Part shown: one piece after another, positions 1 through 64,000 of the stretch
How positions within the stretch are numbered: position 1 is the first letter of the stretch
Layout: each line of letters begins with the position of its first letter
DNA from: Candidatus Woesearchaeota archaeon
GTDB taxonomy: Archaea > Nanobdellota > Nanobdellia > Woesearchaeales > GW2011-AR9
NCBI GenBank assembly: GCA_018676855.1
Contig: JABHDY010000003.1
Coordinates: 445,907 to 509,906, forward strand
Length of the DNA stretch: 64,000 bases
Reading direction: 5' to 3'
Notes under the pieces: generated by a model
The model's database searches: none
The model's input: the letters and a program-made list of their open reading frames with translations, nothing else
What the model was told of the DNA's origin: nothing
Position numbers and translations under genes: made by a program

Positions 1-2571
1 GTCCTGTGAAAGAATTGTTCGTGGTGGTGTAATGTCCCGTGCACAAACTTGCTGTGAAAGAGCTGCACCAAATTCGTTGGGTGTAAATACACAATCGTCA
101 ACGTGATCACCGTCACCATCTTTTATACATTGACCGTTACCTCCAGGATTTGTCCATGAACATCTGCCCCATGTACAACTATCTTGAGAAAGGGTAATCG
201 TACCTTCAATGTTTGTAAGGGGCTGACCATTAGTACATTCCTGTTCCGTAATAAAATCGTAACAGGTAGAGTCATCATCGGGAACGTCAGGACACTCATT
301 ACATTTGTTTAAATTTTCTTGTGAGAAACATGAACCTAACCCTGAACAAACGTTCGCTGTACAATAATAATTTTCAAACAACGGTGAATCTGGCCCGCAT
401 AACGTACATTGAGTATTTTCATCATAATTTTCTTCAACACAATATCCTGCACCCGTTTCTGCCGTAACAAATTTTGCATCTTGATTATAATTTCCGTAAA
501 CAATTGTATAATCAAGTAACGGTTCTTCCGGTTGTGATGCACCATCGACCCATTCACACGGAGTGCCGAAACATCTATTTTGTGTACATGCACCCTCACT
601 TTGATAATCGAAACAAGTATCTACATCTTCACAATTATTACATACATCAACAGTTGTTATTTTTCCTGTATCTTTTAATCTATTATCATAATAACAATAA
701 TTGGGATTATCTTGCGGTCCGTAACATATATCTTCTGAATAATACAAGCCGAAAGGGTTACCAAACATAGGATCGGTTGTACACATAGCATTATCGCTAC
801 ATCTTGCACTGTGCCGCGATGTTTGTGTACAGAATTTATTTTCAACTGAACAATCAGCACTTAGAATTGGTTCAATAGTATTACTGTTTGTACATCTAAA
901 TACTTGTTGTCTTTTTCCTATATCTGATTGACAGAACGTGTCCCAGCCAGCACTTTCAGTGTACCGGTCTTCACATGCTGCCATACCCATTGTTATTGGA
1001 TCGAACCCTAATTCTGAAGAAGAACATTGGCCACCTTCATAATTTGCAGTTATAGTATACGAATACGTTTTTTCCCATTCAACATCAACGTCAACATGTT
1101 CTACAACAGCGCCAGAAACGGAAATTGGATCAGTAATATCGTCTTCTCCAGTCCTTTGAATTGTATAACTGGTAACTTCCGCACACGGTTTTGTCCATGT
1201 TAGTTTTAACTGTTCTTTTCCAAGGACGGGAGATACAAGAAATTCTGTAACTGGTTTTTTGTTTTCATCAGCTTCACAATTACATTCAGTTTCTGGAAGG
1301 ATAAGATTAACCTCAATCGTTATTGATGCATCAGTAGGACCGAATGAAAAAATGACTGGATTTGAACCATACTCTTGAAATGTTGCAAACACTTCATAAT
1401 CCTGACCACCTTCCTGAGGAGTAAGTGAAATAATGTTAGTTTCACCTTCAGGATATTGTGTTATTCCTCTAAATGTACCGTTAATGTACACTTTTGCACC
1501 TGGTTGTCCTTCAGCATTATTAACAACTTTAATTGTGACACCATTTTCTACCTGTTCTATTAATGTAAAATCGATACCTGTTACGTCAGTATCTTCAGGT
1601 ACAGTAACTTGTTTCGATTGTGTTGAATATTCTTCTTTTGAAGCAGTAACCGTATAAACTCCTGATGGAATGTTTTCAATTTTATATGTTCCATCGTCAA
1701 TTGTAATTGCTGGTTCGGTAGATTCTTGAATAGAAACTTTTGCTCCTTCTAATACTTCTCCAGTTTCGTCTTTAACAGTTCCAGAAATACTTCGTGTACC
1801 GACTGACGACGTAAGTATAAATTGGTGAGAAACACTTTCACCTTCAACAGATATTGATGCAACTGCACTTTTATAGGTATCTTTGCTAACTTTAACAACG
1901 TACGTTGATGGTTGAAGAGTTGGGAAAGTATATTCTCCAGATGCTAAAGTTTGTCCTTCTTCCTCAGTGCCTAAAATTTTTACTGTTACTCCAGATAATT
2001 CAGTACCATCTTCAGATAGAACTGTTATAATAAGATCTGAACCTACAATTTCTGTACTACATTCTAATTGACATTGAGAATATGACATTCCAGATGGATT
2101 TCTAAAATCTGAATTGAAACCACGCCGTGCAGCAAGATCACTACATTCCCTTTTAAATAAAGGAAATTGGCACTGATTTTCTCCAACTGAAGGGTCTAGT
2201 ATACAACATCCAGGAGTACAAAGTTCATTATACCTTTCGAGAGGAACTTCTCCACCAGCAACACCAGTATCAGCAATTCCTTCCTGTCTACATTCACCTA
2301 AAGTCTTTTCTGTACAATCTAAATCGCATACAACCAATTGACAAACATCGACACCAGAACAATCTTGTAAAGGAACATAATGTTGATCTAAAGAACAATC
2401 GCCATATTCTGCACAGTCAGTTTCTGCATCAGATTGTGAAACTGTTTGACAATATGATCCACTTTCTGGATACACATAACATCCATCAGTATCTACTGAT
2501 GATACGAATAGAAAACTAAGTAAGAATATACCTAAAACTACAATAAACAAACCCCTTTTGTTACCTATCAT
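1..2571 (-). CDS. Partial (C-terminus lies beyond the window start) very large secreted Cys-rich surface protein. Signal peptide MIGNKRGLFIVVLGIFLLSFLFVSS. Repeated prealbumin-like (CarboxypepD_reg/Cna-B-like) segments
   Basis: Manual reverse-strand translation from ATG at 2571 gives an uninterrupted reading frame to position 1. The ORF track omits it because it is open-ended. N-terminal hydrophobic signal, many Cys, repeated motifs such as GTYKIENIPSGVYTV and SGTVKDETGEVLEGAKV. Confidence 0.6.
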   Translation of the reverse strand, partial: MIGNKRGLFIVVLGIFLLSFLFVSSVDTDGCYVYPESGSYCQTVSQSDAETDCAEYGDCSLDQHYVPLQDCSGVDVCQLVVCDLDCTEKTLGECRQEGIADTGVAGGEVPLERYNELCTPGCCILDPSVGENQCQFPLFKRECSDLAARRGFNSDFRNPSGMSYSQCQLECSTEIVGSDLIITVLSEDGTELSGVTVKILGTEEEGQTLASGEYTFPTLQPSTYVVKVSKDTYKSAVASISVEGESVSHQFILTSSVGTRSISGTVKDETGEVLEGAKVSIQESTEPAITIDDGTYKIENIPSGVYTVTASKEEYSTQSKQVTVPEDTDVTGIDFTLIEQVENGVTIKVVNNAEGQPGAKVYINGTFRGITQYPEGETNIISLTPQEGGQDYEVFATFQEYGSNPVIFSFGPTDASITIEVNLILPETECNCEADENKKPVTEFLVSPVLGKEQLKLTWTKPCAEVTSYTIQRTGEDDITDPISVSGAVVEHVDVDVEWEKTYSYTITANYEGGQCSSSELGFDPITMGMAACEDRYTESAGWDTFCQSDIGKRQQVFRCTNSNTIEPILSADCSVENKFCTQTSRHSARCSDNAMCTTDPMFGNPFGLYYSEDICYGPQDNPNYCYYDNRLKDTGKITTVDVCNNCEDVDTCFDYQSEGACTQNRCFGTPCEWVDGASQPEEPLLDYTIVYGNYNQDAKFVTAETGAGYCVEENYDENTQCTLCGPDSPLFENYYCTANVCSGLGSCFSQENLNKCNECPDVPDDDSTCYDFITEQECTNGQPLTNIEGTITLSQDSCTWGRCSWTNPGGNGQCIKDGDGDHVDDCVFTPNEFGAALSQQVCARDITPPRTILSQD

Positions 2572-2647
2572 TCTCTAGTTTAGAGGAAACAGTTATCGTT
2601 TATAAATGTTGTCAGGGAAGAAAGGTGTCTATATGACTAAAAAACGT

Positions 2648-3145
2648 TCATTTTTTATGTACAATTTTGTGCAATTCAGAAAAAGTGTCTTTATGAATGG
2701 ATTCTTGTTGTTTTTTTTTCCTATGTGAAACGCGTGAATGTTGTCTCAGTTTGGTAAAGGTATCTTTTGTATCTTGTTTTTTTGGATTAAAATGTGTATG
2801 CACAACTTTTTGTAATTTTTCAACATCATTTTTAGGTTTAGGCACTGCCAAACCATGTTCAGTAAAGAAATCTTCTTGATGTTGATGATGTACTTTATGT
2901 TTCCGTTTTTGTTTTATCCTTTGTAAATATGGTGATAATATTGGAATGAAAAAAACTGACGGTTTTTTTTGTTCAGGAATGTCAAACATTTTTTCTTCTG
3001 GTTTTTCTATAACTTCTTTATTTCGTTCAGGAAATGGTTGCCATTCAGTATCTTCAACAGTATCTTTTTTTAATTTACGTGAAACGTAATATAGTATTAG
3101 AAGAAAAACACTTACCGAGATTATTATAAGTAATGTTATGTCCAT
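2648..3145 (-). CDS. Small membrane-anchored His/Lys-rich hypothetical protein (N-terminal TM)
   Basis: 165-aa ORF, N-terminal hydrophobic helix LLIIISVSVFLLILYYV, C-terminal His/Lys-rich low-complexity region. Divergent from the neighbouring lipoprotein gene. Confidence 0.4.
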   Translation of the reverse strand: MDITLLIIISVSVFLLILYYVSRKLKKDTVEDTEWQPFPERNKEVIEKPEEKMFDIPEQKKPSVFFIPILSPYLQRIKQKRKHKVHHQHQEDFFTEHGLAVPKPKNDVEKLQKVVHTHFNPKKQDTKDTFTKLRQHSRVSHRKKKQQESIHKDTFSELHKIVHKK

Positions 3146-3223
3146 TAATAAATGAATATGTTTTCAGTATATAAACATTTTTCCTCATAACATTTAAATA
3201 TAATCACCTCTAATAAGTAAGTA

Positions 3224-4147
3224 ATGAAACAATTATTATCTAAAATATTACTTGGAAGTGTTTTGGTAACACCCGCGGTTGCATGTGAAAGTGATACAGG
3301 TTTTGGAACAGAACAACAACCACAATCAGACGTACGTTCTCAGCCAGATGTACAACAACCTCCACTTGAACATATTATAACTGGAGTAACAAATAATAAT
3401 GGTATTGTGTTTACTGGAGAAAAAGAAGTTAGGGTTCAAGATCAAGCAGGCAGCCCTATTGTAAATGCTACTGTAAAGTTGGTTAATGAACCTTCTTTCA
3501 ATTTATATCTTGTTGATACTGGAAATTCAACTGGTGGTGGATTATTTCAAGAAACTGTTCAAAGAGAAGGTATGTTAATGTCTTCACTTGAAGATAGAAC
3601 GATTACTATTAGAACAGATCAACCAGTAACTGTTTTTTCTGGCGGAACACAAGCTGTGTACGATTTATCTGTGTGGATGGCTGACGATTCTACGTACATT
3701 TGTAATGGCACATATACAACTGAACAACTTATTGAAGGTCGTGACATGACTGTACAATTAATATCGTATTTTGATCCTACTGGTAAAGTAAAGTTTGTCT
3801 ATGATCGTATTGAAGATTTAATTGATGCTGGAATTCTTTCTGATTTAGAAGCTGATAAGAAATGGTACGTTCTTACACCTGAAAATCCTGTGTCTCCTCC
3901 CGTGGTGATGATGCGTGAAGTTGCACAGAAGTTGTTTGATGAAACAACGTACGATAGGTTGAATAGTGTTTGTCCAGATATGACTTCTGGTGAAGGGCAA
4001 CCGTGTGATGATGGGTTATTTTGCACTAAGAATGATATGGTTGTTAATGGTGTGTGTGAAGGAACTCCAAGAACATGTGATGATGGTTTACCTGGAAGAC
4101 ATTATTGTGATGAAGAAAGAAAAGTTTGTGTTTCTGAACCTTATTAA
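3224..4147 (+). CDS. Secreted putative lipoprotein, Cys-rich C-terminus
   Basis: Signal peptide with lipobox-like VTPAVAC; C-terminal CDDGLFC...CDDGLPGRHYC Cys repeats. Confidence 0.55.
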   Translation: MKQLLSKILLGSVLVTPAVACESDTGFGTEQQPQSDVRSQPDVQQPPLEHIITGVTNNNGIVFTGEKEVRVQDQAGSPIVNATVKLVNEPSFNLYLVDTGNSTGGGLFQETVQREGMLMSSLEDRTITIRTDQPVTVFSGGTQAVYDLSVWMADDSTYICNGTYTTEQLIEGRDMTVQLISYFDPTGKVKFVYDRIEDLIDAGILSDLEADKKWYVLTPENPVSPPVVMMREVAQKLFDETTYDRLNSVCPDMTSGEGQPCDDGLFCTKNDMVVNGVCEGTPRTCDDGLPGRHYCDEERKVCVSEPY

Positions 4148-4150
4148 AAA

Positions 4151-6052
4151 TCATATTTCGATAGAACATTCTCCAATTGAATCGCATTTTCTATCAAAAG
4201 TGCCATCAAAATCGTGGTCACACCATGCTCCTTCACCAACAGATTCACAACGACAACTAAAAGAACTTGCATCAGTAGGATTAACTAATCTACCAGACCA
4301 ATCAAAGGGTGCACCATCATCTTCTGGTTGAAGAAATGAAACAATTTCATCATCCGCATTAACACCACAAAAACTTCCGCAACCCCACTCGCCAGTACAC
4401 CAACCAACATCTTCTTCTAGAGTATAAGGATCTTTTCCTTCACAACCAGTTGCAACTCTATTACATTCTCCACCAAACGGAATCGTGTCTGGTTCTAAAC
4501 CAAGAGACCAACCACACGTTATCTTAGAAGTATAAACTTTTTCGGCATTTGGATCAGTCCCACAATCACTTGTTAAACCATTACATGTTCCAGCACCAGT
4601 TCTTTCTTCTAATAAATAACCTTTTGATGCTAATTCGTCTAAACCACCAAAACAACCTTCTTCAACAGCACTATCTGAACATATTGTACCAGCACTTGCA
4701 ACTTTACCACCTTGAATATTAGTATCGTCAACAACACAACATTGTGAGTTAGCAACAACTTTCACACGAACATCCTGAAAATCTTCTGCAAGAGTATCAG
4801 AAACAGAAGCTTTTAAATTGTAAATATTATTTTCATTTAATATACTTGAAGGGTTTAATTCAAACAATTTTTCTTCTGTACCATCAATAAATGTTTGAGA
4901 TGAAGTACCTAACCCATAAATAATATTCAAATCTTCGTCTGGGTCATTTGCTTTCATATTAATCTTTACATTATCCAAACCACCAACAGTTGAAACAACC
5001 AGATAATCATACCCATCACCAGGACATCTATTAATATAATCTAATGCAGGTGGCCGATTCTCACGTGCAATCCTAAAAACATAATTTTCCAATGGTGGCA
5101 CATCGTCAGGATCTGATTGAATGATAGCTTCTAAAGGATATGTAAATGTAAATATGTCAGTTCCATCATCTAACGATTCTGTATCCATTTCAATGTCCAT
5201 CTCAGGATATAATGATAAAGAAATGTCGGCACCATTAAGAATAAAACTATTATCAGCTAAAGCTTGTTCATACTCAAACTCAGTAGATGTCCAATCCCAC
5301 CTGATAGGATTCAACACTGCTTTGGTAATAAACTTTGTAAATTCGCTTGTATAAAAAAAGTCAAATTCTGATAATGTAAAGAAATCGTTACTTCCTGAGG
5401 AAACGTATAATGGATATTCAACAGAAACGGCAATACCATCGTTAAGTAATTGAACGTCAATAACAACGTCACCCTCACTAATTTCTGAAGATGGAGAAAC
5501 TGTACTTTGTATAAACTCTTCAACCTTTAACGTTACTGCTGATAATAAATACGATTCAATATCATTTTCAACAGTACGTTTGGTTAACGCATTACGCCGT
5601 GAACCAAACTCGCCAGTCATTGGAAAAGCATATTCACAGAACGGAGATGCGTCCTTATCAATACCGCAAGGATACGATTCCGGAAATTCAGTAGGTTCAG
5701 GTTCTTTAATAGCAAGAAAGACACGACCGCCAAAATTTGGATCTCCAAAAACTATACTATTATCTAGATGACTAATGATTCCGCCCTGATCTTTCCAAAT
5801 TCTACCTTGCTGACCCATTAACAATAATGCAGACGATAGTTCATCTGTCAGTACATCTTCCATAAATAATCGTAGGCCTTCCTTATAGAACGCTGCCGTA
5901 AAAACTTTTTCTTGTTGTTCCTTAAGTTGTTCTTTCTGTAATGATGTTGTTAACATAATGAATGTAACAACAATGAATAACAATACAACGCCAAGTATCA
6001 TGAATATTGTAATCTGAGCTCTATTACTAGCGAAACCTCTTTTTTTCATCAT
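4151..6052 (-). CDS. Large membrane-anchored extracellular Cys-rich protein (633 aa)
   Basis: N-terminal basic stretch followed by TM (MMKKRGFASNRAQITIFMILGVVLLFIVV; possible class III/signal-anchor). Cys-rich C-terminal third. Confidence 0.6.
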   Translation of the reverse strand: MMKKRGFASNRAQITIFMILGVVLLFIVVTFIMLTTSLQKEQLKEQQEKVFTAAFYKEGLRLFMEDVLTDELSSALLLMGQQGRIWKDQGGIISHLDNSIVFGDPNFGGRVFLAIKEPEPTEFPESYPCGIDKDASPFCEYAFPMTGEFGSRRNALTKRTVENDIESYLLSAVTLKVEEFIQSTVSPSSEISEGDVVIDVQLLNDGIAVSVEYPLYVSSGSNDFFTLSEFDFFYTSEFTKFITKAVLNPIRWDWTSTEFEYEQALADNSFILNGADISLSLYPEMDIEMDTESLDDGTDIFTFTYPLEAIIQSDPDDVPPLENYVFRIARENRPPALDYINRCPGDGYDYLVVSTVGGLDNVKINMKANDPDEDLNIIYGLGTSSQTFIDGTEEKLFELNPSSILNENNIYNLKASVSDTLAEDFQDVRVKVVANSQCCVVDDTNIQGGKVASAGTICSDSAVEEGCFGGLDELASKGYLLEERTGAGTCNGLTSDCGTDPNAEKVYTSKITCGWSLGLEPDTIPFGGECNRVATGCEGKDPYTLEEDVGWCTGEWGCGSFCGVNADDEIVSFLQPEDDGAPFDWSGRLVNPTDASSFSCRCESVGEGAWCDHDFDGTFDRKCDSIGECSIEI

Positions 6053-6126
6053 ACCATGTATAATAAATTAGTTTATGCTTATAAAAGTTGTTGAGAGACT
6101 TACAAAATTAATGTAACGTATAACCA

Positions 6127-6180
6127 AACTTCAATATCTTTACTGCCAGACTTAATCTTTTCAAACGGTTCTTCATTTAA
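6127..6180. repeat. Conserved intergenic element, copy A (about 55 nt), immediately 3' of the stop of the 6188..7462 gene
   Basis: aacttcaatatctttactgccagacttaatcttttcaaacggttcttca is about 90% identical to the copy at 8836..8890. Confidence 0.7.
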
Positions 6181-6187
6181 TACCGTA

Positions 6188-7462
6188 TTATTTAAACCCT
6201 TTTTTAACGTCTCTTTCTTTCCATCCGGCTCGGAGCAATGCTGATTTAATAGTACCATCAGAAATTCCCCTTGCTTTATTTTTTTTAATATACATTTTTA
6301 TTTCAGAGGGTACGTTTCCTTTTTTAAAGAAAAAGAAGTATAATATAATTCCAAGAATTAAAATGAAAGTTCCAATAACAGCTACAACCAAAATAATAAT
6401 AGTATTACTTTCATTTTTAGGTATTACTGGAGGAGATACTTCTTGTGGTCTTTCCATTGGAAGGGGTTCCGGGACAACTTCTTGAGTACACAATTGTTCT
6501 TCAGAAGGTATTTGAGTAAGAGTTCCACAATTATTACTATCTTGACACGTTCTTGTTTGTGTTTCCCCATAACATGTTGACCAAGAACTGCATGACCACG
6601 ATTCTGTACACGTTTCAGGAAAAGAATTGGAAGATGAACCAATTGTACAATCTTGTTTTTCTGTTCTGTCGGGAGAACATTCATTTCTATCAATACATGA
6701 CCTTATCCTCTCATCAGTAACGGGATTGCACGGTGACCATGTATTTGAACATAACCAATCTTCTGTACAATTAGTTGATTCATTATCTTGATCGATAACC
6801 AAAGAAGTGTTTGTATACAACACTTTAATTTCTTTAATTAAATATGTAGCATTATCTTCAATCATTTCTGAATTATTTAATTCAACCAAATTGTTTTGTC
6901 TATCAAGTTCTAATATGTGAATAAATTCTCTTAAGTTTGACCGGAATTGTTTAATGTCTGAACGTAAATCTTTAAGTTCATTTTTATACATATCGTACTC
7001 ATCATCATCACTTTCATTAATAGATATTAAGAAATATTCTTTCGTGTCAATGTACTTATCATAATATTCATTAAATGTAATATTAAACCACGTAAAATTT
7101 GTAATATCAGGAACAGTGTCTACTGGTTGGACTTCTTCGTCAGTTAAACAAGTTGGGGAATTAACACAAAATAGTTTTGTTTGAGAAGTTCCGTCAGCAC
7201 AATTAGTACGTAACGAATATTTTCCAACGGAAGAATCTGAATAGGTGTTATATTCTGTCTGCCAATTGCCTGTTCCCTGTTGAATATATACTAATTGGTT
7301 CAATGGGTTAGAAACTAAAATTAATGACGTTTTTGGACATGAAGAAATGGCAATAGTAACCTTTTCTCCAAAAGAATAATCAGTTTTATCGATTGAAACG
7401 TCGATAGCGCTAACAGTAAAAAGTAAAAAAATGCTTATTATTATTGGGATCAAAATTTTCAT
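6188..7462 (-). CDS. Surface protein with N-terminal signal peptide and C-terminal TM anchor (424 aa), Cys-rich
   Basis: MKILIPIIISIFLLFTVSA signal; C-terminal IIILVVAVIGTFILILGIILYFFFF TM plus short basic cytoplasmic tail; N-glyco sequons abundant. Confidence 0.6.
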   Translation of the reverse strand: MKILIPIIISIFLLFTVSAIDVSIDKTDYSFGEKVTIAISSCPKTSLILVSNPLNQLVYIQQGTGNWQTEYNTYSDSSVGKYSLRTNCADGTSQTKLFCVNSPTCLTDEEVQPVDTVPDITNFTWFNITFNEYYDKYIDTKEYFLISINESDDDEYDMYKNELKDLRSDIKQFRSNLREFIHILELDRQNNLVELNNSEMIEDNATYLIKEIKVLYTNTSLVIDQDNESTNCTEDWLCSNTWSPCNPVTDERIRSCIDRNECSPDRTEKQDCTIGSSSNSFPETCTESWSCSSWSTCYGETQTRTCQDSNNCGTLTQIPSEEQLCTQEVVPEPLPMERPQEVSPPVIPKNESNTIIILVVAVIGTFILILGIILYFFFFKKGNVPSEIKMYIKKNKARGISDGTIKSALLRAGWKERDVKKGFK

Positions 7463-7464
7463 TT

Positions 7465-8715
7465 TTATTCAGAATTGTCATATTCTGCAACAAACGTTTC
7501 GTTTAAGTACACTTTCCAGACACTTGGATCGGGGACGTCATATACAGTAACAGACTTTTGTTTAACAGTATCTATCGTATCGTAAGTAACTGTCATTTGT
7601 ATAACGTCATCTTTTTGTGCTGAAGGATATAATACTTTATTGAAAACTATTACAGTTCCATTTTCATCGTACAATTGAGTTATCACAGAGAATGGAACAG
7701 TTATATTTTCATCAATATACAATTCTGTTACTGATTTACTAATGTCTGATATGGATACTACTGGAATTATGTCAATACATGCGCCCTCACTACAGAACGT
7801 TTTTGGTGGACATTGTACTGTTTCTGAAACAATATAATCATTTTCTCCACACGTTTGTTCAACCACATGAGTTTCGTTAAAACATCCGTCAGATTTTAAC
7901 ACCCTTTTTTCTTGGTACGTGCCCATAGATGTTTGTTCAAGTTCAATTCCTATCGTATCGCCTCGCACAGAAACGTTTTCGTTGTCAGGATCTAAACATA
8001 TATCATCATACAAATCGTAGTATGATAAACCCGTTTGGCTTTCTTCACCTTCAAGAAGCAAATCTAAGAATGTTCCGCTACAATTACTTTCTAAAAGAAG
8101 TTGTGGTCCTAAAAAAGAAACTAAAATAAGATTAGACATTAAATTCATGACTGTATGTCCTGGAGAATTTGATAAATCAAATTCGTTACATACTTCTGTA
8201 GTAAACGGAAATGAACAATTGTTAGCCCTAATATCTTCAATTAAAAGTGGACATTCCATATACGTTTTTGAAAAGTCAGGAATTGGAACATTTGAAGAAT
8301 ATTCAGAAGAAATTTCGTCAAATTCAATTTTAAAATTGCAAAATTCGTCAACCAAACCTTTAGTTTCAAGATTTATTGTTCCCACTTCACTTTGAATGGA
8401 AAATTTTGCTTTTTGACAGTTGTTAATAAGTGCATCGCCAAAACAAACCAATTCTTCAAATTCGTCATATAGCCAAATGGTATACATTCCACCATCTTCA
8501 GATTGATATGTTACATTAGAAGCACCAGCTAAATCTGAAAAGCCACAATTTATAATGTCTGTTTCGCCGGCTTTACCAACCAAATTTATAGTAGTAACTA
8601 TAAGCGAAATAGTAGCAATAAGAATGATTGTTATAATAATGATAATGAACGAATTACGCCGTTGTTGACGTTTCGTTTTTTTAGATTTTTTAGTTACCAC
8701 TATATTTCGCACCAT
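7465..8715 (-). CDS. Membrane-anchored extracellular Cys-rich protein (416 aa)
   Basis: N-terminal basic stretch KKSKKTKRQQRR followed by TM IIIIITIILIATISLIVTTI. The stop codon of the adjacent 6188..7462 ORF lies 3 nt from this start. Confidence 0.6.
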   Translation of the reverse strand: MVRNIVVTKKSKKTKRQQRRNSFIIIIITIILIATISLIVTTINLVGKAGETDIINCGFSDLAGASNVTYQSEDGGMYTIWLYDEFEELVCFGDALINNCQKAKFSIQSEVGTINLETKGLVDEFCNFKIEFDEISSEYSSNVPIPDFSKTYMECPLLIEDIRANNCSFPFTTEVCNEFDLSNSPGHTVMNLMSNLILVSFLGPQLLLESNCSGTFLDLLLEGEESQTGLSYYDLYDDICLDPDNENVSVRGDTIGIELEQTSMGTYQEKRVLKSDGCFNETHVVEQTCGENDYIVSETVQCPPKTFCSEGACIDIIPVVSISDISKSVTELYIDENITVPFSVITQLYDENGTVIVFNKVLYPSAQKDDVIQMTVTYDTIDTVKQKSVTVYDVPDPSVWKVYLNETFVAEYDNSE

Positions 8716-8835
8716 CTTTCATATACATTAACCAAAAGTAAACAAAAAGAGTATAAAAATGTATTGAATGTTGTTATTAAATTAATTTTATATGTATACC
8801 AACAACACCGTTTTTCTTTTGTCATCAAAAAGGCG

Positions 8836-8890
8836 AACTTCAATATCTTTACTACCATCTTTAATCTTTTCAAAACGGTTCTTCAAATAA
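8836..8890. repeat. Conserved intergenic element, copy B, immediately 3' of the stop of the giant 8898..14213 gene
   Basis: aacttcaatatctttactaccatctttaatcttttcaaaacggttcttca. Same position relative to a stop codon as copy A. Not in a conserved reading frame. Confidence 0.7.
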
Positions 8891-8897
8891 CTTCATT

Positions 8898-11800
8898 TCA
8901 TGTTTCATCTTGTTCTTCAATACGTAACTTAGACGTTAACTGTGGCCAGAAGAAATCTAATACTCCCGTTCCGGACTGTTCAACAATAGCTTCAAATCGT
9001 TGCGTACCAGTACTATCTTTTTCACAGGCCCACTTTTCTGGTAATATTGGCGGTGAAACAGCTTCTAAAGGAATGTTCCATCTTACAGGAGTATCTTCTT
9101 CAACATAATCGCATAACGGTGACGTAAACCCGTCAAATTCTGCAACAAGACGTTGTTTTTTCCGTTGATTGTCTGTAGGCGATCCCTCTTGTTTTTCTAA
9201 ATTACGTATTTCACGAATTGCTTTCACTTCAAACGCATCGTTCTTTAACACATACAAATGGTTAAAGTTCTTAGCTTCGTCAATAAATCCATCTAAACTT
9301 TCAAATTCATTATTTGTAAAAAAATCTGTAAAAAAGTTTTTCACGTTGTCCCACGTTGACGGAACAAGGTTAAACTGTTCTTTACCATACACAAGTGCGT
9401 CAAGATCCTTTGAGTACCATATGTCTGCATCCACACCAAGATCGCAACGAGAAAATTCTTCACCGTCAGCACATTCATCAAGTTGTTCAGGTTCAATGCC
9501 TAACGTGGAAAGGAAACTTGCGGTTGCAACTTTAGTTTCATCTTTATCGGTTTTGAAAGAGTTAAGAGATGTAGCAAACACAACTTTATTTTCACCGCCA
9601 TCCTTGTATCGTACAACACAAACGTTGTTCACGCACGTATTTTCTTTTGTGTCAAGTAATGTAGAATCAACTTTTGAAAAACATGTTGGGTCAGTAACTG
9701 GCGAAGATTCTAATAACTCAACGCCTTCATCAGAAGGTATAGTTTCGGTTACACCATCACCACGGAAATATTGTATTGGAGAATTTGGAAGAGTTTCATC
9801 GTACGGTCCACACGCAATCGTATACTCATCTTTTGCATCTACAAAATCTAAAAATTCTGACGCTATACGTTTTGTCCGAGTTGTCCAACTACCATCTTCA
9901 CAGTAATGGTCAAACACATATTCCGTATTGCCAATACATTGTGGAAGATTTCCTTCCGTATAAAACTCTTCAGTTGATTCTCCATAATTATCACCGGTAT
10001 AAACAAAACAACCGTCGTCCTGTGGACAGAAACCCCAATCACTTTCGTACCAATCAGTTTTAACGTCAGCTTCATTCCACGAACCGTCGATACACCTATA
10101 TGTTCTATCATCAAGAACTTCTACCATGTAGGGATCATCATTCATCGGTTCAACACACGCATATCCGTTCCAACAGAAGTTTGTGGGACAACATGCAATG
10201 CCTGATCGGAAATCGTTTGGAAGTAATTCTTCTTTATTTGAAACGTCAACATCATAATAATCTAACGGTTCTCCATCAACTATTTGTAACATTGGTTTTT
10301 CGACAAAATCTCCTTGTGGAACAGCAATATCACCCCTTCCAGCAATACCAACAGTATCATCACTTGAGCTAGTAAATTCGAGAATAATATATGCAGTATC
10401 TTCAGTATTGATCTCAGCACCGCTAGAAGCTTCTTGTGGACCTTCTTCTGACGTTCCATCATTCATTACTAATGTATATGTGGCTTTAACGTTAAGTCCG
10501 TCATATGTAAAATATAATTTATCTCCAGACACAGGAATCTTTTCTGAACGAAGAGTTTCAGTAGATGTAAGAAAAACTTTTCCCATATCCTCTAGATTTA
10601 ATCCAATATCGTCAAGGAATACATTATCTCTTAAAACCATTCTTGAATCGAACATGTCCCAATGATGAATTGTATCTGAATTTTCAGCATTAAAATCTGC
10701 ATTTGGAATAATGTTTCGTGCAGGTATTGATTTTGTAGGGGGTGTTGTGTCCCTTGATAGTTCTTCACCATTTTCATCTAAAGTAACAGTTTCAAAATCT
10801 TCTGGAGGTATTTCTTCTCCTTCTGTTTCTTTTAAAGGTTTAAGCGAAAGGACAACATCTTCAACCGTATTAGGATTATCAACATCAGCGTAACCACCGT
10901 ACGTGATACCTTCTGAGGTCCATTCGTTTACAGTTACAAATCCTTCTTTTCCTTCCTCTTTATTATACACGCTTGGAGAACAGATAAAACTTTCTTCTCC
11001 ACTTTTCTTAACAGCACAATGTTCAACATTGTCAAAATCTGTACCAAGAGAAGTACTTCCTTCTAAATCAGGTGTTAAACATCCAAAAAATTTATTTTTA
11101 CCTCTCTCATCAGTACCATACAATATTTGTTGAGGAACTTTCTTTGCAATAATGTTTCCCGGATTGTCAAATGTTTGACCTTCTTCATTCGTAATTAATA
11201 CTTCTATTGGTTCACCTTCATCATCACTAGACACAAAGTATAAATCATACAAGTATGGATGTTTATTTGTTATTGTGTATGGAAATGTTCCTGGTAATGG
11301 GTAGGTGCATGTGTCTGATTTGCAGGAGTATTTTATGTTAAAAGGCGTTTCTAAAGAATTTCCAGGAATAAAACTAAATGGATTAAGTTTTTGTGCTTGT
11401 ATTTTAAATGATGAAGCGTAATTGGATAAATCCTGACTTGATATCTCTTTATATAATCCTAAATCAATATCATTACTTATATCAAATAATCTATTTACGT
11501 CCAGATCATTATTCTGTTTTAGTGCAATATATATCCCATTGTCAAAAAAATCTCCATATAATAAATACCCCGAATCACAATAATCATTGCCTAAATGTTG
11601 CTCGCATAATATACATCTTTGAGTAATCTCTGGAAATTTATCTTCAAGATCATGTGTATTTTTGCATGAAAAATCTGTAGGAAAAGTTAATGTTGTTTCA
11701 TCAAGGAATTGTTGTATTTGATCTTTAATACTTATTGTATATATGTCTGGTGAGGAAAACTCTTGAGTAATCTTATATGTTCTTGTTGGTTCATGATAAA

Positions 11801-14213
11801 CTGTCTTTATACCAAAAATTTGATTAATATTACTAAAAGTAAGACTATATCTTCTCTTTAATTTTATAATTATATCACTTGTATAAGAATCCGTTTTTAT
11901 AAAAGAAGGAACCATACTTGTTCCATCAAATTCAACATCCATTATTCTTCCACTAGGTGCTACAATTTCAGAATTCCAACAACCATATTCTCCTTCCTCA
12001 CCAACAAAATTATCATTCTTTCCGTCACCACAACAACCATGATCTTCAGACCATGCATTTCCACCAACAACACTTTGAAAATCAGTAATGTCATCAATAC
12101 CAGAATCATAAAAAGCATTACAAATATAATCTGCTTCAGAATCATCAGAGGGTATCCATACAGAGGGATTATCATTACTTTTACCTGAACAAAAAAGTGT
12201 TGGTTCGGAATTTGTTAAATATACATTTTGTATTTCAATTGTATTTTTAATAATGTCATTATTTGAGGATGGAGATATTACAATCTTATCAACTCGCGTT
12301 AGATCATTAATGGGAATAGAAACGTGTATCCACTTACGTTGAAGATTCTCTTCATTTATTTCGCTTTCCAATAGAGGACTATTTGATGATGACCATAAAA
12401 CATTTCTTTTTAGAAGAGGAAGGTACTCTGAGTTGGACAAAGTAGTATCTTTAGCTAAAAATTCAACAGTAACATCTGCAGGAAGAGTTAATTCTTCATC
12501 AATAAAACGTACCATAAATTCTAAGTTTGTATATCCAGTAAAATCAAAAGTGTAATCTTCCCCATAATATTGTGTATATTGTTCATTTTGTTCGTTTGAA
12601 GAATCAATAATCCAATATTTATCGATAAGACTAGGATTTGGAAAGGAGTATAACGCTTCACCATACATTCTTCCTTTAATTGTATCTTTATTTACTCCAG
12701 GAACAGTACTACTCTCGGAAGCAGCATCTGATGGAACACATTCTGTCCAAGACCAATGTTTTCCCTCTTGATAACAATAAAAACGATTGCTCTTTTGAAA
12801 ATATTCTGGATTTCCTTCAGCTTTTTCTAAAGGGCCGGGAGTGGAACATTTTTTCCATTTTTTTCCATTAGAAACTATATCATAAGGAAACTGTTCTTTA
12901 TGTATAGTCATAATTGAATGTGATATTGTTTGGGCATCAATCCAACACCAATCGGTTTCACAACCTGTTTGGGCATCAATCCAACACCGATCGGTTTCAC
13001 AACCAAAAAAAGGGTTATTGTTCCCTTCTGATTCTTTATTGTATCCCACAAACCATTCTTCATCCTCTACTTTATCTTTCCTTAAACAAACAAATTGTCT
13101 GTCTTCACTATAAGTTTCAAAATCTTCAAAACCATTATTACCACAACACCCATTTCCTATAATATTTTCATCGTAGTCAAAAGAAGTTCCATCGTCTAAA
13201 CCTATATTACATACATCTTCGTTCTGATCTGCATAATCCGAATCAATTCCACAGCCTAAAACTTTTTTTACGTTTGTTTCACAGATTTCGTCACCAGCAC
13301 AACCTAAAAGTGTATCATAACCAATAACATTATCATCTATACTATTAGAACACATATCGTGCCACTTCCAAACTCCATCATTGTCTTTATCAGCATTATC
13401 AATTGATGAATCTGCATAAATAAAATGAGAATCATAACCTTCACCATTATCATTATTATTTTCTGAAATAAAAATAAGTTTAGGATATACTTCTAAAGAT
13501 TGATCATTACCTATATCATTATCAAGAACCATTACAATAACATTCCATCCCTGTGAAAAATAAAATGGATTTTCTGTTTTCCCACTATTTGAATCATAAT
13601 TTTTTTTCCTTCCAATAGAAACTTCTTTACAAGATGATAAATCATTGTTACATGTTGCATGAATAAATGACAAATCGTCATCACTATCTAAAACATTAAA
13701 ATTCTTAATATAAATATCTTCACCTTCGTCAGGTAAAACGTATGTCCAAATAATAAATGCTTGAAGAGTATCCCCGTTAAAAAGGTCTTCTATTCCGCTA
13801 CCTGTATGATATCTAGAACTAAATGGAGGATAAAAATCGTTAAAAAAATATTTTCTCTGATTTCCACTAATAAAATTATCGTAATTATTTAATATTTTAT
13901 AAAACTGTATTTCGTTTCCATATTTTGAATTTACTTCGCTTTGAAATTCATCATTTTTTAGTTTATAAAATGATTCCCACTCTAAAATAAAAGGGTCATC
14001 GTCTTCAACATTAAAAACATAACGGTCATCGTCATCGTTTGGAAAGTTAGCATGCGTCCAATAAAAATCGTCTTTTAATACACTTCCCGGTATAAAATAA
14101 TTTAAAACAAGTGAATCTCTTGTATCTTCATCAACACCAATTCCAGCAAAACTTAAGAGGACTACAAATAGAACCATCACTACAACTACTAACAACCCTC
14201 TTTTTTGTACCAT
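8898..14213 (-). CDS. Giant secreted Cys-rich surface protein (1771 aa)
   Basis: Single uninterrupted ORF. N-terminal signal MVQKRGLLVVVVMVLFVVLLSFAGIG; many Cys pairs; internal 13-aa tandem duplication GCETDRCWIDAQT/GCETDWCWIDAQT. Confidence 0.65.
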   Translation of the reverse strand: MVQKRGLLVVVVMVLFVVLLSFAGIGVDEDTRDSLVLNYFIPGSVLKDDFYWTHANFPNDDDDRYVFNVEDDDPFILEWESFYKLKNDEFQSEVNSKYGNEIQFYKILNNYDNFISGNQRKYFFNDFYPPFSSRYHTGSGIEDLFNGDTLQAFIIWTYVLPDEGEDIYIKNFNVLDSDDDLSFIHATCNNDLSSCKEVSIGRKKNYDSNSGKTENPFYFSQGWNVIVMVLDNDIGNDQSLEVYPKLIFISENNNDNGEGYDSHFIYADSSIDNADKDNDGVWKWHDMCSNSIDDNVIGYDTLLGCAGDEICETNVKKVLGCGIDSDYADQNEDVCNIGLDDGTSFDYDENIIGNGCCGNNGFEDFETYSEDRQFVCLRKDKVEDEEWFVGYNKESEGNNNPFFGCETDRCWIDAQTGCETDWCWIDAQTISHSIMTIHKEQFPYDIVSNGKKWKKCSTPGPLEKAEGNPEYFQKSNRFYCYQEGKHWSWTECVPSDAASESSTVPGVNKDTIKGRMYGEALYSFPNPSLIDKYWIIDSSNEQNEQYTQYYGEDYTFDFTGYTNLEFMVRFIDEELTLPADVTVEFLAKDTTLSNSEYLPLLKRNVLWSSSNSPLLESEINEENLQRKWIHVSIPINDLTRVDKIVISPSSNNDIIKNTIEIQNVYLTNSEPTLFCSGKSNDNPSVWIPSDDSEADYICNAFYDSGIDDITDFQSVVGGNAWSEDHGCCGDGKNDNFVGEEGEYGCWNSEIVAPSGRIMDVEFDGTSMVPSFIKTDSYTSDIIIKLKRRYSLTFSNINQIFGIKTVYHEPTRTYKITQEFSSPDIYTISIKDQIQQFLDETTLTFPTDFSCKNTHDLEDKFPEITQRCILCEQHLGNDYCDSGYLLYGDFFDNGIYIALKQNNDLDVNRLFDISNDIDLGLYKEISSQDLSNYASSFKIQAQKLNPFSFIPGNSLETPFNIKYSCKSDTCTYPLPGTFPYTITNKHPYLYDLYFVSSDDEGEPIEVLITNEEGQTFDNPGNIIAKKVPQQILYGTDERGKNKFFGCLTPDLEGSTSLGTDFDNVEHCAVKKSGEESFICSPSVYNKEEGKEGFVTVNEWTSEGITYGGYADVDNPNTVEDVVLSLKPLKETEGEEIPPEDFETVTLDENGEELSRDTTPPTKSIPARNIIPNADFNAENSDTIHHWDMFDSRMVLRDNVFLDDIGLNLEDMGKVFLTSTETLRSEKIPVSGDKLYFTYDGLNVKATYTLVMNDGTSEEGPQEASSGAEINTEDTAYIILEFTSSSDDTVGIAGRGDIAVPQGDFVEKPMLQIVDGEPLDYYDVDVSNKEELLPNDFRSGIACCPTNFCWNGYACVEPMNDDPYMVEVLDDRTYRCIDGSWNEADVKTDWYESDWGFCPQDDGCFVYTGDNYGESTEEFYTEGNLPQCIGNTEYVFDHYCEDGSWTTRTKRIASEFLDFVDAKDEYTIACGPYDETLPNSPIQYFRGDGVTETIPSDEGVELLESSPVTDPTCFSKVDSTLLDTKENTCVNNVCVVRYKDGGENKVVFATSLNSFKTDKDETKVATASFLSTLGIEPEQLDECADGEEFSRCDLGVDADIWYSKDLDALVYGKEQFNLVPSTWDNVKNFFTDFFTNNEFESLDGFIDEAKNFNHLYVLKNDAFEVKAIREIRNLEKQEGSPTDNQRKKQRLVAEFDGFTSPLCDYVEEDTPVRWNIPLEAVSPPILPEKWACEKDSTGTQRFEAIVEQSGTGVLDFFWPQLTSKLRIEEQDET

Positions 14214-14258
14214 TATACTTATTAAAAAACAATTCTTTATTATTTATAAACTTACCGA

Positions 14259-14810
14259 CTACATATCAAAACAACTTTTGTTCATACCGCCAAGTACTTT
14301 CCAGAAAGAATACAAATCTTTCATAGAACGTAACTCAGATTCAGTAATAGCGAAGGAACCAAACACCATTTTTACTTTATATTTTGTACACAATTTAATA
14401 TTAAACATCATACGTGCTAATAATTTTGATTTTTCTGTAGAATGTAATATATCAGAAAATGAAAATGCAATTATCTTACCTTTTGAAGCAGCAATTTTGC
14501 ACAAAACTTGATCCAACCCGCCACGAACAAAATGAACACTATCTTTAGGATTAATAAATTCCATCCCGTACACAACATTAACAGGTGTTTTCTCTAACGC
14601 GAAACGTAATAATTCTTCTGTTGAAGGTTTAAATATAATGACCTTTCCCTGCGCCTTTTTACTTTTCGTTAACAACTCTTTCTTTGTATCTGCTTTAATC
14701 AACACAATATCTTGATCAAACAATGTTATGGTAAAACCTAACGTTTTACTCAGTTCTTTAACAGATTCATTTTTTTTTAGTAATGTAAGATTTAACATTA
14801 TACAAAACAA
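14259..14810 (-). CDS. rnp3: RNase P protein component 3 (Rpp30-like TIM-barrel)
   Basis: Length and C-terminal half (IIAFSFSDILHST..EKSKLLARMMFNIKLCTKYKVKMVFGSFA) resemble archaeal Rpp30 (LGFSLRPLL...[29 protein letters not shown]), recalled from memory. Confidence 0.5.
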   Translation of the reverse strand: MFCIMLNLTLLKKNESVKELSKTLGFTITLFDQDIVLIKADTKKELLTKSKKAQGKVIIFKPSTEELLRFALEKTPVNVVYGMEFINPKDSVHFVRGGLDQVLCKIAASKGKIIAFSFSDILHSTEKSKLLARMMFNIKLCTKYKVKMVFGSFAITESELRSMKDLYSFWKVLGGMNKSCFDM

Positions 14811-14912
14811 AACTGTGCTGATTTAAATAATTTATTACTTAGTAGGAAATATTTATAAAAAACAAACACAAAAATGGTATAACCTGCCTTATTTGGAGAC
14901 GGGAACGAAATA

Positions 14913-15899
14913 ATGGGATGTACAGAAAGATCAACAAAAATAGAACCTACGAAAGATTCTATAGATTGTAATATATGTAAAAAAAAGTCAGTTATTACCT
15001 TACAACACGGTTCTTTATGCAAAACACATTTTATACGATTTTTTGAAGATAAAGTGTTCAAAACTATTAATAAATATAGGTTAATTGAACGTGATGATAT
15101 TATTTGTGTAGCTGCATCTGGTGGTAAAGATTCTACTGCTGCTTTATATTTAACAAAAAAATATTTTGAAAAGTATAAACTACCAGTACAAAATTTCTTT
15201 GCATTACTTATCAATGAAGGTATTGTGTTACATAGAGACGATTCCCTCCGAAATTTAGAAACGTTTTGTAAAGATGAAGATATTTCGTTAGACATAGTTA
15301 ATGTAAAGGACAATTTTCAAACAACAATTGACGCAGCAGCCCCACGATTAAGAGAATTAGGAAAAAAGCCGTGTACAGTATGTGGAATATGGAGGCGGTA
15401 CATCCTTAACAAGCACGCGCGTGAACGTGGCGCGACAAAACTCATCACTGGTCACAATTTGGATGATGAAGCACAATCAACAATGATGAACGTCTTTAAA
15501 GCAAATACAACGCTTACAGCGAACCTAGGACCAATAAGTGGTGTACAAAGCCACAAACTTTTTGTTCAAAGAATCAAACCATTATTTTTCTGTACAAATG
15601 AAGAAGTTGAAGTGTACACACAATTAAAGGGATGGACATTAGATTATTGTGATTGTATTTATGCTGAGGAGGGATACCGTTCACACGTAAAAAAAATGTT
15701 GAACGAATTTGAAAAAAAATTTCCGGGAACAAAACAAGGAATTATTAAATCGTATTTGGAACTTATTCCGTTAATAAAAGATAATTTGATTAAGGAAAAA
15801 AGGCGCGGTACAATTAAGTTATGTACGGAATGTGGCGAACCTGCAAACCAAAAAGTATGTAATGCGTGTAAAATTCTTACAAGTTTGAAAACTGTATAA
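14913..15899 (+). CDS. tRNA 2-thiolation PP-loop ATPase (TtuA/Ncs6/TtcA family)
   Basis: PP-loop SGGKDS (VAASGGKDSTAA), N- and C-terminal CxxC Zn-finger pairs (CNICKK...C..H; CTECGE...CNAC). Confidence 0.7.
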   Translation: MGCTERSTKIEPTKDSIDCNICKKKSVITLQHGSLCKTHFIRFFEDKVFKTINKYRLIERDDIICVAASGGKDSTAALYLTKKYFEKYKLPVQNFFALLINEGIVLHRDDSLRNLETFCKDEDISLDIVNVKDNFQTTIDAAAPRLRELGKKPCTVCGIWRRYILNKHARERGATKLITGHNLDDEAQSTMMNVFKANTTLTANLGPISGVQSHKLFVQRIKPLFFCTNEEVEVYTQLKGWTLDYCDCIYAEEGYRSHVKKMLNEFEKKFPGTKQGIIKSYLELIPLIKDNLIKEKRRGTIKLCTECGEPANQKVCNACKILTSLKTV

Positions 15900-16698
15900 A
15901 CGATTTTGTAATATCTTTTGTATCAAATCCAATTAATGGTCTTAAAATAAGCAATTCTGTTGTATGTTTTTTTAAATTGTCAAACGTTTCGCCAATAACC
16001 ATTGCCAAAATGTTTTTTGTGTGAGCAAACGTATCAATTTCGTGTTGATTTGTAAAAATGTGTAATGTTAATGGTACTGGACAGAACTGTTGTAACAATG
16101 TAATGTCATGTTTTTTTGATGCAACGGGAAAAATTGACATACCACGTTTCATCATTAATAATGCAGCAAGAACGTCTGCATCAGATTCTATTAATGTAAC
16201 AACATTTCCACCTGTTCCTACGGGAAGGCCGCCAAAACATTTGATAACGTCCGTAAAAAGGTACGCTCCACCTTGATTAATTTCTATACGAAGTATTGTA
16301 TCTGGTTTTGTTAAATCAAACGTTGCATTTGTATGCTTTTCAATATACTTTCCAACTTCAATGTTTAGTTTAGGAGAGGGAGTTTTAAAAGTTTTATCTG
16401 ACCGTTTGGTTTCAACACGAAATGTTCCATTAGAAACAAGTTTAACAGCCATTTCTTGTATTTTTGTAGTATCTTTTTCTGTTCGTACAGCTGGAGAATA
16501 CGATACAATGCCAAATATTCGTTTCAATTCTGTATGATCATTAAAGTAAGGGAGGATTGATCGTCCTCGCAATTTTGTTATATCTTTAATCTTACAAATT
16601 TTCTTCACATTATGAACTAACGTCTTTTCAAAGAATGCTTGATTCTTTCCTTTTAAAAATAGTTCTCCATAGCGAAGGATAATATGTGTTAGTTCCAT
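15877..16698 (-). CDS. ThiI-like THUMP-domain protein with degenerate, truncated PP-loop domain
   Basis: N-terminus MELTHIILRYGELFLKGKNQ matches the ThiI N-terminus. The region aligning to the ThiI PP-loop LLSGGIDSPVAAYLMMKRG reads TLIESDADVLAALLMMKRG (SGG to ESD). Only about 100 aa follow. Confidence 0.55.
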   Translation of the reverse strand: MELTHIILRYGELFLKGKNQAFFEKTLVHNVKKICKIKDITKLRGRSILPYFNDHTELKRIFGIVSYSPAVRTEKDTTKIQEMAVKLVSNGTFRVETKRSDKTFKTPSPKLNIEVGKYIEKHTNATFDLTKPDTILRIEINQGGAYLFTDVIKCFGGLPVGTGGNVVTLIESDADVLAALLMMKRGMSIFPVASKKHDITLLQQFCPVPLTLHIFTNQHEIDTFAHTKNILAMVIGETFDNLKKHTTELLILRPLIGFDTKDITKSFIQFSNL

Positions 16699-16975
16699 AT
16701 ATATACTGAAGAAGTGTGATTTAAAAATGTATTGTGTTATTTTTATGATTTAAAAAATTCTATTTATGTGAATAATACGCCTAAAATAATTCCAGATATT
16801 ATTTGTGGGAGTGTTCTTATGAGTATAGTACCAATTGTGCGTTTAAGTTTTCGTTTCATTTTTAGTAATTATTGTAATGTGACGACGAAACAACATATTT
16901 TTAATATTTAACTTTACCCTGCATATGCAGGAATAATCACAAAGTTTAAATAAAAACATAAACAAAAACCTAAAA

Positions 16976-17629
16976 ATGTGGCTCGCAAAATTCAAAATCA
17001 AACACAAAACGTGTCGTTTAACACCAAATTGTGTCAAGTTTAAAGTAACTGATAATATTTATCTTCTCAATTCATGGGAGGAATGTAATACCTTTAATTA
17101 TACAGAACTTCATTTTTTACAGGGGAAAGAGGAAAATAAAAAAAAGTTCATTAACCAAATTAAGAAAGACAAATCGTTCAAAAAAATTGATGTAGAGGGA
17201 GATCAAATTATTACGTTAAACTCACTTCCAAAAAAAAAGAATGAGTATAAACCGGCATTTAATCCTCAACTTATTTTCGTGAAACCATGGATGGTTCGTT
17301 CTGATGGATTTGAATATTGGGAAGTGTCCTGTTGGAATAAAAAGCCATTGATGGACATAATAACTATACCCGATTTTGATGTAGAAATAAAATCTATGAA
17401 GCGTATAAAAATGGTTGATTTTTTCATACCACAACTTCATCCTAAATTATCTCTAAAACAGAAAGAAGCGATAGAATTAGCTGTGAAGGAGGGATATTAT
17501 AACTTTCCACGAACAATTGATTTAGAAAAATTGGCAGCAATATCAAAAGTGAAAAGGCAAACATATCAGGAGAATCTTAGAAGAGCAGAAAAGAAGCTTG
17601 TTCCTTTCTTAACAGAAAACATCAATTAA
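16976..17629 (+). CDS. Transcriptional regulator with C-terminal HTH_10 (Bat-type) DNA-binding domain
   Basis: C-terminal LSLKQKEAIELAVKEGYYNFPRTIDLEKLAAISKVKRQTYQENLRRAEKKL matches the HTH_10 signature (..Q.e.L..A...GYfd.PR...l.elA..lgis.st..e.LRrAe.kl). Confidence 0.6.
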   Translation: MWLAKFKIKHKTCRLTPNCVKFKVTDNIYLLNSWEECNTFNYTELHFLQGKEENKKKFINQIKKDKSFKKIDVEGDQIITLNSLPKKKNEYKPAFNPQLIFVKPWMVRSDGFEYWEVSCWNKKPLMDIITIPDFDVEIKSMKRIKMVDFFIPQLHPKLSLKQKEAIELAVKEGYYNFPRTIDLEKLAAISKVKRQTYQENLRRAEKKLVPFLTENIN

Positions 17630-17702
17630 CCCATTTATAAAGGGAACATTTAAATACTCCCTTATCGTTTATAAAGGAAATAGGCGTTATGGGGGATAAT
17701 TT

Positions 17703-18305
17703 ATGGCAGCTGCAAATATTAAAAAAGAAACTAAAAATCCTAAAAAAGGAACTAAAGGATGGGGAAGGAAAGAAATTAGAATAGTTAATATCGTTGTTTC
17801 TACGGGACTTGAGAAGGACATTCCATTAGAAAAAATGGCTGCTACTCTGCCAAATACTGAATATAATCCTGAACAGTTTCCTGGGTTAGTATTGCGAATT
17901 AAAGAACCTAAAACGTCTGCACTTATCTTCAGTTCAGGAAAGGTTGTATGTACCGGTGCACGAACACTTGAAGATGTTGACAGAAGCATTCAGAGTATCA
18001 TAAAGAGCCTTAAAAAGCTTAATATTGTTGTTACAATTAAACCAGAGATAACTGTACAAAACATTGTTGCGTCTGGAAGTATAGGAATGGACCTTAATCT
18101 TAACGTATTAGGTATAAAATTGCCAAATACTGAGTATGAACCGGAACAATTTCCTGGGTTAGTACATAAGTTGAAAGGAACAAATGCAACATTCTTATTG
18201 TTTAGTAATGGAAAGATTGTGTGTACGGGAACAAAAACTGAGCAGCAAGTTCATGACGCAACTGATAAGTTGATTGAAAATCTTAAAAAAGTCTTACTAA
18301 AATAA
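17703..18305 (+). CDS. tbp: TATA-box binding protein
   Basis: Two direct repeats (IVNIVVSTGL...LPNTEYNPEQFPGLVLRIKEPKTSALIFSSGKVVCTGA / IQNIVASGSI...LPNTEYEPEQFPGLVHKLKGTNATFLLFSNGKIVCTGT), typical of TBP. Confidence 0.85.
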   Translation: MAAANIKKETKNPKKGTKGWGRKEIRIVNIVVSTGLEKDIPLEKMAATLPNTEYNPEQFPGLVLRIKEPKTSALIFSSGKVVCTGARTLEDVDRSIQSIIKSLKKLNIVVTIKPEITVQNIVASGSIGMDLNLNVLGIKLPNTEYEPEQFPGLVHKLKGTNATFLLFSNGKIVCTGTKTEQQVHDATDKLIENLKKVLLK

Positions 18306-18417
18306 GATTTTTACTTTTTTTTCTTTACTCTTTTTATATACATGAATAAGTACCCAAATCTTTAAATATACATTTATTCTTGAGTTTTTTGGGAGAAAAA
18401 CAAGGTGGTACTGTTAT

Positions 18418-20439
18418 ATGGAAGTAGATGAACAAATTAAAATATTCAGGGAATTTATAGAAAAGAATTATTATCCGCAACTTCTTGAAGCAGTGAGGAA
18501 AGGACAAAAATATCTAACGCTTGACTTTGCAGAATTGGTTAAATATAATACAGAAATTGTTGAAGAACTTCTTGAAAGTCCTGAAGAATTGTTAAAAGCT
18601 GCAGAAATTGCTGTGAAAGAGTTTGACCTTCCTAAACGCATTACAAAATTTACTATTCGTTTACAAAATATTGCAGAATCGCAAAAAATTAGTGTAAACG
18701 AAATTAGAAGTAAACACCTTGGTAAGTTTATTTGGTCAGAGGGTATTGTACGACAAAAATCTGATGTTAGGCCGCACGTGACAGCTGCTAAATTTGAATG
18801 TCCTTCATGTGGTAACATATTAAATGTTCTTCAATTAGATAAAAAGTATAAAGAACCTACAAGGTGTGGTTGTGGTAGGAAAGGAAAATTTAAAGAAATT
18901 GCAAAGGAACTTGTTGATGGTCAGGGTTTAGTTCTTGAAGAATCGCCTGACGATCTTGACGGTGCACAACCTAAACGTATCAATGTTTTTTTAAAGGATG
19001 ATTTAGTTTCTCCAATGTCTGAGAGAAAAAGTAGTCCCGGTTCACGTGTACGTATAACGGGTTGGATAACAGAAATTCCTATTAATCTAAGGACTGGTGG
19101 TAAATCAACAAAATATGATTTGGTTCTGGAAGCAAACCATATTAAGCCCGTTCAAGATGATTTTTCTGATCTTCAAATATCTGAAGAAGAGATGGAAGAA
19201 ATTAAAAAAATTGCATATTCAGACAATCCAATTTATGCTCTTTCTTCTAGTATAGCGCCGTCCATTTATGGACATGATAAAGTTAAAGAAGCGTTAGTAT
19301 TACAACTTGCAGGAGGATGTCTTAAAGAGCGGCCTGATGGTGTTACAACAAGGGGAGATATACACATTCTTCTCATTGGAGATCCTGGTTCAGGAAAGTC
19401 TCAATTGCTTAAGAGAATAAGTAAAGTAGGACCAAAAGCACGGTTTACGAGTGGGAAGGGAGCAACGGCAGCTGGACTTACGGCATCGGTCGTGAAGGAC
19501 GAATTTCTTGGTGGATGGAGTCTTGAAGCAGGAACACTTGTATTAGCAAATAAAGGATTTGCAATTATTGATGAGTTAGATAAAATGAGTAAAGAAGATC
19601 GTTCTTCGTTACACGAAGCACTTGAACAGCAAACAATTAGTATTGCAAAGGCAAACATTCAAGCAACGTTACGATGTGAAACTACTGTTCTTGCTGCAGC
19701 AAATCCAAAATTTGGACGATTTGATCCGTACGATCTTATTGCGAACCAAATTAACTTACCACCAACGCTTATCAATAGGTTCGATTTAATATTTCCAATA
19801 AAAGATATGCCTAACAGAGAAAAAGATGAACGAACAGCAGCATTCATATTAAGTCTTCATAAAAATCCTGAAAAAGCTGTTGCGCCAATATCATCTGAAC
19901 TTATAAAAAAATTCTTTTTGTATGTGCGAAAAAGAATTCGTCCACGGATGACCGATGAAGCGATTGAAGAATTAAAAGAATATTATGTTTCGATGAGAAA
20001 TTCTGGTATATCTGATGAAGCTGGTGTTAAAAGTATTCCTATTACTGCACGACAACTTGAAGCTCTTGTACGATTATCAGAAGCAGCGTCAAAATTGCGA
20101 TTAGGTGAAGAAGTTACAAAGAAAGATGCACAAAAAGCTATTGAACTTATAGATTATTGTTTAAACCAGATAGCGAAGGATGCAGAAACGGGAAAAATTG
20201 ATATTGATAGGTTAAGCAGTAGAATAACTGCAACGCAACGAAGTAGTATTAGTGTTGTAAAAGAAGTTATTCAATCAGTGGAAGAACAAATAGGAAACAA
20301 AATAATTCCTGTTGAAAATATTATTGAAGCTGCTAAAGATAAAAATATATCGCAAGAAAATGTTGAAGAAGTTCTTGAAAAGTTACGTCGTTCAGGAGAC
20401 ATATTTGAACCAAAACGAGGATTTATTCAACGTCTTTAA
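18418..20439 (+). CDS. mcm: MCM replicative helicase
   Basis: Zn finger CPSCG...CGCG, Walker A IHILLIGDPGSGKSQLL, Walker B FAIIDELDKM, arginine finger and SRFDLIF motif, C-terminal wH. Confidence 0.95.
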   Translation: MEVDEQIKIFREFIEKNYYPQLLEAVRKGQKYLTLDFAELVKYNTEIVEELLESPEELLKAAEIAVKEFDLPKRITKFTIRLQNIAESQKISVNEIRSKHLGKFIWSEGIVRQKSDVRPHVTAAKFECPSCGNILNVLQLDKKYKEPTRCGCGRKGKFKEIAKELVDGQGLVLEESPDDLDGAQPKRINVFLKDDLVSPMSERKSSPGSRVRITGWITEIPINLRTGGKSTKYDLVLEANHIKPVQDDFSDLQISEEEMEEIKKIAYSDNPIYALSSSIAPSIYGHDKVKEALVLQLAGGCLKERPDGVTTRGDIHILLIGDPGSGKSQLLKRISKVGPKARFTSGKGATAAGLTASVVKDEFLGGWSLEAGTLVLANKGFAIIDELDKMSKEDRSSLHEALEQQTISIAKANIQATLRCETTVLAAANPKFGRFDPYDLIANQINLPPTLINRFDLIFPIKDMPNREKDERTAAFILSLHKNPEKAVAPISSELIKKFFLYVRKRIRPRMTDEAIEELKEYYVSMRNSGISDEAGVKSIPITARQLEALVRLSEAASKLRLGEEVTKKDAQKAIELIDYCLNQIAKDAETGKIDIDRLSSRITATQRSSISVVKEVIQSVEEQIGNKIIPVENIIEAAKDKNISQENVEEVLEKLRRSGDIFEPKRGFIQRL

Positions 20440-20444
20440 AAAAA

Positions 20445-21167
20445 ATGGAATCAACAAAATATATTCGGCACACTGCAATCAAAGTTCTTATCAAAACATT
20501 GCTTTCAGGAAAATTTGTTGAGGAAGATGAACAAAATCAAAATTATTTTCAAACAATACTCAATGAAAAATTGTATAGAATAAATGTTATGGGAATAGTT
20601 GTTCAAAAAGAAACTGTTGGATCAATAACAAATTTACGTATTGATGATGCTTCTGGAAGTATTCCCGTTCGATTTTTTGAAGAACATTCTTCACTTTCTT
20701 CAATTGATATTGGAAGTATCATACGTATTATTGGAAAAGTACGAATGTATAATGAAGAAAAATATATTTCTCCAGAAATTTGTATAAAAAGTACGTCTTC
20801 CTGGCTTAAAGTACGGAAAAAAGAATTAAATGTTAGTAATAATGAAGTACAATCTGAAGAAATTAAAAATGTTGAAGTACCTATTGTAGAAAAAAAAGAA
20901 ATGGAAATAGTAAAAGAAAAAGAAAGTCCTGTTATGGAACATAAAGAAGAAATTGTTGAACAAAAAATTGAAAATGATGATATTGTTGAAGAATTACCAT
21001 TTCAAAAAGTAATGAATTTAATTAAAGAATTGGATACTGGAAATGGCGTTCCTATAGAAAATATTATTGAAAAATCGTCATTAGAAAATACGGGAACTAT
21101 TATCGACAAAATGCTTGAAAAAGGAGACATATTTCAAAACGTTCCTGGTAAAGTAAAAGTTTTGTGA
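20445..21167 (+). CDS. OB-fold plus C-terminal winged-helix protein (RPA32-like / MCM-associated)
   Basis: OB-fold core INVMGIVVQKETVGSITNLRIDDASGSIPVRFF...IIRIIGKVRMY. C-terminal wH (VPIENIIEKSS...EKGDIFQNVPGK) is near-identical in pattern to the MCM C-terminal wH. The gene lies 5 nt downstream of the mcm stop. Confidence 0.5.
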   Translation: MESTKYIRHTAIKVLIKTLLSGKFVEEDEQNQNYFQTILNEKLYRINVMGIVVQKETVGSITNLRIDDASGSIPVRFFEEHSSLSSIDIGSIIRIIGKVRMYNEEKYISPEICIKSTSSWLKVRKKELNVSNNEVQSEEIKNVEVPIVEKKEMEIVKEKESPVMEHKEEIVEQKIENDDIVEELPFQKVMNLIKELDTGNGVPIENIIEKSSLENTGTIIDKMLEKGDIFQNVPGKVKVL

Positions 21168-22022
21168 TCAACCAAATAATACGGGAGTAATATATACTTC
21201 AACGACACCCGCTATTAATAATAAACCAACGCTTATTAATACTAAATCTAACACATCAATTAACACTCTGTTTTCTTTTAAATTATGTTTAATAATTGCA
21301 ATAGAAATTATTCCGCCTGCGAGGCCTGCAACAAAATAAGCGGCTATTTCTAACAAACCGTGCGTCATGTACCGAAAAAAGCTAAACGTAGTCACGCCAA
21401 GGTATGCTGACGCAGAACTTAATCCTACAAGTGTTGTTACTTTTGCTAATTCAGTTTTAATTATATTTCCCATAGCTGCTGCTATAACTGACGCGTTCCA
21501 TGTTAAAATAAAAATTGCACCAGAACCGTATAAAAACGAAAATATTAAACAGAAAAATAAAACTTTAATATTATTCATAAATATTTTTCCAAAAAGATTA
21601 ATTTTTGTTATTCCTCCAGTAATGTTTGCCTGAACATTATTATTAACGCTTACTATAGCTTCATTTTGTAATGAAAATACTGTATCAACAATTGCAGATG
21701 GAAATGCTATGTACGAAAAAACAAGTCCTGCAGTTATTCCTAAAAAAAGAAACATGAAAAACACAAGCACTTTTGTATGTTCCTTTAACAATTTCCATTC
21801 TTTTGTATATTTAAGATCTAATTCTTCCTCATTTCGTATCGCTGTGTAAAGAATAGGAAGAGTAGAAAGAACGACTAAAAATACGAGAAGAAGACCTGCA
21901 GCGTCCCTAAATACTATATATGATAAAACAAAAGCTATTAATGAATACACAAATCCTGCAATAAACATTTGCCAGGGCCTTTTTTTTAAACCAAACGGAT
22001 TAAACAGTGATTCTAGAACCAT
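21168..22022 (-). CDS. SpoIIM/DUF95-like multi-pass membrane protein
   Basis: 6 or more TM helices; THGLLEIAAYFVAGLAGG motif resembles the SpoIIM family HG..E signature. Confidence 0.45.
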   Translation of the reverse strand: MVLESLFNPFGLKKRPWQMFIAGFVYSLIAFVLSYIVFRDAAGLLLVFLVVLSTLPILYTAIRNEEELDLKYTKEWKLLKEHTKVLVFFMFLFLGITAGLVFSYIAFPSAIVDTVFSLQNEAIVSVNNNVQANITGGITKINLFGKIFMNNIKVLFFCLIFSFLYGSGAIFILTWNASVIAAAMGNIIKTELAKVTTLVGLSSASAYLGVTTFSFFRYMTHGLLEIAAYFVAGLAGGIISIAIIKHNLKENRVLIDVLDLVLISVGLLLIAGVVEVYITPVLFG

Positions 22023-22170
22023 ACATAAATGAAGCGAATAAATGTATTTAAATGTTTTTATGTTTTTGAGATAGAAAATATATGATAATTATATTTATTT
22101 ACTACTTCACCAATATTACAAACATTACAAAAATATTTTTAATTAATTATTATTATTTTAATCAACAAAA

Positions 22171-22200
22171 CATTCCCACCCCTCGGTTTCTTATGGAAAC
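22171..22200 (-). promoter_or_regulatory. ORB-like element 1
   Basis: Minus-strand reading GTTTCCATAAGAAACCGAGGGGTGGGAATG: imperfect dyad GTTTC/GAAAC followed by a G-string, as in archaeal origin recognition boxes. Confidence 0.45.
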
Positions 22201-22280
22201 TGTAAAAATTAAAAAAAGTTTGTTGTGGTAAAAGTTTGTTTGTACAACAAATGTGTGTTTTGTGATCAATACCACAAAGT

Positions 22281-22306
22281 AACCCTCATTCTTCGTGTGG
22301 AAAACC
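22281..22306 (-). promoter_or_regulatory. ORB-like element 2
   Basis: Minus-strand reading GGTTTTCCACACGAAGAATGAGGGTT; on the plus strand it contains TTCGTGTGGAAAAC, similar to the mini-ORB TTCCAGTGGAAAC. Confidence 0.45.
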
Positions 22307-22698
22307 ATATTTAATTAATTAATTAATTAAAATAATTTATTATATTATATGTTAAATGTAATCATTTGAATTGTCAAAACAAAACTTCCAATAATTTAAC
22401 AATTCTCAACTATCACTTCTTTTTAGCTTTATTATTATTATTATTATTATTTATATTATATAATATATATATATATATATATTTTCTATATAGAAAATAA
22501 ATAAATAAATAAAACGGGAAACAAAAAAAGTTTGAAAAAAAAAGTTTCGTTACTACTTTTCAATCTATCAATAATTATTTATATGACTTCCATCCGCAAT
22601 AGACTTAACAAAACATATATGTGTTAACTGTTATATTATATATTGATATTCTTTATATAATAAACATAACAAACAACACTTCACAACAACAAAAACAC

Positions 22699-22722
22699 GT
22701 TTTCCAAAGGAAATGAGGGGGT
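22699..22722 (+). promoter_or_regulatory. ORB-like element 3 (inverted relative to elements 1 and 2); overlaps the probable cdc6 RBS
   Basis: GTTTTCCAAAGGAAATGAGGGGGT. GGAAATGA...GGGGG resembles the Pyrococcus ORB. GAGGGGG lies 8 nt before the cdc6 ATG and could also be a Shine-Dalgarno. Confidence 0.4.
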
Positions 22723-22726
22723 CACT

Positions 22727-23929
22727 ATGTTAAAGATAGGTACATTTTTTGAAAATTTTTTAAAAAAAGATTCGATTTTTACTGAAAAATCAATTCTTTT
22801 ATCGGCGTATATGCCACATGAGATCATGTACAGAGAAGAACAGATAAAAGAAGCTGCTAATATACTTGCACCCGCATTACGTTTAGAAAGACCATCTAAT
22901 CTATTTATTTATGGTAAAACTGGAACAGGAAAAACTCTTTCTATTAAACATATTATGAATTCAATGAATAGTATTGCAGAAACTAATACTATCTCCATGA
23001 AAATGATATATTTAAATTGTAAATTAAAACGTGTTGCCGATACTGAATATCGTTTATTATCACAATTATGTAAAGAATTTGGGAGAGAAGTTCCCACAAC
23101 GGGTCTTCCAACAGATGAAGTATATTCAATATTTTACAAATTGTTGGATGAAACAAAACAAGTAATTGTTTTAATATTAGATGAGATTGACCATTTAACA
23201 AAAAAAATAGGCGATGAAATATTATATAATTTAACTAGAATTAATGCTGAACTTAAAAATGCTCAAATATGTATTGTTGGAATTTCAAATAATTTAGTAT
23301 TTTCAGAAAATCTTGATCCTCGCGTTAAATCTTCACTTTCAGAAGAAGAAATTATATTTCCACCATACAATGCACTTCAAATACAAGACATTCTCAGAAA
23401 TCGAACAACAAAAGCATTTAAAGAAAATATTGTTCAAACGGGAGTTATAGAAAAATGTTCTGCATATGCTGCTCGTGAACATGGTGATATACGACGAGCG
23501 ATAGACCTTTTACGTGTTTCAGGAGAAGTAGCTGAGCGGAGTGGTTCATCTATTGTTACTATTACACATCTTGACGAGGCAGAACGAAAAGTTGAATCTG
23601 ATAAAACTATTAGTGCCGCAATAAATCAACCAAAACAATTTCAAACAGTTTTGTATGCCATTTTACTCATATCTCCACAAAAAAATCATTTTTTTACGGG
23701 AGAAATATATGAAGTGTACAAAAAAATATGTACAAAAAACAATTTTAATGTTTTAACTCAACGTCGTATTTCAGACATTTTAGCAGAATTAGATATGTTA
23801 GGAATAATTAATGCAAAAATAATTTCTAAAGGAAGATATGGAAGAACTCGCGAGATTTCACTTTCTTTAGAGGAATCAATTACAATAAAACTTCGTGAAG
23901 TATTAGAAAAATCGTTACGAGTATCATAA
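22727..23929 (+). CDS. cdc6: Orc1/Cdc6 replication initiator
   Basis: AAA+ Walker A IYGKTGTGKT, Walker B ILDEIDHL, sensor motifs, C-terminal wH. Confidence 0.9.
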   Translation: MLKIGTFFENFLKKDSIFTEKSILLSAYMPHEIMYREEQIKEAANILAPALRLERPSNLFIYGKTGTGKTLSIKHIMNSMNSIAETNTISMKMIYLNCKLKRVADTEYRLLSQLCKEFGREVPTTGLPTDEVYSIFYKLLDETKQVIVLILDEIDHLTKKIGDEILYNLTRINAELKNAQICIVGISNNLVFSENLDPRVKSSLSEEEIIFPPYNALQIQDILRNRTTKAFKENIVQTGVIEKCSAYAAREHGDIRRAIDLLRVSGEVAERSGSSIVTITHLDEAERKVESDKTISAAINQPKQFQTVLYAILLISPQKNHFFTGEIYEVYKKICTKNNFNVLTQRRISDILAELDMLGIINAKIISKGRYGRTREISLSLEESITIKLREVLEKSLRVS

Positions 23930-23931
23930 TC

Positions 23932-25614
23932 ATGGAACCTAATGATAAATTAATTGGAACACTTTTTAATAAAGGAATACTTGTCAATAAAGACATTTTT
24001 ACAAATAACGTTCCAGAAAACATTCTTGATCAAATTGAATCTGAATCTGATCTTTTAGTTTTAAATTCTGATTATGTTGATATTGTAACTCAACCAGAAA
24101 ATTTAGTTGATTGGTACGAAATTGATAAATATAGAGTGGATTCTGAAAAAGATAGAAATGATGAATTATATCAATCACATTTACAAACATTCAAACGAAC
24201 AACAGTAACAATTCAAAACACAAACAATGAAAAGACTATCAAACAAGATGTTACAAGTTTAGAAACAACACTTGATAATAATTCAAGTACATTTTCTACA
24301 GAATCTTCTTTTGAAGAAAAACCTATCATTTCATCTTCTTCCGTTCCACAAATAAATTCTTCAGTTACTATTGTTATTTCTCACAAAAATGTTCCAAAAA
24401 AATATACTGTTTCAGATTTTGCACAATTTTTCGTTTCCCGATACAAATTTTTAGAAAATATTCTTCGTTCTCGTCAAGAATTACAAAATACATTAACAAT
24501 AAATCGTGTATTAGGAAAAAAAGAACGAGGAGCAGTTTCGGTGATAGGTCTTGTTCAAGATATCAATGAAACCAAAAATGGTAATCTTATTATTACACTT
24601 GAAGATGTCACAGATAGAATAAAAATATTTGTTGGCAAAAAAGATAAAATGTTATTTGCACAGGCAAAAGATCTCGTATTTGATGAAGTTATTGGCGTTT
24701 CAGGAACGTCAGGAGAAGGAATAATTTTTTCTGATACTATCTTATGGCCAGACGTTCCTCATAACCTTGAAATGAAGAAAAGTCCTATTGAAGAATATGC
24801 AATTTTTTTATCAGACATACATGTTGGATCAAACGTTTTTTTACCAGAAGAATTTTCTCAATTCATTAAATGGATCAACGGTTCTGTTGGAAATGAAAAA
24901 CAGCGTGCTATTGCACACAAAACTAAATATATTCTTATTGCAGGAGATTTGGTTGATGGTATAGGCATTTATCCTTCACAAATAGATGAATTAACAATAA
25001 CAGATATACGTGAACAGTATGAAGAATTTGTTCGTCTTATATCTCAAATTCCGTCAGATAAACAAATAATTATTTGTCCCGGAAATCATGATGCAGTTCA
25101 TTTAGCAGAACCACAATCAGCATTTAATGAAGAATTTTGTTCTGCATTATTTACCCTTCCTAATATTACTTTAGTAACAAATCCGGGAATGGTAACTATT
25201 GGAAAAACCGACACATTTTCAGGATTTAACGTTTTGTTATATCATGGATATAGTTTTGATTATTACGTTTCTGAAGTTGAATCTATTAGAAATAGTGGTG
25301 GATATCATCGAGCAGATTTATTAATGAAATTTATGTTAAAACGACGTCATATGGCCCCATCATTTAAATCAACACCATATTATCCTTCACATAAAGAAGA
25401 TCCTCTTTTAATAAAAGTAATTCCTGACTTTTTCATCACGGGACATATCCATTATTCAAAAGTTGCCAATTATAAAGGTGTTACAATGATATGTGGAAGT
25501 TGTTGGCAGGGAAAAACGTCATTTCAAGAAAAACTTGGTCACGAACCTGAACCAGCACGAGTACCCGTTGTAAACTTAAAAACAAGAGATGTTAAAATTT
25601 TAAAATTTATATAA
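23932..25614 (+). CDS. polD1: DNA polymerase D small subunit (DP1), with Ser-rich N-terminal extension
   Basis: Calcineurin-like phosphoesterase motifs GDLVDGIGIYP, ICPGNHD, GHIHY. OB domain upstream. Stop overlaps the DP2 start. Confidence 0.85.
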   Translation: MEPNDKLIGTLFNKGILVNKDIFTNNVPENILDQIESESDLLVLNSDYVDIVTQPENLVDWYEIDKYRVDSEKDRNDELYQSHLQTFKRTTVTIQNTNNEKTIKQDVTSLETTLDNNSSTFSTESSFEEKPIISSSSVPQINSSVTIVISHKNVPKKYTVSDFAQFFVSRYKFLENILRSRQELQNTLTINRVLGKKERGAVSVIGLVQDINETKNGNLIITLEDVTDRIKIFVGKKDKMLFAQAKDLVFDEVIGVSGTSGEGIIFSDTILWPDVPHNLEMKKSPIEEYAIFLSDIHVGSNVFLPEEFSQFIKWINGSVGNEKQRAIAHKTKYILIAGDLVDGIGIYPSQIDELTITDIREQYEEFVRLISQIPSDKQIIICPGNHDAVHLAEPQSAFNEEFCSALFTLPNITLVTNPGMVTIGKTDTFSGFNVLLYHGYSFDYYVSEVESIRNSGGYHRADLLMKFMLKRRHMAPSFKSTPYYPSHKEDPLLIKVIPDFFITGHIHYSKVANYKGVTMICGSCWQGKTSFQEKLGHEPEPARVPVVNLKTRDVKILKFI

Positions 25615-28600
25615 TGGCATCAACCATATCTCCAGACATGCAAAAGTACTTTGCTCAAATCAATGCTGATGTTAAACGTAGTTATGATATTGCTCGTAAG
25701 GCAAAAAAGAAAGGGTTGGACATTGATGACGATGTTCCCATTCCCGTTGCAAAAAATATGGCTGAACGTGTTGTTGGTTTAATATCTGTTATTGCACCAC
25801 AAATTGTTGGAACAACAATACCTCAAAGAATAATTGAACTTGAAAAAAAGTATGGAACACTTGATTGGCGAGTTGCATTAAAAATTTCTGAAGAAGTTGC
25901 AAAACAAAAATTTTGTGAGTTTAAAGATAAAATTGAAGCTATGGAAATTGGAATACGAATAGGCTTTTCATATTTAACGTTAGGCGTTGTTTCAGCTCCA
26001 TTAGAAGGATTTATTGGACTTAAAATTAAAAAAAGAAAAGATGGTAAAGAATATTTTGCGTTACAATATGCGGGACCTATTCGTGCAGCTGGTGGAACGG
26101 GTTCGTCAGTTTCTGTTATCCTTTCAGATTATGTTCGTATGAAAATGGGCTATGCGCCGTATGATCCAGAAGAAGTTGAAGTCAATAGATACGCAGCAGA
26201 AGTTCACGATTATCATGATCGTGTTACTAACTTACAATATCATCCCTCTGATGAAGAATTAAAATTTTTAGTATCTCATTTACCTGTTGAAGTTGACGGC
26301 GATCCAACAGAAAAGTTTGAAGTGTCAAATTATAAAGATTTACCTCGAATAGAAACAAACAGAATTCGTGGTGGAGTTGCATTGGTACTTGCTGAGGGTC
26401 TATCTCAAAAATCTCCCAAATTATGGAAAAAATTATCAAAATGGGGTAAAGAATTTGGATTAGAATGGGATTGGCTAAAAGATTTTCTTGAACTGAAAGA
26501 AAAGATTCATGCAAACGTTTCATCGGATAAAGATAAGAAAGAAGATGTAAATGATGGAAAGAAAAAAGTTAAACCTAACAACACATTTATTATGGATTTA
26601 GTTGCCGGAAGGCCCATATTTACTCATCCCCTTGCTGTTGGCGGATTTCGTTTACGGTATGGCCGTGGAAGAACATGTGGCATGTACGCTGTAGGTATCC
26701 ATCCCGCAACGATGGTTGTCCTAAACGATTTTATTGCAGTAGGAACACAACTTAAAGTTGAACGGCCTCGTAAGGGAGCATCAGCTACTGTCTGCGATAC
26801 AATTGAAGGTCCAACAGTAAGGCTTATTGATGGTACTGTTCTCCGATTAGATTCTGCTGAAGATGCAAAGAACGTTAAAAAAGATATTGAAACAATTTTA
26901 TTTCTTGGCGATATCATGTTTAACTATGGCGATTTTGCAGAAAGTGGCCATGACCTTGTGCCCGTAGGATATTGTCCTGAATGGTGGATATTAGAAGTAG
27001 AAAAAGCAATGAAAAATTTGTTTAACGAAAAGCATGTTCAAAAATCGGCAGAAAAATTAGGGGTTAAAGAAAGCGAAATACAAATATTGTTTGATAATCC
27101 GTTGCACAAAATTCCACCATGGTCATTAGCAAAACAAATCAGCGAACAATTTCATGTTCCTTTACACCCAGAATATACATATTATTGGAACCTTATTTCT
27201 GGCGAAGATTTAATTGTTCTCAAAGAATGGATGATGGAAGGCAAAATTAAAGTTCATGAAGAAAAAGTTATAAAAATTATATTTCCTTATACACAAAAGA
27301 ACGAATTATATATGCAAGGTAAAAAGATTCTCGAAGAATGTGGCATTTCTCATAAAGTTATTACAAAAGAAAATATTATTCTTGAAAAGAAAGAAGCAGA
27401 AGTAATAGCATTTTTGTTTGATTTTAAAGATCAAAAAGGTCTTGAAAAAATTTCATTAAAATCTGAGACTATTAAAAACAAAACGGCATTAGAAGTTCTC
27501 AATTTTGTTAATAATGTTACAATACGAGACAAAGCTGGGACGTTTATTGGTGCTCGAATGGGCCGCCCAGAAAAAGCTAAGATGCGTCAAATGACTGGTT
27601 CGCCACAAATGATGTTTCCCGTTGGAGAAGAAGGTGATAGGTTACGAAGTGTTCAATCAGCATTAAAAGCTGGCAAAATACGTAGCATTTTTCCTTTATT
27701 TTATTGTTCTCCATGCGATAAAGATATGATCTATCCTCGTTGTGAAGAATGTGGTAAGGAATGTACACAAAAATACTTTTGTCGTTTTTGTGGAGATGTG
27801 GATAAAGAAACGTGCCGTCACGGTGATACAAACACATTCAAAACACAAGATATTGACATTGCATATTATCTTGATAGAGCAAAGAAAAAGTTGGGAGAAA
27901 AAATTCATCCTGATTTAATAAAGGGTGTACGAGGTACGTCAAATAAAGACCATCTTGTTGAACATCTTGCAAAAGGAATTTTGCGTGCAAAACATAACGT
28001 GTATGTTAATAAAGATGGTACTATTCGATATGATGCAACAGAACTTCCTTTAACACATTTTAAACCTAAAGAGATTCATACGTCTGTTGAAAAACTTCGC
28101 GAATTAGGGTACGAAAAAGATATTAAAGGAAATTTGATAGAAAACGATACTCAAATAATTGAACTTAAACCTCAAGATGTTGTTCTTTCAGGATTTAATT
28201 CGTTAGAAGAATCTGCATCTATCGTTTTAACACGTATTGCCAACTTCATTGATAATCTCCTTGTAAGTTTTTATGGTTTGAAACCTTTTTATAACATTAC
28301 AAAAACGCAAGATCTTGTAGGACATCTTGTTATTGGCTTAGCACCACACATTTCTGCAGGTATTGTTGGTCGTATTGTTGGATTTTCAGAAACGCAAAGT
28401 TTGATTGCACATCCCATGTATCATGCTGCTATGAGGCGTGATTGTGACGGTGATGAAAGTTGTGTTATGATGTTAATGGACGCATTGTTAAATTTTTCAA
28501 GGCAATACCTTCCTGAAAGGCGTGGCGCGAAAACTATGGATGCACCACTTGTTTTAACTTCAACTATTAATCCTGCAGAGGTTGATGATCAAGTATTAGA

Positions 28601-29213
28601 AATGGATACTGTCTGGAAATATCCACTTGAATTGTTTGAAGCGGCGTTAGAAATGAAAAAGCCGTGGGACGTTGTTGATAGTAACAATAAAAAAATCGAT
28701 CAGTTAAGCAAACATATAGGAACACCTTTACAATACGAAGGGTTTGGGTTTACTCACGATGTTGACAATTTTAATATGGGTGTGTTATGTTCAGCGTATA
28801 AAACCCTTCCTTCAATGGCAGAAAAGTTGGTTGGCCAGATGGAAATTGCAAAAATAGTAAGAGCGGTTGACATGGACGACGTTGCTAAATTGGTGATTCA
28901 AAAACATTTTTTAAAAGATATTAAAGGAAATTTACGAAAGTTTAGTATGCAACAATTTCGATGCGGTAAATGTAATACAAAATATCGAAGACCGCCATTA
29001 AACAGTAAATGTTCAGAATGTGGAAATAAATTAATGTTTACAATTTCTGAAGGTTCAGTTGTTAAGTATCTTGGTCCTTCATTAATGCTAGCAGAAAAGT
29101 ACGATTTTTCTCCCTATCTTAAACAAACGTTAGACATTCTTAAAGATAATGTTGATACTATTTTTGGAAAGGAAAAAGATAAACAGGTAGGATTAGGAAG
29201 TTTTATGGGTTAA
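25614..29213 (+). CDS. polD2: DNA polymerase D large subunit (DP2)
   Basis: 1199 aa. Conserved RRDCDGDE motif and Zn fingers CSPC...CEEC...CRFCG and CGKC...CSECG. No intein. Confidence 0.9.
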   Translation: MASTISPDMQKYFAQINADVKRSYDIARKAKKKGLDIDDDVPIPVAKNMAERVVGLISVIAPQIVGTTIPQRIIELEKKYGTLDWRVALKISEEVAKQKFCEFKDKIEAMEIGIRIGFSYLTLGVVSAPLEGFIGLKIKKRKDGKEYFALQYAGPIRAAGGTGSSVSVILSDYVRMKMGYAPYDPEEVEVNRYAAEVHDYHDRVTNLQYHPSDEELKFLVSHLPVEVDGDPTEKFEVSNYKDLPRIETNRIRGGVALVLAEGLSQKSPKLWKKLSKWGKEFGLEWDWLKDFLELKEKIHANVSSDKDKKEDVNDGKKKVKPNNTFIMDLVAGRPIFTHPLAVGGFRLRYGRGRTCGMYAVGIHPATMVVLNDFIAVGTQLKVERPRKGASATVCDTIEGPTVRLIDGTVLRLDSAEDAKNVKKDIETILFLGDIMFNYGDFAESGHDLVPVGYCPEWWILEVEKAMKNLFNEKHVQKSAEKLGVKESEIQILFDNPLHKIPPWSLAKQISEQFHVPLHPEYTYYWNLISGEDLIVLKEWMMEGKIKVHEEKVIKIIFPYTQKNELYMQGKKILEECGISHKVITKENIILEKKEAEVIAFLFDFKDQKGLEKISLKSETIKNKTALEVLNFVNNVTIRDKAGTFIGARMGRPEKAKMRQMTGSPQMMFPVGEEGDRLRSVQSALKAGKIRSIFPLFYCSPCDKDMIYPRCEECGKECTQKYFCRFCGDVDKETCRHGDTNTFKTQDIDIAYYLDRAKKKLGEKIHPDLIKGVRGTSNKDHLVEHLAKGILRAKHNVYVNKDGTIRYDATELPLTHFKPKEIHTSVEKLRELGYEKDIKGNLIENDTQIIELKPQDVVLSGFNSLEESASIVLTRIANFIDNLLVSFYGLKPFYNITKTQDLVGHLVIGLAPHISAGIVGRIVGFSETQSLIAHPMYHAAMRRDCDGDESCVMMLMDALLNFSRQYLPERRGAKTMDAPLVLTSTINPAEVDDQVLEMDTVWKYPLELFEAALEMKKPWDVVDSNNKKIDQLSKHIGTPLQYEGFGFTHDVDNFNMGVLCSAYKTLPSMAEKLVGQMEIAKIVRAVDMDDVAKLVIQKHFLKDIKGNLRKFSMQQFRCGKCNTKYRRPPLNSKCSECGNKLMFTISEGSVVKYLGPSLMLAEKYDFSPYLKQTLDILKDNVDTIFGKEKDKQVGLGSFMG

Positions 29214-29249
29214 ATAATATACTTAATAAAAAAAATAAAACTCGGGAGT

Positions 29250-29729
29250 TTAAACAAAAGATCTAGACAAGCCAGTTCTCTTTATATTTTTTCTAACATT
29301 AGGTTCTTTCCTTAGTATTTTTTCTAAGATGGATCTTCTTTGATTTTCCATTCTTATCAAATCATTATAATTGTATAGTTTGATATTTTTATCTTCAGCA
29401 TATTCAATTACAGAACGTGTAAAATCCGTATTAGTAATAATCTCACCCTTCTTGGAAGATATTTTTAACAGATATAAATCTTCAAAAAATCGTTCAACAT
29501 ACCGTAATGTAACTATACTATCATTTCTATGATATTTACATTCAACGTAATGTTGGAAAGGCCAAGAACCATACATAACATCAACCTGAATTTTATTACG
29601 TTTAGTTCTTCTTCTAGGAGGAAATCTCTGATTAATCTTCATATTACTACGACCAAGATCAGAATAGAGTTGATATACATAATTTTCAAATCGTCGCCCA
29701 TTCTTATTGTTAGCACTACCAACAGTCAT
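29250..29729 (-). CDS. Mrr_cat-like PD-(D/E)xK restriction-endonuclease-fold protein
   Basis: GRRFENYVYQLYSDLG...VDVMY...YVECKYHRN matches the Mrr_cat pattern G..FE..v..l...G...D.GiD......vQcK. Confidence 0.5.
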   Translation of the reverse strand: MTVGSANNKNGRRFENYVYQLYSDLGRSNMKINQRFPPRRRTKRNKIQVDVMYGSWPFQHYVECKYHRNDSIVTLRYVERFFEDLYLLKISSKKGEIITNTDFTRSVIEYAEDKNIKLYNYNDLIRMENQRRSILEKILRKEPNVRKNIKRTGLSRSFV

Positions 29730-29796
29730 ATCATAATGTATTCAATTAAGAAATAAAAAGGAATGTAGCAATGAAGTATAATATAAAAAATAACAA

Positions 29797-30093
29797 TTAT
29801 CCCATGACAACTTCTGCATGTGGAACTTTTTGTACGTACAAAATGTTTTGTGGGTCTATAAGATTTTGATTAATTCCAAGAGCAACAGCATGTTTTCCTG
29901 TAAGATGAAGATCGCGTGCCTTTTCACATAATGTAATTACGTCTTTTTCATCCATCTCTTCACCTTTATAGAATTCTTTTGTAAGGTCAAGTTGAACTTT
30001 TCCTTCCATAAACTTTTTCCCTAAAATATCTTTATCGGTTATTACTACCAATATTCCGTGTGGGCCACTTTTTTGTGATACTATTAACTTCAT
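29797..30093 (-). CDS. DUF424 family protein (conserved archaeal neighbour of aIF2-beta)
   Basis: MKLIVSQKSGPHGILVVITDKDILGKKFMEGKVQLDL..EFYKGEE...GKHAV...VPHAE resembles DUF424. Start moved to the internal Met to avoid overlap with the aIF2-beta gene. Confidence 0.5.
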   Translation of the reverse strand: MKLIVSQKSGPHGILVVITDKDILGKKFMEGKVQLDLTKEFYKGEEMDEKDVITLCEKARDLHLTGKHAVALGINQNLIDPQNILYVQKVPHAEVVMG

Positions 30094-30515
30094 ATATTCT
30101 TCACCGGCTTTTTTGCACCGCACGCTTGACATTTCAAATATGTAATACCCTTTTCTTCGGTTAAGGACGTATCAGGTTTACTACATTCTGCACAGAACAC
30201 AAATTCACTCACATATTTCTTAATTTTTTTGTTAATCATTCCTGCTGACACTTTTGTTCCAAGAATAACCCTTCCACGAATAATTTTTCCAGGAGTTGCA
30301 AGTTCACGAAGAAGATATTTTAAAAGATGTGTTTCGTCCCTTTCAAGATCCTTTGCAATCTTTTTAAGGTTAACAAGGACAGTTTTGTTTCCTTCTATAT
30401 GTCCTTTGATTTTGTCAACAGTAAAACGTTCTCCACCTTTGACTTGTTCAGGAAGTTCTTCTACAGCTTTTGTCAATAAATCTTCATATGATTTCATTTT
30501 GATGTTACATTTCAA
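30090..30515 (-). CDS. eif2b: Translation initiation factor aIF2 beta subunit
   Basis: Conserved helix-turn region plus C-terminal Zn ribbon CAECSKPDT...CQACG. Confidence 0.8.
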   Translation of the reverse strand: MKCNIKMKSYEDLLTKAVEELPEQVKGGERFTVDKIKGHIEGNKTVLVNLKKIAKDLERDETHLLKYLLRELATPGKIIRGRVILGTKVSAGMINKKIKKYVSEFVFCAECSKPDTSLTEEKGITYLKCQACGAKKPVKNI

Positions 30516-30621
30516 TGAATATTTATAAATGTTTACTGGATAGGTAAATTTCCGTAACTTTTATATACTCAAGAATACTTATTCTGTCAAGAGTAAAACC
30601 AATAAAAGAGGTGCATATACA

Positions 30622-30855
30622 ATGCCTGGATTAGAATTAGCAGAAGTCATTCTTGCGGTTATCATAGGAACCCTTGCAGCAATAGTGTATTCGCTACGAG
30701 TATTAATTCTCTTAGAGAGACGTGTTGCGAGTATGGAAATGAATATTCAAAAGATGGCAGGGAAGATTATCAAAGAAGAAGTTCTTATTGAAAAAGCGCT
30801 TAAGAAACGAAAATCTTCAACAAAAAAGTCTCCTAAAAGGAGAAAAAGACGATAA
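30622..30855 (+). CDS. Small single-TM protein with poly-basic C-terminal tail
   Basis: Strong SD AAGAGGTG 8 nt upstream. TM AEVILAVIIGTLAAIVYSLRVLILL. Tail KKRKSSTKKSPKRRKRR. Confidence 0.45.
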   Translation: MPGLELAEVILAVIIGTLAAIVYSLRVLILLERRVASMEMNIQKMAGKIIKEEVLIEKALKKRKSSTKKSPKRRKRR

Positions 30856-30885
30856 CAACTAAGTAAGAATTGAAATTTTTATTTT

Positions 30886-31596
30886 TTATTTTTTCTTCAC
30901 TATTTTTTTAGCAGGTTTTTTCACAACTTTTTTCTTCACCACTAATTTCTTTTTCACAACTTTTTTAGGTTTTGACGTTTTTGTAGTTTTAACTACCTTT
31001 TTTTTCACAACTTTCTTCTTAACAGCAACTTTTTTCTTAACAACTTTCTTTCGTTCAGTAACAACTTTACGACGCACTTTCCTTTGTTCTATTAACTTTT
31101 TAATTTCTGCCTGTACCAACACAATATTTTTTTGTAACGATTTAATCATGTCTTTCTTTTGATCTTGATGAATAAGTTCACCACATTCAGGACAATGAAA
31201 CTCAAAATCTGCAGATTGATCAAAATTTAGCCGTACACATTTATTAGGGCATATAAAAAACAATTCTCTTTGTTCTTCTTCAAGTCGATGTTGCATTCTT
31301 TCAAGGTGGTCCCTTCTCATTTTGAAATAACTGAACTTAATACTTTCGGGAAGAAGTGTCCAATAATAAATATACCATCCTTTTTGTTTATCTTTTTTTC
31401 GTGTAAACCCAACAAGGTTATGGTTATACAAATTGTATAATAATCGCCGAACAATTTTAATATCTTTTTTCGTTTTATTTGCTAAATCAAACTCAGAAAT
31501 GTTTTCTTTTCCTATTAGATAACGAACAAGTGATCGACCTTCTTCTCCAAGTATCATAACAAGAATTTCTTCAGTTTTTTTTGTAGTTAGGCGCAT
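30886..31596 (-). CDS. tfe: Transcription factor E (TFE alpha / TFIIE-alpha homolog) with lysine-rich KKV-repeat C-terminal tail
   Basis: N-terminal wH (ILVMILGEEGRSLVRYLI...), Zn ribbon CPNKC...CPECG, then 55 aa of KKKVV repeats. Confidence 0.65.
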   Translation of the reverse strand: MRLTTKKTEEILVMILGEEGRSLVRYLIGKENISEFDLANKTKKDIKIVRRLLYNLYNHNLVGFTRKKDKQKGWYIYYWTLLPESIKFSYFKMRRDHLERMQHRLEEEQRELFFICPNKCVRLNFDQSADFEFHCPECGELIHQDQKKDMIKSLQKNIVLVQAEIKKLIEQRKVRRKVVTERKKVVKKKVAVKKKVVKKKVVKTTKTSKPKKVVKKKLVVKKKVVKKPAKKIVKKK

Positions 31597-31625
31597 TTGT
31601 GTTGTATTTATGAATATCCTGTCTT

Positions 31626-32039
31626 TTAAATGTTTCGGTTTTTGTTACTCATTTGAAGTAATTCTTCAGTTGTGAGACCTTTTAGTCGTGCCATTTCTAC
31701 CGATGCGAGCCAATTTTTACCTGTATCTTTAAGATCTTCTAACATAAGAAAATACCATGGATCATTTGGAAATTTAACTCCAACCCACGATTCTGAACCA
31801 AAATTTTGTGAAAATGTATTCAACTGGTCAATTTCTTGATTCGTGAAATACTTTTTTGCATCTTTGGTTACTTTACATTCAATTGCAAGCCGTCTGATAG
31901 CATTCCCTGCCAAGATGTCAGGCGAAGGATATCTTGATGAACCAGACCCAGCTATTCTAATACAGCCCCATCCAGCTTCGTTAAACGCTTTTACTAATTC
32001 TCTTTCACCCTTTGAACCTTTTGCTTTATGATTTTTCAT
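31626..32039 (-). CDS. hjc: Holliday junction resolvase Hjc
   Basis: KGSKGERELVKAFNEAGWGCIRIAGSGS...PDILAG...ECK matches the Hjc PD-(D/E)xK signature. Confidence 0.75.
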   Translation of the reverse strand: MKNHKAKGSKGERELVKAFNEAGWGCIRIAGSGSSRYPSPDILAGNAIRRLAIECKVTKDAKKYFTNQEIDQLNTFSQNFGSESWVGVKFPNDPWYFLMLEDLKDTGKNWLASVEMARLKGLTTEELLQMSNKNRNI

Positions 32040-32050
32040 AGTAGAACTAA

Positions 32051-32950
32051 TTATACTTCCAATTTCATAAAATCTTCTGCAACTATAGCATTATCAAAAT
32101 ATGTACGTGCTTCTGAAACAATTTCGTGCGTGCTTTTATATCGTGGACTTATATGTGTTATCACCAATTTCTTTACATTATTTTCTGACGCTATTAATGC
32201 GGCATCCTTAACCGTTAGGTGCATATATTTACCAACTTTCTTTTTAATGTCACTTAAATGCGTTCCTTCAGAAATTAACATATCGGCATTCTCTGCAAGT
32301 TTATGAGCGCCATTACATACAACAGTATCGGCAATGTAACTTACTTTTTTACCCTCTACTTCGTACGTCACATCTTCCGATTTAATCTTTTTTCCCTGAA
32401 TGACAATATCTTTTCCTTGTTGTAACGTACCAAGAACGGGACCTGACAATCCTAATTTTTTTGCTTTTGCAACATTAATTCTAAACTTACTTTTTTCAAT
32501 AAAGCTGAAGCCGACACAGGGCGTTGAATGTTGTAGCGGTTCAGCAAGTAACACAAATTCATCATTTTCAAAGAATATGCCAGACGATACTTCCTTAACT
32601 TCATATGGAATAATATCTTTTGCAGCAAACGATTTAAGCATATGTTCAATAAACTTTTTACTTCCTTTAGGACCATAAATATACAATTTCTTTGCAAATT
32701 GGTCAGCACCCATACTGCTCATCAATCCTGGAATGCCAAATACATGATCTCCATGCCAATGGCTAATACATAATCGTGTAATCTTAGCCGGTTTAATACC
32801 TGTAAGACGCATCTGCCTTTGAACACCTTCCCCACAATCAAACAAAATATTTTCTTTCTTATATTGAAGAAGAAAACTCGAATGATTACGTTTCTTTGTG
32901 GGTTGCATGCATGACGTTCCTAAAAAAGTAATGTTAATCATTGATGACAC
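32051..32950 (-). CDS. rnz: Ribonuclease Z (tRNA 3' endonuclease, metallo-beta-lactamase)
   Basis: HxHxDH motif CISHWHGDHVFG, about 300 aa, N-terminal ITFLGTS. Confidence 0.75.
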   Translation of the reverse strand: MSSMINITFLGTSCMQPTKKRNHSSFLLQYKKENILFDCGEGVQRQMRLTGIKPAKITRLCISHWHGDHVFGIPGLMSSMGADQFAKKLYIYGPKGSKKFIEHMLKSFAAKDIIPYEVKEVSSGIFFENDEFVLLAEPLQHSTPCVGFSFIEKSKFRINVAKAKKLGLSGPVLGTLQQGKDIVIQGKKIKSEDVTYEVEGKKVSYIADTVVCNGAHKLAENADMLISEGTHLSDIKKKVGKYMHLTVKDAALIASENNVKKLVITHISPRYKSTHEIVSEARTYFDNAIVAEDFMKLEV

Positions 32951-33572
32951 CTTCCAATTGTTGTAATTTTTGTATTTTTAATGGATACTCACGAGAGTTC
33001 TTACGATCAATAAGGACACTTTTAATACCAATTTTTTGTGCAGGTATCATGTCACTTTGAATACTGTCTCCAATAATAACACAATCTTCAACTTCAACAT
33101 TAACTTCTGAAACAACATGTTTAAGAAAATTTGAATCGGTTTTAATCATCCCAACTTTATATGATAAAAATATTGTATCAAAAAAATCGCGCAATTCAAA
33201 TTTGTCCAACACGTTTTCGATAGAAAATGAATCAGTGTTGGAGATAAGAACAAGAGAATATTTTTCTTTCAGTTTTGTAAGTGTATCTTTGACTTCTTGG
33301 TATGGTTGTGCCAACATCCAAGATGAATTCCACATTCCTACAAGGGCTTCAATTCTCTCTTTATTTGGTTCAATAGAAAATTCTTTACACACACTTTCAA
33401 ACGCTTCTTTGAGAGATGAAAATTTTTCTGTCATCATTGCACGTTCCATCCTAACAACATATTCTGGAAACGGTAACCGTATTTGAAGCATGTTCCGTAC
33501 CTGTTTTATGGGACTCCATACGCCGTTCTCTACAAGAGTTCCCCAAAAATCGAATAATATTACTTTTTTCAT
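32934..33572 (-). CDS. HAD-superfamily hydrolase
   Basis: Motif I ILFDFWGTLV (DxxGT variant), motif III K, motif IV IGDS..D. Confidence 0.5.
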   Translation of the reverse strand: MKKVILFDFWGTLVENGVWSPIKQVRNMLQIRLPFPEYVVRMERAMMTEKFSSLKEAFESVCKEFSIEPNKERIEALVGMWNSSWMLAQPYQEVKDTLTKLKEKYSLVLISNTDSFSIENVLDKFELRDFFDTIFLSYKVGMIKTDSNFLKHVVSEVNVEVEDCVIIGDSIQSDMIPAQKIGIKSVLIDRKNSREYPLKIQKLQQLEGVIND

Positions 33573-33672
33573 TACGTTTCCCCTACAAAGACCATTATGC
33601 TTCGTTTATATATATTTTACTGAATGAGAATAATTATAATCTGGTGATGGTTCTTCTCACAAATAAGTATTA

Positions 33673-34041
33673 TTGAGGTATATTACAATGAAATTAGAAC
33701 AACGAAGAGAAGTGGTTGCAAATATTGCACGAAGTTTAGAAAATGCAGGATATCGTACAGCTGATCCAGCAGGGTACAGTACAAAAGCTTTAGATCATTC
33801 AGGTATTGGAATTCTTGGAGTTAAAGAGGGTAGACAATTTTTTCATATAGGGACATTATGGATGAATAATGAAAGTCGTGGAGCAACAAGAGATGAACGG
33901 TGGGTCTTAGAAGTGTTTGGCGACGATTATAGGCCTCATTTAGAAGATATTACTGCTCCATTTAGAACACAGTACGATGTTACTATTGATACAACAATAA
34001 AAGACCAACAACCACGACCTGAAAAAAGGCTTCGTTACTAA
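33673..34041 (+). CDS. Hypothetical protein
   Basis: 122-aa ORF in an otherwise empty intergenic slot; no recognisable motif; slightly higher GC than its neighbours. Confidence 0.35.
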   Translation: MRYITMKLEQRREVVANIARSLENAGYRTADPAGYSTKALDHSGIGILGVKEGRQFFHIGTLWMNNESRGATRDERWVLEVFGDDYRPHLEDITAPFRTQYDVTIDTTIKDQQPRPEKRLRY

Positions 34042-34061
34042 CCATTAAATATATATAATAT

Positions 34062-35153
34062 ATGTACTCTTTCATAGCCATGACGCCAAAAGAAAAGCTC
34101 GAAATAATCAAAGAAGTTGGTGAAGAAATTCTTACTGAAGATGAACTTCTTACACTTCTTACAAAGAAAAAAAAGTTAGTTGCATACGACGGGTTTGAAC
34201 CGTCTGGAAGAATTCATATTGCACAAGGACTTTTACGAGCAATTAACATTAATAAATTAGTACAAGCAGGAATTACGTTCAAAATGCTTGTTGCTGATTG
34301 GCACGGCTGGGCCAACAATAAAATGGGTGGCGATTTAGATAAGATTCAAACTGTGGGTAAATATTTTATTGAAGTGTGGAAAGCGTGCGGTCTTGATACC
34401 AAAAACGTCGAATTTATTTGGGCAAGCGATTTATTGAATAACAGAGAATATTGGAAAACTGTTATGAGTGTTGCTCGCCATAGTACGCTTAACCGTATCC
34501 TTAGAACTACACAAATTATGGGTAGAACAGAAAAAGATACTTTACAAGCATCACACATTTTTTATCCGTGCATGCAAACAGCAGACATTTTTCATCTTAA
34601 AGCCGACATTTGTCAGTTAGGTCTTGATCAACGAAAAGTTAATGTTCTTGCACGAGAATTAGGTCCTAAGTTAGGGTTCTGGAAACCTATTGCTGTGCAT
34701 CATCATATGTTAATGGGATTAACAGAACCAAAAACTGGCGGCGATACTGTTGACAGAGCAATTGCCATGAAAATGTCCAAATCTAATCCTAACTCAGCAA
34801 TATTTATGACAGATTCTGAAGATGATATTAATAAGAAAATGAGAAAAGCGTATTGCCCTGAGAAGCAAGCAGACGATAATCCTATACTTGAATATTGTAA
34901 ATATATAATTTTTGAAAAGTTTGACACATTTACTATTGAGAGGCCAGATAAGTTTGGTGGTAACGTATCATTTTCATCATATGCTGAACTTGAAAAAGCG
35001 TTCGTTGCAGGAGATGTTCATCCAGCAGATCTTAAAAATTCTGCTGCAGAATATATTAATATGATTTTGGTCCCTGTACGAAAACATTTTGAAACGAACA
35101 AAAATGCAAAGAAACTTAAAGATTTGGTTGAAAGTTATCAAGTAACGAGATGA
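34062..35153 (+). CDS. tyrS: Tyrosyl-tRNA synthetase (archaeal type)
   Basis: Class I motifs: HIGH-like PSGRIHIAQG and KMSKS (MKMSKSNP). Confidence 0.85.
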   Translation: MYSFIAMTPKEKLEIIKEVGEEILTEDELLTLLTKKKKLVAYDGFEPSGRIHIAQGLLRAININKLVQAGITFKMLVADWHGWANNKMGGDLDKIQTVGKYFIEVWKACGLDTKNVEFIWASDLLNNREYWKTVMSVARHSTLNRILRTTQIMGRTEKDTLQASHIFYPCMQTADIFHLKADICQLGLDQRKVNVLARELGPKLGFWKPIAVHHHMLMGLTEPKTGGDTVDRAIAMKMSKSNPNSAIFMTDSEDDINKKMRKAYCPEKQADDNPILEYCKYIIFEKFDTFTIERPDKFGGNVSFSSYAELEKAFVAGDVHPADLKNSAAEYINMILVPVRKHFETNKNAKKLKDLVESYQVTR

Positions 35154-35154
35154 T

Positions 35155-36357
35155 TTATTTCCCTTCCAAAACAGTCATTGTATATTTGTTAAAATACTTC
35201 TTTACAACACGCCGAATATCGCTCAAAGAAACGTTCTTAACATTCTTGAGAAACATGTTCATTAAATCTACACTTTGCACATGATCCCAGAATAATAGTT
35301 GATCAGCAACCTTTTGATTATCTTCAATTTCAAGCAAGTAATTACCTTCAATATAATCTTTCGCTTCCTTAAGTTCTTGTGCTGTCGTATTCTTCAATTT
35401 TTGCATTTCCGCAAGAATTATGTTCTTAACGTTAATTATATTTTTTTTATCAATAGTTGCGTAGATAGCAAAATATCCAAAACTGGTATCAATAACGTTC
35501 TGTGTTCCAACGTCGTACGCAAGACCTTTCGTACTTCGAATTTCAATAAACATTTTACCACTTTGTCCACGGCCAAGAATACTATGAATAACATCAAGAA
35601 CATAACTATCTTTATGATTTCGCGGAATTGTTTTAAATCCAAGAATCATGTATGTATTCACAATATTTTTCTTTTCCCTTCGAACAGTATTACGTGTTGC
35701 GCGAGGTTCTATAACCCTTTTCAATACACTTTTCTTTCCCGACTTTATAGAAAACGATTTTTCCATTAATGTTTTCCATTGCGGTACATTTCCTACAATA
35801 GAAACGGCTATATTTTCAGGAACGTAATTTTGTGTAAAGTAATCAATAATTTTTGTTCGTGTAAGATTTTTGATAACATTTCTTTTTCCATACGTGGGAT
35901 TTTTTGCAGGATGTTTCGTAAATATATTCTTTTGGAACAGAACCCATTGGTAATAGTTTGGTTCGTCATGGACCATATCAATTTCCTTAAGAACAATTTT
36001 CTTTTCCTTTGCAATATTTTCTTCAGAAAAAAGTGAATTTTGAAGAATGTCAGATAAAACGTCTACGGCCTTTCCAAAATGTTTCTGTAATACTTTGATA
36101 TAATAACATGTTCTTGAATTTGTTGTATATGCGTTAAACTCTCCACCAATTTTTTCAATTTCGTTTGAGATTAATTGGTTCGTTGGTCGTTTTTTTGTTC
36201 CTTCAAATAATATATGTTCAATAAAATGAGATATACCCTCTTCACCATTCTTTTCGTTATTACTTCCTACTTTAACCATAACTTGGATAACAACACTATT
36301 ACCCGTTTCTTTTTTGTACAATACGGTTAAACCGTTCTTCAACCTCACTTTTTGCAT
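35155..36357 (-). CDS. M16 (pitrilysin/insulinase) family zinc peptidase
   Basis: Inverted zincin motif HFIEHILFEG (HxxEH). Start set at MQKVRLKNGLTV (typical M16 N-terminus) rather than the ORF-track start, which would overlap the divergent M24 gene. Confidence 0.7.
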   Translation of the reverse strand: MQKVRLKNGLTVLYKKETGNSVVIQVMVKVGSNNEKNGEEGISHFIEHILFEGTKKRPTNQLISNEIEKIGGEFNAYTTNSRTCYYIKVLQKHFGKAVDVLSDILQNSLFSEENIAKEKKIVLKEIDMVHDEPNYYQWVLFQKNIFTKHPAKNPTYGKRNVIKNLTRTKIIDYFTQNYVPENIAVSIVGNVPQWKTLMEKSFSIKSGKKSVLKRVIEPRATRNTVRREKKNIVNTYMILGFKTIPRNHKDSYVLDVIHSILGRGQSGKMFIEIRSTKGLAYDVGTQNVIDTSFGYFAIYATIDKKNIINVKNIILAEMQKLKNTTAQELKEAKDYIEGNYLLEIEDNQKVADQLLFWDHVQSVDLMNMFLKNVKNVSLSDIRRVVKKYFNKYTMTVLEGK

Positions 36358-36434
36358 AGAAGAAGTATATTTTTGGGGTTTATAATGGTTATGGAGGAAA
36401 TATTTTAATACTCTTCCATACTTTACGACATACA

Positions 36435-37496
36435 ATGAAATTACACGAGTTTCAAAAGTCTCTACGGAAGAATGGAATACACCTCGCAATTTTTGTTCAT
36501 CCTGATCCAATGATACGGTACTTTACACAGAAAGAGTTTTCAAATGCACTTCTTGTCATAACACCGCGTAATGCAACATTGTTCATGACTGCACTCGATA
36601 AAAAACCACACATATCTGGAATTGATGTTAAAGAATTGTCTAAGGGCTGGGAAAAGACTATCAAAACTAAAAATGTATCAAAAGTAGGTATTCATAAGAA
36701 AGAAATGTCTGTCCAATTTTATGATAAAATCAAAAAAATCTTCACAAAAACACAATTCGTTGACGTTTCTTCTTCCCTATACACGTTACGTCAACAAAAA
36801 ACATCACAAGAAATTGCTGCTATACGAAAAGCATGTTCCATTACTGATACAGTGTTTAACGATGTTGTTACTGAACTTAAAAAAGGTACATTACGTACAG
36901 AGAGAGATGTTGCACTCTTTATGGATACAAGAATGAGAAACAATGGTGTAGAACCAGCATTTCCTACCATTGTTGCTATGGGAAAGAATGCTGCAATTCC
37001 TCACCATACTCCGTCAACGGCGTCTCTTTCAAGAGGATTTTTATTATTGGACTTTGGTGCTCGATATAAAGGATATTGTGCTGACATGTCAAGAACCATG
37101 TTCTTAGGCACTATCACAAATAAAGAAAAGAAGCATTATGATCAACTATTGTGCTGTCAAGAGAAAACAATTTGTCATATAGATACCTGTTCTACATTTC
37201 ATGAACTTGACGCATTTGCAAGGAAAGAATTGGATACTAATGCACAGTATTTTGTTCATTCGCTTGGTCACGGTCTCGGTATGGAAATTCATGAGCACCC
37301 TGTATATTCTGATAAACGAACAAAAATCGAACATAATATGGTTTTTACTGTTGAACCTGGTGTTTACTTTCCTCAACAGTATGGGTTACGAATTGAAGAT
37401 ACTATCCTCTTTAACGGTAAGGCAAAAGTTCTTACAAAATCTTCTAAGAAATTGATATGTATCTCATCTACAAAAATAAGAACCAAAGATTTTTAA
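36435..37496 (+). CDS. M24 family Xaa-Pro aminopeptidase / prolidase
   Basis: M24 creatinase N-domain plus pita-bread fold with metal ligands (HSLGHGLGMEIHE, EPG, IED). Confidence 0.75.
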   Translation: MKLHEFQKSLRKNGIHLAIFVHPDPMIRYFTQKEFSNALLVITPRNATLFMTALDKKPHISGIDVKELSKGWEKTIKTKNVSKVGIHKKEMSVQFYDKIKKIFTKTQFVDVSSSLYTLRQQKTSQEIAAIRKACSITDTVFNDVVTELKKGTLRTERDVALFMDTRMRNNGVEPAFPTIVAMGKNAAIPHHTPSTASLSRGFLLLDFGARYKGYCADMSRTMFLGTITNKEKKHYDQLLCCQEKTICHIDTCSTFHELDAFARKELDTNAQYFVHSLGHGLGMEIHEHPVYSDKRTKIEHNMVFTVEPGVYFPQQYGLRIEDTILFNGKAKVLTKSSKKLICISSTKIRTKDF

Positions 37497-37545
37497 AATA
37501 GGCACATTTTACTACAATTTAGCATAACCTTTATAAATGGAGTAT

Positions 37546-37654
37546 GGAGCTGTAGTGTAGCTTGGAAAAATTCGAACATGTTTCGTTCATTTTGAGCAAT
37601 CTATCACTAGCGGTTTGGGACCGCTGAACCCCAGTTCGAATCTGGGCAGCCCCA
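37546..37654 (+). tRNA. tRNA-Pro(UGG) with an insert of about 37 nt in the D-loop region (putative non-canonical intron)
   Basis: Anticodon arm agcgg/tttggga/ccgct (UGG). T-arm cccag TTCGAAT ctggg. Acceptor 3' cagcccc + A pairs with 5' ggagctg (one A:C mismatch). D-loop agcttgg...ta is split by about 37 extra nt. TATA-like tttataaa just upstream; T-run follows. Confidence 0.5.
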
Positions 37655-37681
37655 CTTTTATTATTAAAGAGACATCAAAAA

Positions 37682-37873
37682 ATGCCAACAAAACGTTTTG
37701 GAGCACGGTACGGTCGAAAGCCAAAGACAAAGCTGAAGAAGATTGAAAAACAGCAGAGTGGACACCATAAATGTCCTGAATGTCTTAAAATTTCTGTAAA
37801 ACGACAAGCGTTAGGCATTTGGCACTGCAAAAAATGTGGTGTAACGTTCGCTGGGAAAGCGTATACTTTGTGA
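37682..37873 (+). CDS. rpl37ae: Ribosomal protein L37Ae (eL43)
   Basis: RFGARYG...CPEC...GIWHCKKCG...AG.AYT matches the L37ae Zn-ribbon family. Confidence 0.85.
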   Translation: MPTKRFGARYGRKPKTKLKKIEKQQSGHHKCPECLKISVKRQALGIWHCKKCGVTFAGKAYTL

Positions 37874-37887
37874 GGATTTTATTAAAA

Positions 37888-38022
37888 ATGTATTATCTCT
37901 GTTTTGAATGCGGAAAGAAAGTTGATGAAGAGTATACTGCAACAAAAATAAGGTGTCCTTATTGTGGTGGTAAAGTTTTATACAAAGATCGACGAACCGT
38001 GAACAAAATCAAAGCACGATAA
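37888..38022 (+). CDS. rpoP: DNA-directed RNA polymerase subunit P (RpoP/Rpb12)
   Basis: 44-aa MYYLCFECGKKVDEEYTATKIRCPYCGGKVLYKDRRTVNKIKAR, the classic RpoP Zn ribbon. Start taken at the internal Met of the track ORF. Confidence 0.8.
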   Translation: MYYLCFECGKKVDEEYTATKIRCPYCGGKVLYKDRRTVNKIKAR

Positions 38023-38040
38023 ATATTTTTCTTATGAAAA

Positions 38041-38364
38041 ATGAGTTCAACAAACGCTAATCAATTACAGATTATTAAACAGAACATAGAGTCTCTCCTT
38101 CTTCAACGACAACAATTAGAATCACAGTTAACCGAACTTACATCAGCTCTTACTGAACTTTCTGAAACGTCTCAATCATACAAAATAATTGGCAAAATTA
38201 TGGTTGCATCATCAAAAGATACTCTTCGTAAGGACATTGAACAGAAAAAAGAAGTTATTGAGATTCGTATTAAGAACATTATACAACAAGAAGAAAAATT
38301 GAAGCAAAACATGGACACTATTCAAAAAGAAGCAGTCAAAGAGTTTCAAGAAAAACAAGAATAA
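38041..38364 (+). CDS. pfdB: Prefoldin beta subunit
   Basis: Coiled coil, beta hairpin (YKIIGKIMV), coiled coil; 107 aa. Confidence 0.7.
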   Translation: MSSTNANQLQIIKQNIESLLLQRQQLESQLTELTSALTELSETSQSYKIIGKIMVASSKDTLRKDIEQKKEVIEIRIKNIIQQEEKLKQNMDTIQKEAVKEFQEKQE

Positions 38365-38606
38365 TGATAAGTCAACAAGTTCAAGAAATTGTAGAGTATT
38401 TAACAGATTTATCACAAGATAACGATATGGGCAAACGTTTTAAAGAAAAAGCGGAACGGGTCATAACAATCTTAACAAGCAATATTCCTCTTGCTGTTGA
38501 AAAATCGTTACATGAATTGGAAGAACTTAATTCTTCTGACGTTCCATCATATTGTAGAACACAATTATGGGACGTTGTAAGTATGTTAGAAAGTATAAAA
38601 CAATAA
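38364..38606 (+). CDS. Small helical protein, possibly UPF0147 family
   Basis: 80 aa; overlaps the prefoldin stop (ATGA); pattern similar to UPF0147 proteins, recalled from memory. Confidence 0.4.
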   Translation: MISQQVQEIVEYLTDLSQDNDMGKRFKEKAERVITILTSNIPLAVEKSLHELEELNSSDVPSYCRTQLWDVVSMLESIKQ

Positions 38607-38607
38607 T

Positions 38608-39156
38608 TTATTTCTTAACCCAAAATTTAGATTTTATAAATAGGTTATTTGGAACGTAGAGCGTGTCTCCTCTCTCCGTTTTTATTTCTGTTTCTAGATA
38701 TCCAACTTTTTCTACCATGCCTGAAATTTCTTTAATTTCAATATGTTTACCCTCTTTAATTTTTCCTTTTCGTTGTAATAAAAACCATGCAACAAAGTTT
38801 GGAATGATGTCTTTAACACCAACAAGTACAGTAAGGATAATTATCATTAAAACTGCTCCTACAATGATGTATAAAACAATGGATCGTAATCCTAATTGAT
38901 CAAGGAACATAACGATTGTTACTAAATATATTATATAAGATAAAATTGAACTGACCCATTTCGCTAAATCATACCGAATACCTACTTTTGCCATAACGTT
39001 ATTAAGTTCTATTTCATGAAGTATTTTATACAAAACTTTCTTTACAAGAATACCTAACGCAAACCCTATGATAAGAATTGCTACCGCGCCTACAATATTT
39101 GTTAAATACGATTTTGTTGTTTCTACAACGGTATTTACTGTTGTTCCATTCTCCAT
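38608..39156 (-). CDS. Small-conductance mechanosensitive channel (MscS family)
   Basis: 3 TM helices plus conserved beta domain GDTLYVPNNLF. Confidence 0.6.
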   Translation of the reverse strand: MENGTTVNTVVETTKSYLTNIVGAVAILIIGFALGILVKKVLYKILHEIELNNVMAKVGIRYDLAKWVSSILSYIIYLVTIVMFLDQLGLRSIVLYIIVGAVLMIIILTVLVGVKDIIPNFVAWFLLQRKGKIKEGKHIEIKEISGMVEKVGYLETEIKTERGDTLYVPNNLFIKSKFWVKK

Positions 39157-39242
39157 AGCTTGTTTATCTTCGATTTTCTTTTATAAACATTGCGAAAGAT
39201 ACAAGGAAACTCTTAAAAACACCATTTTGTTAATGTTAGGTA

Positions 39243-40340
39243 ATGGTTGACTATTCAGCAAAAATTAAAGATCTTGAGGATGAACTGCGAAAGACAAAGT
39301 ACAATAAAGCAACGCAGGGACATATAGGTATTGTTAAAGCAAAAATAGCGCAACTTAAACAAAAACAAGAATCGCGTTCACAGAAAAAAACTGGTCGATC
39401 AGAACATGGATATTCTGTTCGAAAGTCTGGCGATGCATCCGTTTTATTATTAGGATTTCCTTCTGCGGGAAAGTCAACATTGTTAAATAAATTAACAAAT
39501 GCGGACTCTGAAGTTGGTGCGTACGCGTTTACGACACTTTCCGTTGTTCCAGGTATGATGAATTATAAAGAAGCAAAGATACAAATTCTTGACGTTCCAG
39601 GTATTGTATCTGGTGCAGCGTCTGGTAAGGGTAGAGGAAAAGAAGTTCTTGCAGTTATACAAAATGCTGATATGGTATTAATTGTTGTTGATGTAACACA
39701 TCCAGAACATTATCCTGCAATTCTGAGAGAAGTATGGGAATCGCGTATTAGACTCAATAAAAAGAAACCAGAAGTGTACATTACAAAAAAAGCTCAGGGC
39801 GGCATTCAAATTGGAAAAACTGTTAAACTTGATATTGATGATGAAACCATTAGAAAAGTGTTGAGACAATTTAAAATTGTAAATGCAGATATTCTTATTC
39901 GAAGTCCAATTGACATTGATGGACTGATTGATTGTATTGAAGCAAATCGTAAATATTTGCCTTCTGTTGTGTGCGTTACCAAAAGTGATTTAGTTTCTGT
40001 TTCTAAAGTGTCTAAAGTAAAGAAAGAGTTAAATGCCGATCTTACAGTGTCTGCTGAAGAAGATCTTAATATTACATTATTGAAAGAAAAAATATTTCAA
40101 CATCTTGATTTTATTAGGGTGTATATGAAAGAACCGCGTAAGGAAGCAGACATGAAAGAACCAATGATTATATTTCGTGATGCAACTATTAAAGATATCT
40201 GTGATAAGACTCATAAAGATTTTGCAAAGAAGTTTAAGTTTGCACGTGTGTGGGGAAAATCAGCTAAGTTTCCTGGACAGCGCCTTATGTTAAAACATGT
40301 TATGAAAGATAAAGATATATTAGAAATACATTTGCGATAA
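39243..40340 (+). CDS. DRG/Obg-like GTPase with C-terminal TGS domain
   Basis: G1 GFPSAGKST, G3 DVPG, G4 TKSD; C-terminal TGS-like region; 365 aa. Confidence 0.8.
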   Translation: MVDYSAKIKDLEDELRKTKYNKATQGHIGIVKAKIAQLKQKQESRSQKKTGRSEHGYSVRKSGDASVLLLGFPSAGKSTLLNKLTNADSEVGAYAFTTLSVVPGMMNYKEAKIQILDVPGIVSGAASGKGRGKEVLAVIQNADMVLIVVDVTHPEHYPAILREVWESRIRLNKKKPEVYITKKAQGGIQIGKTVKLDIDDETIRKVLRQFKIVNADILIRSPIDIDGLIDCIEANRKYLPSVVCVTKSDLVSVSKVSKVKKELNADLTVSAEEDLNITLLKEKIFQHLDFIRVYMKEPRKEADMKEPMIIFRDATIKDICDKTHKDFAKKFKFARVWGKSAKFPGQRLMLKHVMKDKDILEIHLR

Positions 40341-40343
40341 GAT

Positions 40344-41231
40344 TTATAATGTGTCCAACCATTCTTTCTTTAACGTAAATCCTTCTGAACGAGCCAATTT
40401 ACTAATTGCTTTATCGAAACAACTGCCGTACTGTGCAGCTTTCTTTTTACGCCATGCAAACTCTCCCAAAAATTCTTCTGCTACTTCACGTAGAATAACT
40501 TTTTTCTTATTATCAACCAATTTCCATTCAGAAGGCAGAGTCATAGAGAATTCAATAAGTTCTTTATCTAAGAATGGGGTATTAATAGTAATGCCTAATT
40601 CCTTTGCCAATGCAAAATCTCGTACCAAATCACGTGACCACATATTTTTCAAACCTGACCAACATTCTTCACAGACATCACTAGCTTTCTCATGCCGTTC
40701 ATATCCTGCAAAGATTTCTTCACTTCCTAACCCACTAAAGAAATGTGTAATTCCATCTTGTAAACCCAGTTCGGCAGCAGCAACTACAACTGAACCGACA
40801 CCAACATTTACAACATCAGTTCTCTCAACTTTTTGTAAGATATTAACAGTTTTTGTAATAATATTTTTCGCTTCTTCTAAATTAAATATTTTGTACTTTA
40901 ATTCAAACCCTAACTTTTCAGCAACACGTTTTGCTTCAACAATATCATCAGGTTCCTTTGTTTCGTCTTGAAACCCTACAGCATAACAGACAAAATTACC
41001 CTTTAACAATTTACATGCAGCAGCAATGAACGTACTGTCAACACCGCCGGAAAAGAAAATTCCAAATTTGTGCGCAGGTAATCTTTTCCTTACAGATGAA
41101 AGTAACAATTCTTGTAATTTAGTTTGTGCTTCTTTTTTAGTACCTGTAAAATTGTTTTGTTTACAACTATCAATAAGTTTGCCCCATTCACGCTTATCTA
41201 TAAGTCCGTTCTTTTCCCATAATTCGTGCAT
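40344..41231 (-). CDS. PP-loop ATP pyrophosphatase, asparagine-synthetase C-terminal-domain-like
   Basis: SGGVDST PP-loop (FGIFFSGGVDSTFIAAA); no glutaminase domain. Confidence 0.5.
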   Translation of the reverse strand: MHELWEKNGLIDKREWGKLIDSCKQNNFTGTKKEAQTKLQELLLSSVRKRLPAHKFGIFFSGGVDSTFIAAACKLLKGNFVCYAVGFQDETKEPDDIVEAKRVAEKLGFELKYKIFNLEEAKNIITKTVNILQKVERTDVVNVGVGSVVVAAAELGLQDGITHFFSGLGSEEIFAGYERHEKASDVCEECWSGLKNMWSRDLVRDFALAKELGITINTPFLDKELIEFSMTLPSEWKLVDNKKKVILREVAEEFLGEFAWRKKKAAQYGSCFDKAISKLARSEGFTLKKEWLDTL

Positions 41232-41282
41232 ACATTATGGATTTCACATAAATTTATAAAATTATACGTTGAAAACAATAGA

Positions 41283-41954
41283 ATGAAACTTGCAACATTA
41301 TTTACGGGAGGAAAAGATAGTACATATGCTATGTATTTAGCACAGAAACAGGGACATGAAATTACATGTCTCATAACAATACAATCGGAAAATCCTGATT
41401 CGTACATGTTTCACACGCCTGCTATTGAAGTTACGGAACTACAAGCAGAATCAATGAACATGCCACATATTCTTGGCTCAACGGAAGGAGAGAAAGAGAA
41501 AGAACTTGTCGATTTGAAAGAGTTGATAATTGCGGCAAAAAGTAAGTTTGAATTTGAAGGTGTTATTACCGGTGCACTTTTTTCTGAATATCAAAGTAGT
41601 AGAATACAAACAATTTGTGATTCTCTGAATTTGAAATGTATTAATCCCTTATGGCACAAGAAGCAAGAAGATGAAATGCAAGAGTTGTTAGATAAAAAGT
41701 TTGATATTATCTTTACTTCCATTGCTGCTGAAGGTCTTGACAAATCGTGGCTTAATAGAATTATTACACAAGATGATTTAGAAACGTTGAAAGGAAAGGT
41801 TATGGTAAATGTTGCAGGAGAGGGCGGAGAATTTGAATCATTGGTTGTTGATTGTCCTTTATTTGAAAAGAAGATTGTTATAGAAGAGTTTGAAATTAAT
41901 GAAGAAAGTGAGAATACTGCTCGGATGATTATTACGAAGGCGAGGTTGGAATGA
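41283..41954 (+). CDS. Diphthine-ammonia ligase-like ATP-binding protein (Dph6 / MJ0570 family)
   Basis: TGGKDS PP-loop and GEGGEFESLVVDCPLF (family signature GEGGEYET..D.PLF). Start set at MKLATLFTGGKDS. Confidence 0.6.
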   Translation: MKLATLFTGGKDSTYAMYLAQKQGHEITCLITIQSENPDSYMFHTPAIEVTELQAESMNMPHILGSTEGEKEKELVDLKELIIAAKSKFEFEGVITGALFSEYQSSRIQTICDSLNLKCINPLWHKKQEDEMQELLDKKFDIIFTSIAAEGLDKSWLNRIITQDDLETLKGKVMVNVAGEGGEFESLVVDCPLFEKKIVIEEFEINEESENTARMIITKARLE

Positions 41955-42349
41955 CAACAGTAATGTGCTTTGGAACGTTTGACGTTCTTCATCTTGGTCA
42001 TATAAATTATTTCCAGCAGGCAAAGGAATTAGGAGATACGCTAATTGTTGTAGTGGCAAGGGATACAACAAAAGAGAATCTTAAGAAAGAAATTGTATTC
42101 TCTGAAGAAGAGAGGCTCCAATTGGTACAGAATATAAGTATTGTTGACAACACAGTTTTAGGTAATACAAAAGATCATTTGAAAGTTATTGAGGAACATA
42201 AACCAGACATTTTATGTTTAGGGTATGATCAAGATGTTACAAAAACTGTATTACAAGAAGAATTACTGAAACGCCATTTATATCCTAAAATTCTAAGAAT
42301 GAAACCATATAAAGAAACTAAATATAAAAGTTCATTAATAAAAAAATAA
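41951..42349 (+). CDS. ribL: FAD synthase RibL (FMN adenylyltransferase, cytidylyltransferase fold)
   Basis: FGTFDVLHLGH nucleotidyltransferase motif; about 130 aa; strong resemblance to MJ1179-type RibL (VVARDETV..., ILCLGYDQ). Confidence 0.75.
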   Translation: MTTVMCFGTFDVLHLGHINYFQQAKELGDTLIVVVARDTTKENLKKEIVFSEEERLQLVQNISIVDNTVLGNTKDHLKVIEEHKPDILCLGYDQDVTKTVLQEELLKRHLYPKILRMKPYKETKYKSSLIKK

Positions 42350-42369
42350 AAATAAAAATAAATTAAAAG

Positions 42370-43179
42370 TTAGTTTAACGCTGCTTCTATTACTTGTTCA
42401 AACGCTGAAAATGGTTGTGCACCACTTACCATAACACCGTTTATGAAGAATGCAGGAGTTCCCTGTACGCCTGCTCTTTGTCCATCAAGGAAATCTTGTT
42501 GAACTTCAGACGCCATTGCTCCTGAGTCTAAACATGTGTTAAATTCTGCAGTGTTCAATCCAATGTCTGATGCAAATTGTTTAAATGACGTTACGCCACC
42601 TTCAACACCGCTATCAAACAATGTGTCGTGCATTTCATAGTATTTTCCCTGTTCACCTGCACATTCAGCTGCTTCTGCCGCTTTTTGTGCTTGCTGATGA
42701 AAACTTAATGGAAAATCTCTGAAAATGTATTTCACTTTTCCAGTATCGATATACTTTTCAACAATTTGTGGATATGTTTGTACAACATACCTTGCACAGA
42801 ACGGACATTCATAATCGCTAAATTCAACGATTGTTACTGGAGCATCACTATCTCCTTTTACTGAATCGTCGTCAACAAGCGAATCCATATCAACTGTTGG
42901 TGCCGGTGGCTGAGCTGAAGGTACATCTGGCGCTATAGGAATAGCAACATCATTTCCTGAAATTCCGCCAAGACCATTTAATTGAAATGCTATTATAACA
43001 AGAAGTATTACTTGGATAGCAGCAACAAACAAAAGTTGTCGTAATGTTTTGTATACTTTTGATTGACTTTTTGGTGCAGATTCTTTTCGCGGTTCTTTAT
43101 GTTCATGTTGTTTTTTGTGTTCTGTATGTTCATGATCATTATTGTCTTCTTTATGATCTTCTTTATGATATTCTGTCAT
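42370..43179 (-). CDS. DsbA-like thiol:disulfide oxidoreductase with His-rich N-terminus and TM anchor
   Basis: CPFC active site (FSDYECPFCARY), thioredoxin fold; N-terminal HKEDH...HEHTEHKKQHEH region and TM. Confidence 0.6.
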   Translation of the reverse strand: MTEYHKEDHKEDNNDHEHTEHKKQHEHKEPRKESAPKSQSKVYKTLRQLLFVAAIQVILLVIIAFQLNGLGGISGNDVAIPIAPDVPSAQPPAPTVDMDSLVDDDSVKGDSDAPVTIVEFSDYECPFCARYVVQTYPQIVEKYIDTGKVKYIFRDFPLSFHQQAQKAAEAAECAGEQGKYYEMHDTLFDSGVEGGVTSFKQFASDIGLNTAEFNTCLDSGAMASEVQQDFLDGQRAGVQGTPAFFINGVMVSGAQPFSAFEQVIEAALN

Positions 43180-43293
43180 GGATTACCCACCTCACTACGA
43201 ATACAAAAACATCTTTTATATATACATTGTGGTAATTTGGTCGTAAATCAAATAATCGAAATGTTTATAATGGGTATGTGTTCGTAATTTTTC

Positions 43294-44022
43294 ATGGTTC
43301 CAGCAATCTTGATTAAAAATCTTACAAAAAGATATTCTGACACAAACGTTGTTGATAATATCTCCCTTTCTATAAAAGGGGGCGAATTCTTTGGGTTATT
43401 GGGACCAAATGGTGCTGGAAAAACAACAATGATTGGAATCTTAACAGGTCTTGTTAACAAAACAGACGGAAAGGTTCAATTATTTGGAAAAGATGTTGAA
43501 AAAGATTATACAGAAGCTCGTTCATTAATAGGGTTGGTCCCTCAAGAATTCAATTTTGACATTTTTGAAAAAGTGTACAATTTACTCTATTTTAACGCAG
43601 GTTATTTTGGCATTCCTAAAAAAGATCGTAGGCCACGTATTAAAGAATTGTTAACTGCACTTAACCTCTGGGAGAAAAGGAACGTACCAATGAGAACACT
43701 TTCTGGAGGAATGAAACGAAAAGTTATGATTGCTCGTGCACTGATTCATAACCCAAAAATTCTTATTTTGGATGAACCAACAGCAGGCGTAGATGTTGAA
43801 ACGCGCAAAATGATGTGGCAATATTTTAAAGAAATCAATAAACAGGGAACAACAATCATATTGACTACTCATTATTTAGAAGAAGCAGAATTTCTTTGCG
43901 AACGGGTCGGTATCATAAACAAAGGAATAATGGTAAAACTTGACACTACACAAAACCTATTACAATTTCATGGAAAAGACGCAAAATTAGAAGATGTCTT
44001 TATTCATCTTACAACACAATGA
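43294..44022 (+). CDS. ABC transporter ATP-binding protein
   Basis: Walker A GPNGAGKTT, signature LSGGMKRK, Walker B ILILDEPT, H-loop. Confidence 0.85.
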   Translation: MVPAILIKNLTKRYSDTNVVDNISLSIKGGEFFGLLGPNGAGKTTMIGILTGLVNKTDGKVQLFGKDVEKDYTEARSLIGLVPQEFNFDIFEKVYNLLYFNAGYFGIPKKDRRPRIKELLTALNLWEKRNVPMRTLSGGMKRKVMIARALIHNPKILILDEPTAGVDVETRKMMWQYFKEINKQGTTIILTTHYLEEAEFLCERVGIINKGIMVKLDTTQNLLQFHGKDAKLEDVFIHLTTQ

Positions 44023-44786
44023 CTTCAAACTTTATTGCACTTTGGACAATAACACGCCGCGAAATTACGCGCGTGTTACGAATATGGACACAGTCGTTAA
44101 TTCCTCCCATTTTAACTTCTACATTATTCATTTTAATTTTTGGATATTCATTAGGGTCTCGAATTACCGATATTGTAGGTGTAACGTATTTAGAATTTAT
44201 TATTCCCGGTTTGTTGATGATGGGTGTTATCATGAGTGCATACGCAGCAACATCATTTTCATTATTTATACAAAAGTTTCATGGAAGTATTCAAGAATTA
44301 CTTGTTGCACCCGTTTCATATTGGCAAATTATTATGGGATTAACAGTAGGGGCACTTATTCGCGCAGGATTAGTGGGTCTTGGAATTATTCTTATTAGTT
44401 TCTTGTTAACGCCTATCACGATTCATAACGTTTTCATTATCATTTTCTTTGTTATCATGACCGCATTACTATTTGCATTTGCTGGTATTGCAACAGCTTT
44501 GTGGGCAGACAATTTTGACCATATGAGCGTTTTCTCAACGTTCTTAATTACTCCTCTAACATATTTGGGAGGCGTTTTTTATTCTATCACTATGTTACCT
44601 CCTGTCTGGCAGACAGTGGCAAGATTCAATCCAATTTTATACATGGTAGACGGTTTCCGCTACGGATTTATTGGTGTTAGTGATATTCCCATTATATATT
44701 CAATATTACTTGTTCTTGGACTAACACTGTTCTTTTTCTTTTTATGTATCTATTTATTCAAGATCGGATACAAATTAAGAAATTAG
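44019..44786 (+). CDS. ABC-2 type transporter permease
   Basis: 6 TM helices; overlaps the upstream ATPase stop (operon). Confidence 0.75.
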   Translation: MTSNFIALWTITRREITRVLRIWTQSLIPPILTSTLFILIFGYSLGSRITDIVGVTYLEFIIPGLLMMGVIMSAYAATSFSLFIQKFHGSIQELLVAPVSYWQIIMGLTVGALIRAGLVGLGIILISFLLTPITIHNVFIIIFFVIMTALLFAFAGIATALWADNFDHMSVFSTFLITPLTYLGGVFYSITMLPPVWQTVARFNPILYMVDGFRYGFIGVSDIPIIYSILLVLGLTLFFFFLCIYLFKIGYKLRN

Positions 44787-44798
44787 AAAAAAACGAAT

Positions 44799-45065
44799 TT
44801 ATTCTTTCCTTTTATAATATAATAAGAAAATAATGATATAAATTTCTGCCGTTATTATTCCTAACAAATATTTGAATATTAACGGTGGTTGAGTTATCAA
44901 ATATGCATAAATTAACGCAATAACGTTTGCTATAAGATATGTCACAAATAATAATAAACTAACTCCTTTCGTATCTTTTACTTTAATTGTTTTCACAATC
45001 TGTGGAATTAACATTATAGAAAATAAAATTGTTGCAATCCATCCTAATACTTGTGTAAAGTCCAT
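44799..45065 (-). CDS. SemiSWEET / PQ-loop 3-TM transporter
   Basis: 88 aa, three TM helices, PQ motif in TM1 (SIMLIPQIV). Confidence 0.5.
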   Translation of the reverse strand: MDFTQVLGWIATILFSIMLIPQIVKTIKVKDTKGVSLLLFVTYLIANVIALIYAYLITQPPLIFKYLLGIITAEIYIIIFLLYYKRKE

Positions 45066-45090
45066 TTTGTATAATAAGAAAACTCACTTT

Positions 45091-45837
45091 CTAATCATTA
45101 TCTACACGTGGAGCAAGTATGAAACTTAGTAGAACTCTATCTGTAACTTTATACTCTAACTTCATCGGGTAATCAGTATTAAAATGCAGATAAACTTTAT
45201 CTGAAAGTTTTCCACCAGATATCATCTTTTTAAGATATTCTAAGGAATATTTAGCTTTAAAACTCTCATCAGATTCTGCCGTTATTGTTGTTCTATCGTC
45301 CGGTTTAATTTCAATGAATGCTTTTGATAAGTCACCTTCTGCTTTAACAGAAATCTGATTTTTTTGTCCAAGGAATGTAACTGATTCTGCTACGACACTA
45401 ACATCTTCTATCGCTTCTGCAAGAGTTGTAGAGTCCGTTTTAACACTGATAGGAAATGTTAAGTCTGGAACACGCTGTTCTTTATTTTCTATTTCTAATG
45501 TTGGAATGGAAAATGATCGTGTCGTGTTACTTTTTAATTGAATTTTTAATTTGTTATCTTCAGTCGTTTCAAGTGTTAAAATATCGTCACTTTTAGCTCT
45601 TCGAAGGATTTGTTTCAAATTTGCAAGGTTTATAGCAATCTCCTCTTCTTTCTCTACATTATATTCAGTGAAACAGCTACTAAACAGTTCAAAATTCACC
45701 ATGGCAACATTTGCAGGGTCCATAGCAACAAGTTTTAAACCATTCTTTCCCACTTTAAATGTTGCTTCTGTTACTAACTCAGAAACTATAGAAATACTAT
45801 CTTTAAAATATCGTGGTTCAGCTAAGACTAATTTCAT
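45091..45837 (-). CDS. pcn: PCNA sliding clamp
   Basis: 248 aa, two-domain PCNA pattern MKLVLAEPRYFKDSISIVSELVTEATFKV. Confidence 0.85.
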   Translation of the reverse strand: MKLVLAEPRYFKDSISIVSELVTEATFKVGKNGLKLVAMDPANVAMVNFELFSSCFTEYNVEKEEEIAINLANLKQILRRAKSDDILTLETTEDNKLKIQLKSNTTRSFSIPTLEIENKEQRVPDLTFPISVKTDSTTLAEAIEDVSVVAESVTFLGQKNQISVKAEGDLSKAFIEIKPDDRTTITAESDESFKAKYSLEYLKKMISGGKLSDKVYLHFNTDYPMKLEYKVTDRVLLSFILAPRVDND

Positions 45838-45957
45838 TGTATTGTACCCCTCACACCATATTCAGAGCTGAATTTCTTTATAAGATTTATTGTTATGAAG
45901 TAGTATTGAATTGAAATTAGGGTTAAATTTAAAAATGGAAATAGAATTTTTTATGTT

Positions 45958-46332
45958 ATGGATTTAGAATCATGTACATATAGGACATATGAAGGGCCAC
46001 GAGAGGGTAAATCTAATTTATGTGCAATTACAAGAAAACGGGATTTGGCTCAAAAAAATCTGAGAGAAACTGTTGAGATTTATATTGCTGGACGATGTGA
46101 AAGTTGTGATTCAACTAATGGTACTCTTGTTTTTAGAGTAGACAACTTTTCAGACATTTTACGTGACGTGGGCATTCCTAAAAGAAGAATTATACAAGGA
46201 CTTCACGAAATTGCTGATAAAGGATATGTTCCCCTTAGTGCTCTTACTGGTTCACTTAATGCAGAAAAATTACAGATAGTAGAACAATATGTTTCATCAA
46301 AACAAGAATCAAAACAAAAAGGGCCTAAATAA
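45958..46332 (+). CDS. Hypothetical protein with 4-Cys cluster and possible wH
   Basis: C6, C22, C47, C50; C-terminal RIIQGLHEIADKGYV. Confidence 0.3.
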   Translation: MDLESCTYRTYEGPREGKSNLCAITRKRDLAQKNLRETVEIYIAGRCESCDSTNGTLVFRVDNFSDILRDVGIPKRRIIQGLHEIADKGYVPLSALTGSLNAEKLQIVEQYVSSKQESKQKGPK

Positions 46333-47656
46333 CAATTCTTTTCCCATCAACCATAATATGTGTCTTTTTAAAACCAAGTTGGGCAGCCAATTCTTTCAAC
46401 ATTTCAGCTTTTTCTTTCCCGGCATGAGACGGAATGATATTTTTTGGTCGTACCAATTCAAGTAAGTCTCTATGATCTTCCCGTGCACCATGACCAGAAA
46501 CGTGAACATCAGTAAATATTCGTACATTTTTATTTCTTAGGTTCTGTTCAAGCCGGCCCCTATTTTCCTTATTCAGTTCAACGGGAATTACTGAACAGCT
46601 AAACGTGACAATGTCACCAGATTCAAAACGGAACGATTCATGTCCTTTTGCTAATCGTGAGAGAATTGCTTTCGGTTCACCCTGGTGGCCCGTACATACA
46701 ATAAGATACTTTTCTTTTCCTTCTTTCATTATCTTATGTAACATTTTATCAATCTTGTCTCTATATCCAATAAGTTTAACATCCTTTTCAAAATTGACAA
46801 GTTCAATGTTTTGTGCAGCAGTAACGTACTTAGATAATGATCTTCCAAGGAAAACAATTTTCCTGTTTAACTTTTTGCCCATTTCAATAATACTTTTTAA
46901 TCGTGCAATGTGCGACGAAAATGTAGTTACAATCATTCCCTTTCCTTCAGATTGAACGCCAAGAAGAACATCTTTTAACATTTGTTTTGCAACAGATTCT
47001 GACGGCATTTTTCTATGTTCATGTGCATATAAACATTCCATGATAAGTAACGAAATTCCTTTATCACCTAATTCTTTTAATCGTTCAAAATTCGGTTTTT
47101 TTCCAAGTGTTGGTTGCCTATCAAACTTATAATCGTTGGCGTACATAACGCTACCTTCTGGCGTGTGAAGAATAATTAGTGTTGCGTGAGGTATTGAATG
47201 CGTAACATTAACAAATTCAACTGTAAAGTTTTTTGATAATTTATATGTTGAATTAACATTCATGGGTATAATCTTGTTTGAGATGGAAAGTTTTTCATCA
47301 TGCGTTATCGCTTTTAACACTTCTGCAGTATATGGTGTACATACAATGGTTGCGTCTGGAAATAAGGGTGCAGCGTACGGAATTGCGCCTATATGGTCAA
47401 GATGTGCATGACTTGGAACTATTCCTACAACATTTTTTGTCCAATCTTTGATAAGTGTATAATCTGGAACTGCATCAGCTTTCAAAAGTTCTTTATACGT
47501 TTTAGAACGAATATCTTCTCTATCTTCTGTATAATGGATATATTTCTCCATATTGAGGCCCATATCCAAGATAACAACTTCGTCTCCTACTTTAACAGCA
47601 ACGGAGTTTCCACCCGTTTTTGTAAATCCTCCTACTGTACATACTTCTATTGGCAT
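46325..47656 (-). CDS. rnj: Beta-CASP ribonuclease (archaeal RNase J-like)
   Basis: HxHxDH PSHAHLDHIGAIP; beta-CASP motifs; 443 aa. Confidence 0.8.
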   Translation of the reverse strand: MPIEVCTVGGFTKTGGNSVAVKVGDEVVILDMGLNMEKYIHYTEDREDIRSKTYKELLKADAVPDYTLIKDWTKNVVGIVPSHAHLDHIGAIPYAAPLFPDATIVCTPYTAEVLKAITHDEKLSISNKIIPMNVNSTYKLSKNFTVEFVNVTHSIPHATLIILHTPEGSVMYANDYKFDRQPTLGKKPNFERLKELGDKGISLLIMECLYAHEHRKMPSESVAKQMLKDVLLGVQSEGKGMIVTTFSSHIARLKSIIEMGKKLNRKIVFLGRSLSKYVTAAQNIELVNFEKDVKLIGYRDKIDKMLHKIMKEGKEKYLIVCTGHQGEPKAILSRLAKGHESFRFESGDIVTFSCSVIPVELNKENRGRLEQNLRNKNVRIFTDVHVSGHGAREDHRDLLELVRPKNIIPSHAGKEKAEMLKELAAQLGFKKTHIMVDGKRIVI

Positions 47657-47704
47657 ACGTGTATGAATTTATGTATGTTTAAAAATGTTTTGAGAAAATG
47701 AAAG

Positions 47705-47808
47705 TGCGGACGGCAGGGCTCGAACCTGCGTAGGTACTAAACCAATGGATTTTGAGTCCATCCCGTTAAGTCCACAATTATTGTGTTTGACCACTCCGGC
47801 ACGTCCGC
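47705..47808 (-). tRNA. tRNA-Leu(CAA) with an extra segment of about 19 nt in the D-arm
   Basis: Minus strand: GCGGACG TG CCGG AGTGGTCAAA [CACAATAATTGTGGACTTA] ACGG G ATGGA CTCAAAA TCCAT long V-arm GCAGG TTCGAGC CCTGC CGTCCGC A. Upstream TTTATAAAAT at about -30. Confidence 0.55.
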
Positions 47809-47879
47809 GAACTATAAAATACATTTTCCTTACTATTTTATAAAACTAACTGAATATTTATAAATAAAAAAGTATTCAT

Positions 47880-48899
47880 ATGGTTGAGATGAAACGGTTC
47901 CTATTAATTATAGTATTTACATTCATTTTTATGTTTACTTTAGTGCAAGCACAGATTGATACGACATTTACGTTTACGTCTCCCGATAACGAAGATTTTA
48001 CTGGTTACTTTGCAACAATTCTATTAGACGATGCTGTACAAAAAGTTGTATTAGACAATTCAGAATATACTCTTGCATTAATTGATGGACAATATACTAC
48101 AGATATAATACTTGACTCATTTGACACTCCAACTCCTGACTATTACGGTTCAAAGAGTATTACTGTTCCTTCTGACACATCAATTCCTTTCTTTGTATAT
48201 CCAATAGGATATTTACAGGGAACTGTTGTTGATACAAATGGTAATCTTGTACCAAGTGCACGAATTCAGTTTACATGTTACTCATCAATAGCTGTTGAAT
48301 ATCCACATACTTCTGACGCTGCAGGGTTCTTTACCGTTCCACACATTCCTGTTGGCCGATGTACAATTATTGCGTCTGCTCGCAATGTTGCAGGAAAATC
48401 AGATGTAGAGATTCGTCGTGGTGAAGATACGTCTGTTGAAATTGTTCTTGGACAAACTATAGATTCTTCATATTCCATGTTTAAAATTATTTTATGGGGA
48501 TTTATCGTTCTTGCTGTTATTATTGTCCTTATCTCTTCTTTAGTAAGGCGTAACGTTCAGAAACGAAAGATAGTGTCTCACCACGAAAAAAAGATACAAG
48601 AAAGAAAACGAGAAAATCAACAAGAAGATCAAGAAAAACTAGAAGAAAAACATACTATTTCAAAACAAACCCAAGCACTACTTCAAACATTGTCAGAAAA
48701 GGAACATAAAGTAGTGACGTTCTTAATGAATCATGGTAATGAAGGATCACAAGCACAAATACGGCACGCGACACATATCCCTCGAACGAGCATGGCGCGT
48801 ATACTTCAAACGTTAGAACGGAAAAAGATAGTTCAAATTGAGAAACAGGGTAAAATGGTTCGTGTTGAACTAACAGAACTCTTTCTTGGTAAGAAATAA
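47880..48899 (+). CDS. Membrane-tethered transcriptional regulator: signal peptide, extracellular CarboxypepD_reg-like domain, TM, cytoplasmic wHTH
   Basis: Signal peptide FLLIIVFTFIFMFTLVQA; beta-sandwich motifs GYLQGTVVDTNGNLVPSARIQF, CTIIASARNVAGKSDVEI; TM IILWGFIVLAVIIVLISSLV; basic linker; C-terminal LSEKEHKVVTFLMNHGNEGSQAQIRHATHIPRTSMARILQTLERKKIVQ (MarR/TrmB-like wHTH). Confidence 0.55.
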   Translation: MVEMKRFLLIIVFTFIFMFTLVQAQIDTTFTFTSPDNEDFTGYFATILLDDAVQKVVLDNSEYTLALIDGQYTTDIILDSFDTPTPDYYGSKSITVPSDTSIPFFVYPIGYLQGTVVDTNGNLVPSARIQFTCYSSIAVEYPHTSDAAGFFTVPHIPVGRCTIIASARNVAGKSDVEIRRGEDTSVEIVLGQTIDSSYSMFKIILWGFIVLAVIIVLISSLVRRNVQKRKIVSHHEKKIQERKRENQQEDQEKLEEKHTISKQTQALLQTLSEKEHKVVTFLMNHGNEGSQAQIRHATHIPRTSMARILQTLERKKIVQIEKQGKMVRVELTELFLGKK

Positions 48900-49041
48900 A
48901 TTTTGGGCACTTTTTCTATATTCATTATTTGTTTGGACACAAATTTTGGTTCTAATTAAGACATTTACCCTCTCAATGTATATATATTAGTATGCCTTTT
49001 AGGGTAGTATGAGAAACATAAAATTACACGAGGTAATAAAA

Positions 49042-50922
49042 ATGAATATTAAAAATATACTATTGGTAGCAATACTTGTATTGTTTGCAAGTTCAGTATT
49101 TGTTGCGGCGGCACCTGACGTTGATTTAGTGGTAGATGACTTTTATCTAACATCGGTAAGCGGACAAAAATACAACTTGGATGATACATTTACGGCTGGA
49201 GAAGAAATAAATGTACATCTTACTGTACGAAATTGGGGTACGTCAGACGTTACAGATACGTTTCAAGTAGAGATTATGGCTTGTCGACCAGACGGAACAC
49301 GATGTCATATTCCTTCAAGTGTAGAAATACACTCGTTAGGAGCAGGAAAAGAAGTAACATACACAAGATCATTTACATTTTCTGATAATGATATTGTGAA
49401 TGGCAAATCTATGATTAAAATTCACGTTGATGGCGATAATCAGGTTGTAGAAACAAGTGAAGGAAATAACATTGAATCTGAAGAATTAAATGTACAAAAA
49501 TCGTTTGGTTCTCTATTTTTTGGTGTTGCTGTTAATGATTGGCCAGCACATAAAAATACTGCATTAACAAAAAATCTTAAGAACGCGTATGTTAACATGT
49601 ACACGGTTGTTCTTGATGGTGATGCATTTAAAGTAGTTAGTGTTGAAACTACAAGTACTGGTGCTAGTGAGTATCCTGTTGCACGGTTTACAATTGAACC
49701 AAGTCAAATGGTATACTTTGAAGGGTTTAGAACACGATCTGGAGCAGATCAGGGAGCAACTCAAAAGAAAGCTCTTTTATGGACCGCACCACCGTACAAA
49801 GTGTTTGGACCAAATATGTTATGTCAAACAGATTATACTAATGTTGACAGAATGTTACGGGGAAGTGAATCGTATGCATGCGCAACAATGTTAGCAGTTC
49901 CATACAAAGACATTGAATCTGTTGACTTTACATATCCAGATTTAACTGTAACATCTTTAGCTTACGGCGATACGTCATTTAAAGCGTTAGTATGTAATAC
50001 TGGAGAAGAAGCAGCGGCTAACTTTAAGATAACCTTTGGAGCGAATAACAAAGAAAATACGTTAACATACGTTCCAACATTGGCTGCAGGAAGTTGTGTT
50101 GAAATTTCTTCATGGGGATATAGCCACTTTGGAATTCAAGATACGTATGATACTGTAGAAGCAAAAGTTGATGTTGATTCGTACAACGACATTGTTGAAA
50201 GTGATGAAACTAACAATGGTGCTGTTCTTACACCCTCTTCAGTTTCAGAACGAAATTGGGTAGAACTTGTACTTGATAATAAGCGAGTTACTGGTCAAGC
50301 TATTGAGTATGACATAGTTTCAGCTACTTCGTATCCGACATCACAAAACTGTGTTGTTGAAAATGGAGAGAAGTTGTGTATTGAAAAAACGTACGTGACA
50401 GTTGGTAGTGATGGACGATACGACAAAATCATTTTTTGGATACGTGTTAATAGTGTTGGAACAAAAACGTTTGAACTTAATGCACGGGATAATAGGTTTA
50501 TTGCATTACGTGGGTTAGACAACGAGTACTTTACTGTTGAGCTTAATCCAATGCTAATGAACTTACGGATTTATCCTACAACTGATGGGGTAGCAGAAAG
50601 TGTTGTTGACAATGGTCAATTACCTGAACCTACAACAAATCCACAGTTCCTTGGTGACAGAAGCGTTTGTACAACTGGATGTTCATACAAAGGTAAATGT
50701 TTGGACGCAGGAACACGTATCAAGTTAGGAGATGTTGGCGAGTTTTGTAATTGGGACGGAACTATGGCAAAACAATTTGACGCTGGTGAATCATGTTCAA
50801 ACAATTACGAATGTGGAACGAACAGTTGTGTTAGCGGTAGTTGTGTTGATTTAGCAAAACGGTTAGACGATCAACAAAACTTACTTGAGAAAATTCTTGA
50901 GTGGTTAAAGAAACTATTTTAA
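49042..50922 (+). CDS. Secreted surface protein with two CARDB domains and Cys-rich C-terminus
   Basis: Signal peptide MNIKNILLVAILVLFASSVFVAAA; CARDB-like PDVDLVVDDFYL...GEEINVHLTVRNWG and PDLTVTSLAY...ALVCNTGEEAA; C-terminal CTTGCSYKGKC...CSNNYECGTNSCVSGSC. Confidence 0.6.
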   Translation: MNIKNILLVAILVLFASSVFVAAAPDVDLVVDDFYLTSVSGQKYNLDDTFTAGEEINVHLTVRNWGTSDVTDTFQVEIMACRPDGTRCHIPSSVEIHSLGAGKEVTYTRSFTFSDNDIVNGKSMIKIHVDGDNQVVETSEGNNIESEELNVQKSFGSLFFGVAVNDWPAHKNTALTKNLKNAYVNMYTVVLDGDAFKVVSVETTSTGASEYPVARFTIEPSQMVYFEGFRTRSGADQGATQKKALLWTAPPYKVFGPNMLCQTDYTNVDRMLRGSESYACATMLAVPYKDIESVDFTYPDLTVTSLAYGDTSFKALVCNTGEEAAANFKITFGANNKENTLTYVPTLAAGSCVEISSWGYSHFGIQDTYDTVEAKVDVDSYNDIVESDETNNGAVLTPSSVSERNWVELVLDNKRVTGQAIEYDIVSATSYPTSQNCVVENGEKLCIEKTYVTVGSDGRYDKIIFWIRVNSVGTKTFELNARDNRFIALRGLDNEYFTVELNPMLMNLRIYPTTDGVAESVVDNGQLPEPTTNPQFLGDRSVCTTGCSYKGKCLDAGTRIKLGDVGEFCNWDGTMAKQFDAGESCSNNYECGTNSCVSGSCVDLAKRLDDQQNLLEKILEWLKKLF

Positions 50923-51007
50923 TTTTTTTTTCTTTTAATTTTTTTTTGATATATAAAAATTCTAAAAAGTAATAATAATGGTAATAATAAAAGTAAGAAT
51001 AAAAAAT

Positions 51008-51508
51008 CTATTTAATCCCTTGCAACTGCCGTTCTATATCTCGTAACTGACCCTCAAGTTGAGCTAAATTATCATCTTCAAGTTCTTGTTTAGGAGGAGC
51101 AGTTGTTGGTGCAGGTTGATTTACCACTTGTACTTGTGGTCCAATGCCCGCTGCTTTTTGTTGCTGTTCAGCTACGTTCTGCGGTGTTACTGCTCGTAAC
51201 TTACCTTTAGGAAGATATTTTCGCAATTTATCATTTACAAGAACGTTAAGTTGTTTCACTTCAATTTTTAACTGCGTAAAAAGTGCAACTTTTTCTTCCT
51301 GAATTCGTCTAAACTTTTCATAGCCCTGCATAAAGATAATAACTTCACGAAGTGATTCTAACAAATCTTTACGTACAAGTTTAGGTTCCGATACTTGAAC
51401 CATATAGTCTGGTTCAGTACTTTTTGTTTCAACCTTCTTAACAGGAGCACGTCTTTTAGTTGTTCTCTTTCGTGTCGTCTTTTTCTTTTTTGCAGCCATT
51501 TTAGTCAT
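51008..51508 (-). CDS. Coiled-coil protein P3 with Lys/Arg-rich N-terminus
   Basis: Start taken at MTKMAAKKKK, 4 nt after the P2 stop (the track ORF start would overlap P2). KKKKTTRKRTTKRR tail, then two coiled-coil segments. Confidence 0.5.
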   Translation of the reverse strand: MTKMAAKKKKTTRKRTTKRRAPVKKVETKSTEPDYMVQVSEPKLVRKDLLESLREVIIFMQGYEKFRRIQEEKVALFTQLKIEVKQLNVLVNDKLRKYLPKGKLRAVTPQNVAEQQQKAAGIGPQVQVVNQPAPTTAPPKQELEDDNLAQLEGQLRDIERQLQGIK

Positions 51509-51512
51509 GTTT

Positions 51513-51740
51513 TTAGAAATGTTCAGGTTCATTAAGAGAATGATCAATAAAATCAATCTTTTTCTCAACTTCTACTAACGTATTCTGCCAGACTTCTAAC
51601 TGGTGATCTTCTTCATTTTTAAGATCGTGAATCTTTGCAAGCGTTTCTTTCGCTTCTTCCATTTTTGTTCGAACCATCCGTAGAAGGCTTAAAACGTCAT
51701 CATATTCATCAATTTTTACAAATACAGGCATTCTATCCAT
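51513..51740 (-). CDS. Coiled-coil protein P2 (75 aa), paralogous to the P1 C-terminal domain
   Basis: Start 2 nt after the P1 stop. PVFVKIDEYDDVLSLLRMVR aligns with P1 PLYIKMNVYQRILGDLDALK. Confidence 0.55.
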   Translation of the reverse strand: MDRMPVFVKIDEYDDVLSLLRMVRTKMEEAKETLAKIHDLKNEEDHQLEVWQNTLVEVEKKIDFIDHSLNEPEHF

Positions 51741-51742
51741 TT

Positions 51743-52219
51743 TTATTCACCTTGGCCCTTGAATAATACTTTATCCGCAATCAAGATACGGTCGTGTACA
51801 TTTCGCATAATCTTTTTGAGCTTTTCAAAATTATTTTCTTCATTGAATTCAGAATTTTCCAACCGTCTGTTTGCTTCTTGAAGAGATGTAATGTCAACTT
51901 TTAATGCGTCTAAATCTCCGAGAATACGTTGATACACGTTCATTTTAATGTATAATGGTTCACGTGTTAGTGATCGTTCTGGTTGTTGCTGCCGTACAGG
52001 TTGTTGTTGTACCTGTTCTTGTGGTGGTACTTCATCAACGTCTTCCTGAGGATATGCACTCTGTTTTTTAAATCCTGCAGCTTTTTTAATTTCTTCTGGT
52101 TCAATGACTTTCGCGGGTGGAGATGTAGTAGGAAAACGTAATGCTTTTTCGTCAAATGCTGGTCCTGGAGGAGGAGCATCTTGCATAATTTTCTTTTTCT
52201 TACCAAACAACCATCCCAT
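51743..52219 (-). CDS. Coiled-coil protein P1 of a three-gene operon (N-terminal MGWLFGKKKK, Pro/Gln-rich linker, C-terminal coiled coil)
   Basis: Promoter-like TTTTTAAAC and RBS GAGGT upstream. Residues 98-117 PLYIKMNVYQRILGDLDALK are paralogous to the P2 N-terminus. Confidence 0.55.
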   Translation of the reverse strand: MGWLFGKKKKIMQDAPPPGPAFDEKALRFPTTSPPAKVIEPEEIKKAAGFKKQSAYPQEDVDEVPPQEQVQQQPVRQQQPERSLTREPLYIKMNVYQRILGDLDALKVDITSLQEANRRLENSEFNEENNFEKLKKIMRNVHDRILIADKVLFKGQGE

Positions 52220-52315
52220 TTTAATATCTTACCTCAAGAACGTTTAAAAACTTTGTTTAGTATTCTTACGTAGTAAAAACATAATATAAGCGAACCTGTA
52301 TTCTCCTCATATTCG

Positions 52316-54505
52316 ATGAAAATACTATTTTGTTTTTTCTTGTTTATTATTCTTATAGTGTGTACGTCCATTTCTATAGCGGATATTACAATTAATGAGG
52401 TGATGTACGCTCCCACGACAGATTTTGGCGGTTCGTCTAATGAATGGATCGAATTATACACTTATGATACTATGCAGTACAATTTATCTGAATGTACATT
52501 AAATAATAAATCACTTCATGGAATAATAAACGATTCTTCTTATGTAATTCTTGTAAGAAATAAAGAAAAGTTTATTGAAATTTATGAAACTAATTTTACT
52601 TCAATAGTAGAAGTAAGTTTTGGCCGTGGGTTATCAAATAAAGGTGCTGAAATTATTCTTAATTGCAATGATAATTTTGACAATATGGATTATGATGGAA
52701 CTTTAGGAATACAAGGAAAAACGCTCGAAATGAATAAAGATGGTGAATGGAAAGAAAGTTTGGTAGATGGTGGAACTCCTGGAATGAAGAATAGTGTGTA
52801 CGATTTCAGTTATGATTATTCTGATTTAGAAATTACTGAAATAATGGTCGATCCATTAGGAGATGATGATGCAACTAAACCATTGGGTGAATGGATAGAA
52901 TTGTACAATTCTGGTGATGATTCAGTTTATTTAGATGGTTTAGTTTTATATGATGAAGATGACGCTAACGAGTTATATATAACCAAAACTAATACTAATA
53001 CTTTAGAGTTGTGTAGTAAATGTTATACTGTTGTGTACAGAGATAACGATGGAGATTTTGATTTAAGCAAAGTTGAAGACTCTGTACGATTATATACTGG
53101 ATATCCAATTTCAGACAATCTCCTTATTGATGAGATTAGTTTTACAAATGCAATAGAGGGAACAAGTTTTAGTAAGTTTGATAATGGATGGTACAAAACA
53201 GTTCCAACTCCAGGAAACGAGAATAAGTATACTGCGGGATGTGATTGGAAGATTGAAATAGACATGAACAATTCTATTTTTCATACAACGGATATGGATT
53301 TTGATATTATTGTTAGTAGGATTTTTGGAGAGAAACAAAATGTTACTGTAAAAGGTATTATTGAAAATGTTTTTGGCGAACCCATAAAAGAATATTCTCC
53401 TTGGACAAATAAAAAGATCACAACAAGTAATACAAAAAAATATACGCCAAATTTGCATGAGGGTGTCTACCAGATACGTTTTTGGATTGAAAGTCTTATG
53501 TGTGGCGATACTGACAATACAAATAATGATGTAACTAAACTTGTTGCAATTAACCCACAATATAAAGAAACTACATCATCTCTTGAAATTGAAAGAATGT
53601 ATTTAGGGAATGATAATAAAGCAGAATGGGGAGATCAATTTACGGCAAAGATTAATGTGTATAAAGGTAATGAAACAAGGTACTCTGTTCAGGTATGGGT
53701 AGAAAAAGATGATGAAAAAGTTAGTAAAACTACAAAGTTAAGTATACATGATCAGTATAAACAATATCCATTAACTATTCCCATTCAACTTGAACCAAAT
53801 TGTAATAATAAAATTGATGATGGAAATGTATTGTTAGTTGTGGAAGCGTTTGGATTACGTACAGAGAAAGAGTTTCTTGTTAAAGGCGTTGACAATGAAA
53901 TTTGTAAAGATTATTTAGATTATATTAAGGATCAGGAAGATGAAATTGAACGGAAAAAAGTTGGATATAGAATAATAGAAAAACCTTTAGAAATATTCTC
54001 TGGAGAAATATTTCCTATCAAAGTTCAGTTATTAAACGGTAATGATGTTCAACCATATACTGTCTGGAGTTATATGTATAGGGGAAGTACATGTTATTCT
54101 TGTGACGGTTCTGAAAGGGACGGGAACAAACAACGCGTTATTTTACAACCTGACGAAGTACAAATTGTTGAATTTCTTTTGAAAGCTGATGATGTACAGG
54201 AAGGTGAGTATAAGATTAAAGTTAAAGTTCAGAAAGGCAATCAGAAAACTGTTAAAGATATTACAGAAACGATAACTGTTGTGTCTGAGAAGAAAACATT
54301 GTCTGAATCGTTACCTTTATTTGTTGAATCTGGTGGTGGAAATGTCTCTTCTCCATTTTCTTCAAAAACTCGCGTGTTTGGCAATTCCTTAACGGGAGGG
54401 GTTGTTGTCTATGAATCAAGTGGCGTGAAAGCGAAGAAACTTATTCCTGTATTGTTGTTCGTTACCTTCGGCTTAGTATGTTTGGTGTTGATTTGGAAGA
54501 AGTAG
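52316..54505 (+). CDS. Surface protein with two lamin-tail domains (LTD) and C-terminal TM anchor
   Basis: Signal peptide; LTD signatures ITINEVMYAPTTDFGGSSNEWIELYTYD and EITEIMVDPLGDDDATKPLGEWIELYNSGDDSVYLDGLVL; C-terminal LIPVLLFVTFGLVCLVLIWKK. Confidence 0.6.
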   Translation: MKILFCFFLFIILIVCTSISIADITINEVMYAPTTDFGGSSNEWIELYTYDTMQYNLSECTLNNKSLHGIINDSSYVILVRNKEKFIEIYETNFTSIVEVSFGRGLSNKGAEIILNCNDNFDNMDYDGTLGIQGKTLEMNKDGEWKESLVDGGTPGMKNSVYDFSYDYSDLEITEIMVDPLGDDDATKPLGEWIELYNSGDDSVYLDGLVLYDEDDANELYITKTNTNTLELCSKCYTVVYRDNDGDFDLSKVEDSVRLYTGYPISDNLLIDEISFTNAIEGTSFSKFDNGWYKTVPTPGNENKYTAGCDWKIEIDMNNSIFHTTDMDFDIIVSRIFGEKQNVTVKGIIENVFGEPIKEYSPWTNKKITTSNTKKYTPNLHEGVYQIRFWIESLMCGDTDNTNNDVTKLVAINPQYKETTSSLEIERMYLGNDNKAEWGDQFTAKINVYKGNETRYSVQVWVEKDDEKVSKTTKLSIHDQYKQYPLTIPIQLEPNCNNKIDDGNVLLVVEAFGLRTEKEFLVKGVDNEICKDYLDYIKDQEDEIERKKVGYRIIEKPLEIFSGEIFPIKVQLLNGNDVQPYTVWSYMYRGSTCYSCDGSERDGNKQRVILQPDEVQIVEFLLKADDVQEGEYKIKVKVQKGNQKTVKDITETITVVSEKKTLSESLPLFVESGGGNVSSPFSSKTRVFGNSLTGGVVVYESSGVKAKKLIPVLLFVTFGLVCLVLIWKK

Positions 54506-54564
54506 TTCTTAGTTACTTTACAGTTCCAAAACACTTAAAAACCTCCCCTTATTAGACATCTCTC

Positions 54565-55143
54565 ATGGAGAAAAATATAACGTTTAGAACAGTAATAGAA
54601 ATTCTTGGAAAACCGCAGGAACATGTAGAAAAGTCCATCAAAGAGTATGTCAAGAAGCTTAAAGATGATGATAAATATGAAGTTCTTGAAGAAGAATTTG
54701 CAGATATTAAGAAACAGGAAGATCAAGATTTATGGGCAACCTTCGCAGAACTGGAAGTGAAAACCTCTTCATTACAAGATCTTAGCGCGTTTTGTTTTGA
54801 ATACATGCCTTCTCTTATGGAAATCATTGAACCTAAAAAAATGAACCTTACTGATTCAAACGTATCAGAATTTCTAAGCGATCTTCAATCAAAATTACAT
54901 CAAATAGATATGGTTGCGAAACATGTTAAGATGGAAAATGATATGTTGAAGAAAAGTATTAATTCTCTCCTTAAAAATTATATTGTTGTTCTATTGCGAC
55001 CACGAAATTTAACAGCAGATCAATTAAGTAAATTAACGGGTGTTGCGCAAGATAAATTGGAAGATTTTTTGGATCAGTTGATTGATGAAGGAAGAATAGA
55101 TTTAAAAGAGGGAATATATTTCCTTACAGATACTAAAAAATGA
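54565..55143 (+). CDS. Putative short ScpA-like kleisin (coiled coil plus C-terminal wH)
   Basis: Immediately upstream of, and overlapping, scpB (ATGA overlap). C-terminal LTADQLSKLTGVAQDKLEDFLDQLIDEGRIDLKEG wH. Assignment by context only. Confidence 0.35.
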   Translation: MEKNITFRTVIEILGKPQEHVEKSIKEYVKKLKDDDKYEVLEEEFADIKKQEDQDLWATFAELEVKTSSLQDLSAFCFEYMPSLMEIIEPKKMNLTDSNVSEFLSDLQSKLHQIDMVAKHVKMENDMLKKSINSLLKNYIVVLLRPRNLTADQLSKLTGVAQDKLEDFLDQLIDEGRIDLKEGIYFLTDTKK

Positions 55144-55763
55144 GTAGTGATGAAAAAAGGGTAGAGGCTGTTATTTTTGCAGTTGGTAAAGAGATTACAA
55201 CAGAAAGAATTGCACATTTATGTTCTTTAGATAATAAAAATGTTGAAAAAATTATGAAAGGATTACAGAAAGAGTACTCTCAACGAGATCATTCCCTCCA
55301 GATTGTTACAAAAGATAATGGATGGAAATTAACAGTAAGAGATGAGTTCGTTCCGTTAGTAAGCAGTATAGTTTCTTCAACAGAACTTGAAAAACCACTC
55401 ATGGAAACGTTGGCAGTTATTGCATGGAAATATCCTATTATTCAATCAGAGATTGTTAAGTTACGTGGAGCAAGTGCGTATGATCATATGAAACAGTTAG
55501 GGGAGCAAGGTTTTATTGCAAAGGAAAAGTTTGGCCGAACATACAAAGTTAAATTGACACAGAAATTTTTCGGATATTTTGATTTACCAACAGAAGAAGC
55601 AAAAAATGCGTTCCTAAAATTAGTACCTGAAGACGTTCTTGCAGAAGCAGAAAATGTTCATAAAGAAGCTGACGAAGTTGAACGGTTAGTTGAGTTGGAG
55701 AAGAACGAAAAAGGTTCTAAAGATGAGATTAGAAGTGCGATGGACGATGTTCAGAAAGAGTAA
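55140..55763 (+). CDS. scpB: Segregation and condensation protein B (ScpB)
   Basis: Tandem wH: VEAVIFAVGKEITTERIAHL... and ETLAVIAWKYPIIQSEIVKLRGASAYDHMKQLGEQGFI. Confidence 0.75.
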   Translation: MSSDEKRVEAVIFAVGKEITTERIAHLCSLDNKNVEKIMKGLQKEYSQRDHSLQIVTKDNGWKLTVRDEFVPLVSSIVSSTELEKPLMETLAVIAWKYPIIQSEIVKLRGASAYDHMKQLGEQGFIAKEKFGRTYKVKLTQKFFGYFDLPTEEAKNAFLKLVPEDVLAEAENVHKEADEVERLVELEKNEKGSKDEIRSAMDDVQKE

Positions 55764-55849
55764 TATAACCGACAGCTTTATAAACCTCCAAATTCTTTAT
55801 ATTAGTGTAATTTACCGACGATAAACAATACTTTTAAAATATTAAAAAA

Positions 55850-58417
55850 ATGACTGAAAATAGCCCAGAAACTAAGGACAAAATCATTTCAAAAGTGATT
55901 GAAGATGAGATGAAACAGGCATACGTCAATTATGCTATGTCTGTCATAGTTGGGAGGGCCCTGCCTGATGTTAGAGACGGTTTGAAGCCTGTTCATAGAA
56001 GGATTCTGTACAGTATGTTTGACATGGGTATGCTTCATAATAGACCGTTTAAGAAATGTGCACGTATTGTAGGGGAAGTTTTAGGAAAGTATCATCCTCA
56101 CGGTGACAGTTCTGTATATGACGCCCTTGTACGTATGGCCCAAGACTTTTCATTACGATATCCTCTTGTTAAAGGTCAAGGAAATTTTGGAAGTATTGAT
56201 GGCGATTCTGCAGCTGCAATGAGATATACGGAAGCGAAACTTAACAAGCTTGCAGAAGATTTGTTGAAAGATATTGACAAAGAAACCGTATCATTCAAAC
56301 CTAATTTTGATGCTTCGTTAAAGGAACCAGAAGTACTTCCAAGCGTTATTCCAAATTTACTCATTAATGGTTCTTCAGGAATTGCTGTTGGTATGGCAAC
56401 GAACATTCCACCACATAACGTTAACGAAGTATGTAGTGGTGTTATTGCAACTATTAACAATCCAGACATTACAACTGAAGAATTGATGGAAATCATTCCT
56501 GCACCTGACTTTCCAACTGGTGGAGAAGTTATATGTGGAAATGCGTTATGGTACGCATATTCTAAAGGAAAGGGAAAAGTTAAGATTAAAGCAATAACAG
56601 AATTTGAAGATGATAAAATTATTGTAAAAGAAATTCCGTACCAAGTTAATAAAGAAGAACTTATTCAACATATTGCGTCGCTTGTTCGTGATAAACGAAT
56701 TATTGGAATTAGAAATATTAATGATGAATCGGATAGGGAAGGTATCAGAATAGTTATTGATCTTAAGAAAGATACCGATGCAAATGTTATCCTTAACCAA
56801 CTTTTTAAGTATAGTAGGTTAAAAATATCGTTCGGCATAACTTTCCTTGCATTAGTAAATAATGAACCTAAACGTCTTGGTTTGATAGAGTTCATGCAAC
56901 ATCATATTAACCATAGAAAAGACGTTATTACAAAAAGAACACAATATGATTTATTGCAGGCACAAAAACGTGTTCATATTCTTGACGGTCTTCTTATTGC
57001 ATTAGAGAATATTGATACTGTTATTCCAGGAATTAAAAAGAGTGCAACTGTTGAAGATGCAAAACAGTTCCTTATGGAAACGTATGATCTGAGTGAATTA
57101 CAAGCAAAAGCTATTCTTGAAATGCGCCTTCAGAAACTTGCATCTCTTGAACAGGACAAAATTAGAAATGAACATACAGAATTACATGAAAAAATCACGT
57201 TATATGAATCAATCCTTGCATCTGAAGAGAAAGTTTTAGACCTTATAAAAACTGAACTTATAGAAATTAAAGAAAAGTATGGTGATGAACGACGATCGAA
57301 GATTATATACGGAGAGGACGAAGATTTTGACATTGAAGAATTGATTGAAGAAAGTACAGTTGTTGTTACAATGACAAATTCTGGGTATATCAAACGTCTT
57401 CCATTAGATACGTATAAGACACAGAGACGTGGCGGTAAGGGTATGATTGCTGCTGGAACAAGGGAAGAAGATTTTGTTGAAAAGGTTTATGTTACAAGTA
57501 CGCACGATTATGTGTTATTCTTTACAGATAAAGGACAGTTATATTGGTTAAAAGTATATCAAATACCTGAGGGTAGGAGACAATCTAAAGGCAAACATAT
57601 TGTTAACCTTATTGATTTACGTCAGGATGAAAAAATCACTGCAACCGTACCAGTACGAGATTTTAAGGAAGGATTTCTTTTCATGGCAACAGAAATGGGA
57701 ACGGTAAAAAAAACAGAACTAACATACTTTTCAAAGCCAAGAAAAGCAGGTATTCGTGCCCTTACGCTTGATGAAGGTGATACACTTGTTGGTGTACGGT
57801 ACACTAACGGTAATCATGAAATTCTTCTTGCAACTAAGAAAGGTCTTGCAAATAGGTTTAAAGAAAAAGATATCAGATCAATGGGAAGAACTGCACGCGG
57901 AGTTAGAGGTATAAGATTATCTTCTGAAGATAAAGTTATTGGAATGCTCGCTGCAGAAGAGGGTAAGAATATTCTTACGATAACAGAGAAAGGTTATGGA
58001 AAAAGAACTCCAGTATCAGATTATCGTTTATGTAAACGTGGCGGTAAAGGTGTTATGAACATGAGAATAACAGAAAAGAATGGTCCTGTAAAATCTGTAA
58101 AGCTTGTTGATGGAAATGAAGAACTTATGTTAATTTCAAAGAACGGTATTGGTATTAGAATAAAATGTTCAGACATTTCAATCATAGGACGTGCAACACA
58201 GGGTGTCCGTGTTATGCGTATGAATGATAATGATGAAGTTGCTGCAGCTGCCAAAGTTGTTATTGAAGATGGTGAAGTTGCAGAAATTGAAAATGAAGAA
58301 TCTTCAGATTCAGTAACAGAAGATCTACCCGAAGCACAAGAAACACAAGAAGCACAAGAAACGGAAGATATAGAAGAAACACAAGAAGCAGATGAAACAG
58401 AAGATGTGAAAGAATGA
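55850..58417 (+). CDS. gyrA: DNA gyrase subunit A
   Basis: N-terminus [32 protein letters not shown]; active-site AAMRYTE; C-terminal beta-pinwheel repeats; acidic tail. Confidence 0.9.
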
Positions 58418-59511
58418 ATCTTTATGCTTTCGTACGACCTGGAACAGAACTCGTTTCTCAGAAAGAAATACAAGAAGTTTGTAATGTAAATTCTATCATT
58501 CACAATTCCGTTCTTGAGTTTGATGTTAAGAATAAAGAAGATATTGTTCAAGCAGTGTACCATCTTCAGTCTGTACGGCGACTTGTTTTTTCTTTAGGCA
58601 AGTATCAAGATATTGAATCAATCAATTTCAATTCTGTCCAATTTCCTTGGAAAGACATATTTTCCAAAACGTGTTCGTGCAAAGTTGATGTTGAAGGTGT
58701 TAAAGGTCAAGATAATAGAATAACTATTGCAAAAAATGTTCTTTCATCATTACTTCCAACAATAGAACAAAAATGTGGTTTCACCCCAAATATTGACGTA
58801 AAAAATCCATCAATAATAATTTCCGTTTTTCATAATGGAGATAATTATTTTATTGGTATTGATATGTGTGGTAAGGAACTTGATGCACGGTTTTATCGTG
58901 TATTTCCTCATTCTGGTTCGTTTAAAGGAGATTTAGCATATTACTTTGTACGAAAGTCTGGATTTAGTAAAGGCGAACAATTACTTATAGGTTTTGTTAA
59001 AGATGGTGCGTTAGTTATAGAAGCAGCAATTTTTGAATCAACGTACCTTGTTCAAGACATAACACAAAAAGATTTGTCACTATTTTCATTTCCATTATTT
59101 CACAACTTTGATTTTGATCAAGTAATTTCTAATCCTACACAAGATAATAACAAAAACATTTTTGCATTTGATGAAAGTACACGAAATCATACTGCTGCAC
59201 GTAAAAACATCAAAATTGCAGGCGTTTCTTCACAAATTGAAATATCAAAACACGATATTGACGATCTTGATGTTCGATATTCAAAAGATCAATTTAATCG
59301 GCTCATTTTTCACGTAACGACAAAGGATGAAGAAAGAATTAATGAAATATATTATCAAGCATCCTACGTCTTACAAAAAAAAGGAACACTTTTATTTATT
59401 GGCCGCGAAAATTGGGACGTATCAGTTTCTGAAAAATTCACTTTGATAGAAAAAGAGGAGATTGTTCATGGAAAAGGAAAGTATGTGTTATGGCTTCTCG
59501 AAAAGAAATAA
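58414..59511 (+). CDS. THUMP-domain protein, Trm11/RlmL-like with divergent methyltransferase motifs
   Basis: N-terminal THUMP-like region. [11 protein letters not shown]...[17 protein letters not shown] aligns to the Trm11 motif I region (LDPFCGSGT to GFVKDGAL). NPPY-like VISNPTQ. Overlaps the gyrA stop. Confidence 0.4.
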
Positions 59512-59577
59512 TTTTTGTACTGAATCGTTCTCAAAACAAATCTTTTATATACTTTTATCTCTTCGTTGGTATGAAGA

Positions 59578-60315
59578 ATGGCCAATATTAAAGAATTAAT
59601 TAAAAGGATACAAGATTTTTACCGTTTTAGTTGGCAAGAAATTTCTGGGTTACTTATTGCTGTAATTTTTACAGCGTTCATATTTTCATTTCGTGACTGG
59701 GGTGGCGAATTATTTGATATTGTTATTGGATTAAAAAATTTTGTCATCGTCATTTTTGTTGCAGCAATATCGTTCACGTTTCGTATCTCGTGCCAGAAAA
59801 TATATGCGTTAAGTCAGGGATATAAAGCAGAATTTAAAGTATGGTGGGTAGGTCTTATCATAGCACTTGTTCTTGCATTTATCAGTTTTGGAAGAGTTCC
59901 ACTTGTACTTATAGGTGGTGTTGTTACCGCATTCATGGTAAAACAACGTCTTGGAGAATTTCGATACGGTTTTTCTTACCTTCAAAATGGATTTACTTCA
60001 TTATGGGGAATCTTAGGCAATATGATTCTGGCTATTGGTTTTGCGCTAGGATTATATTATGTTCCACAAAGTTACTTTTTTTCTAAAGGACTTATGCTTA
60101 ACGTTATTATGGGCTTTTGTGCATTACTTCCACTTCCACAATTGGATGGACTTAACATATATTTCGGTTCAAGGATAATGTATTATATCGCTATAGTGAC
60201 AGTATTACTCGCAAGCGTTTTATTATTAACACGAACAAAATGGGGACTTATTATCGCTATTGTTATTGGTTCTATAGCCGGAATAATTTATATTTCAATC
60301 GGCTCAGAAAAATAA
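59578..60315 (+). CDS. Polytopic membrane protein (6 to 7 TM)
   Basis: Hydrophobicity pattern only. Confidence 0.4.
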   Translation: MANIKELIKRIQDFYRFSWQEISGLLIAVIFTAFIFSFRDWGGELFDIVIGLKNFVIVIFVAAISFTFRISCQKIYALSQGYKAEFKVWWVGLIIALVLAFISFGRVPLVLIGGVVTAFMVKQRLGEFRYGFSYLQNGFTSLWGILGNMILAIGFALGLYYVPQSYFFSKGLMLNVIMGFCALLPLPQLDGLNIYFGSRIMYYIAIVTVLLASVLLLTRTKWGLIIAIVIGSIAGIIYISIGSEK

Positions 60316-60349
60316 TAATATTTAAATAAGCATATAGATATTCAACACA

Positions 60350-60697
60350 ATGGCAAATCTTAAATTGGATGAACAGTGGGCAGAAGCATTTTCACTACTT
60401 TTCCTTGCAGTAGGATTCATAATAGCTATCCTTCTTCAAAGTCCTTTTTTAAGTTATCTTTCAGTCTTCTTTGCAGGGTTTGTTGCAGGAAGAGTATATT
60501 ATTTAAAAAAATCAAAAGAACCAATTCTTCCATTTGTACTTCTCATTGTTGGATTTTTGTTTGGATACCTTCTAGGAAGTTTTTGGGCAAGTCGTTTTGT
60601 TACACTTCTATTCTTCGCTGTAGGGTTTGGAATTTCGTACTACCTTCATTTGAAACAAATTTTAGTAATCTTTAAAAGTGAGGACTTTATTAAGTAA
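60350..60697 (+). CDS. Small membrane protein (3 to 4 TM)
   Basis: Hydrophobicity pattern only. Confidence 0.35.
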   Translation: MANLKLDEQWAEAFSLLFLAVGFIIAILLQSPFLSYLSVFFAGFVAGRVYYLKKSKEPILPFVLLIVGFLFGYLLGSFWASRFVTLLFFAVGFGISYYLHLKQILVIFKSEDFIK

Positions 60698-60702
60698 TAC
60701 AA

Positions 60703-61002
60703 ATGAAAACGTACAATGTTAAAAGTATAACTCTCAGTAGAAAACCTGGAAAAGATAAAGAGGGGTTCTGGACAGCATTTATAGGACTCTTCAACGAAAA
60801 CAATCCTCATCTAAAAGCAAAAGTGCCGTTCGAAGTTCTTAACATTCCTGACGTAGAAAAAGTACGAATTCATGAATTACGAAACATTTCATATTATTTA
60901 ATGGGAAATGATATCATTATTAATAATTTAGAAGAGTTGACAATTGAAAAAAAAGACAATATTTTGATATTGCAGGGAAAACAGGACCTTCCAGAAGAAT
61001 AA
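60703..61002 (+). CDS. Hypothetical small protein
   Basis: 99-aa ORF filling an intergenic slot, 6 nt after the previous stop. Confidence 0.3.
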   Translation: MKTYNVKSITLSRKPGKDKEGFWTAFIGLFNENNPHLKAKVPFEVLNIPDVEKVRIHELRNISYYLMGNDIIINNLEELTIEKKDNILILQGKQDLPEE

Positions 61003-61009
61003 AATATTT

Positions 61010-62116
61010 CTATTGAATAATTTTTGTTACGAGTTTCTTTGCTTTTACTCTTTTCTGTTGATGTTGCTGTAAGAACGATGTAACTTTATCTATACAAATT
61101 TGTTTCAGTTCTCCAGATAACAATTTACCAGATTTATAGTTTTTGTAAATCTTTTCTAGTTTTTTGTCATCAGGTTCTAAACCGTATAATAACATTTGGA
61201 AAGAAACGTCAACGTCAGGATTACCACCTTTCTTTCTATGTTCTTCAAGAGTAGCTTTTCCACCCGAAAAAGCATATTTTTTAATTTTTCGCGTTGCCTC
61301 TTCTGGCGTATCAGTTAATGCAATGTACGAATTTATATCTGAGGACGACATTTTACCTCCCTTTAAACCAGGCATGAATTTATGGTACGTTGAACTTAAC
61401 TGTGTAAATTTAAATTCTTTTATTCGTTTTGAAATGTCGCGTGCAATTCGTATATGCGGATCTTGATCTGCTCCAACAGGTATGATAACAGGAATGGGTT
61501 TTCCTTCAAATTCTTTCAGTTGAGGATGTAACATGTCTGCTGCTTGTAATAATGACGATGCCATTTTTCCTGGAGTAATATCTCCGTACACAGCTTTAAA
61601 TTCGTTAAATGTTGCATGTCGTGCAAGCATGTTTGCTAAGCTATAATACGCGTTTGATTTTAATCCATCATTTGATCTTTGTGATTGAAAATAAAAGTCA
61701 CATTTCTTCAAATCTAAACCTAAAGCAACATAATTGGTAAGATATTCTTCAATAGCAGTTTTTCGCAATTCTTTCATGTCTGGATTTCGCGAATTGTATG
61801 CTTCAATGTCCGCAATGGCAATGTAAATCTTTGCACCCAGTTTCTGGTAAAATATTATTTGATCCGCAACCATCTTATGACCAAAATGAAATTTTCCTGA
61901 CGGCATAAGTCCAGTCATCATAACGAACGGTTTCTTTTTTTCAATAGCGTCAATAACTTGTTTAAAATCTCTATGTGCAAATACAATTTCTCTTCTAAAA
62001 AGCACATTGTCTTGAAATTGTGTTGGTAAGTGATGTAACGGCTTCAAACCGAAATCTTTGATTAGTTTATCATAATCAATCGTTCCTTTCACTTCCCATG
62101 GCGTTACTTTTGTCAT
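61010..62116 (-). CDS. trpS: Tryptophanyl-tRNA synthetase (archaeal/eukaryal type)
   Basis: HIGH-type PSGKFHFGH and KMSSS (GKMSSSD). Confidence 0.85.
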   Translation of the reverse strand: MTKVTPWEVKGTIDYDKLIKDFGLKPLHHLPTQFQDNVLFRREIVFAHRDFKQVIDAIEKKKPFVMMTGLMPSGKFHFGHKMVADQIIFYQKLGAKIYIAIADIEAYNSRNPDMKELRKTAIEEYLTNYVALGLDLKKCDFYFQSQRSNDGLKSNAYYSLANMLARHATFNEFKAVYGDITPGKMASSLLQAADMLHPQLKEFEGKPIPVIIPVGADQDPHIRIARDISKRIKEFKFTQLSSTYHKFMPGLKGGKMSSSDINSYIALTDTPEEATRKIKKYAFSGGKATLEEHRKKGGNPDVDVSFQMLLYGLEPDDKKLEKIYKNYKSGKLLSGELKQICIDKVTSFLQQHQQKRVKAKKLVTKIIQ

Positions 62117-62219
62117 AATGGAAGAAGAACGTATCCCTTTATTAATATTTTTGTGTTATTATAACGTTTCAATAACTTCTAACAACTTATCGATGGCTTC
62201 AGAAACTTTATCAACATCA

Positions 62220-63047
62220 TTACTTAGAATGCCTGCAACATAATCGTTTGCCTCGCCCATAAGAAAAGAAGCTTTTTTTTGATTCGCCAAATATTTTTTT
62301 CTTTTTCTTAGATATTTTCCCTATTCTTTTTGATAATATCGTATACACTTTATTCATAACACTCTTAAGGTTTTCACAATCTTCTCCATTGTATGCTATT
62401 AACAACTCTAAATACTCTCTATCGCCAGATGCGTGGAACGCTTTCCATAAATCAACGGGATTTCCATACAAATTCTGTGGCCTTTTCAAATTCAATTTCT
62501 TTTCAATTTCCTTTAACCCACCTTTTAATCCAAGATTAACACAAAGAGGTTTCAAGTCAATATGCGGAACTTTAATGTTAATTTTCAATTCTTTTTGTAT
62601 TTTAGGAATATCAAACGAATGACCATTATACGTTACAATTAATTTATATTTCTGTAATTCATTCTCAATATTTGTACTTTCTAAATTGACTCCTTTCACA
62701 AAAAAGTTACTGTTATAATAATTTGAAATGCCTATTAATACAATTTTTCCGTAACTATCAACCTCTATATCTACATAACCTACTTCTTCACGGAAATAAT
62801 CATATAATCGCCACATTTCTTTTTTTGGAAGTTTGTGTATAAAATGTGATGGGTTCTCTTCACGTAATGCGTGTTGTGCTTCTCGCAATTTTCTATTATA
62901 ATATTGTTTCTTTTGTTGAGATATACCATTTACACTCTTAACATTTAAAAAATCGTGCCAATCAGCAATTCCCTGTTTCCATATACTTTGTTCTTTAGTA
63001 GAACCAACTTTTTCTAAGAAAATGAACGATTTTTTGATCATATTCAT
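62220..63047 (-). CDS. RNase H-like predicted 3'-5' exonuclease (COG3359/YprB-like)
   Basis: Acidic motifs YVDIEVDS, TYNGHSFDIP, AYNGEDC arranged as in DEDD/PolB-like exonucleases. Confidence 0.5.
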   Translation of the reverse strand: MNMIKKSFIFLEKVGSTKEQSIWKQGIADWHDFLNVKSVNGISQQKKQYYNRKLREAQHALREENPSHFIHKLPKKEMWRLYDYFREEVGYVDIEVDSYGKIVLIGISNYYNSNFFVKGVNLESTNIENELQKYKLIVTYNGHSFDIPKIQKELKINIKVPHIDLKPLCVNLGLKGGLKEIEKKLNLKRPQNLYGNPVDLWKAFHASGDREYLELLIAYNGEDCENLKSVMNKVYTILSKRIGKISKKKKKIFGESKKSFFSYGRGKRLCCRHSK

Positions 63048-63142
63048 TTTGGATTTTACTACTATTTAAATTATATTTTGTCACTATTTGATGGCGAGAA
63101 ATGTTTATAAACAATATCTGTTTCTACAAAATCTCATTGCTT

Positions 63143-63340
63143 GAGGGAGAATTGATTTTCGCTTTCGTGCTTTGGTCTTCGGATCTTTGTATGTTTGTGT
63201 TGATTGACTTCGGACTTGAGTAGTGAATTAATTCCTGCTGTTGAGGGGAGAATTGATTTTCGCCTTCGTGCTTTGGTCTTCGGATCTTTGTATGTTTGTG
63301 TTGATTAGCTTCGGACTTTAACAGCAGGAGTTGTTTTTCT
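63143..63340. repeat. Tandem direct repeat, 2 x about 100 bp, each unit containing C(UUCG)G hairpins
   Basis: Unit gagggagaattgattttcgc[t/c]ttcgtgctttggtcttcggatctttgtatgtttgtgttgatt[ga/ag]cttcggact... repeated at 63143 and 63243 with more than 95% identity. ggtcTTCGgatc forms a 4-bp stem with UUCG tetraloop. Period is not a multiple of 3. Confidence 0.7.
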
Positions 63341-63434
63341 TTCAATCATTTTTTAACACGTTTTTTTAATAAATTTTATATACTCCTTTCATTCCTATAT
63401 TTTATAGTAAGTTTATGTGGGGGTTTTGAGAAAA

Positions 63435-64000
63435 ATGGTCAATTGGTTAATGTTCGGATTATTTAATCCATTAATAGTACTAATTATACTTGTACTTATT
63501 TCGAGTCTTAAAGTTGTGAAACAATATGAACGCGGTGTACGGTTTACACTTGGAAAATATGCGGGGATGATCAATCCAGGTTTACGGTTAGTCATTCCAG
63601 TAATTCAAACGTGGGAACGTGTTGACCTACGTGTTAAGGCTGTTGACGTACCTGATCAAGATTGTATAACTAAAGATAACGTGTCTGTTCGTGTAAATGC
63701 GGTCCTATACTTTAAAGTTGCAGATGCATCTAAAGCTATTATTGAAGTAGAAAATTTCTTCTATGCAACTTCACAGCTATCACAGACAACCATGCGTGAT
63801 GTTGTTGGTGAAGTTACACTTGACGGTTTGCTTAGAGAACGAGATAACATTTCAAAACGTATTCAACAAATTGTTGATAAAGCAACAGATCCGTGGGGAA
63901 TAAAAGTAGATTCAGTTGATCTTAAACATGTTGAACTGCCAGATAACATGAAACGGACAATGGCAAAGGAAGCTGAGTCCGAGCGAGAGAAACGTGCAGT
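63435..64000 (+). CDS. SPFH/band-7 (stomatin/prohibitin-like) membrane protein, partial (continues past window end)
   Basis: N-terminal TM LIVLIILVLISSLKVV followed by SPFH core YERGVRFTLGKY...VPDQDCITKDNVSVRVNAVLYFKV; GGGGG-type RBS upstream. Confidence 0.75.
   Translation, partial: MVNWLMFGLFNPLIVLIILVLISSLKVVKQYERGVRFTLGKYAGMINPGLRLVIPVIQTWERVDLRVKAVDVPDQDCITKDNVSVRVNAVLYFKVADASKAIIEVENFFYATSQLSQTTMRDVVGEVTLDGLLRERDNISKRIQQIVDKATDPWGIKVDSVDLKHVELPDNMKRTMAKEAESEREKRA

Follow-up and report, generated by a model that had tools for sequence, protein, structure and literature searches.

The 704-nt intergenic region at positions 22023-22726, directly upstream of an orc1/cdc6 initiator gene, is most likely a chromosomal replication origin of the Orc1-1/oriC1 type from a Woesearchaeales (DPANN) archaeon. 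We favor this reading because the region carries the core of archaeal origin recognition boxes (ORBs) together with a G-run, because these boxes are inverted around the least stable DNA of the window (the whole 64-kb stretch of DNA that was analyzed), because an Orc1-1-type gene and then the genes for DP1 and DP2 follow, because the boxes are absent elsewhere in the window, and because the arrangement is conserved. We infer from these features that initiation takes place within the gap. The original prediction of an oriC beside orc1/cdc6 is therefore supported, in agreement with every sequence-level property that could be tested here. It follows the standard rules of archaeal origins, and the origin is of a well-known kind.

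Results

The gap lies in a conserved island of replication genes

The window belongs to a low-G+C DPANN genome (~33% G+C) from the Woesearchaeota/Woesearchaeales. An NCBI entry labeled 'Candidatus Woesearchaeota archaeon' is 100% identical to its Cdc6 protein, and thousands of relatives carrying the same label are 60-79% identical. The gap separates two divergent genes, one encoding a SpoIIM-like membrane protein on the minus strand (21168-22022) and the other orc1/cdc6 on the plus strand (22727-23929), and it is predicted to hold two divergent promoters in addition to the origin. The claim that these 704 nt are non-coding is borne out: the ORFs present are all of low complexity and none exceeds 49 aa, and an Rfam search of the gap returned no match at the gathering thresholds or at E<=1. 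A TATA-like element on the minus strand, ATTTAAATAC (22044-22055), precedes the start codon of the SpoIIM-like gene by ~22-32 nt and is presumably the promoter of this gene, which would then be leaderless.

On the left flank, the SpoIIM-like gene is preceded by plus-strand genes for MCM (18418-20439), which lies 2.3 kb upstream, and for an RPA32-like OB-fold protein (20445-21167). On the right flank, cdc6 is followed on the same strand by the genes for the small subunit of PolD, DP1 (23932-25614), and its large subunit, DP2 (25614-29213). The series MCM, RPA32-like, SpoIIM-like (minus strand), gap, Orc1, DP1 and DP2 is kept, in order and orientation, in 30 of 30 related loci, so that the synteny of oriC, cdc6, DP1 and DP2 asserted earlier is found both here and in the relatives.

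The initiator gene encodes 400 aa with the Pfam domains Cdc6_C, Cdc6_lid and AAA, and it matches the NCBIfam model TIGR02928 with 411 bits. The protein's best solved relative is Orc1-1 of S. solfataricus (2qby_A, E 3e-99), followed by ORC1 of A. pernix (2v1u_A, E 1e-91); Orc1-3 and other paralogues were far weaker in the same search. S. solfataricus Orc1-1 and A. pernix ORC1 have both been crystallised on ORB DNA, and the alignment to solved relatives shows conservation of the stretch equivalent to the ISM (VPxTGL) and of GRYGRTxEI in the winged helix. By these relationships, the encoded protein is an initiator of the Orc1-1 type. No second orc1 paralogue occurs in the window. Orc1/Cdc6 is reported to belong to the single-copy core genes of Nanobdellota (bioRxiv 10.64898/2026.05.13.725050), and a single-copy Orc1 in the phylum fits a single cognate origin.

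Inverted ORB-like boxes are confined to the gap

Three copies of an ORB-like motif had been proposed, and their sequences are all present as written. The span of the first, given as 22171-22200 on the minus strand, is really 22176-22200; the other two cover 22281-22305 and 22699-22722. The pattern TTTCCANNNGAAN{2,5}GAGGG has exactly three matches on both strands of the 64 kb, which are these three boxes, and none in 100 shuffles. A frequent motif would have suggested a generic promoter element, and this one occurs only at the three sites in the gap. Because the pattern had been derived from the three copies themselves, we built an independent model from relatives alone. Related loci were drawn from genomes (16) and metagenomes (80), the cdc6 start was located in each, and a 24-nt weight matrix was made from 43 relatives' boxes with the window left out.

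By the relatives-only matrix, just two sites in the window are strong. These are the outer left box, GTTTCCATAAGAAACCGAGGGGTG, on the minus strand at 22177-22200 (35.5 bits), and the outer right, cdc6-proximal box, TTTTCCAAAGGAAATGAGGGGGTC, on the plus strand at 22700-22723 (34.7 bits). In the window, the third-ranking match reaches 10.0 bits, and over 20 shuffles the best reaches 19.6 bits; with no other match above 10 bits in the 64-kb window, the boxes are confined to the gap. The strong boxes share the 21-nt form TTCCA-N3-GAAAY-N3-GGGGT and are inverted, with their G-runs facing outward. The proposed ORB architecture of a dyad followed by a G-string is thus present as an ORB core (TTCC...GAA) plus a G-run, and it fits the ORBs bound by Cdc6 in P. 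furiosus.

The middle of the three copies, TTTTCCACACGAAGAATGAGGGTT (22281-22304, minus strand), is a degenerate inner left box. It has GAAGA, a spacer one base longer and GAGGGTT, and for this reason it scores just 3.7 bits in the fixed register; its core-only score is just 6.5. It fits the gapped pattern, for which 0 matches are expected by chance. A second minus-strand box also recurs in several relatives, 104-135 nt inside the distal one at loci L018, L022, L027, L028 and L042 and 176 nt inside it at L015, so that the degenerate middle box is still credible. The inversion of two boxes against one was correctly described, with 22177-22200 and 22281-22304 on the minus strand and 22700-22723 on the plus strand. 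Of the three ORB-like repeats, two are strong; they are not three equal copies, the middle one being degenerate, and a fourth site had been missed.

This fourth site, ACTTCCATCCGCAATAGACTTAAC, lies on the plus strand at 22586-22609, at -140 from the ATG, and is probably the inner right box, in degenerate form and lacking a G-run. Its core scores 11.6 bits and the full model -7.8, which alone is not significant. A weak plus-strand box, TTCCAYCNGCAAYATAGG, is found at -100 to -200 from the ATG in 20 of the 43 relatives (~0.3 expected), and ACTTCCATCCGCAATAGACTTAAC matches it in position and sequence. Core-only matches of at least 10 bits number three in the gap, namely the two strong boxes and this candidate, versus 23 in the whole window. 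The site is probably a fourth, vestigial box that has lost its G-run. The layout then reads: strong minus-strand box, 104 nt, weak minus-strand box, 281 nt of AT-rich DNA, weak plus-strand box, 114 nt, strong plus-strand box, ATG.

Next to the boxes, an A-run on the plus strand (22207-22222; a T-run on the box strand) lies 7-22 nt inward of the left box. In the distal boxes of relatives, T accounts for a fraction of 0.61 at positions -20 to -11 on the inner side. An A/C-rich tract by the boxes was considered as a symmetric origin element and rejected, as its two sides differ in composition: both ends are A-rich on the plus strand, and the T-run stands beside the distal boxes only.

The DNA between the boxes has the lowest stability in the window

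The spacer between the inner boxes (22305-22585) is AT-rich DNA of simple repeats and low stability, and it is a candidate DNA unwinding element (DUE). All four simple-repeat runs described earlier are confirmed within 22311-22513: (TTAA)n at 22311-22347, (TTA)n at 22429-22459, (TA)n at 22448-22482 and (AAAT)n at 22495-22513. A+T reaches 89.5% over 22307-22515. The longest two pure A/T runs of the 64-kb window (58 and 44 nt) both lie between the boxes, and its most AT-rich stretches of 100, 200 and 400 nt are all in the gap. The least stable 100 nt in 64 kb, 22411-22510, have a stability of -89.1 kcal/mol versus a window mean of -122.8 (sd 6.4), which makes them 5 sd less stable than average, and they sit where an AT-rich DUE between inverted boxes had been placed. 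In total, the boxes enclose about 280-500 nt of very AT-rich DNA. The spacer looks as a DNA unwinding element should look.

Box position and polarity are conserved across the clade

In close relatives (Cdc6 identity of 66% or more), cdc6 almost always has a box in fixed register right before its ATG, and these proximal boxes amount to 45 distinct sequences. In most of the 45, the TTCCA of the box stands 23-35 nt ahead of the ATG, and in all of them the G-run comes 3 nt after GAAAY. Long upstream sequence (at least 1300 nt) was available for 27 close-relative loci. The same layout of minus-strand box or boxes, AT-rich spacer, plus-strand box and cdc6 is seen in 25 of the 27, with every minus-strand box upstream of every plus-strand box, which turns the G-runs outward, and a mixed box order in none. 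A distal minus-strand box equivalent to 22177-22200 is present at 25 of the 27 loci, and the inner separation of boxes in close relatives has a median of 655 nt (range, 475-1196). Outside the upstream region, 157 kb of relatives' DNA contain just one match of at least 20 bits. Given the layout shared by 25 of 27 loci, the absence of mixed order and the synteny of all 30 loci, we conclude that the boxes are a clade-wide feature, specific in position and polarity, and not a generic promoter motif.

Origin anatomy and origin use

In Thermococcales, the canonical oriC can be little used, dispensable or conditional (PMC11005403), and origin anatomy is for that reason no proof of use. The gap could by this precedent, in which oriC is used conditionally and can be lost, have true origin anatomy and be dormant or rarely used, with initiation mainly recombination-dependent or at another site. 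Such an origin would agree with the window, which has neither a skew signal nor a gene-orientation bias. The raw cumulative GC skew has its minimum at ~14-15 kb of the 64-kb window and tracks the coding strand. Coding-strand-corrected GC3/AT3 skew shows no significant switch at ~22.4 kb or elsewhere (best p ~0.05-0.08, at several positions), 64 kb being too short. Genes facing away from the site number 8 of 15 on the left and 22 of 39 on the right, which is no orientation bias in a 64-kb window of low power. We rejected skew as evidence for or against an origin, because the raw skew follows the coding strand and the corrected skew shows no switch. Against dormancy, skew detection has little power in 64 kb, and purifying selection has strongly preserved the spacer as well as the boxes and their polarity in many genomes at 70-79% Cdc6 identity. 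We consider a dormant origin unlikely and favor one in use.

The proximal box adjoins the start of cdc6

The strong right box ends 4 nt before the cdc6 ATG and thus directly adjoins the Orc1-1-type gene. Its G-run (22715-22722, or -12 to -5) ends 5 nt before the ATG, the usual position of a Shine-Dalgarno sequence. Most genes of the window appear to lack a leader, having a TATA-like element at ~-30 but no Shine-Dalgarno sequence; cdc6 is among the few that have a Shine-Dalgarno-like G-run, and this is the G-run of the box. A TATA-like element on the plus strand, TTTATATAA (22652-22660), lies 41 nt upstream of the box and is the putative cdc6 promoter; in relatives, such elements are mostly 50-80 nt upstream of the proximal box. 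Because a TATA-like element stands upstream of the box both here and in the relatives, the box is probably within the 5' leader of cdc6. Its G-run very probably doubles as the Shine-Dalgarno sequence. The original prediction had allowed that this G-string might act solely as a ribosome-binding site, which is not what we found: the TTCCANNNGAAA dyad has been retained by 43 further genomes and is repeated, in inverted orientation, 500-1200 nt upstream. A dual role of the proximal box, as Orc1 site and as Shine-Dalgarno sequence, is likely, and autorepression is possible. In distant relatives (Cdc6 ~60% identical), an inverted box-like dyad lies between the TATA element (-30) and the ATG of a leaderless cdc6 at 22 of 34 loci. 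This placement in the cdc6 promoter points to a coupling of origin and initiator expression.

The same facts lend themselves to a reading without an origin, in which the boxes are Orc1 operators that purely regulate cdc6, and perhaps the SpoIIM-like gene too, the AT-rich DNA is promoter or spacer, and replication starts elsewhere. The predicted cdc6 leader contains the proximal box, right beside the ATG, the dyad of the distant relatives occupies a classic repressor position, and Sulfolobus Orc1-2 shows that Orc1 paralogues can be pure transcription regulators (PMC9738581). A promoter operator, however, needs no inverted box 500-1200 nt off, no strict polarity and no extreme AT-rich stretch in between. 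The distal box is ~155 nt from the start of the SpoIIM-like gene, well past the TATA-like element at ~-30, and no other box cluster occurs in the window or in the relatives' flanks. A single-copy initiator of Orc1-1 type must have its own origin somewhere. Pure regulation is on these grounds unlikely.

It is highly improbable that the dyad and G-run are an RNA element of the cdc6 5' leader, a hairpin with a Shine-Dalgarno sequence, instead of a DNA site. The proximal box is probably transcribed, and its dyad can pair as a 7-bp hairpin just before the G-run, but this hairpin is no better than those of shuffles (z = -0.31). Across 83 strong boxes the stem changes are uncompensated (pair 5-9 is C-G in 37 and C-A in 37), and the inverted copies of the motif hundreds of nucleotides upstream cannot belong to the cdc6 leader. 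The hairpin is disfavored by its z score and by the lack of compensatory changes. Chance resemblance in AT-rich junk DNA, for which one might cite the weakness of the middle box and of the candidate fourth box, has a negligible probability and is refuted for the two strong boxes by the absence of any pattern match in the 100 shuffles, by two matches of ~35 bits to an independent model versus a shuffle maximum of 19.6, and by a layout that is kept in relatives.

Discussion

Homologues of known structure and biochemistry suggest that each box of the proposed origin would be occupied, in a fixed polarity, by a single ATP-bound Orc1 monomer. Its winged helix would touch the TTCC...GAAA dyad and its AAA+ initiator-specific motif the G-run, and binding would bend and underwind the DNA. 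Two inward-facing sets of Orc1 could then recruit MCM, encoded 2.3 kb away, onto the AT-rich spacer, where bidirectional replication would begin. For MCM recruitment, Orc1 turns its winged helix toward the DUE, and the polarity seen here, with the dyad toward the DUE and the G-run away from it, would be consistent with this.

The proximal box would lie in the transcript, ~20-40 nt past the predicted start of transcription, with a G-run that doubles as the ribosome-binding site. Orc1 bound to the origin may thereby also throttle transcription of its own gene, which would couple the supply of initiator to the state of the origin. We tentatively propose, as a possibility that we would not yet call probable, that this box is a 21-nt element of triple use: the right-hand landing site of Orc1, the operator of autorepression, and the ribosome-binding site of one of the few mRNAs in this genome that are not leaderless. 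If so, these symbionts with tiny genomes would have the synthesis of the initiator wired firmly to the occupancy of the origin, and sister lineages would have come to differ in how the two are coupled, one having a plus-strand box with a Shine-Dalgarno sequence and the other an inverted box within the core promoter.

Among known origins, the 2+2 layout, if the fourth box is counted, makes this origin most like Ori1 of Aeropyrum pernix, whose ORC1 is the second-closest structure to the initiator. The short box, with its G-run a few bases after GAAAC, presumably resembles the 22-bp Aeropyrum ORB. The inner boxes here are degenerate, unlike those of Aeropyrum Ori1, and the right one has no G-run; the spacer consists of simple-sequence repeats, and the genome, at 33% G+C, is probably that of a mesophile. 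Aeropyrum Ori1 has four ORBs, and an AT-rich region between the second and third melts in an Orc1-dependent manner (PMC8287685).

Sulfolobus/Saccharolobus oriC1 (Orc1-1, ORB1-3) likewise has an AT-rich DUE between inverted boxes, immediately ahead of its initiator gene, and Sulfolobus Orc1-1 is the closest solved relative of the Orc1 encoded here. At Sulfolobus oriC1, ORB2 and ORB3 are inverted around the DUE and both essential, each is bound by one Orc1-1 monomer in a defined polarity, and ORB-bound Orc1-1 recruits MCM to the DUE (PMC12141716). Spacing differs: the Sulfolobus unit of ORB3, DUE and ORB2 spans ~130 bp, whereas the strong boxes here are ~500 nt apart and the inner ones ~280 nt, a far greater distance that counts against the origin reading. 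Sulfolobus also has three origins and several initiators, in contrast to the single Orc1 of this lineage.

The resemblance to Pyrococcus and other Thermococcales lies in the order oriC, cdc6, dp1, dp2 and in inverted ORBs within an intergenic region of ~0.7-0.8 kb (PMC1904270). The ORBs bound by Cdc6 in P. furiosus, TTCCAGTGGAAAT...GGGGGG and TTCCAGTGGAAATGAAACTCTGGGGGG, have 'TTCC' and 'GAA' as their invariant core (PMC1904270), and the core TTCCAnnGGAAAT is nearly identical in Pyrococcus and here. In Pyrococcus, a pair of inverted 34-bp ORBs is accompanied by many mini-ORBs of 13 bp and by another box cluster within dp1, the order being oriC, cdc6, dp1 (PMC1904270). As a comparison with P. 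furiosus ORB1/2 shows, the Pyrococcus ORB carries the G-run ~10 nt after the core, unlike the short box described here, in which a 3-nt spacer precedes GGGGT. Neither a mini-ORB swarm nor a dp1 box cluster was found in the window, and dp1 (23932-25614) contains no full-model match. Weak matches at the 3' end of dp1 were noted in just three relatives. Where Pyrococcus has radA, the flank described here carries the genes for MCM and an RPA32-like protein. The earlier assignment to a Pyrococcus-type origin therefore stands for the gene order and falls for the mini-ORB swarm, the dp1 cluster and the 34-bp ORB with a distant G-run.

Prediction of haloarchaeal origins rests on inverted ORBs that end in a G-run beside cdc6 (PMC3528665), and the gap resembles haloarchaeal oriC1 in having such boxes, adjoining cdc6. 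It differs in that the haloarchaeal G-strings are longer and halophile-specific, and in that haloarchaea have many orc paralogues and origins.

We know of no DPANN archaeon with an experimentally mapped origin. Our literature search found no paper on ORBs in Woesearchaeota or other DPANN archaea, and in recent work on complete Nanobdellota genomes, orc1 simply serves as a proxy for the origin when the genomes are rotated (bioRxiv 10.64898/2026.05.13.725050). The box consensus TTCCA-N3-GAAAY-N3-GGGGT, its outward polarity, the 2+2 layout and the replication gene island (MCM, RPA32-like, Orc1, PolD) together make a testable model of a Woesearchaeales origin. Such a model could serve to anchor genome coordinates, to interpret growth rates estimated from read depth in metagenomes and to design binding assays. 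The Orc1-1/oriC1 module would then be almost unchanged in these highly reduced archaea, an outcome that is expected rather than surprising.

Replication genes around the predicted origin

The predicted origin is flanked by an island of replication genes (18418-29213 of the window) encoding MCM, an RPA32-like protein, a SpoIIM-like protein, Orc1, and the DP1 and DP2 subunits of PolD. Within this island, the RPA32-like OB-fold protein matches 8aas_B with an E value of 3e-8, and the gene for the SpoIIM-like membrane protein is the divergent member. Gene order and orientation are the same in all 30 of the close relatives compared (loci within L002-L059).

In 29 of 85 non-redundant cdc6 loci (L001, L003, L004, L007, L010, L014, L020-L025, L032-L039, and others), the contig stops no more than 700 nt upstream of cdc6, compared with 13 in which it stops no more than 700 nt past the cdc6 stop codon. 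The AT-rich simple-repeat spacer between the boxes (predicted Orc1 recognition sites) seems to be a breakpoint of short-read assemblies. Five typical Woesearchaeal cdc6 loci (L007, L008, L009, L016, and L011) were deposited as "uncultured Methanosarcinales archaeon" or "Candidatus Nomurabacteria bacterium"; these record names probably reflect mislabeling or misbinning.

Elements associated with the boxes

On its inner side, the distal box is accompanied by a T-run (22207-22222, T on the box strand). In relatives that share this element (L006, L009, L026, L030, L037, L041, L050, L053, L056, and others), 7 to 9 T residues lie on the box strand 11 to 20 nt inward of the distal box. Across the distal boxes of relatives, the T frequency at those positions is 0.61. 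No comparable T-run was found alongside the proximal box. The T-run might act as a bend, as a stop for inward transcription, or as a single-strand contact for Orc1.

In three relatives, the 3′ end of dp1 also carries a plus-strand match to the box of weak to moderate strength (15-23 bits), located at +2763 (L037), +2684 (L050), and +2678 (L053) from the cdc6 start. The placement of these matches recalls the Pyrococcus ORB cluster inside dp1; the dp1 of the window has no such match.

Other features of the window

The window contains an Rfam tRNA match of 104 nt (47705-47808, minus strand, 50.5 bits), which is probably an intron-containing archaeal tRNA; ARAGORN reported no tRNA in the window. 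Two repeats lie within long ORFs: a near-perfect 39-nt tandem duplication (12927-13004) inside a 1772-aa ORF (8898-14213, minus strand), and about eight copies of the 9-nt repeat GAAACACAA (58331-58414) at the 3′ end of an 856-aa ORF (55850-58417, plus strand).

Promoters and possible autorepression of cdc6

For most of the 54 called genes, the ATG is preceded at approximately 25 to 35 nt by a TATA-like element (TTTATAAA or TTTAAATA), and there is no Shine–Dalgarno sequence, which suggests that the mRNAs are mainly leaderless. Shine–Dalgarno-like G-runs occur at only about nine genes, including those for MCM and TBP as well as cdc6.

For a sister clade whose Cdc6 is approximately 60% identical (L012 and L060-L096), the analysis covered the 40 nt immediately preceding the start codon of cdc6. 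In this clade, cdc6 looks leaderless. The main plus-strand box is shifted to −80 to −190, and in 22 of 34 loci a box-like dyad on the minus strand follows the TATA box and precedes the start codon, for instance in the arrangement TTTATAAA-CCTCTGCTTCTTCTGGAA-n5-ATG. So placed, the dyad looks like an autorepression operator inside the core promoter.

Follow-up and report, generated by a model that had tools for sequence, protein, structure and literature searches.

A candidate membrane-tethered winged helix-turn-helix regulator encoded beside a CARDB surface-protein gene in Woesearchaeota

Results

The regulator gene and its neighbour

The window, i.e. the whole 64,000-nucleotide (64 kb) stretch of DNA analysed here, carries the following features at the level of genes and of the regulator's own promoter.

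47855..47866, + strand: TATA box of the regulator gene, ATATTTATAAAT, the only conserved block of the upstream spacer in four lineages
47880..48899, + strand: gene for the putative membrane-tethered winged helix-turn-helix (wHTH) protein (open reading frame, homologues, alignments)
49009..50922, + strand: gene for a secreted CARDB-domain surface protein of 637 aa, the candidate target (Pfam CARDB, E = 1.1e-22)
50677..50919, + strand: C-terminal Cys-rich module and amphipathic aromatic tail (..SCSNNYECGTNSCVSGSCV..LLEKILEWLKKLF) of the CARDB protein

The open reading frame at 47880..48899, bounded exactly as in a preliminary description of this DNA, encodes a protein of 339 aa. Judged by its homologues, at 25-73% identity, it is a genuine gene. 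Translation may instead begin at Met4 (47889), which aligns with a near-invariant Met of the family. The layout that had been proposed for the product (signal-like segment, ectodomain, one transmembrane (TM) helix, charged linker and C-terminal wHTH) was recovered in full. The TATA box of the gene lies ~20-30 nt 5′ of the start codon, a distance that suggests an mRNA with no leader or almost none. Autoregulation through the GGGCA boxes described below was considered and dropped, since none were found in the regulator's own promoter (upstream spacer, four lineages compared). ARAGORN returned nothing in 47500-48000, and Rfam placed a tRNA within the same interval. A search of the rest of the 64 kb for paralogues of the wHTH, of the ectodomain and of the C-terminal Cys-rich module found none.

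The regulator gene had been described as lying directly upstream of a CARDB gene, and this holds. The latter starts at 49009 or 49042, two ATGs that share a frame; the conserved ATG 49009 lies ~25 nt after a TATA box and ATG 49042 is preceded by an SD sequence. By hydropathy the CARDB protein has an N-terminal signal peptide and no C-terminal TM, and it contains 16 Cys.

The same architecture, which it had been proposed to look for in related genomes, was found in at least 141 clusters at 50% identity. All 12 genome records were Woesearchaeota-type MAGs, nine of them so named. In public records family members bear the label 'hypothetical protein', and PF13620 is the one domain precomputed for them. 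When the wHTH profile was used in a word-indexed search, only four small proteins came back, and the result was uninformative on other architectures. No literature was found on DUF7343 or on CARDB in Woesearchaeota.

Topology and ectodomain

The regulator protein was divided into six segments.

47880..47951, + strand: signal-peptide-like segment, aa 1-24 (hydropathy; n-region KR, 17-aa h-region, VQA/Q)
47955..48194, + strand: N-terminal extracellular beta-sandwich, aa 26-105 (AF2 strands; motif TPxxDYYG)
48198..48449, + strand: second extracellular beta-sandwich, CarboxypepD_reg or transthyretin-like, aa 107-190 (Pfam, Foldseek)
48477..48545, + strand: single TM helix, aa 200-222, followed by RRNVQKRK (hydropathy peak 2.97; charge asymmetry)
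48546..48662, + strand: charged juxtamembrane helix and disordered linker, aa 223-261 (13 K/R, 8 D/E)
48663..48887, + strand: predicted cytoplasmic wHTH, aa 262-336 (order H-H-S-H-H-S-S; the most conserved part of the protein)

Topology and signal peptide were judged by rules of thumb, namely hydropathy, the positive-inside rule and Cys distribution. A hydropathy scan of the whole protein gave two hydrophobic segments only, at residues ~4-26 and ~200-222. The N-terminal one is present in 61/64 family members, and Ala24, the -1 position of VQA/Q, is near-invariant across the family. With its KR n-region and h-region the segment looks like a signal peptide with a putative cleavage site, as had been suggested; an uncleaved signal anchor would leave the orientation of the other domains the same. 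The window protein has six K+R in the 15 residues after the TM helix and none in the 15 before it (family means 6.0 and 1.9, 64 members). Cys residues are concentrated N-terminally: over 64 family members the outside part averages 2.7 and the inside part 0.2; C133 is invariant and C161 near-invariant among relatives, both in the second beta-sandwich. By these markers the proposed topology holds and the wHTH is predicted to face the cytoplasm.

In the AF2 model (pLDDT 83) the outside part of ~190 aa forms two beta-sandwiches (residues 26-105 and 107-190). A single long helix (197-249) comes next, residues 245-259 are disordered, and a canonical wHTH occupies 262-336. The ectodomain had been taken for a single CarboxypepD_reg-like fold; its length and fold stood, but there are two domains and only the second is CarboxypepD_reg. 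No Pfam family was assigned to the first (aa 26-105), in which T83, D87, Y88 and G90 are conserved in family alignments. The second belongs to CarboxypepD_reg (PF13620) by score (residues 112-190, E = 3.4e-10, 40.6 bits against a cut-off of 32.3 bits) and by its transthyretin-like fold, and 50/64 relatives match the same family. Foldseek matches of the ectodomain included carboxypeptidase D domain II (1qmu, rmsd 2.9), 3e8v, Gram-positive pilins, adhesin stalk domains and SlaB.

Linker and winged helix-turn-helix

The tail after the TM helix spans 95-136 aa across relatives. Its linker is a gappy region of the family alignment in which no conserved motif was found, and residues 245-259 have pLDDT below 50 (AF2).

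The recognition helix of the wHTH is RTSMARILQTLER and the wing is KKIVQIEKQGKMV. For the window protein all HTH matches fell under the Pfam cut-offs (IclR 1.9e-4, TrmB 6e-4, MarR_2 9e-4, DUF7343 8e-3); DUF7343 (PF24034) scored 16.4 bits against 27.6, and MarR_2 19.8 bits against 27, which is below the score for membership of the MarR family. At the level of the family (64 members), DUF7343 was matched by 45 at E up to 0.01 (best 1.9e-11), TrmB by 37 and MarR_2 by 29. The 45/64 homologues matching DUF7343 indicate that the wHTH is related to, or a divergent member of, that family. A PDB profile search with the wHTH found the winged helices of XylR, SlyA and RPC34. A separate model of the C-terminal part (pLDDT 89) matched MarR/ArsR/AspA wHTH structures at a Foldseek TM of ~0.7, and superposes at this level on the DNA complexes HpaR-DNA, MftR-DNA and AspA-DNA. 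The MarR/TrmB-like HTH that had been proposed for the C-terminus is thus supported by family-level Pfam matches, by the PDB profile search and by fold. The domain contains 13 K/R and 7 D/E, and a comparison of 19 relatives showed no substitution at R295, R302, T303, R307, K315, K316 or K325, all of which belong to the recognition helix and wing. Palindromes are the usual sites of MarR-type wHTH proteins, which bind them as dimers. The MarR dimerisation helices are absent from the model, which has one short helix before the core (262-270) and a 4-residue helix after it.

A conserved spacer with phased boxes

Four conserved elements were located between the two genes.

48901..48909, + strand: box 1, tTTTGGGCA, 2 nt past the stop codon and at ~-105 from the downstream ATG (identity 0.72)
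48931..48939, + strand: box 2, gTTTGGACA, at ~-75 (identity 0.68)
48968..48976, + strand: promoter-proximal element, CCCTCTCAA, 36 nt after box 2 (identity 0.68)
48979..48988, + strand: TATA box of the CARDB gene, TATATATATT, conserved in the 16-lineage alignment

The 110-nt spacer between the regulator and CARDB genes aligned without gaps in 16 lineages. It contains two TTTGGGCA boxes 30 nt apart, a CCCnCnCAA element, the TATA box and the conserved ATG. Wherever a lineage keeps both boxes the distance between them is exactly 30 nt, and a weaker TTTTGG follows box 2 (48944-48949). Across the family the proximal element follows the consensus cCCnCnCAA; many lineages read TGCCCGCCCAA here, an inversion of the GGGCA core. 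The element occupies the expected BRE position, and its combination with the TATA box has a single mismatch-free occurrence in the window. The tract after the TATA box has the family consensus TGTTTGAC..TTTAGGGTA and reads AGTATGCC..TTTTAGGGTA in the window. In this alignment conservation falls on direct repeats and on one further copy that may be inverted. A palindromic operator had been suggested, but the inverted repeats of the window spacer are not conserved in the 16-lineage alignment.

Among the 16 lineages the pairwise identity of the three elements is 0.72, 0.68 and 0.68, against 0.43 and 0.39 for the intervening spacers. The neutral reference, taken from four-fold degenerate sites of the adjacent coding region, is 0.365; synonymous sites are saturated, yet the boxes remain at ~0.7 with exact 30-nt phasing. 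RNA structure was rejected as the cause of this conservation (RNAalifold -0.63 kcal/mol, four pairs, no covariation), and Rfam had no match in the spacer.

The box layout recurs in additional lineages (L031, L034, L035). Some distant members depart from it: L014 has no box, L018 one only, and L036 has TTCCAAG repeats instead. Within the 64-kb window the strong box pair occurs once, and the exact box alone is not over-represented. A second exact TTTGGGCA pair at 12929/12968 was discarded as a 39-nt tandem repeat within a coding region on the other strand, and a box-like pair at L016:141, in GC-rich coding-like sequence, was taken as chance. An LTD gene at 52316 had been suggested as a second target; no such boxes were found in 52220-52316. 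The phased boxes and the conserved promoter layout beside the regulator gene are new here.

Conservation of the gene pair

A CARDB homologue lies 3′ of the regulator in 15/19 loci. The pair is kept in L007, L009, L010, L015, L019 and L024, where none of the window's flanking genes was detected beside it in the stretch examined. The proposed link between the regulator and the CARDB gene, its candidate target, is strengthened by this pairing amid varied flanks and by the phased boxes of the spacer. In distant members other secreted proteins are encoded downstream, two of them above the cut-off for S_layer_C. The neighbouring surface proteins have a signal peptide and no C-terminal TM. Moreover, a Cys-rich C-terminal module is common to otherwise different proteins encoded beside family members (CARDB, S_layer_C). 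In seven loci residues 554-637 of the CARDB protein are 48-57% identical, against 36-46% for its N-terminal and central part in the same loci. The S_layer_C protein of L036 carries the module at its C-terminus too (42% identity, E = 6e-20), and in L016 it is found as well in an ORF upstream of the regulator.

Comparison with known regulators

A transmembrane transcription regulator (TTR) has been defined as any protein that combines a DNA-binding domain and at least one TM region (Demey et al. 2023, PMC10269533). The window protein likewise combines a modelled DNA-binding-type wHTH and a predicted single TM helix in one polypeptide. TTRs were reported in 367/404 archaeal species, at ~4 per genome, in a census whose text does not mention DPANN or Woesearchaeota (PMC10269533). 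As its HTH scores below the Pfam cut-off, the window protein would probably be missed by Pfam-threshold TTR searches. The topology had been called rarely described in archaea. This is true of experiments, ArnR and ArnR1 being the only experimentally studied archaeal membrane-bound regulators found in the literature (PMC6396743), but it is untrue of censuses, given the 367/404 species above.

ToxR, CadC and TcpP are anchored proteins that bind direct repeats upstream of a promoter and control envelope or virulence genes (PMC10269533). The ToxR/CadC-like topology of the preliminary description is apt in that one polypeptide carries a sensor outside, one TM helix and a winged-helix domain inside. 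The polarity is, however, reversed. ToxR and CadC are type II, with an N-terminal cytoplasmic DNA-binding domain, a C-terminal periplasmic sensor and no signal peptide, whereas the window protein is type I. Their wHTH is OmpR-type, and that of the window protein is C-terminal and MarR/TrmB/DUF7343-like, with no sequence relationship. Trans_reg_C gave no match in the window protein (E up to 0.1) and was not among the 25 most frequent families in 64 relatives. Furthermore, the window protein is archaeal, and its candidate target is therefore a TATA/BRE promoter. The protein is best read as a variant within the known transmembrane regulator class; it is not a ToxR/CadC member.

ArnR and ArnR1 of Sulfolobus acidocaldarius are membrane-bound and act on the promoter of a surface structure through two boxes (-43 to -84), both of them needed; in ArnR an N-terminal HTH is combined with cytoplasmic HAMP and sensing domains and two C-terminal TM helices (PMC6396743). 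The archaeal membrane-bound one-component layout and the two boxes upstream of a surface-protein gene are shared with the window locus. In contrast, ArnR lacks the extracellular domain and signal-like segment of the window protein, and its boxes are inverted repeats (TCGAC-N5-GTCGA) rather than direct GGGCA boxes. HAMP had no match in the window protein, and the ArnR-type domain order was not found. The C-terminal 70 aa resemble DUF7343, TrmB and MarR_2 in fold and sequence profile. Unlike members of those families the window protein has its wHTH fused behind a TM helix and ectodomain, and it has neither the dimerisation helices of MarR nor the sugar-binding domain of TrmB.

Discussion

With a probability of roughly 60%, we read this protein as a one-component transcription regulator that is tethered to the membrane by a single pass, in type-I orientation, and that acts on the adjacent surface-protein gene. 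By computation, the signal-like N-terminus sends two beta-sandwich domains outside, one helix crosses the membrane, and a charged tether of 40-60 residues and variable length keeps a MarR/TrmB/DUF7343-type wHTH in the cytoplasm. The anchored wHTH would bind GGGCA-core boxes in a promoter that starts 2 nt past the regulator's own stop codon. Its sites would be the direct TTTGGGCA boxes at ~-105 and ~-75, which at a spacing of 30 bp, or three helical turns, would lie on the same face of the DNA, and possibly the inverted copy abutting the BRE/TATA. Binding would control transcription of the neighbouring gene, whose product is secreted and lacks an anchor; this surface protein is of CARDB type here and resembles S-layer proteins in distant relatives. 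The position of the boxes upstream of the BRE/TATA would fit activation through recruitment of TBP/TFB, by analogy with ArnR and EarA; the proximal copy might give repression instead. ArnR and ArnR1 offer a precedent for such action from the membrane. The pairing of wHTH and boxes is a candidate one, in that another factor could bind the boxes, and the proximal element may be merely a BRE. Also counting against this reading are the HTH scores of the single protein, which fall under the Pfam cut-offs, the lack of a conserved palindrome and of MarR dimerisation helices, and the loss or change of boxes in some distant members. Input would come from the outside domains. The simplest proposal is that they read the state of the cell envelope, or the surface protein itself by way of the conserved Cys-rich module at its C-terminus; contact with a host could be the cue instead.

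Because the ectodomain resembles stalk and pilin domains, SlaB included, an anchoring role fits it as well as sensing does. The protein could be a structural anchor or stalk for the neighbouring anchor-less surface or S-layer-like protein, as SlaB is for SlaA, with the ectodomain docking the Cys-rich module. The role of the wHTH would then lie outside transcription; it might, for example, bind a protein or connect the envelope to the nucleoid. We consider this unlikely. Like SlaB, the Sulfolobus S-layer membrane stalk, the window protein has beta-sandwich ectodomains, is membrane-anchored and is encoded beside a large surface protein. The Foldseek match to SlaB (8qox_B) has an E-value of 1.8e-5, though the alignment is poor (198 columns, rmsd 14.8, TM-score ~0.19), and is accompanied by the pilin and adhesin stalk domains. 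Also in favour of anchoring are neighbours that have a signal peptide and no C-terminal TM, their common C-terminal module even where the regulators are only ~28% identical, the two distant neighbours above the S_layer_C cut-off and the presence of the RPC34 winged helix, not a sequence-specific regulator, among the closest PDB sequence matches of the wHTH. SlaB carries its membrane anchor at the C-terminal end and is not known to have a DNA-binding domain after it, whereas the TM helix of the window protein precedes a cytoplasmic wHTH. However, no part of the window protein is more conserved than this wHTH, above all in the recognition helix and the basic wing, its top structural matches are regulators solved with DNA, and phased conserved boxes in the adjacent promoter require a sequence-specific binder. 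Moreover, anchoring and regulating can coexist.

Somewhat less likely still is that the protein acts only once released, an ectodomain signal setting off regulated proteolysis, within the membrane or close to it, that frees the wHTH to bind the boxes, following the logic of Notch, SREBP or RseA. The type-I topology would suit this, the long, poorly conserved and partly disordered linker could contain a cleavage site, and one distant member (L031) has a gene for a site-2 protease (Peptidase_M50) in its vicinity. Against this, no protease gene is conserved beside the family in the loci examined and the linker is without a conserved motif. Small cells are inferred for such archaea, which would bring the nucleoid close to the membrane. 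ToxR, CadC and ArnR, moreover, act while anchored (PMC10269533, PMC6396743).

The least probable of the alternatives is that the spacer is a strong core promoter with upstream elements bound by general factors or another regulator, that adjacency is inherited gene order, and that the membrane wHTH protein acts on some other target, or on none close by. The proximal element does sit at the BRE position, and part of the synteny is inherited, all 12 genome records being Woesearchaeota-type MAGs. Covariation between the recognition helix and the boxes was unusable for tying the two together, as the lineages with loci show almost no variation in either. Yet the pair survives where all remaining neighbours differ, the boxes keep their identity and phasing against saturated synonymous sites, and the strong box pair is absent from other promoters in the 64-kb window.

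Regulation of the adjacent gene by the anchored protein, our preferred reading, could be extended by a more speculative one, which we hold to be improbable to the same degree as pure anchoring: the ectodomain would dock the Cys-rich module, and occupancy of the dock would be relayed via the TM helix and tether to the box-bound wHTH. If true, one polypeptide would, in reduced-genome DPANN archaea, form a feedback loop that matches envelope-protein synthesis to free anchoring sites or, upon host contact, to the layer's loss. With its promoter held at the membrane, such a system could couple transcription to secretion.

Woesearchaeota and other DPANN are uncultured and have small genomes with few recognisable regulators, and their surface proteins are thought to mediate host attachment. 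An unnamed but widespread family now has an architecture, a candidate target gene and a candidate operator with exact coordinates, which makes regulation of a cell-surface gene testable in vitro without cultivation. The C-terminal module common to the surface proteins encoded next door is a hint that the regulator may be linked physically and directly to its product. If the preferred reading is true, the membrane-bound regulators of archaea would gain a member that is type-I and bears a signal peptide.

Architecture and topology of the putative regulator

The open reading frame at 47880..48899 (+) was found as previously reported, in a window of ~33% G+C, and encodes a 339-residue protein, here called the regulator. 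A hydropathy scan detected only two hydrophobic segments (residues ~4-26 and ~200-222). The second is followed directly by RRNVQKRK, with six K/R in the next 15 residues vs none in the preceding 15. Residues 112-190 match CarboxypepD_reg in Pfam (E 3.4e-10, 40.6 bits, above the cut-off of 32.3). The AlphaFold2 model, calculated with six homologues as input (pLDDT 83), contains the following parts.

Parts of the regulator in the AlphaFold2 model
N-terminus: signal-like segment, helical
Residues 26-105 and 107-190: two beta-sandwiches
Residues 197-249: single unbroken helix that includes the TM segment
Residues 245-259: disordered stretch
Residues 262-336: canonical winged helix

The ectodomain resembles carboxypeptidase D domain II as well as pilin and adhesin domains of the CnaB type; its resemblance to SlaB, the stalk protein of the S-layer, is weaker. 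Searched exhaustively with HMMER, 1.84 billion cluster representatives yielded 769 proteins at E <=1e-3 and 141 at E <=1e-30, and in most of the best 150 homologues the alignment covers both the ectodomain and the winged helix-turn-helix (wHTH). Topology was judged from the statistics of 64 family representatives (25-72% identity). The N-terminal hydrophobic segment is present in 61 of these, and the 15 residues flanking the TM segment contain a mean of 6.0 K+R after it vs 1.9 before it, with a post-TM tail of 95-136 aa. Cysteines average 2.7 per protein in the N-terminal part vs 0.2 in the remainder; C133 is invariant, C161 is nearly so, and so is Ala24, at position -1 of VQA|Q. Since the N-terminal segment, K+R bias, cysteine distribution and Ala24 all agree, the sandwiches are placed outside and the wHTH inside, the orientation proposed in the preliminary description; a flipped topology is contradicted by every one of these markers. 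An uncleaved N-terminal anchor would give the same orientation as a cleaved signal peptide. We regard this architecture and topology as very likely correct.

The C-terminal winged helix

The wHTH is the most conserved portion of the regulator. At residues 271-333 its Pfam matches are sub-threshold but mutually consistent (IclR 1.9e-4, TrmB 6e-4, MarR_2 9e-4, DUF7343 8e-3), and a per-protein scan of 64 relatives gave DUF7343 in 45 (best 1.9e-11), TrmB in 37 and MarR_2 in 29. A profile built on the C-terminal 84 residues of 39 relatives matched only winged-helix proteins in the PDB (E 4e-4 to 1e-2), including XylR, SlyA, a MarR/EmrR protein, SorC, CodY, LrpA, Lrs14 and the RPC34 winged helix. 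Modelled alone, the domain has pLDDT 89, pTM 0.76 and the element order H-H-S-H-H-S-S. Its best Foldseek matches in the PDB (TM about 0.62-0.74) include ArsR/SmtB repressors and three proteins solved on DNA, namely MarR-type HpaR (7el3) and MftR (8ylg) and the archaeal centromere binder AspA (5k5q). R295, R302, T303, R307, K315, K316 and K325 are invariant in 19 relatives, and the domain carries 13 K/R and 7 D/E. The family Pfam matches, the PDB profile search and the fold thus support the winged HTH assigned earlier, and from sequence and model it is probably of the DNA-binding kind.

Transmembrane transcription regulators, broadly defined, include this protein. A 2023 census counted them in 367 of 404 archaeal species (PMC10269533); the earlier remark that such proteins are rarely described in archaea therefore does not extend to their occurrence in genomes. 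ArnR and ArnR1, the archaeal examples examined by experiment, are built differently: the HTH is N-terminal, the HAMP and sensing domains are cytoplasmic, and two TM helices follow at the C-terminus (PMC6396743). The proposed likeness to ToxR/CadC stands for the working principle, but the regulator lacks Trans_reg_C and its polarity is reversed. Unlike canonical MarR proteins it has no dimerisation helices, and it scores below their cut-off. DUF7343 is the nearest Pfam family to its wHTH, and a literature search for DUF7343 found nothing. Public sources name the regulator family 'hypothetical protein', with PF13620 as sole precomputed domain.

Conservation of the gene pair

The closest named relatives are Candidatus Woesearchaeota MAGs, and in close relatives the entire neighbourhood, with its archaeal housekeeping genes PCNA, RNase J, ScpB and GyrA, is syntenic.

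Gene order in the window and close relatives
PCNA, RNase J, regulator, CARDB gene (secreted surface protein), three small minus-strand genes
then LTD protein, MJ0538-like protein, ScpB, GyrA

The CARDB gene lies directly downstream of the regulator, as first noted, and the pair is kept in 15 of 19 loci. In six of these related loci (L007, L009, L010, L015, L019, L024) the CARDB homologue is still downstream, and none of the other window neighbours listed above was detected beside the pair in the fetched stretch. Distant regulators (25-33% identity) are followed by genes for other secreted proteins.

Proteins encoded downstream of distant regulators
L031: acidic, 190 aa
L032: 548 aa, 'S-layer like family, outer domain', 26.4 bits (Pfam cut-off 23.9)
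L036: 1110 aa, 'S-layer like family, outer domain', 31.2 bits (Pfam cut-off 23.9)
L016: PKD-repeat protein

A signal peptide is present and a C-terminal TM absent in the window CARDB protein, as in the other downstream proteins examined. Several proteins encoded next to the regulator end in a common Cys-rich module (..C.NNYEC.TNSC.SG.C..) that continues into an amphipathic aromatic tail, LLEKILEWLKKLF (window 50677-50919; L036 7741-8070; L016 869-1876), and has no Pfam match. In seven loci, CARDB residues 554-637 are 48-57% identical vs 36-46% in the N-terminal/central part. Between the window and L036 proteins the module is 42% identical (E 6e-20), and the two regulators are only 28% identical. 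It also occurs in the L016 ORF immediately upstream of the regulator. Its carriers, found beside members of the regulator family, are otherwise unrelated (CARDB-type, S_layer_C-type and cupredoxin-like secreted proteins).

The twelve genome records found with the regulator family are all Woesearchaeota-type MAGs, nine labelled Candidatus Woesearchaeota and three 'uncultured Methanosarcinales' (L009, L013, L016; CAZIUU01, CAZXEM01, CAYYLB01). L009 and L013 have a Woesearchaeota-type regulator with the CARDB gene downstream, L013 additionally RNase J upstream. In L016 the regulator is flanked by a CARDB-like Cys-rich ORF on its upstream side and by the PKD-repeat protein on its downstream side. 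The Methanosarcinales label is probably a placeholder or misassignment.

Other features were observed nearby.

Further features of the window
47705-47808 (-): tRNA gene between RNase J and regulator, Rfam RF00005 (50.5 bits, E 2e-9), overlooked by ARAGORN, conserved in L001; anticodon loop CUCAAAA, Leu(CAA), long variable arm, 23-nt insertion in the D-arm region, probably a non-canonical intron
51008-52219 (-): three small adjoining genes (186, 75 and 158 aa), no significant Pfam match, similar beta-strand and coiled-coil pattern by eye (FVKIDEYDDVLSLL / YIKMNVYQRILGDL)
52316-54505 (+): LTD gene, 729-aa surface protein, two Lamin Tail Domains (E 1e-16), signal peptide, C-terminal TM anchor; syntenic in close relatives
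8898-14213 (-): secreted Cys-rich protein, 1771 aa, with a 39-nt tandem coding repeat at 12929-13006 (CETDRCWIDAQTG twice)

Identity of the 75-aa protein to its L004 counterpart reaches 99%, against only 73% for the regulator; in lineages whose regulator is at ~41%, it still stands at 67-75%.

A conserved promoter between regulator and CARDB gene

The chief new result is a conserved promoter in the 110-nt spacer between the regulator stop codon (48899) and the CARDB ATG (49009), which aligns without gaps across 16 distinct lineages.

Elements of the spacer (+)
48901-48909: box 1, tTTTGGGCA
48931-48939: box 2, gTTTGGACA, 30 nt past box 1 in lineages with both
48944-48949: weaker TTTTGG
48968-48976: proximal element, CCCTCTCAA, consensus cCCnCnCAA, 36 nt past box 2
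48979-48988: TATA box of the CARDB gene
After the TATA box: conserved tract, family consensus TGTTTGAC..TTTAGGGTA, window AGTATGCC..TTTTAGGGTA
49009: ATG of the CARDB gene, ~25 nt past the TATA box

Mean pairwise identity is 0.72 for box 1 and 0.68 for both box 2 and the proximal element; for the spacers between them it is 0.43 and 0.39. Four-fold degenerate positions of the adjoining wHTH-coding region have an identity of 0.365 in the same lineages, and neutral sites are therefore saturated. The same layout was found in the later-fetched L031, L034 and L035. In many lineages the proximal element is TGCCCGCCCAA, which includes the reverse complement of the GGGCA core, and GC-rich L016 has four CTGCCC(G/C) copies ahead of a conserved TATA-TTTGTTTTGAC. 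Because of these variants and copies, the box core is probably GGGCA(G) in either orientation. Since the proximal element occupies the expected position of a BRE, it may itself be a BRE or overlap one.

A position-weight scan for box pairs 29-31 nt apart found one strong site in the 64-kb window (48900, summed score 23.9), the three remaining sites scoring <=15.5, within the shuffled-control range; as the model was trained on the loci scanned, only two observations are independent of it, the uniqueness in the window and the recurrence in loci fetched later. Exact copies of the box show no excess in the window, and the only other exact TTTGGGCA pair there is a product of the 39-nt coding repeat. 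The regulator's own promoter lacks GGGCA boxes, the TATA box being its only conserved block, and the LTD gene, suggested earlier as a further target, also has none in its promoter. RNAalifold found no conserved structure in the spacer (-0.63 kcal/mol, no covariation), and an Rfam scan gave no match.

Two candidate starts exist for the CARDB gene (window 49009-49044; also L001, L010, L012, L017, L024-L027). The first, the conserved ATG, would be leaderless; the second is 24-45 nt downstream with GGAGG/GAGGT ahead. Both are in frame with no intervening stop in at least nine lineages, which suggests dual initiation, leaderless and SD-led. In L031, ~130 nt (2925-3057) with a T-run and a second TATA box separate the box-TATA promoter from the next ORF, and may represent either a short unannotated transcript or the remnant of a lost target gene.

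Proposed regulation of the surface protein

Architecture and orientation, a DNA-binding-type fold, the conserved gene pair and the conserved phased elements were computed; from these we infer the rest. Our preferred reading, to which we give a probability of roughly 0.6, is that the protein is a tethered wHTH regulator of the adjacent surface-protein gene. The wHTH would bind the GGGCA boxes, which on sequence grounds are somewhat favoured as its operator. The charged tether (40-60 residues, variable in length) would allow the wHTH to reach DNA from the membrane. The distal boxes would lie ~-105 and ~-75 from the presumed start and, being three helical turns apart, on the same DNA face. The archaeal activator ArnR works from -43 to -84 and requires both its boxes, and EarA, an archaeal activator discussed in the same paper, works from a similar upstream region (PMC6396743). 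Since the box region matches theirs, we favour by analogy an activator that assists TBP/TFB; the proximal inverted copy might serve repression or looping.

Other readings of the gene pair and its promoter are improbable to differing degrees. The regulator could serve mostly to anchor the surface protein structurally, its winged helix being non-transcriptional, which we consider unlikely. That it is released by proteolysis, rather than active while tethered, is more doubtful, and there is a small chance that the boxes are bound by a different factor and the adjacency is inherited.

For the tethered regulator, the shared C-terminal module and stalk-like ectodomain make the surface protein itself, or the state of the envelope, a candidate input; host contact, raised in the preliminary description, is equally possible.

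Follow-up and report, generated by a model that had tools for sequence, protein, structure and literature searches.

Proteins of the ESCRT-III/PspA superfamily have a helical hairpin as their hallmark, and the H0 segment of ESCRT-III, PspA and Vipp1 binds lipid (PMC7619361). ESCRT-III is known from all archaeal lineages except DPANN, and its archaeal homologues occur alongside Vps4 (PMC7619361). SepF has been described as a protein whose N terminus carries a short motif for membrane targeting and whose C-terminal domain self-associates, the two being joined by a flexible linker; its core forms an alpha/beta dimer of a five-stranded sheet plus two helices (PMC8178401). The presence and expression of FtsZ have been reported for DPANN archaea, Woesearchaeota among them (PMC7617429, PMC8407392, PMC11606122), so that the premise of an earlier note on the DNA analyzed here, that this lineage lacks the usual machinery, is not supported. 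We focused on a trio of small genes, termed P1, P2 and P3, in a window of 64,000 nucleotides from a Woesearchaeota archaeon, the window being the whole stretch of DNA that was analyzed. The genes and the elements around them are as follows.

52242-52276, minus strand: promoter-proximal element of about 35 nt, tTACTA(T/C)-N-AATACTAAACAAAG-TTTTTAAAC, upstream of P1
51743-52219, minus strand: P1, 158 aa, starting MGWLFGKKKK (open reading frame list of the window)
51747-51753, minus strand: SD-like AAGGTGA inside the last P1 codons (GQGE), 6 nt before the P2 ATG
51513-51740, minus strand: P2, 75 aa (open reading frame list of the window), a stand-alone strand-plus-hairpin module with an invariant LKNEED tip
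51008-51508, minus strand: P3, 166 aa counted from the ATG at 51508, starting MTKMAAKKKKTTRKRTTKRR
50983-51007, minus strand: oligo-T tract ATTTTTTATTCTTACTTTTATTATT, immediately 3' of the P3 stop, read directly from the sequence
54565-55143: MJ0538-family/winged-helix protein
55140-55763: ScpB, near the trio
38041-38364: canonical prefoldin beta gene, elsewhere in the window

The open reading frames bear out the three closely spaced minus-strand genes described in the earlier note, with 2 nt between P1 and P2 and 4 nt between P2 and P3. These short gaps, together with the SD-like site in the 3' end of P1 and the oligo-T tract after P3, mark P1-P2-P3 as one predicted operon. Oligo-T tracts serve as terminators in archaea, and we read this one as a putative archaeal-type terminator closing the operon. 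Starts upstream of the chosen P3 start (a TTG at 51568 and an ATG) are unlikely because the P3 orthologues begin with MAKKK in the alignment. The trio is flanked by genes for a CARDB surface protein and an LTD membrane protein, so that the surface-protein setting proposed earlier holds, as does the proximity of ScpB; the supposed scpA at 54565-55143, on the other hand, was not recognized as ScpA and is the MJ0538-family/winged-helix gene.

About 76 species-level Woesearchaeota/Nanoarchaeota genomes keep the three genes side by side in an unchanged order. The earlier note had made its reading depend on a conserved syntenic unit, and such a unit was found: among 78 related loci, divergent members included, P1 is present in all 78, P2 in 76 and P3 in 75, adjacent and ordered. 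This conservation is well beyond chance, and the trio genes are real. The LTD gene is the divergent neighbor in 73 of the 78 loci and is part of a unit that also contains the MJ0538-family protein, ScpB, GyrA and a THUMP methyltransferase, while PCNA lies downstream of the trio in many loci. The whole neighborhood (GyrA-ScpB-MJ0538-LTD, trio, RNase J-PCNA) keeps its gene order for more than 12 kb, and adjacency is weak functional evidence here because this collinearity spans unrelated genes. In related genomes, the median identity to the window copy was 72% for P2, 74% for GyrA, 75% for PCNA and 36% for the LTD protein, showing that P2 is conserved on par with PCNA and GyrA in the same genomes. 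We rejected a viral, mobile or defense module, since PHROG and PADLOC scans of the trio gave no significant matches, no relatives were found in IMG/VR and the chromosomal neighborhood is fixed in the 78 loci. Taken with the core-gene-level identity of P2, this suggests that the function lies in core cell biology and not in mobility or defense.

P1 can be divided into four segments.

52190-52219, minus strand: P1 residues 1-10, MGWLFGKKKK, a near-invariant hydrophobic-then-basic motif and candidate membrane insertion/anchoring motif
52070-52189, minus strand: P1 residues 11-50, a proline/aromatic head of short linear motifs with the consensus VPKVPFPEG, DExALRFP and VIEPExxKEAVGF
51956-52069, minus strand: P1 residues 51-88, a Pro/Gln/Glu-rich disordered spacer, variable in length and sequence among orthologues
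51743-51955, minus strand: P1 residues 89-158 plus stop, a strand-like lead-in PLYIKMNVYQRIL and a helical hairpin with an invariant SE[FY]NEE tip

In alignments of 55 to 64 orthologues, G2, W3, L4, F5, G6, K8 and K9 of P1 are invariant or at least 90% conserved, and a divergent subfamily begins with MGLFSRKKK. The N terminus, in which a lysine run comes after the hydrophobic triad W-L-F, has a helix hydrophobic moment of 0.16; of the amphipathic basic terminus proposed earlier, the basic part is therefore kept and the amphipathic helix is not. The motif spans about nine residues, and its near-invariance would equally fit a specific protein-protein contact, an observation that runs counter to a scaffold. 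The head has near-invariant columns at P12, P15, P17, L27, F29, P30, I39, P41, K45, A47 and G49 (alignments A1, A4 and A5), and its AF2 model (pLDDT 55 to 69) contains only a short helix at residues 41 to 47. The spacer was modeled with a pLDDT of 47 to 66, and the stretch between residue 13 and the hairpin has a proline fraction of 0.17 and a net charge of about -2.7, in agreement with the Pro/Gln-rich middle noted before. While the N-terminal half of P1 is predicted to be disordered, the C-terminal coiled coil of the earlier note is confidently predicted as a helical hairpin (residues 93 to 122 and 127 to 154, pLDDT about 90), with the alignments showing invariant Y96, L100, S123, E124, N126, E127, F131, H142, D143 and D149.

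P2 had been described as this C-terminal module on its own, and hhalign agrees, aligning it to the P1 C terminus over 69 ungapped columns with a probability of 94% (E 1.3e-7). This alignment shows P2 and the helical hairpin at the P1 C terminus to be true paralogues. The shared motif proposed earlier was recovered as well, the lead-in P-h-[FY]-h-K-h-x-x-Y-x-x-h-L being kept over more than 60 orthologues each of P1 and P2. We define a new P1-C/P2 hairpin family by this lead-in motif and by a hairpin of about 60 residues that is made of two helices and has N-E-E at its tip, all of which were found. The P2 family comprises 1,395 members, annotated as hypothetical throughout. Among 62 orthologues, mean column identity is 76% and length 75 to 78 aa throughout; P5, F7, Y13, L17, N42 and E44 are invariant. 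P2 is strongly acidic (net charge -7.6), and its charge is complementary to those of the P3 core (+4.2) and tail (+8.1), which would fit a P2-P3 contact.

P3, whose family has at least 362 members and is likewise annotated as hypothetical throughout, has the basic N terminus and two helical segments that had been read from its sequence.

P3 residues 1-41: polybasic disordered tail, charge +8.1, about 35% K+R, variable length
P3 residues 42-98: long basic helix (...LESLREVIIFMQGYEKFRRIQEEK...), core charge +4.2, AF2 model
P3 YLPKGKL: conserved motif followed by a variable linker, alignments A3 and A6
P3 residues 141-165: acidic C-terminal helix LAQLEGQLRDIERQL, charge -3.2, AF2 model

The tail is conserved in composition only, and polybasic tails of this kind are ambiguous between DNA/RNA and lipid, a further point counter to a scaffold. 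That P1 has a membrane-binding head and P3 a basic tail, as the earlier note proposed, is a reasonable reading of the sequences. The idea of a paralogous trio holds for the P1-P2 pair and fails for P3, whose kinship to the other two was not detected by hhalign (probability 0.35% for P2 versus P3 and 1.6% for P1 versus P3). The MIM1 consensus is (D/E)xxLxxRLxxL(K/R), and we rejected a MIM1 reading of the P3 C-terminal helix, whose register misfits it.

None of the three proteins matched a family in Pfam, NCBIfam, PHROG, PADLOC, PDB-sequence or fold searches. The Pfam matches were listed up to an E value of 10, and scans of individual members took in 64 P1 and 64 P3 orthologues; these library scans returned nothing but scattered sub-threshold coiled-coil noise (BBS2_hp, TPR_PATROL1, TMF_TATA_bd and DUF6465). 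PDB profile searches with the P1, P2 and P3 alignments (E up to 10) gave nothing significant, prefoldin alpha with an E value of 3.3 being the only PDB match in one of them, and Foldseek of the P1 model against the PDB returned zero matches. An exhaustive HMMER search of 1.84 billion representatives with the P1 profile found its own family alone, with no named family among the best 150 matches; this family has at least 150 clusters at E values below 1e-10. The earlier statement that no family can be assigned (not prefoldin, SepF or CdvA/B) is upheld by these profile and fold searches, which also covered ESCRT-III/PspA.

Several described systems nevertheless resemble the trio in part. The SepF layout recalls that of P1, and the P1/P2 lead-in, hhhK.xxY..hL, presumably bears a loose likeness to the beta1-alpha1 start of SepF; we rejected SepF because Pfam gave no PF04472 match and the AF2 model of P1 is all-helical rather than alpha/beta. 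CdvA, a PRC barrel plus helical domain, and CdvB were likewise discarded, as no CdvA or Snf7-domain match was found in Pfam or NCBIfam. EsxA and EsxB (WXG100) are encoded by adjacent paralogous helix-turn-helix genes and form a heterodimeric four-helix bundle. P1 and P2 are similar in being adjacent paralogous hairpins of about 70 to 100 residues with an expected heterodimeric bundle, but their tip, [KF]NEE[DN], lacks the W-x-G turn, there is no type VII secretion context, the proteins are archaeal and cytoplasmic, and P1 carries a long N-terminal extension. ZapA/ZapB and DivIVA/GpsB are small, abundant proteins, and DivIVA binds the membrane via exposed hydrophobic and basic residues. They are coiled-coil scaffolds at the membrane or Z-ring, a role comparable to the one proposed for the trio; they differ in being bacterial and of other folds and lengths, and ZapB matched only 2 of 64 P1 members, with E values of at least 0.085. 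Prefoldin has small archaeal coiled-coil subunits in hetero-oligomers, much as is proposed for the trio. Prefoldin alpha/beta was rejected because P1, P2 and P3 have no such Pfam match and because prefoldin has beta-hairpins between its helices, whereas the P1 model has none.

The region upstream of P1 adds a further conserved feature. The promoter-proximal element sits within a 96-nt divergent intergenic region common to P1 and the LTD gene, and it has two TACTA boxes, spaced by 13 nt, and after them a BRE/TATA-like AAAG-TTTTTAAA. Its columns are at least 90% conserved over 68 distinct upstream regions. The 23-mer occurs once in the window versus 0.01 expected, and in 54 of 82 loci there is a single copy of the 14-mer AATACTAAACAAAS, lying about 45 nt before the P1 ATG in every case; likewise, each locus has the two-box pattern once. 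A locus-unique, near-invariant element of this kind argues for dedicated regulation. The earlier note had seen a TATA-like box and an RBS before P1. The box stands, and its distance of 24 to 31 nt from the P1 ATG suggests a leaderless or short-leader mRNA, but the GAGGT taken for an RBS is not conserved among the orthologous loci. When we scanned metagenomes with the boxes as TACTATT-N5-AATACTAAAC, none of the 120 matches listed had a P1-like start downstream (2 ran into the contig end), and this two-box pattern is too loose for a regulon search. The Sulfolobales aCcr1-box (PMC9976878) was considered as a counterpart of the TACTA boxes and set aside, the likeness being too loose to use. An Rfam scan of the locus returned CRISPR-DR36 alone, a sub-threshold match (E 0.34) that we judged to be chance.

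Our preferred reading, which we hold tentatively and somewhat short of probable, is that the trio proteins assemble into a hetero-oligomeric coiled-coil complex, specific to this lineage, that is anchored on the cytoplasmic side of the membrane. We infer the membrane binding, the pairing partners and the cellular process as follows. The membrane contact draws on the P1 N terminus, which in composition agrees with the beginning of the membrane-binding H0 in CHMP3, PspA and Vipp1. P1 would shed Met1, its invariant G-W-L-F triad would enter the bilayer and the lysine run would lie on the lipid head groups, while the proline/aromatic head and a flexible spacer of 40 to 90 residues would extend the hairpin into the cytoplasm. 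There, the hairpin would pair with P2, likely as a four-helix bundle in which the two P-h-[FY]-h-K-h strands are paired. The very acidic P2 could then bridge to the long basic helix of P3, whose polybasic tail may bind nucleic acid or anionic lipid by charge and whose acidic C-terminal helix may serve self-association or regulation. With its transcription governed via the dedicated promoter element, the complex would be a structural scaffold serving a core process of the cell cycle or envelope, such as division, envelope organization or nucleoid-membrane attachment. A narrower version, which we consider unlikely, makes the trio a membrane-associated polymer or scaffold of Woesearchaeota-type DPANN in division or membrane remodeling, arisen either as an independent invention or as a minimized, split descendant of ESCRT-III/PspA.

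That the trio is itself an extremely diverged or minimized ESCRT-III/PspA relative, with a polymer of P1/P2 hairpins, the P1 N terminus as H0 and P3 contributing a regulatory helix, seems improbable to us. The N termini resemble one another, MGWLFGKKK or MGLFSRKKK in P1 against MGLFGK in CHMP3, MGIFSR in PspA and MGLFDR in Vipp1 (N termini verified), and P1 and P2 have the helical hairpin core that is the superfamily hallmark (PMC7619361). P3, with its core, flexible linker and terminal amphipathic helix, is likewise organized as in ESCRT-III proteins, and DPANN is the sole archaeal lineage in which ESCRT-III has not been found so far (PMC7619361). These features are, however, divided among three polypeptides. 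The five-helix core is not matched, as the P1 hairpin has two helices (30 and 28 residues), is about half the length and lacks H3-H5, and where H0 of ESCRT-III is contiguous with H1, the P1 motif instead precedes prolines and some 80 disordered residues before the hairpin. Snf7 (PF03357) and PspA_IM30 (PF04012) were absent from the Pfam scans at E values up to 10 and from the scans of 64 P1 and 64 P3 members, and the PDB profile searches at the same cutoff listed no ESCRT-III, PspA or Vipp1 chain. Direct hhalign comparison with PDB-verified PspA, Vipp1 and CHMP3 stayed below 4% probability, a comparison of low power in which the PspA-versus-CHMP3 control failed too. No Vps4 partner is known in DPANN, a lineage reported to be without Vps4 as well as ESCRT-III, and this also counts against the relationship. 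A phiPxphiP "MIM2 core," as defined in PMC8970359, occurs at residues 10 to 14 in 40 of 64 P1 orthologues versus 3.25 after shuffling, and would favor it; we set the MIM2/Vps4 idea aside since the core is missing in the window P1, none of the 64 orthologues has a full MIM2 and DPANN are reported to be without ESCRT-III.

Somewhat unlikely, in our estimate, is a nucleoid or chromosome complex, in which the P3 tail binds DNA, the coiled coils bridge or organize DNA with SMC-ScpB and gyrase, and the P1 N terminus is a protein-interaction motif or nucleoid-membrane tether. A tail of variable length with about 35% K+R and a charge of +8 is like histone-H1-like or HU-extension tails, P2 matches replication proteins in its degree of conservation, and the 96-nt intergenic region and promoter element are common to the trio and the LTD/MJ0538/ScpB/GyrA/THUMP unit, with PCNA often downstream. 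This synteny, however, spans many unrelated genes and may be lineage-wide collinearity, the P3 tail is kept in composition only, and no DNA-binding domain or fold was detected in Pfam, NCBIfam, profile and fold searches; the invariant hydrophobic-basic P1 N terminus is better explained by membrane contact. The LTD gene, as the divergent neighbor in 73 of 78 loci, would also suit a trio that works as a small acidic hairpin chaperone, or as an assembly factor, on the LTD surface protein or some other part of the envelope, comparable to heterodimeric hairpin chaperones or prefoldin-like holdases, and P2 is indeed small, acidic and helical, with a weak sub-threshold likeness to tail-assembly chaperones, TBCA and prefoldin alpha. 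We regard this as highly improbable: those matches are far below significance, the proposed client is much less conserved than P2 (36% versus 72% identity), the adjacent LTD match is absent in 5 of 78 trio loci, a canonical prefoldin beta is already present at 38041-38364, and neither the P1 head with its membrane motif nor the polybasic P3 tail is a feature of chaperones.

Among archaea, Woesearchaeota and their relatives are ultra-small, abundant and uncultured, and their cell organization beyond FtsZ is almost uncharted. The PCNA/gyrase-level conservation of P2, the trio's own promoter element and the ESCRT-III/PspA-like N terminus of P1 suggest that the trio probably belongs to the core structure of these cells. 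If it turned out to be a generic coiled-coil adaptor only, what would remain are three protein families that are new and specific to this lineage. Should the scaffold prove real, these proteins would be named candidates for a DPANN divisome or envelope skeleton; the narrower version above, if true, would place an ESCRT-III analogue or remnant beside FtsZ in the one archaeal superphylum reported to be without ESCRT-III. The trio proteins are small enough for reconstitution, and a real scaffold would make it possible to test whether membrane scaffolds built from hairpins evolved repeatedly.

The earlier note had described three tightly spaced minus-strand genes, referred to here as the trio, and our reading of the open reading frames (ORFs) showed this to be essentially right.

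Genes of the trio
51743-52219, minus strand: P1, 158 aa, beginning MGWLFGKKKK (ORF reading)
51513-51740, minus strand: P2, 75 aa (ORF reading)
51508 (ATG) to 51008 (stop), minus strand: P3, 166 aa, beginning MTKMAAKKKK (preferred start)

Given that P3 orthologues begin with MAKKK, longer forms of P3 from TTG or ATG starts overlapping P2 are unlikely. The stop-to-start spacing is 2 nt and then 4 nt, an SD-like AAGGTGA lies at 51747-51753 (minus strand) inside the final P1 codons (GQGE, GGCCAAGGTGAA), 6 nt ahead of the P2 ATG, and an oligo-T tract directly follows the P3 stop, so that the trio has the predicted anatomy of a single translationally coupled operon. The C-terminal “QGE” of P1 is conserved at the protein level, and since it overlaps the SD-like sequence, part of this conservation may reflect a translation signal for P2. 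The GAGGT previously taken as the ribosome-binding site of P1 proved not to be conserved across loci. A match to CRISPR-DR36 (Rfam) over the P3 stop and oligo-T tract (50993-51026, minus strand; E value of 0.34) reached 18.9 bits, well under the gathering score of 38, and was judged to be due to chance.

The genes around the trio are archaeal housekeeping genes; the LTD gene is the divergently transcribed neighbor of P1, and the CARDB gene lies on the P3 side.

Genes around the trio
38041-38364: canonical prefoldin beta
45091-45837: PCNA
46325-47656: RNase J
47880-48899, plus strand: 339-aa protein with a CarboxypepD_reg-like domain and a C-terminal HTH (IclR/TrmB/MarR-like), adjoining the CARDB gene
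49009-50922: CARDB surface protein
52316-54505, plus strand: LTD-domain membrane protein, divergent from the trio
54565-55143, plus strand: 192-aa winged-helix protein, with orthologues assigned to MJ0538 in precomputed Pfam annotation
55140-55763, plus strand: ScpB
55850-58417, plus strand: GyrA
58414-59511, plus strand: THUMP methyltransferase

The LTD, MJ0538-family, ScpB, GyrA, and THUMP genes (52316-59511, plus strand) follow one another in the same direction, either separated by short gaps or overlapping by 4 nt, in an order kept across the lineage. The position near the trio thought to hold scpA is occupied by the MJ0538-family gene, immediately upstream of scpB and overlapping it by 4 nt; neither Pfam nor NCBIfam identified its product as ScpA, which may instead be a diverged partner of the kleisin type. 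According to ARAGORN, the whole 64-kb window (1-64000) is free of tRNA genes.

The close database relatives of P1 (n = 56) are all “hypothetical” and all come from Woesearchaeota or Nanoarchaeota metagenome-assembled genomes (MAGs). In a Candidatus Woesearchaeota MAG with a 930-kb contig, HOL21_01290 and HOL21_01295 are 100% identical to P2 and P3 of the window. A scan with one genome per species recovered 76 loci, and ORF calling showed P1, P2, and P3 side by side and in one orientation in practically all loci that were not truncated, with a P2 of always 75 to 78 aa. The question of synteny raised in the earlier note is answered by tblastn over 78 loci, where the trio is adjacent and in order, with P1 in 78, P2 in 76, and P3 in 75. 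Of these 78 loci, 73 contain the LTD gene, 63 an MJ0538-like gene, 61 ScpB, 43 RNase J, 42 GyrA, and 31 PCNA, with contig ends limiting some of the figures; the 339-aa protein and CARDB pair adjoins the trio in only 10. Divergent members (E values of 1e-19 to 1e-28 against the P1 profile) retain the gene order, and an exhaustive search of 1.84 billion cluster representatives with this profile gave, among the best 150 clusters (E < 1e-10), the same size and architecture except in fragments. The P2 family has 1,395 members and that of P3 at least 362, none with a meaningful name. Several P2 copies in JGI records are called “uncharacterized NAD(P)/FAD-binding protein YdhS,” almost certainly a misannotation of a 75-residue helical protein. 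Many MAG records with a Woesearchaeota-type trio locus are titled “uncultured Methanosarcinales archaeon,” probably wrongly, since the genes at these loci and their order are those of Woesearchaeota and Nanoarchaeota MAGs.

Across loci, the median identity to the window copies was 75% for PCNA, 74% for GyrA, 72% for P2, 68% for ScpB, 65% for RNase J, 47% for P3, 42% for P1, and 36.5% for the LTD protein, indicating for P2 a rate of evolution as low as that of core replication proteins. On the basis of this conservation at the level of core genes, together with the fixed position and the lack of relatives in IMG/VR and of PHROG or PADLOC matches, we reject a mobile, viral, or defense origin.

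An unusually conserved feature that is new here, and was absent from the earlier note, lies in the P1/LTD intergenic region (52242-52276, minus strand), ending about 23 nt before the P1 ATG. This element, tTACTATT-N5-AATACTAAACAAAG-TTTTTAAAC, comprises a pair of TACTA boxes spaced by 13 nt and, after them, a BRE/TATA-like sequence and is almost invariant in 68 distinct loci, in contrast to the P1 protein with its identity of only about 42%. Its 23-mer occurs once in the 64 kb (0.01 expected), the 14-mer AATACTAAACAAAS has exactly one copy, always at the same position, in 54 of 82 loci, and the two-box pattern is likewise single copy in each locus, which sets the element apart from any generic promoter consensus. 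A spacing of 24 to 31 nt between the TATA-like TTTTTAAA and the P1 ATG suggests a leaderless or very-short-leader mRNA. The 96-nt region holding the element is common to the trio and the divergent LTD-MJ0538-ScpB-GyrA unit, and the element may act in both directions; we read it as a probable promoter or regulator site that is dedicated and possibly bidirectional.

The proposal of a paralogous trio stands for two of its members. P2 aligns without gaps to P1 residues 84 to 152 in profile-profile comparison (probability of 94%, E value of 1.3e-7; reproduced), and both share an invariant or nearly invariant lead-in, P-h-[FY]-h-K-h-x-x-Y-x-x-h-L, and a (near-)invariant N-E-E hairpin tip (LKNEEDH in P2, SE[FY]NEENNF in P1). 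P3 has no detectable similarity to P2 or P1 by the same method (0.35% and 1.6%), so the trio is a paralogous pair with an unrelated helical partner. AF2 models built with family alignments give P1 a C-terminal helical hairpin (93-122 and 127-154, pLDDT of about 90) behind 88 low-confidence residues, where the sole helix is short (41-47). Residues 1 to 50 nevertheless carry strongly conserved short motifs (MGWLFGKKK, VPKVPFPEG, DExALRFP, and VIEPExxKEAVGF), and residues 51 to 88 form a spacer of variable length in the alignments. In P3, a disordered tail (1-41) is followed by one long helix (42-98, pLDDT of 87 to 97), a weak helix (109-120), a disordered linker, and a confident C-terminal helix (141-165). 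Mean net charges are +3.4 for the first 12 residues of P1, -1.0 for its hairpin, -7.6 for P2, and, in P3, +8.1 for the tail (19 to 44 residues, 35% K+R), +4.2 for the core, and -3.2 for the C-terminal helix. The P1 N terminus had been called amphipathic; its helical hydrophobic moment is just 0.16, and it is instead made up of a hydrophobic triad segregated from the lysine run that comes next.

That the trio belongs to no known family holds: none of the three proteins gave a hit above threshold in Pfam, NCBIfam, PHROG, or PADLOC, memberwise Pfam scans of orthologues gave only scattered coiled-coil noise, PDB profile searches were negative, and there was no match to prefoldin, CdvA/B, or ZapB. 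With SepF, whose alpha/beta fold (PMC8178401) does not match P1/P2, P1 has only a logic in common, namely, a membrane motif, a linker, and a self-associating domain. The one specific resemblance found, spanning about six residues, links the P1 start to those of CHMP3 (MGLFGK, PDB 3frv), PspA (MGIFSR, 4whe), and Vipp1 (MGLFDR, 8qfv), all of which bind lipid through an N-terminal H0 (PMC7619361). A divergent P1 subfamily, recovered on short contigs only (hairpin consensus KPFFLRxQxYQ...KSEFNEN...IHDRLL..DDLIFKK), begins with MGLFSRKKK, its first six residues almost as in Escherichia coli PspA. However, prolines and a disordered stretch of about 80 residues come after the MGWLFGKKK motif of P1, where ESCRT-III proteins have helix H1, and the hairpin is half as long as theirs and lacks H3 to H5; hhalign against PspA, Vipp1, and CHMP3 was negative, a weak test in which the positive control likewise failed. 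For these reasons we do not assign the trio to ESCRT-III, homologues of which are reported in all archaeal lineages but DPANN (PMC7619361), and regard a drastically diverged ESCRT-III-like polymer as improbable.

The best-supported reading, which we hold tentatively, is a membrane-tethered hetero-oligomeric coiled-coil scaffold. The genes and their operon arrangement, the paralogy, the fold elements, the charges, the degree of conservation, and the promoter element were observed here, and from them we infer that the complex binds the membrane, which parts pair, and in which process of the cell it acts. P1 would be anchored at the membrane through its hydrophobic-basic N terminus and project its hairpin on the flexible spacer; this hairpin would pair with the paralogue P2, acidic P2 would bridge to the basic helix of P3, and the polybasic P3 tail would touch either anionic lipid or nucleic acid. 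A complex associated with the nucleoid or with segregation is a distinctly less probable alternative, and a chaperone for envelope proteins is the least likely, slightly behind the ESCRT-III-like polymer.

The premise of a lineage without the usual division machinery is unsupported, since DPANN division is FtsZ based according to reviews (PMC7617429), FtsZ systems occur in 93% of DPANN genomes tested (PMC8407392), and FtsZ expression at the transcript level is reported for Woesearchaeota (PMC11606122). If the trio works in division, it would do so alongside FtsZ. The finding comprises three new lineage-specific protein families with a putative, plausible scaffold role, together with an unusually conserved promoter; no unusual mechanism is evident so far, and the trio offers a good and tractable entry into the cell biology of DPANN.
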